Notes: generated from the letters alone by a model not told the origin. A stretch of 50,522 nucleotides of DNA from Frankiales bacterium (GCA_025965935.1 JAOPVZ010000106.1:1-50522), one strand, 5' to 3'. Counted from the stretch's first letter, positions 1-50,522 are shown. Numbers and translations are program-made.

Positions 1-90
1 GTGGCAGAACACGTCGGCACCGCCGCCGTCCTGGGCGATGAACCCGAAGCCCTTCTCCGCGTTGAACCACTTCACTGTGCCTTCGGCCAT
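1..90 (-). CDS. cspA: Cold-shock protein (CspA family), 5' part; runs off the window
   Basis: Reverse strand from ATG at 90 reads [30 protein letters not shown] (RNP1 KGFGFI, RNP2 VFCH); GAAGGAAAG RBS upstream. Not in the ORF track because it is truncated. Confidence 0.95.
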
Positions 91-208
91 GATCTTTCCT
101 TCTCAAACGGTGTTCGCGGGACCGCGATCTACGGCCCTGCCAGCTGGAGCGACTGACTGCGCGAGTCCGAGAACGAGCGAGCGAGAAACCACAACTGCGA
201 CCACCCTA
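91..208 (-). promoter_or_regulatory. csp promoter (-10 TAGGGT) and ~105-nt 5' UTR
   Basis: ACCCTA at 203-208 reads TAGGGT on the minus strand; long 5' UTRs are typical of csp genes. Confidence 0.45.
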
Positions 209-224
209 CTGGCACGATGCCCGA

Positions 225-650
225 ATGACGACCAAGGAGCTCCGGCGGCTGACCGTGGCAGGTGTCGTGGCCCTGACCGTGCTGGTCGTCTACTGGGCGC
301 TGTGGTACCTGGCTCGAGACGTCGTCCGCAGCGACGACTCGCACGCCTACTACGACTTCGAGAACGCCTTCCCGCTCGCCGACGCCTGGCTCGGGCTCTG
401 CGTGCTGCTCGCCGTACGAGCCGTCCACCGGGGCAGCCCGACGGCCCTGCTCTGGTTGCTGACCGGCGGTGGTGCCGGCGTGTACCTGTTCTGCATGGAT
501 GTGCTCTACGACCTCGAGCACGGCATCTACGCCACCGGAGCCGGCGGCGTCATCGAGCTCGCCATCAACCTGCTGACGCTGGGGCTGTCCGCCTGGTTCC
601 TGCGCTGGGCCTGGTCCCGGCGCGAGGTGCTGCTCAGCTCGCCTGGCTGA
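225..650 (+). CDS. Small integral membrane protein, ~4 TM helices
   Basis: 141-aa ORF with high-GC codon usage and four hydrophobic stretches; 3' end overlaps the convergent tldE-like gene. Confidence 0.8.
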   Translation: MTTKELRRLTVAGVVALTVLVVYWALWYLARDVVRSDDSHAYYDFENAFPLADAWLGLCVLLAVRAVHRGSPTALLWLLTGGGAGVYLFCMDVLYDLEHGIYATGAGGVIELAINLLTLGLSAWFLRWAWSRREVLLSSPG

Positions 651-1992
651 CGCTGCTCATGTTGAAGTCCGGCACCCGGACCGGCGGCATGTGCGTCCAG
701 GTGAAGTAGTCGCTCCACTCGCGCGGCAGCGTCGGCACCGAAGCGCCGACCTCCGCGCAGCGGCCGAGCAGGTCGACCGGCGACTCGTTCCACCGGTAGT
801 TCGTGACCGCGCCGGTCACCTCGCCGTCCTCGATGAGGTAGACGCCGTCCCGGGTGAGCCCGGTGAGCAGCAGCGTCTCGGGGTCGACCGGCCGGATGTA
901 CCAGAGGCAGGTCAGCAGCAGCCCGCGCTTGGTCGAGGCGACCATCTCGTCCGTGGTCGCCCCGCCGGCCCCGCTGACCAGCAGGTTGTCGACGAACGGG
1001 GTCACGGGGGAGCCGGTGCGCGCAGCCGAAGCGCGGGTCTGCGTGAGCGCCTCGAGCCGCCCGTCGCGGATCCAGTCGGTCGCGTGGACGTCGAGGCCGT
1101 TGTCGAAGACGCTGCTCGTGCTCGACGACCCGTGCGCCACGACGAACGGAGCCGCTGGCATCACGGCGGGATCGCTCCGCATCGAGAACCCTTGCGGTGC
1201 CAGGGCCTCACCAACCCGAGTGCCGCCTCCAGGGCGGGAGAACACCGTCCTGCCCTCCGCGGCGTCCCGGCCCGTCGCGGTCCAGTAGGTGTAGACGAGC
1301 AGGTCCGCGAGCGCGCTCGGCGGCAGCACCGTCTCGTACCGGCCCGCGGGCAGGTCCACCCAGCGCTGAGTCCAGGACAGCCGTCGCTGCAGCTCCGCGT
1401 CCAGGGCTGGTACGGCGACATCTGCCCAGTCCCGGGTGTGCTGGCCCACCCACGAGGAACCGCCCGGCCGATCGTTCTTGGCCGTCATCTCGACGTACCC
1501 GCGAGGTTGGACGTGCCGGCGTCGGAGTCCGGTGGAGGACCCCAGCCAGGTGGTGGTGACCTCGTGCGACGCGTAGCCGTAGTGCCGCAGGCCGAGGGAC
1601 GGTGCCTGCTCGAACGACTGGCCGAGGTCGCGTGCCAGCTGGGCGAACACCGCCGTCGTCGTCTGCTCGGCAGGATCGCCGAAGGAGACCTCGGCCGGCC
1701 CGGTGACCAGCGGTGCGTAGTCGGGTGCGGGACCGGCCTCGCGGGCTGCCCGCTCGCTGGCGCGCACCAGGTCCTCGAGGTCGTCGAGGAGCGAGGCGCT
1801 GCGGACGCCGAACGACTCGCCGACCACGCTGATGACGGTGAGGTCGCGCTCGCGGCGGGAGCCGTTGGTGGTGAGCGTGCTGTTGGCCCAGCGCAGGTTG
1901 ACGGTGCTGCTCTCGGTGAGGATGACGACGCAGCCGTCGGCCTGGGAGAGCTTCAACGCTCTTTCGATGACCTCGGCCCCGACCGCGCTCAT
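634..1992 (-). CDS. TldD/PmbA-family protein (TldE-like subunit)
   Basis: Start MSAVGAEVIERAL overlaps the tldD stop (ATGA); C-terminal LTGLTRDGVYLIEDGEV...NYRWNESP matches the family; no HExxxH motif. Confidence 0.88.
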   Translation of the reverse strand: MSAVGAEVIERALKLSQADGCVVILTESSTVNLRWANSTLTTNGSRRERDLTVISVVGESFGVRSASLLDDLEDLVRASERAAREAGPAPDYAPLVTGPAEVSFGDPAEQTTTAVFAQLARDLGQSFEQAPSLGLRHYGYASHEVTTTWLGSSTGLRRRHVQPRGYVEMTAKNDRPGGSSWVGQHTRDWADVAVPALDAELQRRLSWTQRWVDLPAGRYETVLPPSALADLLVYTYWTATGRDAAEGRTVFSRPGGGTRVGEALAPQGFSMRSDPAVMPAAPFVVAHGSSSTSSVFDNGLDVHATDWIRDGRLEALTQTRASAARTGSPVTPFVDNLLVSGAGGATTDEMVASTKRGLLLTCLWYIRPVDPETLLLTGLTRDGVYLIEDGEVTGAVTNYRWNESPVDLLGRCAEVGASVPTLPREWSDYFTWTHMPPVRVPDFNMSSVSQAS

Positions 1993-3497
1993 CGGCCGGC
2001 CTCCCGCTGGGTGTTGAGGATGTTGACGCCGCGGAACAGCGCCGCGGGGCAGCCGTGGGAGACGGCGGCTGTCTGGGACGGCTGAGCCTTCCCGCAGTTG
2101 AAGGCGCCGCCGAGCACGTAGCTGGACGGACCGCCGACCGCCTCCATCGAGCCCCAGAACTCGGTGGTGACGGCCTGGTAGGCGAGGTCCCGGAGCTGCC
2201 CGACGAGCCGGCCCGCCCGGATCTCGTAGAAGCGCTGTCCAGTGAACTGGAAGTTGTAGCGCTGCATGTCGATCGACCAGCTCTTGTCGCCGACGACGTA
2301 GATGCCCTTCTCCACGCCGGCAATGAGCTGCTCGGTGGTGGGTCCGTCCGCGACGGGTTGGAGCGACACGTTGGGCATCCGCTGTACGGGTACCCGGTGC
2401 GGGCCGTCGGCGAAGGCGCAGCCGTTGGACCTCCCGAACCCGTTCTGCTTCGCCATCCGGCGGTCGAGCTGGTAGCCGACCAGGACGCCGTCGCGCACGA
2501 TGTCCCACTCCTGGGCCGCGACGCCCTCGTCGTCGAAGCCGACGGTCGACAGCCCGTGTGGCGTGTGCCGATCGCCGGTGACGTGCATGAGCTCCGTGCC
2601 GTAACGCAGCGAGCCGAGCTGGTCGAGGGTGGCGAACGACGTTCCGGCGTAGGCCGCCTCGTACCCGAGCGCCCGGTCGAGCTCGGTCGCGTGGCCGATG
2701 GACTCGTGGATGGTGAGCCACAGGTTCGAGGGGTCGATGACCAGGTCGTACCGGCCGGGCTCGACGCTGCTCGCCTTGGCCTTCTCGACGAGGTTGGCGG
2801 GCAGCTGCGCGAGCTCGGAGGCCCAGTCGTAGCTGTCGGGGTGACCGGTGGTGAGGTACTCCCAGCCGCGACCCACGGGTGCTGCGAGGGTCCGCATCGT
2901 CTCGAAGCCCCCGCCCGGGTCGAGGCGCGTGCCGGTGACCTGGGGCAGCAGTCGGATGCGCTGCTGGGTGGTCATGGTGCCGGCGGTGTCGGCGTAGAAC
3001 TTGCACTCCATCGCCTGCTGCAGCGTCACATCGACGTGGTCGACCTCGTCGTGCGCGAGCAGCGTCCGGCTCCAGTCGGTGAACAGCGCCACCTTCTCCG
3101 CGGTGGGGACGCTGAACGGGTCGATGTCGTAGTCGGACACCCAGGTCACGTCGTCGTGCACCGGCTCGTCGGCGAGCTCGATGGGTTGCGAGTTCAGCGG
3201 CCGTGCGGTGCGGGCGACGTCCACCGCCTCGCGGGCGAGGCGGCGGGCCTCGTCGGTCGTCACGTCGGCGCTGCTCGCGAACCCCCAGGTGCCGTCGACG
3301 ATCACCCGGACCGCCAGTCCGAGTGTCACGTCGTCGGAGAGGTTCTCGAGTTCGGCGTCGCGCAGTGACACGTTCTGATTGCGGTTCCGCTCGACGCGGA
3401 CGTCGGCGTGCCGGGCGCCGGCGTCCCGCGCGGACTGCAGTGCGGCGTCGGCAAGCGCCCGGAGTGGGAGGGCGAGGAAGGCGGGATCGACGGTCAC
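1989..3497 (-). CDS. tldD: TldD-family metalloprotease
   Basis: IHESIGH zinc motif, GFDDEGV, QRMPN, CGKAQP; paired with a TldE-like gene. Confidence 0.92.
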   Translation of the reverse strand: MTVDPAFLALPLRALADAALQSARDAGARHADVRVERNRNQNVSLRDAELENLSDDVTLGLAVRVIVDGTWGFASSADVTTDEARRLAREAVDVARTARPLNSQPIELADEPVHDDVTWVSDYDIDPFSVPTAEKVALFTDWSRTLLAHDEVDHVDVTLQQAMECKFYADTAGTMTTQQRIRLLPQVTGTRLDPGGGFETMRTLAAPVGRGWEYLTTGHPDSYDWASELAQLPANLVEKAKASSVEPGRYDLVIDPSNLWLTIHESIGHATELDRALGYEAAYAGTSFATLDQLGSLRYGTELMHVTGDRHTPHGLSTVGFDDEGVAAQEWDIVRDGVLVGYQLDRRMAKQNGFGRSNGCAFADGPHRVPVQRMPNVSLQPVADGPTTEQLIAGVEKGIYVVGDKSWSIDMQRYNFQFTGQRFYEIRAGRLVGQLRDLAYQAVTTEFWGSMEAVGGPSSYVLGGAFNCGKAQPSQTAAVSHGCPAALFRGVNILNTQREAGR

Positions 3498-3605
3498 ACA
3501 GTCACCCTAGAGCGCTCGGATCGGCCCGAACGGCCGCCCTTCGCCGGGGCGTCGGCACGGTGATGTCACCTTGGGGTGAGGCCTGATGTGACCATCTTGT
3601 CTAGT

Positions 3606-5834
3606 GTGGGAAATGCCGATACCCCGCCTGTGAACCTGATGGGTTTGGCGGACGGCGTGACGCGCGCTCCGCTCGACCTGGCCGAGACGCTGCAGCTCGT
3701 GGCGGACACGATCGTTGAGTCGCTCGGCTTCGAGGTCGCCGTCATCAACCTCGTCGACGACGACGACACCGCTCTGGTCGTGGCCGCGGTCTCCGGACCG
3801 GACGAGGTCCGGCAGCTGCTGCTCGGCCGTCGTCAGGGCAACGAGGGCTGGTCGAAGCTGATCGCAGCGAGCGAGCCGTGGGGGCGGTTGCGGTTCCTGG
3901 ACCACAACACGGCACCGTCCGACCCGTCGGACATCCTCACCTGGATCCCCGACCTCCCACTGTCCGACGACCCCAACGCCTGGCATCCCGAGGACGCGCT
4001 GTTCGCACCGCTGGAGTCCGCGACCGGCCGGTTGCTCGGGATGCTCTCGGTCGACGTGCCGCGCGACGGGATGCGTCCCGGACCGGAGACGCGGCACGCG
4101 CTGGAGGCGTTCGCCGTCACTGCTGCGCTGGCCCTCGAGCACGCGACGCTCGCGACGGAGAGCCGGCGCGGTGCGCAACGCTTCACGGCTGTCTTCGAGT
4201 CCAGTCCCGTGGCCATCGCGATCCTCTCGGCAGATCGCACCATCGAACGGGTCAACGACGCCTACTGCCGGTTCCTCCAGCGCGACCGCTCGGAGCTCCT
4301 CGGACGCAACCCCATGGACTTCACCCACCCCGACGACCGGAAGCTCACCGAGGCCGCCTCGAACGCGGCCCGCGCCGTACCTGCACCCAGGGAACCGACG
4401 CAGCCGGTCGAGAAGCGGTACGTGCTCCCCGACGGGTCCATCGCGTGGGGCCGGCTGCAGCTGGCGCCGCTCAACCAGGCTGACGACCGGGGGATCCTGG
4501 TGGCTCAGGTCGTCGACGTGACCGATCGCAAGCGCAGCGAGGCCCGACTCGTCCGGCAGGCCCACTTCGACGCGCTCACCTCGCTGCCGAACCGAGGTGA
4601 GTCGATGGCCCGGCTGCGGCGCGCGCTCGCCGACGACGTCGACGCGGGTGCGATGACAGCGGTGTTCTTCTGCGACCTCGACCGACTCAAGCTCGTGAAC
4701 GACGGACACGGCCACGCCGTCGGTGACGCCTACATCCGCGAGGTCAGCAAGCGGATCCGTGCCGGCGTGCGTGACGAGGACTGCGTCGGCCGGCTGAGCG
4801 GGGACGAGTTCGTCGTCGTCCTCAGCGGGCTCCGCAGCCCTACCGAGGCGATCGGGATGGCCGGCCGCATCATCGATGGCGTGCGTCAGCCGCTGCGCCT
4901 CGGCGGTGCGTCGTTCACGCCTTCCATGTCGATCGGCATCGCCTACAGCGCCGGGCCGGGGACCACCGCCGACGAGCTGCTCGCGCAGGCTGATGCGGCC
5001 ATGTACCGCGCGAAGAACGTGGAGCGCGGTGCCTGGCAGGTCTACGACCCGAGCATGAGCGGCTCGGCCGTCGCGCAGCTCGAGCTGCGGCACGACGTGG
5101 AGGCGGCGTTGCGGGAGCAGCAGTTCGTCCTGCACTACCAGCCGATCGTGCGTCTCGGGGACCGCGCGATCAGAGGCCACGAAGCACTGCTCCGCTGGCA
5201 GCACCCGACCCGCGGCCTGCTGATGCCGGGACAGTTCCTCGACGTGGTCCTCGACAGCGAGTACGAGTCTCCGGTCACCGACTGGGTGCTGCAGCAAGCA
5301 ACGTGGGATGCCGCGCACCTGAAGGACCAGACCCGCGTGTCGGTCAACGTCAGCTCGCTGCAGGTCGGCCGGCGTGATCTGCCGCGGGTCGTGGAGGCGG
5401 CGCTGGCCCGTGCCGGCCTCACGCCGGACCGCCTGGTGCTCGAGCTCACCGAGGATCGGCTGCTGTCCCGCACCGACGGCCCAGAGCTGCTCGGGCGGCT
5501 GCGCGCGGTCGGCGTCTCGCTTGCCCTCGACGACTTCGGCACCGGGTACGCCGGGCTGGGCTACCTGCAGCGCTTCCCGGCGCTCGACGTGATCAAGCTC
5601 GACCGGGCGTTCATCGCCGGCCTGGGGCGGGAGCCGGTGAGCGGGCACATCGTGCGCTCCGTCGTCGAGCTGGCCCGCAGGTGCGGGCTGCGCCTCGTCA
5701 CCGAGGGCGTCGAGACCGAGCAACAAGCAGCCGACCTCCGCGAGCTCGGCGTGCAGTTCGCCCAGGGGTACCTGTTCGGCCATCCCGTGCCGGTCGAGGA
5801 GCTCTGTCAACCCGAACGCGGGGTCAGCCGTTAG
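3606..5834 (+). CDS. GAF-PAS-GGDEF-EAL diguanylate cyclase/phosphodiesterase
   Basis: GAF-like N-terminus, PAS (FTHPDDR), DALTSLPNR, RDED-x5-SGDEF, then EALLRW, DDFGTGY, KLDR, EGVE, QGY. Start uncertain (3576, 3606 or slightly later). Confidence 0.92.
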   Translation: MGNADTPPVNLMGLADGVTRAPLDLAETLQLVADTIVESLGFEVAVINLVDDDDTALVVAAVSGPDEVRQLLLGRRQGNEGWSKLIAASEPWGRLRFLDHNTAPSDPSDILTWIPDLPLSDDPNAWHPEDALFAPLESATGRLLGMLSVDVPRDGMRPGPETRHALEAFAVTAALALEHATLATESRRGAQRFTAVFESSPVAIAILSADRTIERVNDAYCRFLQRDRSELLGRNPMDFTHPDDRKLTEAASNAARAVPAPREPTQPVEKRYVLPDGSIAWGRLQLAPLNQADDRGILVAQVVDVTDRKRSEARLVRQAHFDALTSLPNRGESMARLRRALADDVDAGAMTAVFFCDLDRLKLVNDGHGHAVGDAYIREVSKRIRAGVRDEDCVGRLSGDEFVVVLSGLRSPTEAIGMAGRIIDGVRQPLRLGGASFTPSMSIGIAYSAGPGTTADELLAQADAAMYRAKNVERGAWQVYDPSMSGSAVAQLELRHDVEAALREQQFVLHYQPIVRLGDRAIRGHEALLRWQHPTRGLLMPGQFLDVVLDSEYESPVTDWVLQQATWDAAHLKDQTRVSVNVSSLQVGRRDLPRVVEAALARAGLTPDRLVLELTEDRLLSRTDGPELLGRLRAVGVSLALDDFGTGYAGLGYLQRFPALDVIKLDRAFIAGLGREPVSGHIVRSVVELARRCGLRLVTEGVETEQQAADLRELGVQFAQGYLFGHPVPVEELCQPERGVSR

Positions 5835-5947
5835 ACAGGAGTGCGCAACCAGCTCGATGACGGGAGGGCCAGCACCGGGGACACCCATGACGCCGAAGAG
5901 GTCCCGCTCGGTGGCACCCTCCACATCAGCTGGGGACGGGGGGAGAG

Positions 5948-6409
5948 GTGCAGAGCTTCGACGAGGCGTTCGTGACCGTCCACCACGCCGCCTACCGGGT
6001 CGCGTACAAGCTGCTCGGCGACCGGGCTGAGGCGGAGGACATCGCCCAGGAGTCGCTCGCGAGGGCGCTGGTGCGCTGGTACAAGATCGAGCCCTACGCC
6101 GTGCCGTGGGTGTCCCGCGTCGCGGCGAACCTCGCCATCGACAAGGCCCGCAAGGACCGCCGTGCGACGGGGACGACGTCGGAGCGGGGACGGCTCGACC
6201 CCGATGCCGCTGAGCGGATCGACCTGGTGCGGGCGCTGCGCTCGCTGCCGCGCAGGCAGCGGGACGTCGTGCTGCTCAGGTACCTGCTGGACCAGTCCGA
6301 GGAGCACGTCGCGGGGGCCCTCGGGCTGTCCGTCGGCACCGTGAAGACGCATGCGTCTCGCGGGCTCGCCGCGCTGCGGCTCGCTCTGGGTGAGCCGGTG
6401 GAGGCGTGA
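5948..6409 (+). CDS. ECF RNA polymerase sigma factor (SigE-like)
   Basis: Region 2 AEDIAQESL...RW; region 4 LPRRQRDVVLLRY...GTVKTHASRGL. Confidence 0.9.
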   Translation: MQSFDEAFVTVHHAAYRVAYKLLGDRAEAEDIAQESLARALVRWYKIEPYAVPWVSRVAANLAIDKARKDRRATGTTSERGRLDPDAAERIDLVRALRSLPRRQRDVVLLRYLLDQSEEHVAGALGLSVGTVKTHASRGLAALRLALGEPVEA

Positions 6410-7323
6410 TGGGCTCCTTCGACCACCTCGACGACCCGGATGCGCCGGGTCCCGGTCCTGACGTGCGGGCTGCAGTGGGCGAGCGCGCGCGGGTGCTGCT
6501 GCTCCGTCGCCGGTTGCTCGTCGGCGGTACGAGCGCCGCGGCACTGTCGGTGGTGCTGGTCCTCGCCCTGGCCCTCGCCTCGAGCGGCGCGACCGGCGGG
6601 CACAGCTCGCTCGACTACGTGTCCGACCCGCCGGTTGCGACGAGCGACCACGAGGCGACGCCCACCTCGGCACCGTTGGCGACCCCGACGCCGACTGCCT
6701 CGAAAACCCCCGTGGCGACGGCTACCCACGGGGCGACGCCCTCTCCCGACCCCGCGGACGGAGTCGTGGGTTACGGAGGCTGCGAGGTCACCCGCGAAGC
6801 CCCGACGGGCCCGGCGACGCAGGACCTCGTCGCCGGGCTCACGGCCACGGTGGCGATCCCGAGGGCCGTCGCCGCGGGGGAGGTCGTCACAGCGGACCTG
6901 ACCTTGCACAACGACACGGACAAGACGTTCTTCCTGGAGGTCTACGAGCAGAACAGCAACCTCGTCCAGATCCGCGGCGCGGCGCACAGCTGGACAGACG
7001 CGATCGTCTCCGACGACGTGGAGGTCCCTCCCCACGGCGACGTGGTGCGCCACCCGACCGGGGCCGCCGTCACCGACTGCGGGTCGTCCTCGAGCCCGGG
7101 TCCGCCGCTGCCTGCCGGCACCTACGACGCGGGGGTGGCGCTCTCGATCTCGCAGATCGAGTCCACGGACCCGGCAGCCACGCCGACGCCTTCCGGCGCC
7201 GGCGTCCTGGGCCTGCCCAGCTCCACCCCGTCGGCCGGACCGACGCCGGAGCCCACGCCGACGCGCACCAGCGAGTCGCTCCTGGTGCAGAGATCGTTCG
7301 GGTCGACGATCACGGTCACGTGA
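6409..7323 (+). CDS. Single-TM protein with Pro/Thr-rich extracytoplasmic domain, putative anti-sigma partner
   Basis: Coupled to the sigma stop (GTGATG); RRRLL followed by a TM helix, PT-rich linker and beta-rich domain. Confidence 0.65.
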   Translation: MGSFDHLDDPDAPGPGPDVRAAVGERARVLLLRRRLLVGGTSAAALSVVLVLALALASSGATGGHSSLDYVSDPPVATSDHEATPTSAPLATPTPTASKTPVATATHGATPSPDPADGVVGYGGCEVTREAPTGPATQDLVAGLTATVAIPRAVAAGEVVTADLTLHNDTDKTFFLEVYEQNSNLVQIRGAAHSWTDAIVSDDVEVPPHGDVVRHPTGAAVTDCGSSSSPGPPLPAGTYDAGVALSISQIESTDPAATPTPSGAGVLGLPSSTPSAGPTPEPTPTRTSESLLVQRSFGSTITVT

Positions 7324-7327
7324 TGCG

Positions 7328-9007
7328 CTAGAACCAGCGCGCCTCCATGTCGAGGGTCGTGCGGTCGAGGCTGGCAACGAGATCGAGCTGTGGGCCGGTC
7401 TTCGGGAGCTCCCAGGCGAAGAAGTACTGAGCTGCGCGCCGCTTGCCCTCGTAGAAGTCGCCGTCCTTGCCCTCGGCAGCGAGCAGCTGCTCCAGCCACA
7501 TCCAGGCGATGACCGTGTGCCCGACGGCCTCGAGGTACGGCGTTGCGTTGGCGAGCGAGAGGACCACATCGCCTGCGTCCCAGACCTTCTGCGTCACCTC
7601 GACGATCCGTGCCACGACGTCGCGGAGCTGCGTGGCGTAGGGCTCGGGCGCCCGGACGCAGGTCGCCTCGATGGTCTCGGCGAGCTTCGTCAGCCCAGCG
7701 CCGCCGTCCATCGTCGCCTTGCGGCCGAGCAGGTCCAGGGCTTGGATGCCATGGGTGCCCTCGTGGATCGGGTTGAGCCGGTTGTCCCGGTAGAACTGCT
7801 CGACCGGGTACTCACGGGTGTAGCCGTAGCCGCCCAGCACCTGGATCGCGAGGCTGTTGGCCTCCAGGCACCACTGGCTCGGCCAGCTCTTCGCGATCGG
7901 GGTGAGCATGCCCAGAAGCAGCTCCTCTCCCTGGTCGACCAGCTTCCCGCAGTACAGGTTGAGGGCAAGCGCTCCTTCGACGTACGACTTCTGCGCGAGC
8001 AGCATCCGCCGTACGTCGGGGTGCTCGATGATCGGGACCTGCGGGGTGGTGGCGTCCTTGCCGGACCGGCCCTGCGGGCGGCTGCGGGCGTAGTCGAGCG
8101 AGTGCAGGTAGCCGGTGTAACCGAGTGCCGTGGCACCCAGGCCGACCCCGATGCGGGCCTCGTTCATCATGTGGAACATGTACGGCAGGCCACGGTTCTC
8201 CTCGCCGACGAGGTAGCCGACCGCGCCCTCGAACGACAGCACCGTGTTGACGGTGCCGCGGAAGCCCATCTTGTGGTTGATCCCGGTGAGCGTGACGCCG
8301 TTGCGGCTGCCGTCCTCGAGGTACTTCGGGACGACGAGCAGCGAGATCCCTTTGCTGCCAGGCGGTCCGCCCGGGACCTTGGCGAGGACCAGGTGCACGA
8401 TGTTCTCGCTGAGGTCGTGCTCACCCGCGCTGATCCACATCTTGTTGCCGGTCACGCGGTAGCTGCCGTCCTCCTGGCGCTCGGCCTTGGTCGTGATGTC
8501 GGCGAGGCTGCTGCCGGCCTGCGGCTCGGACAGGCACATGGTGCCGAAGTAGCGGCCCTCGACCATGGGAAGCACGAAGCGCTCGATCATCTCCGGCGAG
8601 CCGTGCGCCGCCAGGAGGTTTGCGTTGGCGACGGTCAGCAACGGGTAGGCGGCGGTGCCGACGTTCGCGGCGTGGAACCAGCCCATCAGCGCCTGGCAGA
8701 TCACCGCGGGCAGCTGCATGCCGCCCACGCTGGCGTCCATGCCGGCGCCGATGAACCCGGCGTCGCCATAGGCCTTCAGTGCCTTCCCCACCTCCTCGTG
8801 CAGGACGACCTTGCCGTCGACGAACTGCGGCTCCTCGAGGTCGTTGCGACGGTTGTGCGTCGCGAAGTCCTTCGTGGCGATCTGCTCCGCCAGGTCGAGG
8901 ACCGCGTCGTAGGTCTCCCGGGTGTGCTCGCTCGGCAGGCTCGTGACGTCGAGCCACTCGTAGAGCAGGAAGTCGAGGTCGCGACGCGAGAGCAGCAATG
9001 AGGCCAT
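7328..9007 (-). CDS. Acyl-CoA dehydrogenase
   Basis: TMCLSEPQAGS, GNKMWIS, QVLGGYGY, IHEGT motifs. Confidence 0.95.
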   Translation of the reverse strand: MASLLLSRRDLDFLLYEWLDVTSLPSEHTRETYDAVLDLAEQIATKDFATHNRRNDLEEPQFVDGKVVLHEEVGKALKAYGDAGFIGAGMDASVGGMQLPAVICQALMGWFHAANVGTAAYPLLTVANANLLAAHGSPEMIERFVLPMVEGRYFGTMCLSEPQAGSSLADITTKAERQEDGSYRVTGNKMWISAGEHDLSENIVHLVLAKVPGGPPGSKGISLLVVPKYLEDGSRNGVTLTGINHKMGFRGTVNTVLSFEGAVGYLVGEENRGLPYMFHMMNEARIGVGLGATALGYTGYLHSLDYARSRPQGRSGKDATTPQVPIIEHPDVRRMLLAQKSYVEGALALNLYCGKLVDQGEELLLGMLTPIAKSWPSQWCLEANSLAIQVLGGYGYTREYPVEQFYRDNRLNPIHEGTHGIQALDLLGRKATMDGGAGLTKLAETIEATCVRAPEPYATQLRDVVARIVEVTQKVWDAGDVVLSLANATPYLEAVGHTVIAWMWLEQLLAAEGKDGDFYEGKRRAAQYFFAWELPKTGPQLDLVASLDRTTLDMEARWF

Positions 9008-9118
9008 GACCGCAGGTTACGGACCGACCCGGGCTCGCCCAGTCGCACTCTCCTGATCTCATGCCGTCGGGGGTGCGAGTGCCGGGCCCATGGCGCGTTA
9101 CCCGATCAGGGAAGCGGG

Positions 9119-9829
9119 TCAGAGGCGGGCGACGTAGACGCTGTTGGAGGACGTGCCGCCGGTCAGCGGGTTGGGGAACTCGACGAGGTGGCCGTCGGCG
9201 GTCGTGAAGACCTCGCGAAGGACCCCCAGGAAGGCGTCTTCGGGCGGGTCGTCGGACCAGAGCGCGAACACGCCACCCGGGTTGAGCCGGTGGGCGAGGT
9301 GGCGCAGGCCGTCGGGGGAGTAGAACGCCGAGTGGGACCCGTTCAGCACGTGTGCCGGCGTGTGGTCGATGTCGAGCAGCACCGCGTCGACGCGTGCCGG
9401 GGTGCCGCTGCCGAAGCCGGAACCGCCGGCCACCAGGGCGAAGAAGTCGCCGTGCACGAGGTGGCAGCGGGGGTCGTCGACGATCGCGGGGCTGAGGGGG
9501 AGCAGCTTCTGCTCGTGCCAGTCGATCACGGGGCTGAGCGCCTCGACGACGTGCAACGACCGGACCCGCCGATCGGCCAACGCGGCACCGGCGGTGTAGG
9601 CGAGCCCGAGCCCGCCGACGACGACGTCCAGGTCTTCGTGGTCCAGGGCGGCGAGTCCGAGGGTGGCCAGCGCCTCCTCGGCGACGGTGAACAGGCTCGA
9701 CATCAGGTACTCCTCGCCGAGCCGCACCTCGTAGACGTCGACCCTGAGCGTCGGCTCCACCCGGCGGCGCAGGCTGATCTCGCCGATCGGCGTCTCGCGC
9801 CAGTCGAGCTCCTCGAACCGCTTGCTCAT
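9119..9829 (-). CDS. Spermidine-synthase-like SAM-binding protein
   Basis: VVVGGLGLAYT glycine loop, LLDIDHTP, LNPGGVFALWS. Confidence 0.8.
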   Translation of the reverse strand: MSKRFEELDWRETPIGEISLRRRVEPTLRVDVYEVRLGEEYLMSSLFTVAEEALATLGLAALDHEDLDVVVGGLGLAYTAGAALADRRVRSLHVVEALSPVIDWHEQKLLPLSPAIVDDPRCHLVHGDFFALVAGGSGFGSGTPARVDAVLLDIDHTPAHVLNGSHSAFYSPDGLRHLAHRLNPGGVFALWSDDPPEDAFLGVLREVFTTADGHLVEFPNPLTGGTSSNSVYVARL

Positions 9830-9937
9830 CGGGTGTCCGTTCGGTCAGGTGCGATCTGCTGCCCTGCTCGGCTTCGAGCTGGGCGCGGCTGGGCGCGCTC
9901 GGGGGAGGACGGCCTGCTCATACCAGAGCAGGGAAGG

Positions 9938-10453
9938 TCAGAAGAGCACGGCTCCGACGGTCCGGGCCTCGAGGTCGAGCAGCCAGCGCTTGGCGTGTAG
10001 ACCGCCGCCGTAGCCGACGAGGGTGCCGTCGGCGCCGATGACGCGATGGCAAGGGGTGACGATCGCGTTGGGGTTGGAGCCGTTGGCGAGACCGACGGCA
10101 CGGGACGCCACCCGCGGGTCCTCACCGATGGCGAGCGCGATGTCGCCGTAGGAGCGGGTCGTGCCGTAGGGGATGTCCCGCAGCGCAGCCCAGACCCGCA
10201 GCTGGAAGCTGCTGCCCCGCTCGTCGAGGGGGAGGTCGAAGTCCTGGAGCTCGCCCGCGAAGTAGGCGTGCAGCTGCTCGCGGGCGGCCGGGAGGCACAA
10301 GGCGCCGGCGTCGTAGCGCTCGTCGGTGGTCCGCGGGACGCCCTTGCTCTCCGGCAGGTGGGTCTGCACGAGGCCCCGCTCGGAGGCGACCAGGAGCATC
10401 TCGCCGATCGGGGTGCCGACTGTGCAGCTCCGGAGCCCTGTGTCCACAGCCAC
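9938..10453 (-). CDS. ogt: Methylated-DNA--protein-cysteine methyltransferase
   Basis: FQLRVW, IPYGTTRSYG, RAVG, PCHRV active site, GYGGG...KRWLL. Confidence 0.95.
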   Translation of the reverse strand: MAVDTGLRSCTVGTPIGEMLLVASERGLVQTHLPESKGVPRTTDERYDAGALCLPAAREQLHAYFAGELQDFDLPLDERGSSFQLRVWAALRDIPYGTTRSYGDIALAIGEDPRVASRAVGLANGSNPNAIVTPCHRVIGADGTLVGYGGGLHAKRWLLDLEARTVGAVLF

Positions 10454-10465
10454 CCCTTGACGTCA

Positions 10466-10495
10466 GACCCCTCCAAGAGGTCTACTGGAGGGGTC
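10466..10495. repeat. Perfect 10-bp inverted repeat GACCCCTCCA-N10-TGGAGGGGTC in the divergent promoter region
   Basis: Arms at 10466-10475 and 10486-10495, between TTGACG (10457-10462) and the SOS box. Confidence 0.7.
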
Positions 10496-10497
10496 GT

Positions 10498-10513
10498 TCG
10501 AACAAATGTTCGA
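10498..10513. promoter_or_regulatory. LexA (SOS) box, actinobacterial type
   Basis: TCGAACAAATGTTCGA is an exact TCGAAC-N4-GTTCGA palindrome between ogt and the DUF6504-HEPN-dnaE2-like genes. Confidence 0.93.
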
Positions 10514-10519
10514 CACGAT

Positions 10520-10678
10520 CCGACGAGACCTGAAGGCCCCGTCGGTGACGGTACCTCCGCCGTACGACAGGTGTCTCGACCCTCTCCTGCCGTACGGCGG
10601 TGGCCCCGGCCTCGCCGGAGCGTGGGGAAGCGCTTCAGCGAGGCCGGACCGTCGTCCGTGCTGCCGTCTTCCCCCGGC
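10520..10678 (+). ncRNA. Putative structured leader RNA with kissing-loop potential
   Basis: Four hairpins by eye; the loops UGGGGAAG (10623-10630) and UCUUCCCC (10667-10674) are complementary. Confidence 0.5.
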
Positions 10679-10700
10679 GTGACCTGCAGGAGGAAGACCC

Positions 10701-11045
10701 ATGAGCCGCCGCTTCACCGACCCGGTCGAGGTGCACACCCGGGTGGAGGCCTCCGGGCCGGTGCCTGACCAGTTCCTGTGGCGCGGGCGGCTCTACGTCG
10801 TGCGCGAGGTGCTTGCGCGCTGGACCGAGTCGGGTTCGTGGTGGCGCGGCACGAGCATGTCCGCGGTCGTCACCGGGGACGAGGTCGCGACCACCACGCT
10901 GGCCGTCGACGACCGCGCGACGCAGTGGTGGCGGATCGAGGCCGACTCCGGGCGGCTGGCGGCGATGAGCGCAGGACCTGGCGTCTACGACCTGTGCTTC
11001 ACCGAGTCGACCGCGCAGTGGTCGCTGAAGCGGGTGATGGACTGA
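10701..11045 (+). CDS. DUF6504-family protein (ImuB C-terminal-domain-like)
   Basis: P-x-x-FLWRGRLYVV...W.E...WW...WRIEA...VYDL...W.L..V.D pattern; AGGAGG RBS. Confidence 0.8.
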   Translation: MSRRFTDPVEVHTRVEASGPVPDQFLWRGRLYVVREVLARWTESGSWWRGTSMSAVVTGDEVATTTLAVDDRATQWWRIEADSGRLAAMSAGPGVYDLCFTESTAQWSLKRVMD

Positions 11046-11428
11046 TGATGCGGGGAACGGGGCGCACTCCCGACACGCTCCTGGGACTCGCCCACGAGGG
11101 CCTCCGCGAGGCCGCCGCGACCACCTCGCCGAGCCGGCGTTACGCCCTCGCCCACCTCGCCGCCCTGCGGGCAGCGGCCGCGGTGCTGTCCTGCCGGGCG
11201 CACAGCCGGGAGCGGTCCCGTCCGACCAGCGCGTGGGTGCTGCTCGCCCGGGTCGCGCCCGAGCTCAGCGAGTGGGCGCAGTTCTTCGCCGCGGGTGCCG
11301 AGAAGCGGGCGGTCGCCGAGGCCGGGATCGCCGGTGCGGTCACGCCGCGGGAGGCCGACGACCTGCTGCGCGACGCGCAGTCCTTCCTGCAGGTCATCGA
11401 GACCACGCTGCTCGCCCGAGCCGGCTGA
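11045..11428 (+). CDS. SAV_6107-family HEPN-domain protein
   Basis: RYALAHLAALRAAAAVL, SAWVLLARVAPELSEWAQFFAAGA..RA.AEAG, READDLLRDA; start overlaps the upstream stop (TGATG). Confidence 0.85.
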   Translation: MMRGTGRTPDTLLGLAHEGLREAAATTSPSRRYALAHLAALRAAAAVLSCRAHSRERSRPTSAWVLLARVAPELSEWAQFFAAGAEKRAVAEAGIAGAVTPREADDLLRDAQSFLQVIETTLLARAG

Positions 11429-11437
11429 CATGCCCTC

Positions 11438-14400
11438 ATGACCGACCCGTTCGTCCACCTGCACGTTGCCAGCGGGTACTCGCTCAAGCACGGCGCCTCG
11501 CACCCGAAGCAGCTCGTCGAGCGGGCCGCTGAGCACGGCATGGACGCGCTGGCGCTGACCGATCGCGACGGCGCCTACGGGATCGTGAAGTTCGCGCAGG
11601 CGTGCGAGAGCTGGGGAGTGCGGCCGATCTTCGGCGTGGACCTGGCCATGGCGCCCGTGGCGCCAGTGATCCACGGAGAGTTGGCGCACTTTCTGAGGGG
11701 TCCAGAGCGAGGCAACTCTCCGCCGATCAAGAAGTCGATCAAGAACAGGACGGTGCCGGCGCGCGGTGGGGCGTTCCGGCTCGAGCTGCGGCGGGTGACC
11801 TTCCTCGCGCGGGACGGCAAGGGTTGGGCGCAGCTGTGCCGGCTCATCAGCGCGACCCACCTCGCGGGCGAGCGCGGGCAGCCGGTGAGCTCCCTCGACC
11901 TGGTCGCGGAGCACGCGAGCGGAGGCGGCATCGCCGTGCTGCTCGGGCCGCAGTCCGAGCTGGGCCGGGCGCTGGACCGCAGGAGGCCGGACGAGGCGGC
12001 CGCCCACCTGCGGACCTGGCGCGACGTCCTCGGCCGCGACGCCGTCGTCGTCGAGGTCGTGCACCACCGCGGCCCCGGCGACGCCGCGAGGGCCGCGCGC
12101 TTCCTCGGCTTCGCCCACGAGCAGCGGGCGACGGCGGTGCTGTCCAACGTCGTCCGGTACGCGGACCGGGCCGACGCCCCTACCGCTGACGTCCTCGACG
12201 CGTCGCGCCGGCTCGTCGCCCTGGACGCCCGGCACGTCGACCGCGCCAACGCCGAGGCCGCCCTGCTGTCCGGCAAGGAGATGGCCGACGTCGCCGAGGA
12301 AGTGGCGAGGTACGCCGGCCTCCGCGACGAGGGGCGCTCGCTGCTCGCCGAGACCCGCAAGCAGGCGGACCGGTGCGCCGTCGACCCTCGATCAGACCTC
12401 GGCATCGGCGAGGTGCACTTCCCCGAGCTGGAGGTGGCGGGGGAGGCGAGCGCGCTGCTGCGGGAGCGCTGCGAGGCCGGGCTCAACCGCCGCCAGATGC
12501 CGCGGGACACCAAGACCCTGCAGCGCCTCGACGAGGAGTTCGCCGTCATCGAGGGCCTCGGCTTCCCGTCGTACTTCCTCACCGTCGCCGACGTCGTCGA
12601 CCTCATCAAGGCCGCCGGCGTCCGGGTCGCCGCCCGCGGCAGCGGGGCGGGCAGCCTGGTCAACTACCTGCTCGGCATCAGTGACGTCGACCCGATCCGC
12701 TACGGCCTGCTCATGGAGCGGTTCCTGTCACCGCTGCGCAACCAGCTCCCGGACATCGACATCGACGTCGAGTCGGCACGTCGCACTGAGCTCTACGAGC
12801 TCATCCTCGCCCGGTACGGCGGTGAGCGCTGCACCTGCGTCTCGATGATGGACACGTACCGCGCGCGGCACGGCATCCGGGACGTCGGCGCTGCTCTCGG
12901 CCTGCCGCCCGGCGACGTGGACGCGCTGGCCAAGGCGTTCCCGCACATCCGCGCCAGCCAGGTGCGGCAGGCGATGAAGGACTTGCCCGAGCTGCGGTCC
13001 AGTGGTCTCAACACCTCGCGGGTCGACCTGGTGCTGCAGCTGGTCGAACGGCTCGACGGGCTGCCGCGCCACATCGCGCTGCACCCGTGCGGGGTGCTGC
13101 TCTCAGACCGCACGCTGCTCGACCGCACGCCGGTCGAGTCGAGCTGGCTGGGCTTCCCGATGAGCCAGTTCGACAAGGACGACGTGGAGGCGCTGGGGCT
13201 GCTCAAGCTCGACGTGCTCGGCATCCGGATGCAGTCGGCGATGGCCCACGCGATGGACGAGGTCGAGCGGGTCGAGGGCACCCGTCCCGACGTCGACTCC
13301 ATCAGCAGGGAGGACCTGCGCACCTTCCACCTCGTGCAGTCGACCAAGACCCTCGGCTGCTTCCAGATCGAGTCGCCCGGGCAGCGCGAGCTGATCGGCA
13401 AGTTCGCGCCGGAGACCTTCGAAGACCTCATCACCGACATCAGCCTGTTCCGCCCGGGGCCGGTGAAGAGCGACATGGTGCGGCCGTTCCTCGAGGCCCG
13501 GAACGGCTGGAAGGAAGCGCTCTACGTCCACGACGACCTGCGTGAGGCCCTGGAGCAGACCTACGGCGTCGTCGTCTTCCACGAGCAGGTCCTCATGATC
13601 GTCGCCAAGATGACCGACTGCAGCCTTGCCGAGGCCGACGAGGTCCGGCGGGCCCTCGGCAACGACGACGGCCAGGAGGAGGTGCGGGTCTGGTTCCGGC
13701 CCACCGCGCTCGGCCGCGGCTACTCGACGGAGGTCGTCGACGAGGTCTGGGACATCCTCAAGGCCTTCGGGTCCTTCGGCTTCTGCAAGGCCCATGCGGC
13801 GGCGTTCGCCCTCCCGACGTACCAGTCGACGTGGCTCAAGGCGCACCATCCCGCAGCGTTCCTCGCCGGGGTGCTGACCCACGACCCCGGCATGTACCCG
13901 AAGCGGCTCATCCTCGACGACGCCCGGCAGTTCGGCATCGCGATCCTGTCCCTGGACGTCAACGCGAGCCAGCCGGCGTACACGGTGGAGAAGGTCGGCT
14001 TCCTCGACGAGCCGCCGCCCGCAATCCTCGGGGCGCCACCGCGGTCGAGAGCGGACGATCTCGACCTGCCGGACGGGCGTGGGCACGGCATCCGGATCGG
14101 GCTGTCGGACGTGCGCGGCATCACCGAGGCGGAGATCGCCCGGATCGTCGCGGGGCGGCCGTTCGCGTCGCTGTCGGACTTCTGGCACCGGGCGGCGGTG
14201 TCGAGGCCGATCGTCGAGCGGCTCGTGGTGGCAGGCGGTTTCGACTCCCTGTACGGGCTCGGCTCCTCGATCCCCGGGAGGCGCAGGGGGCAGGTGACCC
14301 GGCGCGACCTGCTGCTGCAGGTGGCCGAGCTCGACCGCTGGAGCCGCTCGGTCCAGAGGGGCCAGCCGAAGAAGCGGAAGGCCGACGCACCAAGGGCTTT

Positions 14401-15196
14401 CGACCTCGACATCCCCCTTGACGACGTCAAGGGACGGCAGGCAAAGCAGTCCCAGAGGGCGACCGTCGTCGAGCCGGTCGACATGCAGCTCGCGCTCGAC
14501 CTCGGGGACGCGCCGGAGCAGACCGTGCCGAGCGGGCTGCCGGAGATGACGCAGGCCGAGCGCACCCGTGCCGAGCTCGACGTGCTCGGTCTCGACGTGA
14601 GCAGCCACGTGCTCGACGGCTACCGGCAGTTCTTCGCCGAGCTCGGCGTGACGCCCGCCAAGGACCTGCTCGGCTGCCGCAGCAACCAGGGCGTCCTCGT
14701 CGCCGGTGTGAAGGTCGCGACCCAGACCCCGCCGATCCGCTCCGGTCGCCGGGTCGTCTTCGTGACCCTCGACGACAGCACCGGTCCGGTCGACGCGACG
14801 TTCTTCGAACAGGCCCAGGTCGGCTACGCCAGCACCGTCTTCCACTCTTGGCTGCTCGTGATCAGAGGAGAGGTACGACGGACCGGCCCCCGTGGTCTGT
14901 CGCTGCTGGCACTGGGCGCCTGGGAGCTGCCGGTGCTGCACGCGGTGTGGAGCCACGGCGGGATGGACGCCGTGTGGGAGCACATGGAGCTGCCGGGAGT
15001 CGTCACCGAGCAGTCGGTGCACGGGGCCGCGGAGTCGCGGTCGACCCGGCCCGTGATGACCAGGCCTCCCGCATCGGCGCCGGTGCAGGTCTACCCGACC
15101 GGCTTCAAGCTGTCGGCGTACTCCGACATCAAGCCCGCGGGAACGGGCGTGACCCGCAAGCTCTGGCACGCCAGCCCGGGAAGCAGTGGGCGGTGA
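11438..15196 (+). CDS. dnaE2: DNA polymerase III alpha subunit, DnaE2-like (error-prone type)
   Basis: PHP domain (FVHLHVAS.YS, ALTD), RGSGAGS, catalytic PDIDID, KLDVLG, GFCKAHA, OB fold; SOS box upstream; C-terminus KLWHASPGSSGR rather than SRDF(H/R). Confidence 0.88.
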   Translation: MTDPFVHLHVASGYSLKHGASHPKQLVERAAEHGMDALALTDRDGAYGIVKFAQACESWGVRPIFGVDLAMAPVAPVIHGELAHFLRGPERGNSPPIKKSIKNRTVPARGGAFRLELRRVTFLARDGKGWAQLCRLISATHLAGERGQPVSSLDLVAEHASGGGIAVLLGPQSELGRALDRRRPDEAAAHLRTWRDVLGRDAVVVEVVHHRGPGDAARAARFLGFAHEQRATAVLSNVVRYADRADAPTADVLDASRRLVALDARHVDRANAEAALLSGKEMADVAEEVARYAGLRDEGRSLLAETRKQADRCAVDPRSDLGIGEVHFPELEVAGEASALLRERCEAGLNRRQMPRDTKTLQRLDEEFAVIEGLGFPSYFLTVADVVDLIKAAGVRVAARGSGAGSLVNYLLGISDVDPIRYGLLMERFLSPLRNQLPDIDIDVESARRTELYELILARYGGERCTCVSMMDTYRARHGIRDVGAALGLPPGDVDALAKAFPHIRASQVRQAMKDLPELRSSGLNTSRVDLVLQLVERLDGLPRHIALHPCGVLLSDRTLLDRTPVESSWLGFPMSQFDKDDVEALGLLKLDVLGIRMQSAMAHAMDEVERVEGTRPDVDSISREDLRTFHLVQSTKTLGCFQIESPGQRELIGKFAPETFEDLITDISLFRPGPVKSDMVRPFLEARNGWKEALYVHDDLREALEQTYGVVVFHEQVLMIVAKMTDCSLAEADEVRRALGNDDGQEEVRVWFRPTALGRGYSTEVVDEVWDILKAFGSFGFCKAHAAAFALPTYQSTWLKAHHPAAFLAGVLTHDPGMYPKRLILDDARQFGIAILSLDVNASQPAYTVEKVGFLDEPPPAILGAPPRSRADDLDLPDGRGHGIRIGLSDVRGITEAEIARIVAGRPFASLSDFWHRAAVSRPIVERLVVAGGFDSLYGLGSSIPGRRRGQVTRRDLLLQVAELDRWSRSVQRGQPKKRKADAPRAFDLDIPLDDVKGRQAKQSQRATVVEPVDMQLALDLGDAPEQTVPSGLPEMTQAERTRAELDVLGLDVSSHVLDGYRQFFAELGVTPAKDLLGCRSNQGVLVAGVKVATQTPPIRSGRRVVFVTLDDSTGPVDATFFEQAQVGYASTVFHSWLLVIRGEVRRTGPRGLSLLALGAWELPVLHAVWSHGGMDAVWEHMELPGVVTEQSVHGAAESRSTRPVMTRPPASAPVQVYPTGFKLSAYSDIKPAGTGVTRKLWHASPGSSGR
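11667..11745. repeat. GATC-bounded palindromic (REP-like) element in frame within dnaE
   Basis: TGATC-NN-CGGAGAGTTG...CAACTCTCCG-NN-GATCA, followed by a duplicated CGATCAAGAA. Confidence 0.6.
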
Positions 15197-15224
15197 TATC
15201 CCGGCCGACCCTAGGCTGGCGGCC

Positions 15225-15962
15225 ATGGAGACGAGGCGCGGCCCGGCAGCGAACGTGCGCACCGCCGTCGTCTGGGAGGTCCTGTCGACGGTCCTCGCCA
15301 CGCCGGGCCAGGTGGTCGTCGACGCCGGCGGCGGCACCGGCGGCTTCGCCGTGCCACTGGCCGAGGCCGGTCACCGGGTCACCGTCGTCGACCCCAGCCC
15401 CGACAGCCTCGCAGCGCTGCAGCGGCGGGCGGCCGAGCGATCGCTCGACGTCGCCGCGCTGCAGGGCGACCTCGGTGACCTCGCCTCGCTCGTGCCGGCA
15501 GGCAGCGCCGACCTGGTGCTGTGCCACTCGGTGCTCGAGGTGGCCAGTGAGACCGCCGACCCTGCTGACCTGCTGGCTGCCATCGCCGATGTGCTCCGGC
15601 CCGGGGGCCGGCTCAGCCTGCTGGTCGCCAACCGCGACGCCGCCGTCCTCGCCCGCGCCCTGGCCGGCCGTCCCGACGAAGCGGCTCATGCCCTCACCGA
15701 CCCGGCCGGCCGCTGGGGGAGGGCGGACGGCATCGCCCGCCGCTGGACGCCCTCGGCGATCGCCGAGCTCGTGGCGGGGACCGGCCTCGTCGTGGAGCAG
15801 GTGCACGGCGTGCGCTGCGTCTCCGACCTGGTGCCCAGCGCGGTGCTCGACACCGAGCCCGGTGCCGCCGCGGCCCTGCTGGCGCTCGAGCGGCGGCTGT
15901 CGGACCAGGCGCCGTTCCGCGACCTCGCGACCCAGGTCCACCTCCTCGCACGCAAGGGCTAG
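15225..15962 (+). CDS. Class I SAM methyltransferase, CmoM/SmtA-like
   Basis: VVDAGGGTG, DLVLCHSVLE, LRPGGRLSL, GVR..SD, LLALE...H..ARK; ATG lies 7 nt after TAGGCT, so likely leaderless. Confidence 0.82.
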   Translation: METRRGPAANVRTAVVWEVLSTVLATPGQVVVDAGGGTGGFAVPLAEAGHRVTVVDPSPDSLAALQRRAAERSLDVAALQGDLGDLASLVPAGSADLVLCHSVLEVASETADPADLLAAIADVLRPGGRLSLLVANRDAAVLARALAGRPDEAAHALTDPAGRWGRADGIARRWTPSAIAELVAGTGLVVEQVHGVRCVSDLVPSAVLDTEPGAAAALLALERRLSDQAPFRDLATQVHLLARKG

Positions 15963-15976
15963 TGGGTGAGCCGGTC

Positions 15977-17284
15977 ATGAGTCGGCGCAACAACCCGGCG
16001 GGACCGCCGCAGGGACCGCCGGGCGACGACACCGGCTGCCACGTCCTGCACGTGGACATGGACGCCTTCTACGCCAGCGTCGAGCTGCGCGACCGCCCCG
16101 AGCTGCGCGGCAAGCCCGTCATCGTGGGCGGCGGCGGGTCGCGCGGCGTGGTGCTGTCGGCGACCTACGAGGCGCGGGCGTTCGGGGTCACCTCGGCCAT
16201 GCCCATGGCCCGGGCCAGGCGGCTGTGCCCGCCGGCGATCGTCATCAGCCCGCAGCACGGGCGCTACTCGCAGGCGAGCGCCGGCGTCATGGAGGTCTTC
16301 CGCTCGATCACCCCGCTGGTCGAGCCTTTGTCGCTGGACGAGGCGTTCCTCGACGTCCGCGGCGCGGCCCGGCGCTTCGGGGGAGCCCGCCTGATCGGCG
16401 AGTACGTCCGCGCGACGGTCGAGGACGAGCAGGGGATCACCTGCTCGGTCGGGGTGGCCCCGACGAAGTTCCTCGCCAAGCTGGCGAGCGCGCACTGCAA
16501 GCCCGACGGGCTGCTGGTCGTGCCCGCCTCGGACGTCGTCGGCTTCCTGCACCCGCTGCCCGTGTCGGCGCTGTGGGGGGTCGGCGAGAAGACCGAGGAG
16601 GTGCTGCTCAAGCTGGGGCTGCGAACGGTCGGCGACCTCGCCTCGACACCGGTCGCCACCCTGCAGCGGGCTCTCGGGCCGGCGATGGGGGCGCACCTGT
16701 CCGCGCTGGCCTGGGGCCGCGACGAGCGGGTCGTCACCCCCTCGGAGCCCGAGAAGAGCATCGGGGCGGAGGAGACCTTCCCGGTCGACGTCGACGACCC
16801 CTCTGTCGTACGGCGGGAGCTGCTGCGGCTGTCGGAGCGGACCGCTGCCCGGCTGCGGTCCGCCGGGCAGGTCGGCCGCACCGTGTCGATCAAGGTGCGC
16901 TTCGCCGACTTCACGACGATCACCCGGTCCAAGACGCTGCGGGAGGCCACGGACGTGGGCCGCGTCGTCTACGACACGGCCCTCGGGCTCTACGAGGCGC
17001 TCGGCCTGGAGCGGGCCCGGCTGCGGCTGGTCGGCGTGCGGGTGGAGCAGCTCGTCGCCGTCGAGCGCGCCCCTCGCCAGCTGTTGCTGGGAGACAAGGA
17101 GATCGGCTGGCGGGAGGCCGAGCAGGCCGTCGACCGGGCGGCCCACCGGTTCGGGGCCGGCGCCGTCCGCCCCGCTGCGTTGGTCGAGCCGGACGACCCG
17201 CTCCGGGGAGCTCAAGCAGGGAAAAGGCCTGAGAAACCTGTGAAGCAGCCCTATCAACGGCCGCGATCTGGGGACTCCTCATGA
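15977..17284 (+). CDS. dinB: DNA polymerase IV (Y family)
   Basis: HVDMDAFYASVE, YEAR.FG, SLDEAFLD, KLAS...KPDG; QLLLG clamp-like motif. Confidence 0.95.
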   Translation: MSRRNNPAGPPQGPPGDDTGCHVLHVDMDAFYASVELRDRPELRGKPVIVGGGGSRGVVLSATYEARAFGVTSAMPMARARRLCPPAIVISPQHGRYSQASAGVMEVFRSITPLVEPLSLDEAFLDVRGAARRFGGARLIGEYVRATVEDEQGITCSVGVAPTKFLAKLASAHCKPDGLLVVPASDVVGFLHPLPVSALWGVGEKTEEVLLKLGLRTVGDLASTPVATLQRALGPAMGAHLSALAWGRDERVVTPSEPEKSIGAEETFPVDVDDPSVVRRELLRLSERTAARLRSAGQVGRTVSIKVRFADFTTITRSKTLREATDVGRVVYDTALGLYEALGLERARLRLVGVRVEQLVAVERAPRQLLLGDKEIGWREAEQAVDRAAHRFGAGAVRPAALVEPDDPLRGAQAGKRPEKPVKQPYQRPRSGDSS

Positions 17285-17350
17285 CGAGAACGGCTGCGGG
17301 ACCTACAGTAGAGGGGTCCGGCCCGGTACGAGGATCTGGAGGCAGCCACC

Positions 17351-17761
17351 GTGCCTCTCTCTGAGCACGAGCAGCGACTGCTCGACCAGATCGAGCGTGC
17401 CCTCTATGCCGAGGACCCGAAGTTCGCCACGACCGTTCGCAGCACCGACCTCCGCACGCACATGCGCCGCCGGATCATCCGGATGGTCGTGCTGTTCGTG
17501 ATCGGCTTCGTGATGATGCTGGTCGGCGTCATCGTGCGGGTCATCCCGGTCAGCGTGATCGGCTTCGGCGTCGCCCTGCTCGCGATGCTGCTCGGCGCCA
17601 ACGCCTACAAGCGGATGAACGGTGGCCCTGCGCTGCGGACGGTCGACGGCCCGCCGCGCACCTCCCGCAAGAAGCAGAAGAGCAAGTCCGGGGGATCCGC
17701 GAAGGACCGCCTCGAGGAGCGTTGGCGCAAGCGCTGGGAAGAGCGCGGCGGATCTCAGTAG
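17351..17761 (+). CDS. DUF3040 membrane protein
   Basis: MPLSEHEQRLLDQIERALYAEDPKFA, two TM helices, RLEERWRKR tail; usual position near mraZ. Confidence 0.9.
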   Translation: MPLSEHEQRLLDQIERALYAEDPKFATTVRSTDLRTHMRRRIIRMVVLFVIGFVMMLVGVIVRVIPVSVIGFGVALLAMLLGANAYKRMNGGPALRTVDGPPRTSRKKQKSKSGGSAKDRLEERWRKRWEERGGSQ

Positions 17762-17791
17762 CCCCGGCGATGTCCGCCGCGGCCGCCGCGA

Positions 17792-20170
17792 TCAGCGGAC
17801 GGCGCGCCGGCGGATCGGCCTCGTGATGGCGGCGATGCTGTCGTCGACGGCGTCCATGATCCGGCTCAGCCGGGAGCCGAGCGACGTGCCCGCCCACCGC
17901 AGGGTCGACGGCGGGAACAGCACCGCCCGCAGCCGTACGGAGCGCGGCGCCCGCGCCTGCAGCGCGGACCGCACGAGGGCGACGTCGAGCGAGAGGTCCT
18001 CACGCGCCTGCCGCTCGGGCGGTGCGTAGCGGGCCCGCTCGGTCGCGGCCGCGATCCGGGACAGCGCCTGGGTGGCTGGTTCGCCCAGCGGCACGCCGCT
18101 CGACAGCCGGGCCGCGGCGGCGCGTGGGGAGTCGGCGCCCTGCCAGGTCCAGCCGACGTCGGTGCCGTCGTCGACCAGCTGCTCCCACGGTGTGAGGGGA
18201 TCCGCGTCCGCCCAGCGGAACCGACGTCGCAGCACCGTGAGGCCGAACGGGAGCACCAGCAGGACCGCGGCGACGACCGGTGCCACGAGCCAGGGCGATG
18301 GCCCCGAGCTGCCGGATGACTGCGTCGTGCCCGCCGCGGTGCCGCCGGCGTCCCCGTTGAGGATCCTCGCGATGCCGGGCGGCAGGCTGGCCGTCGGCTT
18401 GGGGCCGGCCGTCGCGGTGGCACTGGGGCCCGGAACCGTCGGGTTCCCCTGACCGGGGACCGGCAGCGCCGAGGTGTAGCCAGGGATCGAGGCCTGGCTG
18501 GCGTCGGGGGTCGGCTCGAAGCGCACCCAGCCGGTCCCGGCGAACCACGCCTCCGGCCACGCGTGCGCCTCCTGCGACGTGACCTCGTAGAAGGTGCTGC
18601 CGTCGCTGGCGGTCTGCTTCACGCCGGGAGTGAAGCCGACGGCCACGCGGGACGGGATCCCGGCCACGCGCAGCATGACGGCCATCGCGGTGGCGTACTG
18701 CTCGCAGAAGCCGTGCTTGCCCTGCAGGAAGGCGACCAGCTTGTCCTGGCCGGGCAGCGCCTGGGTGGCCTGCAGGTCGTACTTGAAGGCGGGGTTGCGG
18801 GCGAAGTAGTCCTGGATGGCGACGGCCTCGTCGTACTCGGTGGTCTTCCCCTTCACGACCTGGTCGGTCAGCGTCTGGACGAAGTGGTCGACGGTCAGCG
18901 GCCGGTCGTACACGGCCCGGACGTCGGCGGGGACGTTGTCGAGGCTGGCGACCTGCAGCGTGGAGCGGTCCGGCAGGGCCCGGCTGGCCTGGACCTTGTA
19001 GGTCGTCACGTCCTTGGTGCTCTGCCCGGGTGAGAAGACCGTCTGGCTGCGCTTCTCCCACACCCAGGACGGGTCGACGTTGACCTTCGTCGGGCCGTAG
19101 GGAACCGGCAGCCAGTGGATGTCGAGGGCCTTGTCCCGCAGGGCGACCCGCATCGTGAAGTCGTCGTGCGCGCCCAGCTGGTCGCTCGACGGCGGGATGC
19201 CGTTGCGGACCTGGGCCTTCTTGGGGTCCGCCCGTAGCTCGGTCGCCGACCAGGTGCCGTCGGCGTAGCTGTCGAGGGTGGTCATCCTGATGTAGTCCGG
19301 CTGCGGGTCGCTGGTCACGTAGTCGAACAGCGGCACCCGCACCTTGTTGTCGAGGAAGCCCTGCAGCTTGGTGATGGGGTTGTAGGTGAGCACCCGCTGG
19401 GATCCGCCGCTGCCGCCCGAGCCGCTGCCACCACCGCCGCCGCCGACGAGGCGGTGGTCGAGGCCCGGCGTCAGCCAAGGGACGATCACCGCGGCACCCA
19501 CCGCGGCCACGCCGATGCGGCGGCCCACCCGTCCGAGGCTGCTGTCGTCCCCGCCTGGTCGGGCCCCCGGCAGTGCGGACCGCATGGGCGTGCCCCAGCG
19601 GCCGACGCGCTCGCTGCCCTCGACGAGGAGCAGCCCCAGCCAGCCGATGGCGCCGAGGACGAACGGCAGCCCACCGATGCCGCCAGGGAGTACGGCGGAG
19701 GGGACCGCCAGCAGGACGAGCAGCGGCAGACCCGAGACTGCCGCCCGGTCGAGCACGACGGCGACCAGGTCGACGGCCAGCGCCACGGCCCCGACGCCTG
19801 CGGCGGTGAGCAGCTCCAGCCCGTGCGACACCGGTACCGGGGGTCCGTAGTGCTGGATGTTGTTCTGGGCCTGGTCCCACAGCGAGCGCAGGGCATCGCC
19901 GGTGCCGCTGGTCGGGATGACGCCGGCGGACATCGTGTCGCCGACGAAGACCACCAGCAGGTAGGCGACCAGCAGCACCAGCGCGATCAGCGGCTGCAGG
20001 CTGCGCGGCACACCGAGCCGGCGGGTCAGCACCCCGCTGACCACGACGACCAGGATCGCGCCGAGCGACGAGAGCATCCAGTGGCTGCCGGCGTAGATCG
20101 GGGACAGCGCCGACATGGCGAGCGCCACCGCGACGCCGGCGGCCAGGGTGAGCTGCTCCTTGATGCTCAT
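17792..20170 (-). CDS. Membrane transglutaminase-like protein (TgpA/DUF3488)
   Basis: Multi-TM N-terminus; GFCEQYA, SRVAVGF, AHAWPE, GWVRFEPTP; start MSIKEQ overlaps the DUF58 stop. Confidence 0.9.
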   Translation of the reverse strand: MSIKEQLTLAAGVAVALAMSALSPIYAGSHWMLSSLGAILVVVVSGVLTRRLGVPRSLQPLIALVLLVAYLLVVFVGDTMSAGVIPTSGTGDALRSLWDQAQNNIQHYGPPVPVSHGLELLTAAGVGAVALAVDLVAVVLDRAAVSGLPLLVLLAVPSAVLPGGIGGLPFVLGAIGWLGLLLVEGSERVGRWGTPMRSALPGARPGGDDSSLGRVGRRIGVAAVGAAVIVPWLTPGLDHRLVGGGGGGSGSGGSGGSQRVLTYNPITKLQGFLDNKVRVPLFDYVTSDPQPDYIRMTTLDSYADGTWSATELRADPKKAQVRNGIPPSSDQLGAHDDFTMRVALRDKALDIHWLPVPYGPTKVNVDPSWVWEKRSQTVFSPGQSTKDVTTYKVQASRALPDRSTLQVASLDNVPADVRAVYDRPLTVDHFVQTLTDQVVKGKTTEYDEAVAIQDYFARNPAFKYDLQATQALPGQDKLVAFLQGKHGFCEQYATAMAVMLRVAGIPSRVAVGFTPGVKQTASDGSTFYEVTSQEAHAWPEAWFAGTGWVRFEPTPDASQASIPGYTSALPVPGQGNPTVPGPSATATAGPKPTASLPPGIARILNGDAGGTAAGTTQSSGSSGPSPWLVAPVVAAVLLVLPFGLTVLRRRFRWADADPLTPWEQLVDDGTDVGWTWQGADSPRAAAARLSSGVPLGEPATQALSRIAAATERARYAPPERQAREDLSLDVALVRSALQARAPRSVRLRAVLFPPSTLRWAGTSLGSRLSRIMDAVDDSIAAITRPIRRRAVR

Positions 20171-21450
20171 CGGACCGCCGTCTCGGCACGGGCGGCGACC
20201 GTGGCGGCGAGGGGCCAGACCGAGGCCAGCGTCGTGCCGTGCTCGACCCGCAGCACCCGCCAGCCGGCGGCCGCGAGCAGGCTGGCCGAGGACTCGTAGG
20301 CCTGCTTGGCCTCCTCCCGTCGCCGCGGGCCGCTGGGGGCCCAGCTCTCGGCGTCGACCAGGACCGCGACGCACGCGCCTGCGCCGTGCCGGAGCCGGGC
20401 GAGCCGTTCCGCGTCGTCGGGGCGCAGGGAGCCGACCACTGCGACCAGCACGCCATCGACTCCGTTGCGACGGAGCTGGCCGGTGGCTGCCTCGAGCGAC
20501 TCGGCCCGCGACGACGCGACGCCGGCCAGCGCGTCCAGCACCGCGCCCTCGCTCGACGGCACCGAGACCGGGACCAGGTCGACGCCGTTGTCCAGCAGCA
20601 CGCGCAGCCCGTAACCCGCGCGGCCGAGGTTCACAGCGATGCTCGCGACGCCGCTGACCGCCCACTCGAAGGACGAGCCCGGACCGTCGCCGCGGTGCGC
20701 GACGACCCGGCTGTCGAGCAGCACGGTCGCCCGGCTCTGGAACGGCTGCTCCTCTCGGCGGACCATCAGCTCGCCGACCCGGGCCGTGGAGCGCCAGTGC
20801 ACCTTGCGCAGGTCGTCGCCGTGCCGGTACTCACGGGTGGCCGCGTCGTCGGAACCGGTTGCCGCGATGGAGCGGGCGGTCGCGTCGCCACCGCCGGTCC
20901 AGTCGCCACCCAGCCGGATCGTCGGCAGCGGCGACACCGTGGGGGTGACGATCAGGTCGTCGGTGGAGGAGAAGGAGCGGCTCATCTCCACGAGCCCGAA
21001 GGGATCGGTGAGGCGGACCGACAGCGGCCCGACCCGGTAGCGGCCGCGGACGTCTGCGCGGACGGGGTAGCTGACCTCGCGGACACCCTTGGGCTCCACC
21101 CGGTCGAGCACGAACCGCGGCCTGCCGCCCAGGACGTAGGGGAGCGCGTCCTCCATGAGCAGCACGCCGCTGGAGATCTTGGAGACGTTGTCGAGCCGGA
21201 GCCGCACGGTCGCCGGCCGGCCCGCCTCGACGCGCGGCGGGTCGAGCAGCCTCGCGCAGGCCAGCCGGTAGCGCGTGCGCGCGACCACGAAGACCGCCGC
21301 GAGTGGCAGGAAGATGAGGAACACGGCGGCGCGCAGCAGGTCACGCTGCCCGAGCAGGACGGCGCAGGCCGCGAGTGCCAGTCCCGCGGCGAGCAGGCAG
21401 CGCCCGCGGGTCGTGAGACCCGAGAGCGCGCGCCCGACCGCACCCGGCAC
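20167..21450 (-). CDS. DUF58-domain protein
   Basis: DPFGL, REYRHGDDLRKVHWRSTAR.GELMVR. Confidence 0.92.
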   Translation of the reverse strand: MPGAVGRALSGLTTRGRCLLAAGLALAACAVLLGQRDLLRAAVFLIFLPLAAVFVVARTRYRLACARLLDPPRVEAGRPATVRLRLDNVSKISSGVLLMEDALPYVLGGRPRFVLDRVEPKGVREVSYPVRADVRGRYRVGPLSVRLTDPFGLVEMSRSFSSTDDLIVTPTVSPLPTIRLGGDWTGGGDATARSIAATGSDDAATREYRHGDDLRKVHWRSTARVGELMVRREEQPFQSRATVLLDSRVVAHRGDGPGSSFEWAVSGVASIAVNLGRAGYGLRVLLDNGVDLVPVSVPSSEGAVLDALAGVASSRAESLEAATGQLRRNGVDGVLVAVVGSLRPDDAERLARLRHGAGACVAVLVDAESWAPSGPRRREEAKQAYESSASLLAAAGWRVLRVEHGTTLASVWPLAATVAARAETAVR

Positions 21451-21455
21451 GACGG

Positions 21456-22454
<999 letters not shown>

Positions 22455-22799
22455 GGGATTCCTCCTGGGCTCCGGGTCAGAAAGCGCGCTGTCGAGCAGT
22501 CGTGGGAGCGGTCGGTCGGCAGGCCGGCCTGGCGCTGGCACCAATCCTGACAGCACTCCTCCGCTGCTCTCCTCCAGCATGCGCCACGAGCCGCCGACGC
22601 GCTGCCTGAATGCCCACCACTTCCCACCACCCCGACGCTCCAGCGCGCTGAGCGGTTCCCTCCGGGACCTCCCGGGAGGCAGGAGGGTGTGCCGCAGTTC
22701 CGCGCGGTGCTCCCGGCAGCCAGCTCTCCTCCACCTGCCCTCCACGGCTCTGACCTGCGGCTTTCCCTCCGATTCACCCGCTCGTGCCGCCGTACATCG

Positions 22800-22850
22800 T
22801 TGACAGTGGGTAGTAGTGGAGTAACGTGGGGCACACGGGAGGCGAGTGGC
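22800..22850 (+). promoter_or_regulatory. dcw promoter overlapped by 10-bp-periodic GTGG(G/A) MraZ boxes
   Basis: TTGACA 22800-22805 and TAACGT 22822-22827; GTGGG 22806, GTGGA 22816, GTGGG 22826, GTGGC 22846. Confidence 0.75.
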
Positions 22851-22874
22851 TCCTCGGGGGAGGTGGGCGAGGTC

Positions 22875-23306
22875 GTGTTCCTCGGTACCCACACCCCGAA
22901 GTTGGACGAGAAGGGCCGGCTGTTCCTGCCGGCCAGGTTTCGGGAGGAGCTGGCGGAGGGCGTGGTGATCACCAAGGGGCAGGAGCATTGCCTCTACGTG
23001 TTCCGGCGCGCTGACTTCACCGAGCAGGCCGCGAAGCTGCAGGCCGCCCCGATCACTGCCAAGGCGGCCCGCGACTTCGGCCGCATGCTGTTCGCCGGCG
23101 CGGTGGACGACGCCCCCGACAAGCAGGGCCGGGTCACCGTCCCGGCACCGCTTCGCGCGTACGCGGGCCTGACCAAGGACTGCGTCGTGATCGGCGCCAA
23201 CACCCGCCTGGAGATCTGGGACGCCGCCACCTGGGCGACCTACGAGTCCGAGCAGGACGTCGCCTTCGCCGAGCAGGCCGAGGAGGTCGTCCCGGGCCTG
23301 TTCTGA
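22875..23306 (+). CDS. mraZ: Division/cell-wall cluster repressor MraZ
   Basis: [16 protein letters not shown]...DKQGRV (two DxxxR motifs), 143 aa. Confidence 0.96.
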
Positions 23307-23324
23307 CAGACGAGACAGCGAGAT

Positions 23325-23413
23325 CCCTGCGGTCTGGCCTCCGACCGCTCCTCCTCCCTGGCACACCTTCCCCGGTGCCAGGCGGGGGAGCGGGCGGGGA
23401 CCAGGGAGCAGGG
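23325..23413 (+). ncRNA. mraW RNA motif (actinobacterial hairpin with CUUCCCC loop)
   Basis: Long hairpin between mraZ and rsmH with apex TGGCAC-ACCTTCCCCG-GTGCCA; outer arms CCCTGC/GCAGGG. Confidence 0.8.
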
Positions 23414-23449
23414 CCAAGACAGCCAGCCAGACGAAGGGGTCGAGACCAG

Positions 23450-24397
23450 ATGCAGGAGCCCGCGCACGTACCCGTGCTGCTGGATCGCTGCGTCGGCCTG
23501 CTCGCCCCTGCGCTGCTGTCCGACACCGACGTGGTCGTCGACTGCACGCTCGGGATGGGCGGGCACGCCGAGGCGCTGCTGGCCCGCACACCGGCCCGGC
23601 TGGTCGGCCTCGACCGGGACCCGGAGGCGCTGCGGCGCTCGACGGACCGCCTCGCCCCGTTCGGGGAGCGGGTCACGCTGGTCCACGCCGTCTACGACGC
23701 CCTGCCGCAAGTCCTCGCCGACCTCGGACTCGAGACGGTGCAGGGGATCCTGTTCGACCTGGGTGTCAGCTCGCTCCAGCTCGACGAGGCGGACCGCGGC
23801 TTCTCCTACGCGCAGGACGCGCCGCTCGACATGCGGATGGACCCGACCACCGGCATCAGCGCCGCCGACGTCGTCAACAGCTATGACGGCCGTGCGCTCG
23901 CCAAGCTCCTCAGGGAGTACGGCGATGAGCGGTTCGCCTCCCGGATCGCCGACGCCATCGTGCGTGAGCGGCAGAAGGCGCCGCTGACCTCGAGCGCCCG
24001 GCTCGCGGAACTGGTCCGGGACGCGATCCCGGCCGCTACCCGGCGTACCGGTGGTCACCCGGCCAAGCGCACCTTCCAGGCGCTGCGCATCGAGGTGAAC
24101 GACGAGCTCGGCGTGCTGCGCCGCGCGGTCCCCGCCGCCCTCGACGCGCTGTCCGTCGGCGGCCGGATCGTCGTGATGAGCTACCAGTCGCTCGAGGACA
24201 AGATCGTCAAGGCGGCGCTGGTCGCGCGGTCCACGAGCGACGTGCCCGTCGACCTGCCGTTCGTGCCCGAGGGCCACCAGCCCGAGCTCCGGCTCCTCGT
24301 CCGCGGCTCCGAGCAGGCCTCGGACGCCGAGGTCGCCGCGAACCCGCGGGCCCAGTCGGTGCGGCTGCGCGCCGCCGAGAAGGTGCGTGCCGCATGA
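23450..24397 (+). CDS. rsmH: 16S rRNA m4C1402 methyltransferase
   Basis: [50 protein letters not shown]. Confidence 0.97.
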
Positions 24398-24933
24398 GTG
24401 CCGCCCCGCTCGAGCGATCCCCCCGGGTCATGCCACTGCGCTCGCCGCTGCCGAAGGAGGCGCCCAAGCGCACCTCCCCGCTGCGGGTCGTCCCGCCGCG
24501 CCGCTCGTCGGCCGCCAAGGCGCCGTTCGCGGTGATGCTCGTCGTGCTCCTGGGCGGTGGGCTGCTCGGGCTGCTGCTCCTCAACACCCTGGTCGCGCAG
24601 CAGAGCTTCTCGATCCACGACCTGAGCGCCAAGGACAAGGCGCTCCAGCAGCGCGAGCAGGACCTGTCGAGCCAGGTGCAGGCCCTCGAGGCGCCCGCAT
24701 CCCTGGCCGCGCGCGCCACGGCGCTGCACATGGTGCCGAGCGGGCCGCCCGCCTTCCTCCGGCTGTCCGACGGCAAGGTCCTCGGCGACCCGCAGGCCGG
24801 GGCGGCCCCCACGGTCGTGAAGCCGGTCGTGAAGCCCGCCGCACCCACCGGCTCCACGACCTGGACCGGTCCCAAGCCGCCCACCACCACCAGCACGACG
24901 ACCGTCGTCAAGCCCACGGGAGCGCACCGGTGA
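24394..24933 (+). CDS. ftsL: FtsL-like cell division protein
   Basis: TM helix, coiled coil, [11 protein letters not shown]; lies between rsmH and ftsI. Confidence 0.8.
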
Positions 24934-26822
24934 CCCCTCCGCAGCCTCGTCGTCCTGCGTCCGGTCGTCCCCGCCCCACCCACCAGCCCGGTCGTCAGCA
25001 GGCCCGGCCCGTCCGCCGACCGGCTCCGCCGCGTGGCCCGGCAGCACGGCGCCGTCCCCGCCGGCGACCGCTGGGCCGTCCGGGCGTGCGACTGCGCAGC
25101 GGTCTGGTCATCCTCGGAGCGGTCGTCCTGCTGCTCGCCGGCCGCCTCGTGCAGCTGCAGGGCCTGCAGCCGCAGGCCTACGCCGACCACGGGGTCCAGC
25201 AGACGCACGTGGTGACCATCCCGGCGCTCCGCGGCAGCGTGCTCGACCGCAACGGCAACGTCCTGGCGCTGTCGGTCCTCAAGAAGAACGTCTACGCAGA
25301 GCCGCGCACGATCGCGGCCGCGACCTGCCAGGTGGGCGCCACCATCCCCTGCGACCCGCAGACCATCGCGGCGAAGATCGCCCCGATGCTGGGTCTCGAC
25401 ACCGCCTCGGTGCAGGCGAAGCTCAGCAACGGCAAGGGCTTCGTCTACCTCAAGCGTGGCGTCGACCCGGCGCTGGCGCAGCAGGTCATCGACCTGTCGC
25501 TGCCGGGCATCGGCCAGGAGAGCACCACCGTCCGCGAGCACCCGTCGAACGGCCTCGCCGCCGGTGTCCTGGGGTTCACGAACTTCGACGGCCAGGGCGT
25601 CGCCGGGATCGAGCAGACCTTCGACAGCGTGCTCGCCGGCACTCCCGGCAAGACGGTCGCGCGCTTCGACGCCCTCGGCCGCGTCATCCCGACCAGCGCC
25701 GACAGCCACGTCGACCCGGTCGCCGGCACCGACGTCCAGCTCACCCTGGACGAGGACCTGCAGTGGTACGCGCAGGACCTGCTCGCCAAGCAGGTCCAGG
25801 CCACCCAGGCGATCAACGGCACCATCGTCGTGATGGACGTGCACACCGGCGAGGTGCTCGCCTTCGCCTCGGCGCCGACCTACAACCCCGACAACGTCAA
25901 GGCGGGTGACAACCCCGCGCTGCCTGGTATCGCTGACGTCTACGAGCCCGGCTCCGTCAACAAGGTCATCACAGCGGCCGCAGCCCTGCAGCGCGGGATC
26001 GTCACCCCCAGCACCGTCATCGACGTGCCGCCCAGCTACAAGGTCAGCAACACCGTCCTGCACGACGCCGAGAAGCACGGCGACGAGCACCTCACCTTCA
26101 CCGGCGTCCTCGCGAAGTCCAGCAACATCGGCACGGTCAAGGTCGCGCAGCAGGTCGGGGTGCAGGGGCTCTACGACACCATGCGCGCCTTCGGCTTCGG
26201 GTCGAAGTCCGGCGTCCAGCTGCCGGCCGACAGCCGGGGCCTGCTGCCCAAGCCGTCCCAGTGGTCCGGCACGTCCATCGCCAACATCCCGATCGGCCAG
26301 GGCGTCTCGACCACCGTCCTGCAGGTCGCCTCGGTCTACGCGACCATCGCCAACGACGGCGTGCGGGTGCAGCCCACCATCGTCAAGGCGGAGCGGGACA
26401 GCGCCGGCCACCCGATCGCCGTACCGGCGCCACCGAGCCGCCGGGTCGTGTCCCCGCAGGTCGCCACGACCATCCGCCAGATGCTTGAGTCGGCCGTCTC
26501 GCTGCAGGGCACCGCGCCGCTGGCGGCGGTGCCCGGTTACCGGGTGTCCGGCAAGACCGGGACCGCCCAGCGGGTCGCCACCAGCGGGCCGAACCAGGGC
26601 CACTACGACGGCACCTACACCTCTTCCTTCGTCGGGATGGCGCCCGCGGACGCCCCCAAGTTCGTCGTGGCCGTGGTGCTGCAGGGCACCGGCAAGAAGG
26701 GGTACTTCGGCGGCACGGTGTCCGCGCCGCTGTTCAGCAAGGTGATGGGCTTCGCGCTCCGCTCCTACGACGTCCCGCCGACCGGCACGGTCCCTCCGCG
26801 GTTCCAGCTCGTCGCGCCCTAG
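24930..26822 (+). CDS. ftsI: Penicillin-binding protein FtsI (class B)
   Basis: RGSVLDRNG, EPGSVNK (SxxK), SSN, KTGT; GTG start overlaps the ftsL stop. Confidence 0.95.
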   Translation: MTPPQPRRPASGRPRPTHQPGRQQARPVRRPAPPRGPAARRRPRRRPLGRPGVRLRSGLVILGAVVLLLAGRLVQLQGLQPQAYADHGVQQTHVVTIPALRGSVLDRNGNVLALSVLKKNVYAEPRTIAAATCQVGATIPCDPQTIAAKIAPMLGLDTASVQAKLSNGKGFVYLKRGVDPALAQQVIDLSLPGIGQESTTVREHPSNGLAAGVLGFTNFDGQGVAGIEQTFDSVLAGTPGKTVARFDALGRVIPTSADSHVDPVAGTDVQLTLDEDLQWYAQDLLAKQVQATQAINGTIVVMDVHTGEVLAFASAPTYNPDNVKAGDNPALPGIADVYEPGSVNKVITAAAALQRGIVTPSTVIDVPPSYKVSNTVLHDAEKHGDEHLTFTGVLAKSSNIGTVKVAQQVGVQGLYDTMRAFGFGSKSGVQLPADSRGLLPKPSQWSGTSIANIPIGQGVSTTVLQVASVYATIANDGVRVQPTIVKAERDSAGHPIAVPAPPSRRVVSPQVATTIRQMLESAVSLQGTAPLAAVPGYRVSGKTGTAQRVATSGPNQGHYDGTYTSSFVGMAPADAPKFVVAVVLQGTGKKGYFGGTVSAPLFSKVMGFALRSYDVPPTGTVPPRFQLVAP

Positions 26823-26832
26823 TCTCGAACCC

Positions 26833-28290
26833 GTGCTGCGGCCGTCCCACCCGTTGCCGCGCCCTCTCGCAGAGGTGCTCGGCGAGGTCGCCGGGCTCCA
26901 GGTGCGGGGCGACCTCGCAGGCGTGCTCGTGACCGGCTGCACCCACGACTCCCGAGCGGTCCGGCCAGGGGACCTGTACGCCGGGCTGCCGGGCGCCCAC
27001 GCCCACGGCGCCGACTTCGCCGCCCAGGCCGTCGCGGCCGGAGCGGTCGCAGTCCTCACGGACCAGGCGGGCGCAGAGCGGGTCGACGGCGTTCCGGTGC
27101 TCGTCGCGGACGCGCCGCGATCGGTGCTGGGCGAGGTGGCGTCCTGGGTGCACGGCCACCCGTCGCAGGCGCTGCTCGTGCTCGGCGTCACAGGCACCAA
27201 CGGCAAGACGACCACGGCGTTCCTGCTGGAAGCGGGGCTGCGGGCCGCCGGTCACCGCACCGGCCTGCTCGGCACCGTCGTCACGCGCATCGGCGACGAG
27301 GCCGTGCCGAGCACCCGCACCACGCCGGAGGCCACCGACCTGCACGCCCTGTTCGCCACGATGGTGGAGCAGGACGTGTCGGCCGTCGCGATGGAGGTCA
27401 GCTCGCACGCACTCGCGCTGGGACGGGTCGACGGGGTGCGGTTCGACGTCGCGGCTTTCACGAACCTGTCGCAGGACCACCTGGACTTCCACGCCGACAT
27501 GGAGGACTACTTCCGGGCGAAGGCGTCGCTGTTCACACCTGCCCGCACCGACCGGGGAGTCGTCAACGGCGACGACCCCTTCGGGCAGCGGCTGCTCGCC
27601 GACCCGCTGGTGCCGCTGGTGTCGTTCGGCGCCAAGGGCGACTGGGCTGTGAGTGACGTGGAGCTGCGCACCGACGGCAGTGCCTTCCGGCTCGTCGGGC
27701 CGGACGTCGACGTCACCGCTGGCGTCCGGCTGCCGGGAGAGTTCAACGTCAGCAACGCCGCGGCAGCGATCGTCTCGCTCGTGCAGGCGGGGGTGCCCGT
27801 GGCTGCGGCGGTCGACGGCGTGGCCGGCCTTCCCGGCGTACCGGGCCGGATGGAGAGGGTCGACGAGGGACAGCCCTTCACCGCGCTCGTCGACTACGCG
27901 CACACACCTGAGGCCGTCCAGACGCTGCTGCGCTCGGTGCGCGAGGTGACGCCCGGACGCGTCATCGTGGTGCTGGGCTGCGGCGGCGACCGCGACCGGG
28001 GCAAGCGGCCGCTGATGGGGCGAGCCGCCGTCGAGGGCGCCGACGTCGCGGTGCTCACCAGCGACAACCCGCGCAGCGAGGACCCGCTCGCGATCCTCGC
28101 CGAGATGGGCCAGCCCGAGGCCGTGCACGAGGTTGACCGTCGCAAGGCGATCGCCCTGGCGGTCGCGATGGCACGACCAGGCGACGCCGTCGTGGTCGCC
28201 GGCAAGGGGCACGAGAGCGGCCAGGAGGTCGACGGGATCGTGACCCCGTTCGACGACCGCGAGGTCCTTCGCGAGGTGCTGTCCTCGTGA
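26833..28290 (+). CDS. murE: UDP-MurNAc-dipeptide--DAP ligase
   Basis: GTNGKTT, MEVSSH, DYAH, DNPR (DAP-specificity motif), AGKGHE. Confidence 0.96.
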   Translation: MLRPSHPLPRPLAEVLGEVAGLQVRGDLAGVLVTGCTHDSRAVRPGDLYAGLPGAHAHGADFAAQAVAAGAVAVLTDQAGAERVDGVPVLVADAPRSVLGEVASWVHGHPSQALLVLGVTGTNGKTTTAFLLEAGLRAAGHRTGLLGTVVTRIGDEAVPSTRTTPEATDLHALFATMVEQDVSAVAMEVSSHALALGRVDGVRFDVAAFTNLSQDHLDFHADMEDYFRAKASLFTPARTDRGVVNGDDPFGQRLLADPLVPLVSFGAKGDWAVSDVELRTDGSAFRLVGPDVDVTAGVRLPGEFNVSNAAAAIVSLVQAGVPVAAAVDGVAGLPGVPGRMERVDEGQPFTALVDYAHTPEAVQTLLRSVREVTPGRVIVVLGCGGDRDRGKRPLMGRAAVEGADVAVLTSDNPRSEDPLAILAEMGQPEAVHEVDRRKAIALAVAMARPGDAVVVAGKGHESGQEVDGIVTPFDDREVLREVLSS

Positions 28291-28667
28291 CGGCCCGGGT
28301 GGTCGCCCCCCAGCTGGACCAGCTGCGCGAGGGGCTGCGGGACCTCGCCATCGCCAGCGACGGCAAGACGCGCCGCACCTTCGCGGTGCTCGGCACCCTG
28401 CCCGGCAGCCGGGAGGCGCTGATGGAGCTGGGTCGCCTGGTCGTCCGGCTCGACATCACGTCGCTGGTCGTGGTCGGCGAGGCGGGACCGGTCCATGCGG
28501 GCGCTGTCCTGGAGGGCTCGTGGGGCCAGGAGTCGCGACACGTCGAGACCGAAGGCGACGCCCTCACACTGTTGACGGCCGAGCTTCGGGACGATGACGT
28601 CGTGCTCGTCTCCGGTCTGCCCGCAGTCGCCCGTGCCCTCGGCGCTGCCCCCGAGGCCGCGCTGTGA
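28287..28667 (+). CDS. Truncated, degenerate MurF (C-terminal domain only); possible pseudogene or repurposed protein
   Basis: 126 aa in the murF slot; [42 protein letters not shown] match the actinobacterial MurF C-terminus; no ATP-binding domain. Confidence 0.75.
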
Positions 28668-29749
28668 TCTCGGTCCTCACCGCGGCGATCAGCGCGCTGA
28701 TCATCAGCCTGCTCGGGACACCCGCCGTCGTGCGCTTCTTCCGGCGGAAGGGGTACGGCCAGGAGATCCGCGAGGACGGTCCGGCCAGCCACGCCACCAA
28801 GCGCGGCACCCCGACGATGGGCGGCACGGTCATCCTGCTCGCGACCTTCGTCGGGTACCTCGTGGCGCACCTCATCGCGCTGCGGAACCCCGGTCGTGGC
28901 CCGACGGCGAGCGGCCTGCTCGTCCTCGGCCTGATGGGCTCGCTCGGCCTCGTCGGCTTCCTCGACGACTTCATCAAGATCCGCAAGCAGCGGTCGCTGG
29001 GGCTCACGGCCATCGCGAAGTTCGGCGGGCAGCTCGTGACCGGCGTGGGCTTCGCCCTGCTCTGCATGCAGTTCAAGAACCACAACACGCACCTCACCCC
29101 CGCGTCGACGCACCTGTCCTTCGTCCGGGACTACAAGGCCTGGTCGCTGGGAACGATCGGCTTCGTCGTGTTCGCCTACCTCGTGATCACCGCGATGTCG
29201 AACGCCGTCAACCTCACCGACGGGCTGGACGGCCTGGCCTCCGGCTCGATGGTGATGGTCCTGGCGTCGTACGTGATCATCGCCTTCTGGCAGTTCGGGA
29301 ACGCCTGCACGACGAAGGCGACGGCCGGTTGCTACCAGGCGCGCGACCCGCTCGACCTCGCACTGGTGGCCGCGGCAGCGATGGGCGCCTGCTTCGGCTT
29401 CCTGTGGTGGAACGCCTCACCGGCGAAGATCTTCATGGGCGACACCGGCTCGCTGTCGCTCGGCGGCCTGCTCGCCGGGTTGGCGATCACCACCCGCACC
29501 GAACTGCTGCTCGTGGTCATCGGCGGGCTGTTCGTCATCGAGACGCTGTCCGTGGTCATCCAGGTCGGCTTCTTCAAGCTCACCAGGAAACGGGTCTTCA
29601 ACATGGCCCCGATCCACCACCACTTCGAGCTGGCGGGCTGGGTGGAGAACACGGTGATCGTGCGCTTCTGGATCATCTGCGGGCTCGCCGTCGCGTTCGG
29701 GCTCGGCCTGTTCTACGCCGAGTTCCTGTCCAACGGGCCGCTCGGTTGA
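28664..29749 (+). CDS. mraY: Phospho-MurNAc-pentapeptide transferase
   Basis: [39 protein letters not shown]. Confidence 0.97.
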
Positions 29750-31071
29750 CCGACTGGCACGGCCTTCCGGTCACTGTCGCGGGTGCGGGAGTGTCGGGTA
29801 CGGCGGCAGCGCGGGTGCTCCGGGACCTGGGCGCCCGGGTCACGGTGGTCGACGACAGGGCCGAGGACCTCGACGACTTCCCGGTGCAGCGGACCCTGCC
29901 TGACGAGCTCGCGCTGGTCGTCACGTCACCAGGCTTCCGGCCGACCGTCCCGATGCTGGTCGAGGCAGCCTCGCGAGGAGTCGAGGTCATCGGTGAGGTC
30001 GAGCTGGCCTGGAGGCTGAGAGGCCCGGCGGCCGCTCCCTGGCTGGCGCTGACCGGCACCAACGGCAAGACCACGACGGTGAAGATGCTCGAGGCGATGC
30101 TCTCTGCCGCCGGCCATCGCACGGTCGCCGCAGGCAACGTCGGGCTGCCGTTGCTCGAGGCCGTCCTGGACGACTACGACGTGCTGGCCGTCGAGCTCTC
30201 GAGCTTCCAGCTGCACTGGTCGTCGACGGTCCGGCCGCACACCGGGGCGATCCTGAACGTGGCGGACGACCACACCGACTGGCACGGCTCCTTCCAGCAG
30301 TACGCCCTGGCCAAGGCCCGCATCTTCGACGCCGACGTGTCCCTCGGGAACGCTGACGACGAGGTGGTGCGGACGCTGCTCAACCGGGCGCGCGGCCGGC
30401 GGGTCACGTTCACCCTTCAGTCACCCCGGCCGGGCGAGGTGGGCGTCGTGGAGGAACTGCTCATCGATCGCGCCTTCCCCGACGTGCCAGGCGAAGCGAC
30501 GGAGCTCGCCACGCTCGGCGACATCCCGGTGCCGGGCGATCACAACGTCGCCAACGCGCTCGCCGCCGCAGCGATGGCGAGGTCGTTCGGGGTGCCGGCC
30601 GACGCCGTCCGCACCGGCCTGCAGGCCTTCGTCCCCGAGGCGCACCGCAACGCCCTCGTCGCGGACGTCGACGGCATCGCGTGGGTCGACGACAGCAAGG
30701 CGACCAACCCGCACGCCGCGGCCGCGTCCCTGGCGGCCTACGCCTCCGTGGTGTGGATCGCCGGGGGACTGCTCAAGGGCGCCGACGTCGACGACCTGGT
30801 CCGCCAGGCAGCGCCGCGGTTGCGCGCGGCAGTGCTGCTCGGGACAGACCGGGCTGTCCTGCGGGAGGCGCTCGAGCGACACGCGCCGGATGTCCCCGTC
30901 GTCGAGGTGTCGCGCCTCGACACTGGAGCCATGCAGGAGGCCGTCGCGGCGGCCCGGTCGCTGGCGCGCCCGGGCGATACCGTCCTGCTCGCCCCGGCGG
31001 CGGCCTCGATGGACTGCTTCACGGACTACAAGCAGCGCGGCGACCTGTTCGCGGAGGCGGTGCGGTCTTGA
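29746..31071 (+). CDS. murD: UDP-MurNAc-L-Ala--D-Glu ligase
   Basis: [38 protein letters not shown]; TTG start overlaps the mraY stop. Confidence 0.95.
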
Positions 31072-32327
31072 AGGAGCAGCCGCGCACCTCGGTGCTGCAG
31101 GGTCCTCTCGCGTCGTACTACCTGGTGCTCGTCAGCACGGGGCTGCTGCTCGCCATCGGCTTCATCATGGTGCTGTCCGCGTCGAGCGTCCGGGCCTACT
31201 CGACCTACGGCTCGGTCTTCGCGATCGCCGTCAAGCAGGGCGTCTTCATCGCCATCGGACTGCCCGCGATGTGGCTCGGCTCGCGCATCCCCGTACGGGT
31301 CTACCGCCGCTGCGGACTGCCGGTGCTGCTGGCGGCACTGGTCCTGCTCGTCGCGGTCCTCGTGCCGGGTATCGGGCGCAACGTGGACGGGGCACGGCGG
31401 TGGATCCCGCTGCCGATGGGCTTCAACCTGCAGCCGTCGGAGCTGGCCAAGCTGGGACTCGCGCTGTGGGGCGCCGACCTGCTGGTGCGCAAGCGCAAGC
31501 TGCTGGGGGAGTGGAAGCACCTGCTCGTACCCCTCGTGCCCGTCGTGGGTCTCGTCGCGGTGCTCGTCATGCTCGAGCCCGACATGGGCACGACGATCGT
31601 CGTCTCCGCCGTCCTCATGGCGCTGCTGTGGGTGGTGGGGGCACCGGGTCGGGTCTTCGGCGCCCTGCTGACTGTCGCCCTCACGCTCGGCGCACTGCTC
31701 GCGGTCGCCGAGCCCTACCGGCTGCGCCGCCTCACCTCGTTCAGCGACCCGTGCTCCGCCACGCACCGCCTCGACCAGGGCTTCCAGGCCTGTCAGGGGC
31801 TGCAGGCCCTCAACACCGGCGGGCTGTTCGGCCTCGGCCTCGGGGCGTCCCGTGAGAAGTGGGCGGGCGGCCTGCCGAACCCCTACACCGACTACGTCTT
31901 CGCCATCATCGGCGAGGAGCTCGGCCTGCTCGGCACCCTCACCGTGCTCCTGCTCTTCGCCATCCTGACCTACGCCGGCGTGCGCATCGCGAAGCGCACC
32001 AACGAGCCGTTCGCCCGGCTCGCCGCGACCGGCATCACGGTCTGGATCGCCGTGCAGGCGCTGGTGAACATGGCGACCGTCGTCGGCCTGGTGCCGATCA
32101 CCGGCATCCCGCTGCCGCTCATCTCCTTCGGCGGATCGGCCCTCATCCTCACGCTGTTCGGCCTCGGCATGCTGCTGTCGTTCGCCCGCACCGAGCCGGG
32201 TGCGCAGAAGGCGCTCGCCGCACGCAGGGGGATCGTCCGCTCCCGCGTGCTCAGGCGATCGGCCGCCGTCCCGCGGCAGCGCCGTCCCGCACCGGCCGCC
32301 CGCCGGCCGGCCACCCGCACGAGGTGA
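31068..32327 (+). CDS. ftsW: SEDS peptidoglycan polymerase FtsW
   Basis: [44 protein letters not shown]; TTG start. Confidence 0.95.
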
Positions 32328-33409
32328 GCATGCACGTCGTCCTCGCCGGCGGCGGAACGGCCGGGCACGTCGAGCCCCTCCTCAACACGGCCGACGCGCT
32401 GAAGCGCCGTGACCCCGCGATCGGTGCCACCGTGCTCGGTACGGCGGAAGGGCTCGAGTCCCGCCTGGTGCCGCTGCGTGGGTACGAGCTCTCAGTGGTC
32501 CCGAAGGTGCCGTTGCCGCGTCGCCCGACCCCCGACCTGCTGCGCGTGCCGGGCCGGCTGAGGGCGGCCGTCAAGGCCGCCGGCCGGCACCTCGACGAGG
32601 TCGACGCGACCGTCGTGGTCGGCTTCGGCGGTTACGTCTCCGTGCCCGCCTACCTGGCGGCCCGTCGGCGCCGCATCCCGGTCGTCGTGCACGAGGCCAA
32701 CGCGCGGGCCGGCATCGCCAACCGGCTCGGGGCCCGCTGGGCGGTGGCAGTCGCTGCGGCCGTCGAGGGCACTGGACTGCCTGGTGCGCAGGTGATCGGG
32801 ATGCCGCTGCGTCAGTCGATCGCGCAGCTGGACCGCAGCGCACGCAGGACCGAGTCGCGGGCCGCCTTCGGCCTCGGTGACGGGCCCGTGCTGCTGGTCA
32901 CCGGCGGTTCGCAAGGAGCGCGCCGCATCAACACGGCGGTCGTCGACGCCGCGCCAGCCCTCGCGCAGGCCGGCGTGCAGGTGCTGCAGGTCACCGGCCC
33001 GCGCAACGTCGACGAGGTGCGCCGCGCGCTGGGGGATGCGCCGCCCACGCACCACGTGCTCGACTACGTCGACGGGATGGACTCCGCCTACGCAGCCTGC
33101 GATCTGGTGCTCTGCCGCGCCGGCGCGATGACCTGCGCCGAGCTGGCCGCTGTCGGCCTGCCCGCCGTCTATGCGCCGCTGCCGATCGGCAACGGGGAGC
33201 AGGCCCTCAACGCCCGCCCGACGGTCGACGCCGGTGGTGGGCTCCTCGTGGACGACGCCGACCTCGACGGGCACTGGATCAGCGAACACGTACTGCCGCT
33301 GCTGCTCGACAGCAGCAAGCTGTCGGACATGTCGCTGGCCGCCCGCCGTCTCGGTCATCCAAGGGCCGACGAGGACCTGGCCGACCTCGTGCTGGCGGCG
33401 AGCCGATGA
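32324..33409 (+). CDS. murG: Lipid II GlcNAc transferase
   Basis: GGGTAGH, GFGGY, HEAN, GGSQGA, RAGA.T..E, EQ..NA (start 32324 or 32330). Confidence 0.96.
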
Positions 33410-34776
33410 CCCGGGTGCACTTCGTCGGCATCGGTGGCGCCGGCATGAGCGGCATCGCCCGGGTGCTCCTGGCGCGCGGCACCGCCGTGTCCGGCAGTGA
33501 TGCCAAGGACTCCGTGGCGCTCGCCTCGCTGCGCGCCCTCGGCGCGGACGTCCACGTCGGACACGACCCGGCGCACGTCCAGGGCGCCGACGTGGTCGTC
33601 GTCTCCACTGCCATCCGCGAGACCAACCCTGAGCTGGTCGCCGCCCGGGCCGCCGGCATCCGGGTGCAGCGCCGGGCGGAGGCGCTGGCCGAGCTGCTGG
33701 TCGGCTACCGCGCCGTGGCGGTGGCCGGCACCCACGGCAAGACGTCGACGACGTCGATGCTGACTGTTGCCGCGCAGCACTGCGGCGTCGACCCGTCCTT
33801 CGCCATCGGAGGCGACCTCAACGAGGCCGGCAGCAACGCCCACCACGGCAGCGGTGACCTGTTCGTCGTGGAGGCGGACGAGAGCGACGGCAGCTTCCTC
33901 GTGTACGCGCCGCACGCCGCGATCGTCACCAACGTCGAGCCCGACCACCTCGACCACCACGGCACTGCCGAGGCCTACGAGCAGGTGTTCCGCGACTTCG
34001 TCGACACCGTCACGGGGTTCGTCGTGATGTCCGCCGACGACCCGGGTGCGCGGGCGCTGGCGTCCTACGCCCGCGGCCGTGGGCTCGACGTGCACACCTA
34101 CGGAACCGCCGCCGACGCCGACCTCCGGATGCACGAGCTGGTCGCGAGCGGCGGCTCTTCGTCGTACGAAGCAGTGCTGCGCGGACGTCGACTGGGGACG
34201 GTGCTGCTCCCGGTGGCGGGACAGCACATGGCCCGCAACAGCGCGGCTGCGCTGCTCACCGGGGTGCAGCTCGGACTGCCCCACAGTCAGCTGATCGAGG
34301 GCCTCGCGGGCTTCAGCGGCGTGCGGCGTCGGATGGAGCTCAAGGGGTCCGCCGCGGGCATCCGCGTCTACGACGACTACGCGCACCACCCCACGGAGGT
34401 ACGCGCCCAGCTCGAGGCCGCGCGCGGCATGACCGGCGGCGGGCGACTCATCGCCGTCTTCCAACCGCACATGTACTCGCGCACCGCGACCTTCGCGGAT
34501 GCCTTCGGCTCGGCACTGGCGTTGGCCGACGAGGTCGTCGTGATGGACGTCTACGGCGCGCGTGAGGACCCGGTGCCCGGCGTCACCGGTGGGCTGGTCG
34601 CCGCGGCAGTCCGGCTGCCGGCCGAGCACGTCCTGTTCGAGCCGTCCTGGACTGCGGTGCCCGATGCCGTCGTGTCGCGCGCCGTCGCGGGCGATCTCGT
34701 GCTCACACTCGGAGCAGGGGACGTCACGCAGATCGGCCCTGAGGTGCTGCGACTGCTCGAGGGGGGTGCGGAGTGA
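33406..34776 (+). CDS. murC: UDP-MurNAc--L-Ala ligase
   Basis: [33 protein letters not shown]. Confidence 0.97.
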
Positions 34777-35507
34777 GCAAGATGCCGCGCGTCGTCTCCG
34801 CGACGCCGCGCCTCAAGGCACGCGCGGAGGCAGCGCGTCGCGAGCGCCGTGGTGCCTGGTTGCGCCGGATCGGCTGGGCCGCAGCGGGTCTGGTGCCGCT
34901 CGGTCTGCTCGCATGGGTGCTGCTCGGGTCGTCGCTGCTCGGCGTGCACCGCGTCGTCGTCCTGGGCGAGCACCGGCTGACGGCGGCCGAGGTGCAGCGG
35001 GCCGTCGACGTCGCGCAAGGCACGCCGCTCGCCCGGGTCGACACGGCAGCCGTCGCACGGCGGGTGCGCGCCCTCGACGCCGTCGCGTCGGTCTCGGTGA
35101 CCCGGTCATGGCCGAACAGCCTGCGGGTGGCCGTGGTCGAGCGAACAGCGGCAGTCGCGGTACCTGACGGGAAGCGGTTCGACCTCCTCGACGACTCCGG
35201 CGTGCACTTCGACACGGTGTCGGTGCCGCCGCGGGGTGTCGTGCGCCTGCAGGGCACCTCCGACGCGGACGCGCGCCAGGCGGCGCTGCAGGTGGTGCGC
35301 AGCCTGCCACTCGCGCTGCGGAGGGTCGTGTGGGTGGTGCGCGCGTCGTCGCCGCAGCAGGTGTCACTGGTGCTGCGTGGCAACCGGGTGGTGATCTGGG
35401 GAAGCGCTGACCAGTCGTCGCAGAAGGCCGCCGCCGCTCTGGCCCTGCTGAAGCTGCCGGGCCGCACCTACGACGTGAGCAGCCCCTCGGTGGTCACCCG
35501 GAGGTGA
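34773..35507 (+). CDS. ftsQ: Cell division protein FtsQ
   Basis: Basic N-terminus, TM helix, POTRA domain (V.R.WP..L.V.V.ER), YDVSSP. Confidence 0.9.
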   Translation: MSKMPRVVSATPRLKARAEAARRERRGAWLRRIGWAAAGLVPLGLLAWVLLGSSLLGVHRVVVLGEHRLTAAEVQRAVDVAQGTPLARVDTAAVARRVRALDAVASVSVTRSWPNSLRVAVVERTAAVAVPDGKRFDLLDDSGVHFDTVSVPPRGVVRLQGTSDADARQAALQVVRSLPLALRRVVWVVRASSPQQVSLVLRGNRVVIWGSADQSSQKAAAALALLKLPGRTYDVSSPSVVTRR

Positions 35508-35665
35508 GCTGTGCGCCGATCGGGTGACACGGCGTCCAGCAGAGCGGTCGGGGCACGACCATGGGTCCAGGCGCGTTGTCTGAGTGCACGGGTGGGAGGG
35601 TGCCCGCAGCACGGTTGCGCGTGCAGGCAGCACGGTAGGGAAGGGGGGTCAAGGAAGGAGGCTGT

Positions 35666-36622
35666 GTGACCGGCCAGTCCGACGAGCGGGCCCAGCGCGC
35701 CAGGCAGAGCATGCAGGTGCTCGCGACGAGCGCCGACGTGTTCGAGACGTTCTTCGACCACGCGCGCATCGGCCTCGCCCTGGCCGACCTGTCCACCGGC
35801 TACGTGCGCGTCAACCACACCTACGCCGAGCTGCTCGGCCGGCCACCGGAGGACCTCGTCGGAGTGTCCTTCACCGAGGTGCTGCATCCCGAGGACCAGC
35901 TCGAGGCGCTCGACCGGGTCGAGGAGCTGCTCACCGGTCGAGAGACGAGCCTCACGGCGGAGCAGCGGTACCTCGGTCCCGACGGCCAGGTGCTGTGGGT
36001 GCTCCACGGCGTCTCGGTCGTCCGCGATGCTGACGGCACGCCGGCCTGGTTCGCTGTGAGCGCGCAGGACATCAGCGAGCGGCGCCGGGTCGAGACCGAC
36101 CTGCGCGCCCTCACCGCCACCCTCACCGAGCGCGCCGTCCGTGACCCTCTGACCGGGCTCGCCAACCGCACTCTGCTGCTCGAACGGCTGCGCGCGGTGC
36201 TTGCCCGCGACGCCCGCACGGGCCAGAGCACGGCCGTGCTGTTCCTCGACCTCGACGGCTTCAAAGCGGTCAACGACAGGTACGGGCACGCAGTCGGCGA
36301 CGAGGTCCTGGTGACCGTCGCCAAGCGGCTGGCGGCGGCGGTCCGGCCGTCGGACACGGTGGCCAGGATCGGCGGCGACGAGTTCGTCGTCCTCGTCGAG
36401 GGCGCCTCCGACGCAGTCGTCCACACCGTGGTCGAGCGTCTCCGGCAGGCCGTCTCAGAACCGCTGCCCACCCTCGACCTCGAGGTGGGGGTGAGCGTTG
36501 GCGTAGCCCTGTCCGCACGCGGGGATGCCGAGCCCCGCACGCTCCTCAACGCCGCAGACCGGGCGATGTACAGCGAGAAGAAGAGCGAGAAGTCGGTCAC
36601 ACGACGCGCACGCGGAGGTTGA
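35666..36622 (+). CDS. PAS-GGDEF diguanylate cyclase
   Basis: PAS (LHPED), DPLTGLANR, DLDGFK.VND.YGH..GD, RPSD I-site, GGDEF; AAGGAGG RBS. Confidence 0.92.
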   Translation: MTGQSDERAQRARQSMQVLATSADVFETFFDHARIGLALADLSTGYVRVNHTYAELLGRPPEDLVGVSFTEVLHPEDQLEALDRVEELLTGRETSLTAEQRYLGPDGQVLWVLHGVSVVRDADGTPAWFAVSAQDISERRRVETDLRALTATLTERAVRDPLTGLANRTLLLERLRAVLARDARTGQSTAVLFLDLDGFKAVNDRYGHAVGDEVLVTVAKRLAAAVRPSDTVARIGGDEFVVLVEGASDAVVHTVVERLRQAVSEPLPTLDLEVGVSVGVALSARGDAEPRTLLNAADRAMYSEKKSEKSVTRRARGG

Positions 36623-36664
36623 CCTGCCCGGGCGTCGCCCCCTACCGTCACGCGGCACGACAGG

Positions 36665-36701
36665 TTGACATAACTATAAGGGTCTACCTGAGGGTGAGGG
36701 T
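36665..36701 (+). promoter_or_regulatory. ftsZ promoter/regulatory block
   Basis: AT-rich TTGACATAACTATAAGGGTCTACCTGAGGGTGAGGGT, resembling the element seen upstream of actinobacterial ftsZ genes. Confidence 0.6.
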
Positions 36702-36815
36702 CGGGGAACCGGCCGGCACGTGACGTCTTCCCTGCATCACGAGCCCATCCGACCGAGAAGAGAACGGCGTGCGGGACAGCCCTGCACGCCCGCGAATGAA
36801 GGGCTCCCCTGCACC

Positions 36816-37964
36816 GTGGCTGCACCGCAGAACTACCTCGCCGTGATCAAGGTGGTCGGGATCGGTGGTGGCGGTGTCAACGCCGTCAACCGGATGATCG
36901 AGGTCGGCCTCAAGGGCGTCGAGTTCATCGCCATCAACACCGACGCGCAGGCGCTGCTGATGTCGGACGCCGACGTGAAGCTCGACATCGGCCGTGAGCT
37001 CACCCGCGGCCTCGGTGCCGGTGCGGCACCCGAGGTCGGCCGGCAGGCATCCGAGGACCACCGGGACGAGATCGAGGAGGTGCTCAAGGGCGCCGACATG
37101 GTCTTCGTCACGGCCGGCGAGGGCGGTGGCACCGGCACGGGCGGCGCCCCGGTCGTCGCGGCCGTCGCACGTTCGCTGGGTGCGCTCACCATCGGCGTCG
37201 TGACCCGACCGTTCTCGTTCGAGGGTCGTCGTCGCGCCAGCCAGGCCGAGGAGGGCATCGAGGCGCTGCGGTCCGAGGTCGACACCCTCATCGTCATCCC
37301 CAACGACCGGCTGCTGTCCATCAGCGACAAGCAGGTCTCGGTCATGGACGCCTTCAAGAGCGCCGACCAGGTGCTGCTCTCCGGTGTCCAGGGGATCACC
37401 GACCTCATCACGACGCCGGGCCTCATCAACCTCGACTTCGCAGACGTGAAGTCGGTGATGCGCGGTGCCGGCTCGGCGCTCATGGGCATCGGCTCGGCAC
37501 GTGGTGACGACCGGTCGATCGTGGCGGCGGAGATGGCCATCGCCAGCCCGCTGCTCGAGGCCAGCATGGACGGTGCGCACGGCGTGCTGCTGTCCATCTC
37601 CGGTGGCAGTGACCTCGGCCTGTTCGAGATCAACGAAGCGGCCCAGCTGGTCGCGGATGCGGCGCACCCCGACGCCAACATCATCTTCGGGGCGGTCATC
37701 GACGATGCCCTCGGCGACGAGGTGCGGGTCACCGTGATCGCCGCCGGCTTCGACGGCGGTGCACCGGCCTACAAGAAGGTCGAGCCGCGCCGCCAGCCGG
37801 TGGTAGAGCCCGAGCCGGTCGTCGCCGAGCCGCAGCTGGAGGAGCCGGTCGTGCGTCGTCCCGAGCCGACCTACACCCCGGCCCCCGCGGCCGCGGCTCC
37901 CGAGCGCCCGCGTCGCACGGTCGTCTTCGAGGACGACCTCGACGTGCCCGACTTCCTGAAGTAG
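36816..37964 (+). CDS. ftsZ: Cell division protein FtsZ
   Basis: [34 protein letters not shown]-terminal [10 protein letters not shown]. Confidence 0.98.
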
Positions 37965-37973
37965 CGGGCGGGC

Positions 37974-38711
37974 GTGCACGACGCGGGTCTGCCCCTCCCC
38001 GCACGCGGCGTCTTCACCACCCGGGCCGGTGGCGTCAGCCTCCCGCCGTGGGACAGCCTCAACCTCGCGGTCCATGTCGACGACGCCTTCGCGAAGGTCC
38101 AGCGCAACCGCGACCTCGTCGTCGAGCAGCTCGGTCTCGACGGGCTCGCCTTCGGCAAGCAGGTGCACGGCAACGGCGTGCGCGTCGTCCGCGGCCTGTC
38201 GAAGAAGACCAGCCGCGGCCTCGACGACACCGACGGCCTCGTCACGACCGTCCCGGGCATCGGGCTCGCCATGCTCGGCGCTGACTGCCTGCCGGTGCTG
38301 CTCGCGGCCGATGGCGTCGTGGGTGCGGCGCACGTCGGCAGACCGGGACTCGCCAAGGGCGTGCTGCCCGAGGTCGTCCGGGTGATGCGCGCCGAGGGCG
38401 CCGGTGAGATCAGCGCCGTCATCGGTCCGGGCATCTGCGGCCTCTGCTACGAGGTGCCGCCGTCGATGGCGGGCGAGGTGGAGAAGGCCGCGCCCGGCAG
38501 TCGCGCGACCACGCGCCAGGGCACCACGTCGGTCGACCTGACGGCCGGCGCGACCCGGCAGCTCACCGGTCTCGGCGTCGCCGTGAGGACGGTCGGCGGC
38601 TGCACCCTGGAGCAGCCCGACCTCTTCTTCTCCTACCGGCGCGACGGCCTGACCGGCAGGCACGGCGGCATCGTGTGGCTGCCGCCGCAGAGCGGGGCAC
38701 CGGCGCCGTGA
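37974..38711 (+). CDS. pgeF: Peptidoglycan editing factor / purine nucleoside phosphorylase (YfiH)
   Basis: FTTRAGGVS, QVHG, ADCLPV, AH.G, GPGIC..CYEV, FFSYRR. Confidence 0.92.
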   Translation: MHDAGLPLPARGVFTTRAGGVSLPPWDSLNLAVHVDDAFAKVQRNRDLVVEQLGLDGLAFGKQVHGNGVRVVRGLSKKTSRGLDDTDGLVTTVPGIGLAMLGADCLPVLLAADGVVGAAHVGRPGLAKGVLPEVVRVMRAEGAGEISAVIGPGICGLCYEVPPSMAGEVEKAAPGSRATTRQGTTSVDLTAGATRQLTGLGVAVRTVGGCTLEQPDLFFSYRRDGLTGRHGGIVWLPPQSGAPAP

Positions 38712-39397
38712 GCCGCAGGGACGACCTGGCAGCGAACCTCGCCGAGCTCGAGGCACGCATCACGCGGGCCTGTACGGCGGCAGGGCGTGCCCGCGACGAG
38801 CTGACCCTCATCGCGGTGACCAAGACCTGGCCGGTCAGCGACTGCCTCCTGCTCCGCGACCTCGGCGTCACCGAGCTCGGCGAGAACCGCGACCAGGAGG
38901 CCGCGCAGAAGGCCGCGGCAGTGACCGGGGTGCGGTGGCACTTCGTGGGGTCGGTGCAGACGAACAAGGCGCGCAACGTGGCGTCCTACGCCGACGTCGT
39001 GCACAGCGTGGACCGCCCCTCACTGGTCTCGGTCCTGGGTGACGGCGCGGTGCGGACCGGCCGCACCGTCGACGTGCTGCTGCAGATCAGCCTCGACGGC
39101 GACCCCGACCGTGGAGGCGCCGAGCCGTCCGCCGTACCCGGCCTGGGGGAGCAGGTCGCGCAGACGGCCGGTCTGCGACTGGCGGGCGTCATGGCGGTCG
39201 CGCCCCTCGGCGCCGACCCGGCCGACGCCTTCGCCCGGCTCGCCGAGGTCTCGCACCGGTTGCGGGCCGACCATCCTGCGGCGACGGCCATCAGCGCCGG
39301 GATGACGGGCGACCTGGAGCAGGCCGTCGTTGCCGGCGCCACGCACCTGCGTGTCGGGACCGCCGTGTTGGGCGCCCGACCGGCCCCCCTCCGGTAG
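38708..39397 (+). CDS. yggS: PLP homeostasis protein (YggS/PROSC)
   Basis: IAVTK, GENR.QE, WHFVG.VQTNK, SAGMTGD, RVGT. Confidence 0.93.
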
Positions 39398-39446
39398 TCT
39401 GCGAGCAGTCACGAGCAGTCAGTCACACCAGGCGGAGGAGCGGGAC

Positions 39447-39980
39447 ATGCCGGGCACCATGCGCAAGCTGGGGCTGTACCTCGGCCTGGTCGAGGACGAC
39501 GAGAACGAGCACTACGGGTACGACGACGAGGATGGCGACGCCTACGAGGAGCCGTCGGTCCGGCGCTACCCGCCGACCGCCTCCACGAGCACCGCCGCCA
39601 CCCGCCGGTCCTTCGACACCCGAAGCACTGCCGGCGCGGTCGCGCTGGACGCGGCGCCGCGCCCGCAGGCCGTGCCGTCCCACGAAGGCGTGCACGACAC
39701 CGGCTACCGGATCACCACCCTGCACCCGCACAGCTACAACGACGCGCGCGCGATCGGGGAGCACTTCCGCGGCGGAACGCCCGTCATCATGAACCTCTCG
39801 GAGATGGACGACGCCGACGCCAAGCGCCTCGTCGACTTCGCCGCCGGCCTCATCTTCGGGCTGCACGGCCGCATCGAGCGGGTGACCAACAAGGTGTTCC
39901 TGCTGTCGCCGGAGCACGTCGAGGTCACGGCAGAGGACAAGGCCCGGATCGCCGAGGCCGGGTTCTTCAACCAGTCCTGA
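39447..39980 (+). CDS. sepF: Cell division protein SepF
   Basis: [10 protein letters not shown] amphipathic helix, [11 protein letters not shown]; GGAGGAG RBS; TAGTCT -10 at 39395-39400. Confidence 0.95.
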
Positions 39981-40027
39981 CCTGGGTCCTGGCCAACGCC
40001 CCGCCTACTGCTGGAAGACTGTTACCC

Positions 40028-40312
40028 GTGTCCGTCGTCGGTCAGGTCCTGCACACCGTGCTGCTGGTGTTCCTCGTGCTCCTGATCTTCCGGCTCGTCA
40101 TGGACTACGTGTTCATGCTGGCCCGCGGCTTCCGGCCCCAAGGCCCCTTCGCCATCGCGTGCGAGCTGACCTACTCGGCCACCGACCCGCCGATCAAGGC
40201 CGTCCGCCGGGTGCTCCCGCCGCTGCGCGTCGGCAACGTGTCCTTGGACCTGGCGTTCATGGTCGTGTTCTTCGTGACGGTCGTTCTCATGAGCGTGGTG
40301 TCCGGACTGTGA
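40028..40312 (+). CDS. yggT: YggT/YlmG membrane protein
   Basis: TDPP...RR..PP...G...LDLA motif; synteny. Confidence 0.9.
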   Translation: MSVVGQVLHTVLLVFLVLLIFRLVMDYVFMLARGFRPQGPFAIACELTYSATDPPIKAVRRVLPPLRVGNVSLDLAFMVVFFVTVVLMSVVSGL

Positions 40313-40346
40313 CGCCCTTCCCCTTCATCAGGACGGTGTGACTCCC

Positions 40347-41345
40347 ATGCCTCTGACCCCTCAAGACGTGGTCAACAAGAAGTTCGCCACGAAGCTGCGC
40401 GGCTACGACCAGGACGAGGTCGACGTCTTCCTCGACGAGGTCGAGCAGGAGCTCGTGCGTCTCCTCACGGAGAACGCCAACTTGCAGCAGCGGCTGTCCG
40501 TCGCACCACAGGCCGCCCCGCAGGCTGCCGCGCCGGCCGGTGTGGCCGAGCCGCCGCCCACGACGGCGCCCATCGCGCCCGGCGAGCCTCAGGAGGCCGC
40601 GCTGCGCACCCTGCTCATGGCGCAGCGCACCGCCGACCAGGCCATCGCTGAGGCCCGTGCCGAGGCCGACGCCCTGCTCGCGCAGGCGAAGTCCCGGCAG
40701 GCCCAGATCGACACCGAGCTCAACGCCCGCACCGCGAAGGCGATGTCCGAGCTGGAAGCGCGCCGCGCCGAGCTCGAGACCCGCATCGAGGACCTCCGCG
40801 CCTTCGAGCGGGAGTACCGGCTGCGGCTCAAGGCCTACCTCGAAGGTCAGCTCAAGGACCTCGAGGGTCGCAGCGTGAACGAGGGCCCCGGGACCGGCGT
40901 ACCCGCAGCCGCGCGCAGCGCCGCCATCGGTGCAGCACCTGCCGCAGCACCCACCGCACCTTCCGCTGCGCCGGCCCTCCACCGGCCACCCGCACCGGCG
41001 GCACCGGCGGCACCCGCGTCACCTGGTAGTCCCACGCCACCAACCACGCCACCCACCGCGCCGGTGGCACCTCCGTCGCCCTCGGCGGCGATCGCGCTGC
41101 CGGCCGAGTGGGCCGAGCTGCACGAGGGCGCCGAGACCCGGGCGGAGCTGTCCACGGAGCCGTCCACGGGGTCGTCGGCCAGCACAGCGGCGCCGGCGGG
41201 TCCGCCCCGGGAGGCGGCGCCCGGGCTGCGCGCCGTCCCGCCGCTCAGCGCCGACCCCGAGCGGGTGGGTCCGTTCACCGCGGCGCCTCCGCCCGTGACG
41301 GTGGAGCAGGTCGACGACGGTCCCGAACCGCCTTCCGAGCCCTGA
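40347..41345 (+). CDS. divIVA: DivIVA/Wag31 polarity protein
   Basis: MPLTPQDV..K.F...RGYD..EVD.FLD, FEREYR.RLK.YLE.QL; long Pro/Ala tail. Confidence 0.93.
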   Translation: MPLTPQDVVNKKFATKLRGYDQDEVDVFLDEVEQELVRLLTENANLQQRLSVAPQAAPQAAAPAGVAEPPPTTAPIAPGEPQEAALRTLLMAQRTADQAIAEARAEADALLAQAKSRQAQIDTELNARTAKAMSELEARRAELETRIEDLRAFEREYRLRLKAYLEGQLKDLEGRSVNEGPGTGVPAAARSAAIGAAPAAAPTAPSAAPALHRPPAPAAPAAPASPGSPTPPTTPPTAPVAPPSPSAAIALPAEWAELHEGAETRAELSTEPSTGSSASTAAPAGPPREAAPGLRAVPPLSADPERVGPFTAAPPPVTVEQVDDGPEPPSEP

Positions 41346-41434
41346 TCGCGTCGCCCAGCCCGTGTTCGAGACCCATTGAGCCTCGGCATCAGTAGGATGC
41401 CCAGGCTCGTTCGCCCTCCCGGAGGACTCTCCCT

Positions 41435-42346
41435 GTGATCGTCATCAGCGGTGCGCTCGTCGTCGTCGCCCTCGTCCTGCTCGTCATCGGGCTCGTCATC
41501 GCCGGCCTGGGCTGGGTGTACGGCTCCATCGCGGTGAGCCTGCTGTCCTTCGTCTTCCTGGTGATCGGCATCCTGCAGCGCCGCAAGGAGGTGCCTGGTG
41601 CCGAGGCGCCGGCGCTGGCCGGTGCTGGCACCGGAGCGGTAGCCGCCGGAGTCGGCGCGCTGGTCCGCGCAGGTGACCGGCTGGTCGGCGACAAGGATGG
41701 CAAGGTTGACGACGCCACCGTCACGACGCTGCCCAGCGACTTCACGCCGCCGGCCGCTCCGACCGTCGCCGTCACCGGCGTTGCCGGCGAGGTGCTCGTC
41801 GTGGCGGGGCGCCCCCGCTACCACGTGGCGGGCTGCCGCTACCTGACGGGCAAGGACGCCGAGTCCGTCGCCGTGGCCGACGCCCGTGCGCAGGGCTTCA
41901 CGGCCTGCGGGGTCTGCAAGCCCGACGACGCGCTCGCGTCGGCTGCCCCTGCCGGGGCCACCGGGGCCATTGCAGCCGCCGAGCCGGTCGACGCCATCGA
42001 GGTCACCGAGCTCGTCGCGGCCGAGCCGGTGGTCGCGGCACCGGTCCGCACGGCCGCCCGCGCGCGCACCGCCACCAAGGCCCCGGCCAAGAAGGCTGCG
42101 CCGGCGAAGACCGCCGCCAAGCCAGCCACCACGACCACCGCCAGGGCCGCGTCCGCGGCGGGCACGGCCGCCAAGAAGGCTCCGGCGAAGACCGCCGCCA
42201 AGGCCGCGCCCGCCAAGACCGCCGCCAAGGCAGCGCCTGCGAAGAAGGCCACGCCCGCCAAGACCGCTGCGAAGGCAGCGCCCGCCAAGAAGGCCGGCCC
42301 CGCGAAGAAGGCACTGGCCAAGAAGGCCCCCGCCAAGCGCAGCTAG
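41435..42346 (+). CDS. Two-TM protein with H-x3-C...C-x2-C motif and histone-like PAKK tail
   Basis: Two N-terminal TM helices; RYHVAGC...GFTACGVCKP; AKKAAPAK repeats; own -10 TAGGAT (41393) and GGAGG RBS. Confidence 0.8.
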   Translation: MIVISGALVVVALVLLVIGLVIAGLGWVYGSIAVSLLSFVFLVIGILQRRKEVPGAEAPALAGAGTGAVAAGVGALVRAGDRLVGDKDGKVDDATVTTLPSDFTPPAAPTVAVTGVAGEVLVVAGRPRYHVAGCRYLTGKDAESVAVADARAQGFTACGVCKPDDALASAAPAGATGAIAAAEPVDAIEVTELVAAEPVVAAPVRTAARARTATKAPAKKAAPAKTAAKPATTTTARAASAAGTAAKKAPAKTAAKAAPAKTAAKAAPAKKATPAKTAAKAAPAKKAGPAKKALAKKAPAKRS

Positions 42347-42369
42347 CCAGCCGGCCTCGACAGCCGAGT

Positions 42370-42416
42370 ACACGACAAGGGCCGCTTCCCGATCGGGGAA
42401 GCGGCCCTCGTCGTGT
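42370..42416. terminator. Intrinsic terminator hairpin, probably bidirectional
   Basis: ACACGAC-A-AGGGCCGCTTCCC...GGGAAGCGGCCCT-C-GTCGTGT between convergent genes. Confidence 0.8.
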
Positions 42417-42524
42417 GGGGGCGGAGGGTGCCCGGAGCACAGGGGGGCGGCCCCGGGCACCCGCCGTTCCGCGAGCCAGCCCTGCCCGCGGGTCTTCGGC
42501 CACCGCGTCGCGGCGGCGGCGCGG

Positions 42525-43013
42525 CTACAGGCGGCCGCGCAGCGCGCTGCTCCGGAACGGGTCGCGGGAAGGCGGAGCAGGCAGGGAGAGGATCTCGCCG
42601 TTGGCGTCCAGGCCGCTCAGGCCGAGCACCCGCGAGAGCAGCGTGTGCGTCGTCTCACCGGCCTTGAGGCCCTCGGCCGTGAGGAAGACCCGGTAGATCG
42701 TGATGTAGTGCCGCACCGGGGTGTCGTAGCTCCAGTCGACGGAGCCGTAGTGCAGGGACTCCCCGCGGCTGCCGCCCACGCCCTCCCAGGGGGCGCTCCA
42801 GATCTGCACGCCGGCAGGGCCGGCGCTGAAGAGCCCGCCGGCCGAGACATCCTGCGCCTGCGCGGCGGCGAGCAGGGCTCGCCCTTCGCGCTCGGGCAGC
42901 ACCAGGGCGGGACGGACCTGCGACTGCAGGGCGACATCGGAGCCGGGCCGCGTCAGTCGGAACGACTTGTGGACCGGCTTCGCCTGCTCGAGCTCAACGG
43001 TGTGCACAGTCAC
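42525..43013 (-). CDS. Hypothetical protein, 162 aa
   Basis: AGGAGG RBS, GTG start, protein-like composition with a Trp/Tyr-rich core. Confidence 0.75.
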   Translation of the reverse strand: MTVHTVELEQAKPVHKSFRLTRPGSDVALQSQVRPALVLPEREGRALLAAAQAQDVSAGGLFSAGPAGVQIWSAPWEGVGGSRGESLHYGSVDWSYDTPVRHYITIYRVFLTAEGLKAGETTHTLLSRVLGLSGLDANGEILSLPAPPSRDPFRSSALRGRL

Positions 43014-43170
43014 CGGGGCCTCCTGCTGCCTTGGTGCTCCAGATGGAGCAGTGCTGGGTGTTCACCAGCAGCATCGGCAGGCAGGTGGCCCGTTCTGACT
43101 GCGCCGTTCGGGTGGTTCTTGTCCCTGTCGGGCCATGTCCGAACTGGCACTGGGAGGGCGGCGCGTGGGC

Positions 43171-46100
43171 TCAGCGGCCGGCGAGGCGCAGCCAGAACCG
43201 CAGTCCGAGGTCCTCGTCGTCGTGGTGGGCGACGTCGGCCGTGGGCCTGCCCTCGGTGACGCTGACGGCGAGCACCTCCTCGGCCAGCTTCAGCGAGCCC
43301 TCGTGCAGGGCCTCGGCCAGCTCGTCCTGGGCGGCCCACCAGAGCTCGATGCGGTCGCTGACGTCGAGACCGCTGCTCTTGCGGGCATCCTGCACCAGCC
43401 GCACCACGTCGCGGACCAGACCGGCGCGGCGCAGCTCCGGGGTGATCTCGAGGTCCAGTGCCACCGTGTCGCCGCCGAACGTCGCGACCGCCCAGCCCTC
43501 ACGCGGCGTCTCGGTGACGAACACGTCGTCGGGTCCGAGGACGACGGGCGCACCGTCGACCTCGACCGTGGCGGTGCCGTCGCGCAGTGCCGCGGCAAGC
43601 GCGGCCGCATCGGCCTCGGCGATCGCCTTCGCCACCGCCTGCACGCCCTTCCCGAAGCGCTTGCCCAGCTCGCGGAAGTTGGCCTTGGCCGTGACGTCGA
43701 CGAGGTCGCCGGACAGCCGTTCGAGCGCCACGACGTTGAGCTCCAGGGCGACCAGCTCCTGCAGCTCGAACGGCAGGCCCTCCCAGCGCTGGGCCGACAC
43801 CAGTGCCCGCGACAACGGCTGCCGGGTCTTGGTCTTCGACTCGGCCCGCGCGGTACGACCGAGGTCCACCAGTCGACGTACCAGGGCCATCTGCTCGCCG
43901 AGCTCGACGTCGACCAGCGGGGTGTCTGTGACGGGCCAGGACTGCAGGTGCACGCTGTCACCGCCGACCAGCGCCTCGTGCAGCACCTCGGCCAGGAAGG
44001 GCGTGAACGGCGCCATCAGCGTGCCGAGCACGGTGAGGCACTCGTGCAGCGTCGTCAGCGCAGCCGGGTCGCCGTCCCAGAACCGGCGGCGAGAGACCCG
44101 CACGTACCAGTTGGACAGGTCGTCGATGAGTCGCTCCAGCCGCTTGCCGGCGCGCAGCGAGTCGAAGCCCTCGAGGGCCTCGGTGACCTCCGCGACGGTG
44201 GCATGCAGCTCGGACAGCGCCCACCTGTCGAGCAGGGTCAGCTCACCCGTCGTACCGGGGTTCCAGGCGTTCGCATCGGCGTAGAGGGTCAGGAACGAGG
44301 CGGTGTTCCACCAGGTCAGGAGGACCTTGCGCGTGACCTCCTCGAGCTGCGCATCGCCGATCCGGCGGGCGGACCACGGGTTGCCGCCGCAGAGCATGTA
44401 CCAGCGCAGCGCGTCGGCGCTGTGCCGGTCCATGAGCTCGTGCGGGTCGAGGACGTTGCCGAGGTGCTTGCTCATCTTGCGACCGTCGGCGTCGAGGATG
44501 TGGCCGAGGCAGAGCACCGTCTCGTACGCGCCGCGGTCGAAGACCAGCGTCCCGATCGCCATGAGCGTGTAGAACCAGCCGCGGGTCTGGTCGATCGCCT
44601 CGCAGATGAAGTTGGCCGGGTAGGCCGGCTCGATGCCGGTGTGCGGGTAGCCGACCTGGGCGAACGGCATCGAGCCGGCGTCGTACCAGCAGTCGATGAC
44701 CTCGGGGACGCGCCGGGCTTCCGCGCCGCAGTGGCAGGTGAGGGTCACGTCGTCGACGAAGGGCCGGTGCGGGTCCAGGGCGCTGACGTCCTGGCCGCTG
44801 AGCTCGGACAGCTCCCGCAGCGACCCGACGACGGTGAGGTGGGCCTCGTCGGCGGCGCACCGCCACATCGGCAGGGGAGTGCCCCAGTAGCGGTTCCTGG
44901 ACAGCGCCCAGTCGACGTTGTTGTCGAGCCAGTCGCCGTACCGGCCGGTCCGGATGGTCTCCGGGTGCCAGTCGGTGGCTGCGTTGACCTCGAGCAGCCG
45001 GTCCTTCACCGCCGTCGTGCGGATGTACCAGGACGGCAGCGCGTAGTAGAGCAGTGCGGTGTCGCAGCGCCAGCAGTGCGGGTACGGGTGCTCGTACGGC
45101 TGGTGCTTGAACAGCAGGCCGCGGCTCTTGAGGTCCTGCACCAGGGCCGGGTCCGCAGCCTTGAAGAACAGCCCACCGACCAGCGGGATGTCGTCGCGGA
45201 ACTTACCGTCGGGGCGCACCGGGTTGACCACCGGCAGGCCGTACTTTCGCGCGACCTGCAGGTCCTCTGCGCCGAACGCCGGTGCCTGGTGGACCAGGCC
45301 GGTGCCGCTGTCGGTCGTGACGTAGTCCGCCGTGCCGACGAAGTGCGCGCCCGGGATGTCGACCCAGTCGAAGGGCCGCTGGTAGGCCGTGTGCTCGAGC
45401 GCCGACCCCGGGAAGCTCGCCAGCACCTCCACGTCGTCGCCGAGGATGTGCTTGAGCGGCTCCGCGACGACCAGCACCTCGGTCGGCGTCTTGGCGACCA
45501 GGTAGGTCACGGTCGGGTGCACCGCCACGGCCGTGTTGGACACCAGCGTCCACGGCGTGGTCGTCCAGACCAGCAGGCTGGCCTTGCCCGCCCACTCCCC
45601 GCTGGTGATGGGGAAGCGCACGTAGACCGACGGGTCGACGACGGTCTGGTAGCCCTGCGCCACCTCGTGATCGGACAGGCCGGTGCCGCAGCGGGGGCAG
45701 TACGGCGCCACCCGGTAGTCCTCGACCAGCAGGCCCTTGTCGTAGATCTGCTTGAGCGACCACCACACCGACTCGATGTAGCTCGGCTGCATCGTCCAGT
45801 AGGCGTCGCTCAGGTCGCACCAGTACGCCATCCGCCGCGTGAGCTTCTCGAACTCGTCGACGTGCCGCGTCACGGACTCCCGGCACTTGGCGTTGAACTC
45901 GGCGATGCCGTAGGCCTCGATGTCCTGCTTGCCGGAGAAGCCCAACTCCTTCTCGACGGCGAGCTCGACCGGCAGCCCGTGGCAGTCCCAGCCGGCCTTC
46001 CGCGGCACGTACCGCCCCTGCATCGTCTTGAAGCGCGGGAACAGGTCCTTGAAGACCCGTGCCTCGACGTGGTGGGTGCCCGGCTTGCCGTTGGCCGTCG

Positions 46101-46239
46101 GCGGCCCCTCGTAGAACACCCACGGCTCGCCGTCGGCTGTCTGCTCCAGGCTGCGCTCGAAGACCTTCTCGCGCTCCCAGCGCTGCAGGACCTCGTGCTC
46201 CAGGGCAGGCAGGTCGACCTGGGGCGGGAGCTTGAGCAT
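43171..46239 (-). CDS. ileS: Isoleucine--tRNA ligase, type 2
   Basis: EGPPTANG.PGTHH, GWDCHGLPVE, WTTTPWTL, DQTRGWF, KMSKH. Confidence 0.97.
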   Translation of the reverse strand: MLKLPPQVDLPALEHEVLQRWEREKVFERSLEQTADGEPWVFYEGPPTANGKPGTHHVEARVFKDLFPRFKTMQGRYVPRKAGWDCHGLPVELAVEKELGFSGKQDIEAYGIAEFNAKCRESVTRHVDEFEKLTRRMAYWCDLSDAYWTMQPSYIESVWWSLKQIYDKGLLVEDYRVAPYCPRCGTGLSDHEVAQGYQTVVDPSVYVRFPITSGEWAGKASLLVWTTTPWTLVSNTAVAVHPTVTYLVAKTPTEVLVVAEPLKHILGDDVEVLASFPGSALEHTAYQRPFDWVDIPGAHFVGTADYVTTDSGTGLVHQAPAFGAEDLQVARKYGLPVVNPVRPDGKFRDDIPLVGGLFFKAADPALVQDLKSRGLLFKHQPYEHPYPHCWRCDTALLYYALPSWYIRTTAVKDRLLEVNAATDWHPETIRTGRYGDWLDNNVDWALSRNRYWGTPLPMWRCAADEAHLTVVGSLRELSELSGQDVSALDPHRPFVDDVTLTCHCGAEARRVPEVIDCWYDAGSMPFAQVGYPHTGIEPAYPANFICEAIDQTRGWFYTLMAIGTLVFDRGAYETVLCLGHILDADGRKMSKHLGNVLDPHELMDRHSADALRWYMLCGGNPWSARRIGDAQLEEVTRKVLLTWWNTASFLTLYADANAWNPGTTGELTLLDRWALSELHATVAEVTEALEGFDSLRAGKRLERLIDDLSNWYVRVSRRRFWDGDPAALTTLHECLTVLGTLMAPFTPFLAEVLHEALVGGDSVHLQSWPVTDTPLVDVELGEQMALVRRLVDLGRTARAESKTKTRQPLSRALVSAQRWEGLPFELQELVALELNVVALERLSGDLVDVTAKANFRELGKRFGKGVQAVAKAIAEADAAALAAALRDGTATVEVDGAPVVLGPDDVFVTETPREGWAVATFGGDTVALDLEITPELRRAGLVRDVVRLVQDARKSSGLDVSDRIELWWAAQDELAEALHEGSLKLAEEVLAVSVTEGRPTADVAHHDDEDLGLRFWLRLAGR

Positions 46240-46457
46240 CGTGGTCCTCCGTCGTCTGTGCTCCGACGGAGGGACGATCCCCGGGCGGGGACCGCGGTAC
46301 CACCCTCCTTGTCAGCCACAGGGAACCTGTGCCCGACCGCTCTGGCCGTGCGGGTCGCTCAGGGGGTGATCTTCACCCCGGCCAGGCCCCTGGGCTCACA
46401 CCGTCCCCAGGTCGCTCTCGGCTGCGTCCGGACCTACTCGTCCCCGTCACCGCGACA
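46240..46457 (-). ncRNA. Translational T-box riboswitch, Ile (AUC) specifier
   Basis: Minus strand: -10 TAGGCT (46464-46469), specifier GAAGAUCACC (AUC 46368-46370), T-box AAGGAGGGUGGUACCGCGG (46292-46310), anti-SD CCUCCGUCG pairing with CGACGGAGG. Confidence 0.92.
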
Positions 46458-46758
46458 GCAGGCAGCCTAGTCGGCGGGGTCGGCCGAGGGCCACGGACTT
46501 CGGGGTACGGCGGGACGGCGGCCGTTCCGGTCAGTGTCAGGTCTGTCGTCGGCCGGCGCCGGTCGAGCTCGGAGCCCCGCGCAGGCCTACGATGTGTCGC
46601 GCCCGGGAGACCCCCTCTGACCAGGGACGATGGACGGCAACCGCTAGTCTGTCCAGTTCGCGGTCGGGATCGTGCGGCGTGGCTCTTTGTGGCTGGATCA
46701 GGTGACACGTAGCATCGCCGCCCGTCCGATCATGTCTGGGCCCAAGCAGGGAGTCGTC

Positions 46759-48228
46759 ATGGCCACCGGCAAGCGCTTGCGCCTCTTCTCGCGCAAGGAG
46801 AAGGCGACCGGCACCGCCGTGCCCGCGTCTGCGCCGGCGAAGTCTGCCGCTGCTCCCGCACCCGCGCCCACTCCCGAGCGGGCTCCCATCCAGACCGCAC
46901 CCGCGAGCACCCCTGCCAAGGCTGCCCCTGCGAAGCCGGCTCCCACGCCGGCTCCCACACAGGCAACCAAGCCGGCAACCAAGAGCGCTGCCAAGGTGGC
47001 GCCCAAGCCCCTTCCGCGGGCTCGGCCCACGGCCGCGCCGGTGAAACCAGCAGTCAAGTCAGCCGCCAAGCCACCGGCCAAGCCGGCAGCGAAGGCAGCA
47101 GCAAAGCCGGCAGCGAAGGCGCCGGCGAGGCCAGCAGCCAAGGCACCGGTCAAGAGCCCGGCGAGAGCCGCCAGCAAGACCGCTGCGAAAGCTCCAGCGA
47201 AGTCCCCAGCTCAGGCGTCCGCCACCTCCCCGGCGAAGGCGTCCGTGAAGAAAGCTGCACCCGTGACCAAGAAGGCGGCCCCGGCCGCGAAGACCGCAAG
47301 CAAGCCGACCAGCAAGCCGACCAGCAAGGCTTCCCCGAAGAACACGCCCAAGGCCGCCGCCAAGGCCCCTGCCAAAGCCCCTGCCAAAGCGACGAGCAAG
47401 GCGCCGGCCAAGGCCGCGAAAGCACCTACGAAGGCACCTACCAAGGCACCTGCGAAGGCGGCTGCCAAGAAGGCCGCCCCGACCAAGAAGGCCGTTCCCG
47501 CAAAGGCAGCTGCTGCTGCGAAGAAGGCGGCACCTGCCAGGAAGGCGGCACCTGCCAAGAAGGCAACACCTGCGAAGGCCCCAGCGAAGATCGCCGCTGC
47601 CAAGAAGGCAGCGCCCGCCAAGAATGCAGCGGCCGCCAACAAGACCGCGCCCGCCAAGCAGGCCGCACCGACCAAGGCGACTCCCACCAAGGCTGCTCCC
47701 GTCAAGGTGACGCCCGCGAAGGCAGCACCTGCTCCGAAGCCTGCGGCCGCCGCCGTACCCGCTCCTGCTCCGGCGCCCCAGCCTGCTCCTGCTCCTGCAA
47801 AGAAGGCCGCGGCCGCGAAGGCACCCGGCAGGCCGCTGCCCGACACGCCGCTGACCGGGGCGGACGCCTGGACCAAGAAGGAGCTGGCCGACGTCCGCAA
47901 GGCGCTGGAGGCAGAGGCCCGGGACCTGCGCGGGGAGATCGACGACGCCGAGCACCAGAACGCAGACCTGCGCCGCGACGCCGGCTCGGAGGGCACCGGG
48001 GACGAGGCCGACGCGGGCTCGAAGACCTTCGAGCGCGAGCACGAGATGTCGATCGCCAACAACAGCCGTGACCTGTTGCTGCAGGTCGAGCGCGCCCTGG
48101 CGCGGCTCGACGCCGGCACCTACGGCCGGTGCGAGAACTGCGGCGATCCGATCCCCAAGGCCCGGCTGCAGGCGTTCCCCCGCGCCACGCTGGACGTGAA
48201 GTGCAAGCAGCGCGAGGAGCGGCGCTGA
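46759..48228 (+). CDS. DksA/TraR-family zinc-finger protein with a long histone-H1-like N-terminus
   Basis: C-terminal GDEADAG...ERE...[28 protein letters not shown]; ~350-aa Ala/Lys/Pro repeat region before it. Confidence 0.88.
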   Translation: MATGKRLRLFSRKEKATGTAVPASAPAKSAAAPAPAPTPERAPIQTAPASTPAKAAPAKPAPTPAPTQATKPATKSAAKVAPKPLPRARPTAAPVKPAVKSAAKPPAKPAAKAAAKPAAKAPARPAAKAPVKSPARAASKTAAKAPAKSPAQASATSPAKASVKKAAPVTKKAAPAAKTASKPTSKPTSKASPKNTPKAAAKAPAKAPAKATSKAPAKAAKAPTKAPTKAPAKAAAKKAAPTKKAVPAKAAAAAKKAAPARKAAPAKKATPAKAPAKIAAAKKAAPAKNAAAANKTAPAKQAAPTKATPTKAAPVKVTPAKAAPAPKPAAAAVPAPAPAPQPAPAPAKKAAAAKAPGRPLPDTPLTGADAWTKKELADVRKALEAEARDLRGEIDDAEHQNADLRRDAGSEGTGDEADAGSKTFEREHEMSIANNSRDLLLQVERALARLDAGTYGRCENCGDPIPKARLQAFPRATLDVKCKQREERR

Positions 48229-48734
48229 GGCCCCCCCGGGCCCTCCTCGTCCTGGTCGCGCTCCTCACGGTCGCACTCGACGTCGCCACGAAGGCCCTCG
48301 TCGTGGCGCACCTCGAGGGCAAGGACTCGGTCCGGCTGCTCGGGGGAGCCGTGACGCTTGTCGTCTCGCGCAACAGCGGAGCGGCCTTCTCCTTCGCACA
48401 GGGAATGACGATCGTCTTCACCGCGGTGGCGGCGGGGGTGATCGTCTACATCGCGCGGATCATGCCGAGGCTTCGGTCCCGCGGCTGGGCAGTCACTCTC
48501 GGGCTGCTGCTCGGCGGGGCGCTCGGCAACCTGCTCGACCGGCTGACCCGGTCACCTGGCTTCGGTCGTGGCTGGGTCGTCGACTTCATCTCGGTGCCGC
48601 ACTTCGCGAGCTTCAACGTCGCCGACAGCGGCATCACGGTCGGCGCGGCCCTGGCGATCCTGCTCTCGTTCCGCGGGATCGAGGTCGACGGCACGCGCAG
48701 AGCGCCGGCCGGAGAGCAGAACCAGGCAGACTAG
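48201..48734 (+). CDS. lspA: Lipoprotein signal peptidase
   Basis: [30 protein letters not shown]; start uncertain (GTG 48201 overlaps the end of the dksA-like gene). Confidence 0.93.
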
Positions 48735-48738
48735 AGAG

Positions 48739-49671
48739 GTGAGCAGCGACCGACGGAGCCTTCCCGTCCCCGAGGGCCTCGACGGGCTTCGCCTCGACGC
48801 CGCGCTCTCGCGGCTGTTCGGTCTGTCCCGTACGGCGGCAGCGACCGTCATCGAGAACGGCGGCGCCAGCCTGGACGGCCGGGTCCGCAGCAAGTCGGAC
48901 CGGGTCGTGGCCGGGTCGGTGCTCGAGGTGGAGCTGCCGAACGCGGCGCCCACCACGTTCGCGCCGCCGGAGGTCGTCGAGGGCCTGCGCGTCGTACACG
49001 AGGACGACAGCATCATCGTGGTGGACAAGCCTGTTGGGGTGGCCGCGCACCCGTCCGGCAGCTGGGAGGGCCCGACCGTGATCGGCGGCCTGTCCGCGGC
49101 CGGTCACCGGGTGTCGACCAGCGGGGCCGAGGAGCGGCAGGGCGTCGTCCACCGGCTGGACGTCGGCACCAGCGGGCTCATGGTCGTGGCCAAGAGCGAG
49201 CACGCCTACTCGGTGCTGAAGGACGCCTTCCGCGAGCGGAAGGTCGACAAGCGCTACCACGCACTGGTTCAGGGGCACCCGGATCCCATGACGGGCACCG
49301 TGGACGCACCGATCGACCGGCACCCGACCTCGGCGTACAAGTTCGCGGTCGTCGCCGGGGGCCGCGACAGCGTCACCCACTACGAGACGATCGAGGCGTT
49401 CCGGCACGCCACGCTGCTCGAGATCCACCTGGAGACCGGCCGGACCCACCAGATCCGCGTGCACATGAGCGCCATGAAGCACCCGTGCGTGGGTGACATC
49501 ACCTACGGCGCCGACCCGACGCTGTCGAAGAAGCTGCACCTCGAGCGGCAGTGGCTGCACGCCGTCAAGCTGTCCTTCGCGCACCCGGACGACGGCCGCT
49601 GGGTGGAGTTCGAGAGCCCCTACGCACCCGACCTGCAGGGGGCCCTCGACACCATCGCGGCGCTCTCGTGA
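48739..49671 (+). CDS. rluD: RluA/RluD-family pseudouridine synthase
   Basis: S4 domain [30 protein letters not shown]. Confidence 0.93.
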
Positions 49672-50522
49672 AGGACGAGCTCCGGCAGCTCGACGACCAC
49701 GCGGACGACCGGCTCAGGTCCCTCGACGAGCGCTTCGTCGCCGCGGCCGCACCCCGGATCGCGAAGGTCGTGGACGGGATCGGCGCCGCCTCGCGGAGGA
49801 GCCGTGACACCGCCGCGGGACTCATCCGGGACGTCGACCTGCGGAACCTCAACGCTCTCGATGACCGGTACGCGACCAGGGGGCCGCTCGCGCTGTTCCG
49901 CGAGATCCCTCAGCTGCTCGCCGTCGTCGTCGGGATCGTGTTCATCGTGGGCACGCTGGCGGCGGCACACGACCTGCAGTCCCGGCAGACGGCGGGCGAG
50001 CAGGCCGTGCAGTCCCCGGACGGCACATCGACGTCCGCGGCGCCGCTGTCCCTCGTGCTCGGCCCGACGATCGGGAAGACGGCGACGTCGTATCTGACGC
50101 TCGCGGCGAACAGCCTCGACGCGGCCGCGTCGCAGGCCCCTGACGAGCAGCGGCTCGCGCTGGTGACGCTGTCCGCGTACTACCGGCCGGCGCAGGCTGC
50201 GACCATCCTCTCCGGCTACGTGGTGCAGCGCGCCTGGGTGCGGGACAGCGCCGCCGGGCGGCAGGCCCCGCCGATGCCGGTGGAGGTGACCGGCAGCCTC
50301 AGCTCGTCCCTGGCGGCCTTCTACAGCCGCACGGCGAAGGGACAGAGCGACGCGGCGGCCCAGTACCAGCAGCTCGCCGACACGACCGTGAACGACAAGC
50401 AGTACAAGGACTTCTACGAGCAGTTCGCGAGGCTGTCGCGGGCACAGGCCAAGGCGTTCGGCAGCGACTGCGCCTGCGTCTTCTCGTTCGTGGTGTCAGC
50501 CACCCCGAGCCAGCTGCAGTCC
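49668..50522 (+). CDS. Hypothetical single-TM protein; runs off the window
   Basis: GTG overlaps the rluD stop; frame open to the end ([14 protein letters not shown]...[15 protein letters not shown]...[10 protein letters not shown]). Confidence 0.75.

What the first reader, a model, noticed from the sequence alone, without database searches (positions are those of the whole stretch)
10498..17284. Non-canonical SOS mutasome: stand-alone ImuB-C-like domain + HEPN protein + DnaE2-like polymerase, next to an active DinB
Seen: a perfect LexA box precedes DUF6504, a SAV_6107-type HEPN gene and a C-family polymerase. The first two overlap and the third starts 9 nt later; a methyltransferase and dinB follow. 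No imuA' or imuB lies in the window. Known: canonical mutasomes are imuA(')-imuB-dnaE2, where inactive Y-family ImuB binds the clamp and binds DnaE2 via its C-terminal domain. Inference: the 114-aa DUF6504 protein (F.WRGR...E..WW...WR.E...W.L) resembles that ImuB C-terminal domain, so ImuB appears reduced to a free adaptor. The HEPN protein would be an extra subunit of unknown role, and DinB (DMD and DE residues intact) could supply the Y-family part. This would be a distinct damage-induced mutagenesis machine.
Basis: partly seen in the sequence, partly recalled or inferred. Interest (0 to 1): 0.85.

Follow-up and report, generated by a model that had tools for sequence, protein, structure and literature searches.

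The report
SOS-controlled DnaE2B/ImuB-C/DinB operon with HEPN
This is an ordinary example of a DNA-damage-switched operon for an error-prone polymerase complex that was already described in Actinobacteria, although it also carries a very conserved small HEPN gene and a structured leader RNA that I did not find in the papers I could search.

Summary
A perfect LexA box (10498-10513) is followed by a structured 187-nt leader and five tightly packed genes. These are DUF6504/ImuB-C-like, HEPN_SAV_6107, a 1252-aa C-family polymerase, a SAM methyltransferase and an active DinB.

No ImuA' or ImuB was found in the 85%-complete genome, nor ImuB in 6 genomes of the same family.

A stand-alone ImuB-C with DnaE2 and an active Y-family polymerase is already published (Biol Direct 2013; NAR 2019; NAR 2026, "DnaE2B-[ImuB-C]-PolY-RecA", Actinobacteria only). 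This scan has noted the same operon in at least 14 other genomes.

The block is standard in Actinomycetes. It occurred in 17 of 20 DUF6504-centred genomes, almost always behind a perfect LexA box.

What the papers I searched do not mention:
- **The HEPN gene.** It lacks the Rx4-6H motif, and its mean column identity is 54-67% depending on the alignment.
- **A covarying two-hairpin leader RNA.** It has no Rfam match and a single copy in this genome.

New here: the same LexA-box/DUF6504/HEPN front end also heads canonical imuA'-imuB-dnaE2 cassettes and plain MTase-dinB operons. HEPN also persists alone in Streptomyces without a LexA box. ImuB is therefore not simply "reduced" here, and HEPN's role remains open.

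The parts
10498..10513 (.). LexA (SOS) box, a perfect palindrome TCGAAC-N4-GTTCGA
   Evidence: It is the only exact match in the window. A perfect box lies within 600 nt upstream of the DUF6504/HEPN pair in 19 of 19 relatives, 35 of 38 named DUF6504-HEPN-DnaE2 loci and 16 of 17 DUF6504-centred loci that have enough upstream sequence.
10514..10700 (+). Structured 5' leader RNA. It holds hairpin P0 (10520-10545), an outer helix (10547-10552 with 10648-10653), P1 (10554-10603, loop motif CTCGACC at 10575-10581), P2 (10606-10647, loop GGGGAAG at 10624-10630), CTTCCCC (10668-10674), and a hairpin (10666-10698) that pairs CTTCC with the Shine-Dalgarno GGAGGAAG (10689-10696).
   Evidence: - The MFE is -104.7 kcal/mol, z = -4.47, and 0 of 200 shuffles fold as well.
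- For P1 and P2, 89.2% of cells are paired against 39.5-46.1% for slid controls. 19 of 24 pairs show compensatory change, and 0 of 500 shuffles reach this.
- No Rfam family matches; the best E is 0.074, far below gathering.
- Covariance model R1 finds one copy in the own genome (E 1.3e-16). It finds 27 matches in 100 other loci, 19 of them not in the training set.
10701..11045 (+). Stand-alone ImuB-C-like protein (Pfam DUF6504), 114 aa
   Evidence: - Pfam scores it at 66.7 bits.
- The AlphaFold2 model is all-beta, with mean pLDDT 78.4 and a disordered loop at residues 48-69.
- No PDB fold match was found; the best E is 0.9.
- The same Pfam model hits the C-terminus of a canonical ImuB.
11045..11428 (+). 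HEPN_SAV_6107 protein (126-127 aa), non-catalytic by motif
   Evidence: - Pfam scores it at 121 bits.
- The model has pLDDT 89.9 and is a helical bundle.
- The best PDB matches are HEPN proteins: 2hsb with TM 0.74, then 1ufb, 1wol and HEPN/MNT toxins.
- Invariant residues are R101..D104 D105 L106..R108, with no His in the Rx4-6H position.
11438..15196 (+). Accessory C-family polymerase (DnaE2B-like), 1252 aa
   Evidence: - Pfam finds PHP, DNA_pol3_alpha, finger, HHH_6 and OB domains.
- It scores 682 bits on the NCBIfam error-prone model, under the cut-off of 939. ImuB-linked DnaE2s score 1503 and 1372 bits.
- It shares 32-34% identity with those DnaE2s.
- A second DnaE lies on contig C58.
15186..15962 (+). 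Class I SAM-dependent methyltransferase, a facultative member of the block
   Evidence: It matches Pfam Methyltransf_25/11/12. The best NCBIfam hit, CmoM at 92 bits, is far below the cut-off of 366. It is present in 9 of 17 full operons in the DUF6504-centred sample.
15962..17284 (+). Active DinB (Pol IV) with a C-terminal QLLLG motif and a RecA-NT-like helix (AEQAVDRAAHRFGAGAV)
   Evidence: - NCBIfam PRK03858 scores 394 bits against a cut-off of 367, and the catalytic motifs are intact.
- The tail aligns to the N-terminus of the genome's own RecA (BLASTP E 0.013 for that single comparison).
- The tail motif is present in 68 of 71 DinB orthologues of these loci.
17351..17761 (+). DUF3040 gene that closes the conserved syntenic block; probably not part of the operon's function
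   Evidence: It matches Pfam DUF3040 at 97.8 bits. It follows DinB or the MTase in nearly all loci.

Best explanation
The locus is an SOS-regulated, translationally coupled operon for the actinobacterial ImuA/ImuB-free translesion ("mutasome") module, published as DnaE2B-[ImuB-C]-PolY-RecA.

**Shown by sequence and comparison**
- A LexA operator, then a structured leader, then ImuB-C-like, HEPN, DnaE2B-like, MTase and active DinB genes, packed with overlaps of 1-11 nt.
- The genome has RecA, but no ImuA' or ImuB was found.
- The block is conserved across Actinomycetes.

**Inferred from the published models of related complexes and from what is known of LexA**
- DNA damage makes RecA filaments cleave LexA, and the operon is then transcribed as one mRNA.
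- The small beta-barrel ImuB-C protein docks on the PHP domain of the accessory polymerase.
- DinB supplies the clamp contact and, through its RecA-NT-like tail, a RecA contact.
- The complex carries out error-prone lesion bypass.

**My own inference, weaker**
- The non-catalytic HEPN protein is a co-expressed accessory or regulatory partner of this front module rather than an RNase.
- The leader RNA gates translation of the first gene. Its CUUCCCC can pair either with the Shine-Dalgarno sequence or with the GGGGAAG loop of P2.
For: - **Families and gene packing:**
- **LexA box:** unique in the window and conserved in front of the pair in nearly all loci.
- **No ImuA'/ImuB:** not found in the own genome. 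ImuB was found in 0 of 6 genomes of the same family against 58 of 81 genomes in the order sample, own genome included.
- **RecA:** present.
- **DinB tail:** resembles the RecA N-terminus and is conserved in 68 of 71 orthologues.
- **DUF6504 Pfam model:** hits the C-terminus of a canonical ImuB.
- **Polymerase:** scores below the canonical DnaE2 cut-off, while ImuB-linked ones score far above it.
- **Conservation:** the full block DUF6504-HEPN-DnaE2-[MT]-DinB-DUF3040 occurs in 17 of 20 DUF6504-centred genomes. DUF6504-HEPN-DnaE2 occurs in 39 of 80 named HEPN-centred loci.
- **Literature:** PMC12926913 sections 20 and 22 read in full, and passages of PMC6511836 and PMC3765255, describe this module and report AlphaFold support for it.
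- **Leader:**
Against: - There is no expression or induction data for this organism.
- Assignment to the paper's "DnaE2B" clade rests on scores and identities, not on a tree with their references.
- The profile-profile comparison of DUF6504 with actinobacterial ImuB C-termini was not significant (probability 0.85%, P 0.065, only 31 columns aligned).
- The Pfam hit on a canonical ImuB is just under the gathering score.
- HEPN also occurs without DUF6504, DnaE2, DinB or a LexA box (Streptomyces HEPN-MT-DUF3040, 5 of 5 loci). Its tie to the polymerases may therefore be only positional.
- The genome is 84.8% complete, so the absence of ImuA'/ImuB is not proven.
Confidence: 0.85

Rival explanations
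1. One reading: a previously unknown kind of mutasome in which ImuB has been reduced to a free C-terminal adaptor and HEPN is a new subunit.
For: The parts are as described. No ImuA'/ImuB was found. HEPN is not mentioned in the main text of the three relevant papers (0 occurrences). No paper held both HEPN and DnaE2, or DUF6504.
Against: The ImuB-C/DnaE2/PolY module without ImuA/ImuB is already in print. The DUF6504-HEPN pair also precedes a full imuA'-imuB-dnaE2 cassette, with ImuA' at 183 bits against a cut-off of 65 and DnaE2 at 1503 bits against 939. It also coexists with ImuB at another locus (G034). It is therefore not a remnant of ImuB.
Confidence: 0.1
2. HEPN, and perhaps the MTase, is only a syntenic neighbour. 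On this view it is an old resident of the locus next to DUF3040, with a function unrelated to translesion synthesis, and polymerase cassettes were inserted behind it.
For: - HEPN-MT-DUF3040 occurs without DUF6504, DnaE2, DinB or a LexA box in 5 of 5 Streptomyces loci.
- HEPN-DinB-DUF3040 occurs without detectable DUF6504 in 9 loci.
- The slot behind HEPN holds three different contents.
- One small-genome lineage has DUF6504-DnaE2-DinB without HEPN (L127).
Against: - Outside Streptomyces, HEPN lies behind the LexA box and the leader, inside the transcription unit.
- Its start overlaps the stop of DUF6504.
- It keeps this position in 17 of 20 DUF6504-centred genomes from many families.
- It is more conserved than its neighbours: 54% mean column identity against 33% for DUF6504 and 45% for the polymerase N-terminus, over the same 51 genomes.
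Confidence: 0.3
3. DUF6504-HEPN is a toxin-antitoxin-like or RNA-targeting stress pair of the HEPN/MNT type that happens to be SOS-induced.
For: The nearest solved folds include HEPN/MNT toxins. There is a weak PADLOC hit to the candidate defence component PDC-M05B (E 1.4e-6). It is a two-gene overlapping arrangement.
Against: - The Rx4-6H RNase motif is absent from all 51 aligned sequences. The HEPN survey lists this family as lacking it (table row seen in PMC3710099).
- The partner is a beta-barrel, not a nucleotidyltransferase.
- It is single-copy and strictly syntenic, not mobile.
Confidence: 0.05

Closest known systems
DnaE2B-[ImuB-C]-PolY-RecA putative mutasome of Actinobacteria (NAR 2026, PMC12926913; example named there: Tessaracoccus lapidicaptus)
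   Same: [quoted passage not shown]
   Different: The paper's main text does not mention the HEPN gene, the methyltransferase or the leader RNA that sit in the same operon here. Its supplementary tables and figures could not be opened and may show them.
Canonical ImuA'-ImuB-DnaE2 mutasome (mycobacterial type)
   Same: SOS-controlled error-prone C-family polymerase that needs an ImuB-C domain. In other families of the same order it occupies the very same slot, behind the same LexA-box/DUF6504/HEPN front end.
   Different: Here there is no ImuA' and no catalytically dead ImuB. ImuB-C is a separate 114-aa protein, the Y-family partner is an active DinB, and the polymerase scores below the NCBIfam error-prone cut-off.
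lexA-imuB-C-polY operon of Geobacter sulfurreducens (cited in PMC6511836)
   Same: A stand-alone ImuB-C co-transcribed with an active Y-family polymerase under damage control.
   Different: That operon has no DnaE2 and no HEPN, and lexA itself is in it. It is also from a different phylum.
HEPN/MNT toxin-antitoxin pairs and minimal HEPN proteins (e.g. PDB 2hsb, 7ae2)
   Same: The fold of the second gene product (TM 0.74 to 2hsb) and a small two-gene overlapping layout.
   Different: There is no Rx4-6H motif and no MNT partner. The gene is chromosomal, single-copy and syntenic, and it is placed inside a polymerase operon.

Membership tests
DnaE2B-[ImuB-C]-PolY-RecA module | Accessory C-family polymerase distinct from the replicative DnaE1 and from ImuA/ImuB-linked DnaE2A | tested here: met
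   A second DnaE is present on C58. The window polymerase scores 682 bits, under the cut-off of 939 on the error-prone model, against 1503 and 1372 bits for ImuB-linked DnaE2s. It shares 32-34% identity with those. No tree with the paper's reference sequences was made.
DnaE2B-[ImuB-C]-PolY-RecA module | [quoted passage not shown] | tested here: met
   Pfam DUF6504 scores 66.7 bits. The same model hits the last 70 residues of a canonical ImuB (E 3.2e-4, 21.4 bits, below the gathering score of 24.2) and the Caulobacter control over the cut-off. The model is all-beta. Against this, hhalign with actinobacterial ImuB C-termini was not significant.
DnaE2B-[ImuB-C]-PolY-RecA module | Apparently active Y-family polymerase carrying a RecA-NT-like motif | tested here: met
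   The catalytic DMD and DE motifs are intact. The tail aligns with the own RecA N-terminus (E 0.013 for that single comparison). The motif is present in 68 of 71 orthologues.
DnaE2B-[ImuB-C]-PolY-RecA module | Genome encodes RecA but neither ImuA nor ImuB | tested here: met
   RecA is present. There is one Y-family gene only, no ImuA' over the cut-off, and no ImuB C-terminus match in the own genome or in 6 genomes of its family. Caveat: the assembly is 84.8% complete.
DnaE2B-[ImuB-C]-PolY-RecA module | The proteins form a physical complex | not testable with these tools
   This needs co-purification or a solved structure. The paper reports AlphaFold models only.
Canonical ImuA'-ImuB-DnaE2 mutasome | ImuA' and a catalytically dead ImuB with a fused ImuB-C domain | tested here: not met
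   Neither was found in the genome. The only Y-family protein is active.
LexA (SOS) regulon | Operator matching the actinobacterial/Gram-positive LexA consensus upstream of the operon | tested here: met
   The match is exact and unique in the window, and it is conserved across loci. The consensus itself is recalled, not taken from a call.
LexA (SOS) regulon | Induction by DNA damage / LexA binding | not testable with these tools
   No experiment could be run here, and no expression data were available.
HEPN superfamily | HEPN helical-bundle fold | tested here: met
   Pfam scores 121 bits. The model has pLDDT 89.9. The top PDB matches are HEPN proteins, with TM 0.74 and probability 1.00, although the Foldseek E-value is only 0.095.
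HEPN superfamily (RNase members) | Rx4-6H catalytic motif | tested here: not met
   The invariant residues are R101-E-A-D-D-L-L-R108, with Arg in the His position in 51 of 51 sequences. The HEPN survey also lists this family as lacking the motif.
HEPN/MNT toxin-antitoxin | Adjacent minimal nucleotidyltransferase partner | tested here: not met
   The upstream partner is the DUF6504 beta-barrel. No NTase family was found in any neighbour.
Any Rfam family (leader RNA) | Score at or above a family's gathering threshold | tested here: not met
   The best matches are E 0.074-0.1 at 19-20 bits, against gathering scores of 55-142.

The most novel reading that the evidence does not exclude
The LexA box, the two-hairpin leader RNA, the stand-alone ImuB-C protein and the non-catalytic HEPN protein together form an autonomous, ancient "front module" of actinobacterial translesion operons. 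This module is kept while the polymerase cargo behind it is exchanged: DnaE2B, ImuA'-ImuB-DnaE2, or MTase-DinB alone. Within it, HEPN would be a genuine regulatory or assembly subunit. The leader would be a translational switch in which CUUCCCC pairs with either the Shine-Dalgarno sequence or the P2 loop. Together they would add a second control layer, after LexA, on when mutagenic polymerases are made.
Probability: 0.3. Interest if true: 0.6.

Novelty: new member of a known kind. Interest (0 to 1): 0.35.

Why it matters
The operon itself adds nothing to what was published in 2019-2026; it is one more example of a module that is standard in Actinomycetes.

Two of its most conserved parts are absent from the descriptions I could search:
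- The HEPN protein is more conserved than the ImuB-C protein and than the polymerase N-terminus.
- The covarying leader RNA is specific to this operon.

If either controls assembly or synthesis of the error-prone polymerases, the current models of these mutasomes are incomplete. Those models were built without them. Damage-induced mutagenesis in Actinobacteria would then have an unstudied checkpoint.

The finding that the same front end heads canonical imuA'-imuB-dnaE2 cassettes gives a direct way to test this in cultivable, harmless relatives.

Tried and rejected
- **Complex prediction.** I sent the DnaE2 N-terminus (345 aa), DUF6504 and HEPN as the partner. The result was no verdict: runs of 0.01, 0.73 and 0.00, with a median under the mark. 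It counts neither for nor against binding.
- **Sequencing-run search.** No RNA holder was listed. Only soil or metagenome DNA runs hold the stretch, so nothing can be said on expression.
- **hhalign of DUF6504 against 29 actinobacterial ImuB C-termini.** The result was not significant. L134 was dropped beforehand because its frame ran on without a stop.
- **Local hmmsearch of the DUF6504 profile against 6 ImuB-like ORFs.** It gave E 2e-4 and 4e-3, but in a database of only 6 sequences, so I did not use it as evidence.
- **Search for fused (longer) forms of the window's DUF6504.** It found 1 hit of 296 aa with DUF6504 only. Fused forms are too distant for this tool.
- **PDB sequence search with DUF6504 and fold search.** Nothing significant was found.
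- **ESM Atlas with HEPN.** It returned only the protein's own family.
- **PADLOC.** It gave weak HEPN and generic MTase hits, which I judged uninformative.
- **Promoter and terminator consensus scan.** It found 0 of each, which is uninformative in a high-GC actinobacterium.
- **Divergent ORF 9826-10476 as lexA.** I checked this and rejected it: the ORF has no Pfam family.
- **The leader as a small ORF.** I considered this and rejected it. Indels among relatives are not multiples of three, and the stems covary.
- **Upstream segments of loci without a tblastn DUF6504 hit.** Only 2 of 54 candidate segments matched Pfam DUF6504.
Full report
**What is there**

The window holds a perfect LexA-type palindrome, TCGAACAAATGTTCGA, at 10498-10513. 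It is the only exact match to TCGAAC-N4-GTTCGA in 50.5 kb. The relaxed pattern with up to 2 mismatches is not discriminating: 6 matches against 1.84 expected, and 3 of 100 shuffles reached 6.

After a 187-nt leader come five genes on the plus strand:
- a 114-aa DUF6504 protein at 10701-11045 (66.7 bits);
- a HEPN_SAV_6107 protein at 11045/11048-11428 (121 bits);
- a 1252-aa C-family polymerase at 11438-15196, with PHP, pol3-alpha, finger, HhH and OB domains;
- a class I SAM methyltransferase at 15186-15962;
- a Pol IV/DinB at 15962-17284 (394 bits against a cut-off of 367).

The junctions are a 1-nt overlap (TGATG), a 9-nt gap, an 11-nt overlap and a 1-nt overlap (TAGTG). The DinB catalytic motifs are intact.

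**The rest of the genome**

The window is contig C8 of a 3.07-Mb, 315-contig assembly that is 84.8% complete.
- It has a second DnaE on C58, one RecA, one DUF6504 and one HEPN_SAV_6107.
- The window's DinB is its only Y-family polymerase.
- No ImuA' reaches the cut-off. The best hit is RecA itself, at 26 bits against 65.
- A query made of an actinobacterial ImuB C-terminal region finds nothing in the genome, and nothing in 6 other genomes of its family. It finds ImuB in 58 of 81 genomes in the order sample, which includes the own genome.

**It is a published kind of system**

- Aravind et al. 2013 (PMC3765255, passages read) defined the ImuB-C domain. They noted stand-alone versions in operons with DinB and with DnaE2.
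- The 2026 survey (PMC12926913, sections 20 and 22 read in full) defines DnaE2B polymerases in genomes without ImuA/ImuB.
[quoted passage not shown] - It reports AlphaFold support for all these modules.

The window meets each defining feature I could test; see the membership table.

The DinB tail (RQLLLGD...AEQAVDRAAHRFGAGAV) aligns with the N-terminus of the genome's own RecA (E 0.013 for that single comparison). The motif is present in 68 of 71 DinB orthologues of these loci.

This scan had already noted the same operon in at least 14 other genomes, with the same reading.

**Is DUF6504 really ImuB-C?**

For:
- The Pfam DUF6504 model also hits residues 461-526 of the 531-aa ImuB in an imuA-imuB-dnaE2 cassette on a Microvirga plasmid. 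The hit is E 3.2e-4 at 21.4 bits, just under the gathering score.
- The same model rings over the cut-off in the Caulobacter control genome.
- The AlphaFold2 model is all-beta (pLDDT 78.4) and has no PDB fold match. This fits the 2026 paper's description of ImuB-C as a beta-barrel without close PDB relatives.

Against:
- My profile-profile comparison with 29 actinobacterial ImuB C-termini was not significant (P 0.065). It did align the shared F.WRGR...W..WW stretch.
- Those ImuB proteins do not hit Pfam DUF6504 at E <= 0.1.

I take the membership as met but remote.

**How common and how conserved**

- HEPN_SAV_6107 is present in 38 of 41 related genomes.
- DUF6504 is present in 159 of 301 Actinomycetes genomes.
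- In 20 DUF6504-centred regions drawn from about 19 families, 17 show DUF6504-HEPN-DnaE2-[MT in 9]-DinB-DUF3040. Of the other three, one small genome lacks HEPN, one has DUF6504-DnaE2 only, and one has DUF6504 alone.
- The 80 named HEPN-centred loci were the best of at least 572 relatives. They divide as follows:
  - 39 have DUF6504-HEPN-DnaE2.
  - 12 have DUF6504-HEPN-MT.
  - 2 have DUF6504-HEPN followed by a DinB-profile match more than 600 nt downstream. In L099 this is an ImuB-like gene followed by DnaE2.
  - 26 have HEPN without detectable DUF6504. Of these, 12 are followed by DinB, 10 by MT, 1 by DnaE2 with no upstream sequence, 1 by something else, and 2 are truncated.
  - 1 gave no hit with my profile.
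- Every locus that has DnaE2 directly after HEPN, and has upstream sequence, also has DUF6504.

A perfect LexA box lies within 600 nt upstream in:
- 19 of 19 relatives;
- 35 of 38 DUF6504-HEPN-DnaE2 loci, with the other 3 having one mismatch;
- 11 of 12 DUF6504-HEPN-MT loci;
- 16 of 17 DUF6504-centred operons.

A 12-specified-base palindrome is expected by chance about 4e-5 times in 630 nt (my arithmetic).

**New points from the synteny**

- The slot between HEPN and MT-DinB-DUF3040 has exchangeable content.
  - In two other families of the same order (L107, L108) the same LexA box-DUF6504-HEPN front end is followed by a complete canonical cassette. L109 has the same cassette behind HEPN, with no DUF6504 detected and a one-mismatch box.
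  - The cassette is ImuA' (NF058630, 183 bits against a cut-off of 65), an ImuB-like inactive Y-family protein, and DnaE2 (1503 bits against 939). MT, DinB and DUF3040 then follow.
- Elsewhere DUF6504-HEPN-MT-DinB coexists with ImuB on another contig (G034).
- The free ImuB-C protein is therefore not simply what is left of ImuB.
- In 5 of 5 Streptomyces loci, HEPN-MT-DUF3040 stands without DUF6504, DnaE2, DinB or a LexA box. This keeps open the possibility that HEPN is an old neighbour rather than a polymerase partner.

**The HEPN protein**

- The model is confident (pLDDT 89.9).
- Its best solved matches are minimal HEPN proteins and HEPN/MNT toxins (2hsb, TM 0.74).
- The Rx4-6H RNase motif is replaced by an invariant R-EADDLL-R. 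This agrees with the one table row on this family in the 2013 HEPN survey, which gives no conserved motif, no context and "actinobacteria".
- Over the same 51 genomes its mean column identity is 54%, against 33% for DUF6504 and 45% for the polymerase N-terminus.
- I found no paper holding DUF6504, none holding HEPN with DnaE2, and only two unrelated papers holding HEPN, LexA, Actinobacteria and SOS (listing only). SAV_6107 occurs in one paper.
- The supplements of the 2026 paper were closed and may show the gene in neighbourhood figures.

**The leader RNA**

A lead from earlier scan notes pointed to a leader hairpin, and I tested it here.
- The 197 nt from 10514 fold to -104.7 kcal/mol, with z = -4.47.
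- Across 22 leaders, two hairpins are supported: P1 at 10554-10603 and P2 at 10606-10647.
  - 89.2% of cells are paired, against 39.5-46.1% when partners are slid.
  - 19 of 24 pairs show compensatory change, and 0 of 500 shuffles reach any measure.
  - Caveat: the structure was derived from these same sequences.
- The loop motifs are enriched among 91 leaders:
  - CTCGACC occurs in 59, against a background of 0.12 per 200 nt.
  - GGGGAAG occurs in 47, against a background of 0.02.
  - CTTCCCC occurs downstream in 45, against a background of 0.02.
  - The last two occur in that order in 38.
- GGGGAAG and CUUCCCC are complementary. In the window's minimum-energy fold, CUUCC pairs instead with the Shine-Dalgarno GGAGGAAG. 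From this I infer a possible translational switch.
- No Rfam family matches.
- A covariance model finds one copy in the own genome. It finds 27 matches in 100 other loci, 19 of them outside its training set. All lie upstream of the pair on the operon strand, including loci that lack DUF6504.

**Verdict**

The window is an ordinary member of the DnaE2B-[ImuB-C]-PolY-RecA class. What remains of interest is the undescribed HEPN gene and leader RNA, and the finding that this front end is shared by three different polymerase cargos.

Claims that include unpublished genomes:
- the tallies;
- one row (L020).

Noticed in passing
window 9826-10476 (minus strand): A divergent 216-aa ORF with no Pfam or PADLOC family starts 22 nt from the LexA box. 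Homologues (57-59% identity) were seen only in the two closest named loci, L039 and L050, in the same divergent position. It may share the SOS operator.
   Followed up: partly
L107 (G037) 6252-13639 and L108 (G031), same order as the window: These loci carry LexA box-leader-DUF6504-HEPN-imuA'-imuB-dnaE2-MT-dinB-DUF3040. A canonical mutasome cassette therefore sits in the exact slot that DnaE2B occupies in the window, while the free ImuB-C and HEPN genes are kept in front.
   Followed up: yes
L028, L065, L072, L083, L084 (Streptomyces): These loci carry HEPN-MT-DUF3040 with no DUF6504, DnaE2, DinB or LexA box (2 mismatches or fewer) within 600 nt. Here HEPN persists outside any SOS or polymerase context.
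   Followed up: partly
L127 (G092, a 1.5-Mb genome) 1507-6523: A small-genome lineage has DUF6504-DnaE2-DinB-DUF3040 behind a perfect LexA box but no HEPN gene. Its leader is only 43 nt.
   Followed up: no
L077, L078, L081, L087, L089, L095, L100 (Propionibacteriaceae and unclassified Actinomycetota MAGs): These HEPN-DinB-DUF3040 loci lack detectable DUF6504 and share the same one-mismatch box, TCGAACAGGCGTTCTA.
   Followed up: no
L097 53-390: The DUF6504 match is split over two overlapping frames, which suggests a frameshift or an assembly error in that MAG.
   Followed up: no
window 17792-20665 (minus strand) and 7328-9007 (minus strand): The flanking genes are a 957-aa TgpA-like transglutaminase and an acyl-CoA dehydrogenase. 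They show no evident link to the operon.
   Followed up: no
window 15186-15962: The methyltransferase gives a 68.6-bit PADLOC hit to the MTase region of mad2 (MADS system). This is probably generic class I MTase similarity. The gene's substrate is unknown although it is widely conserved next to dinB.
   Followed up: no
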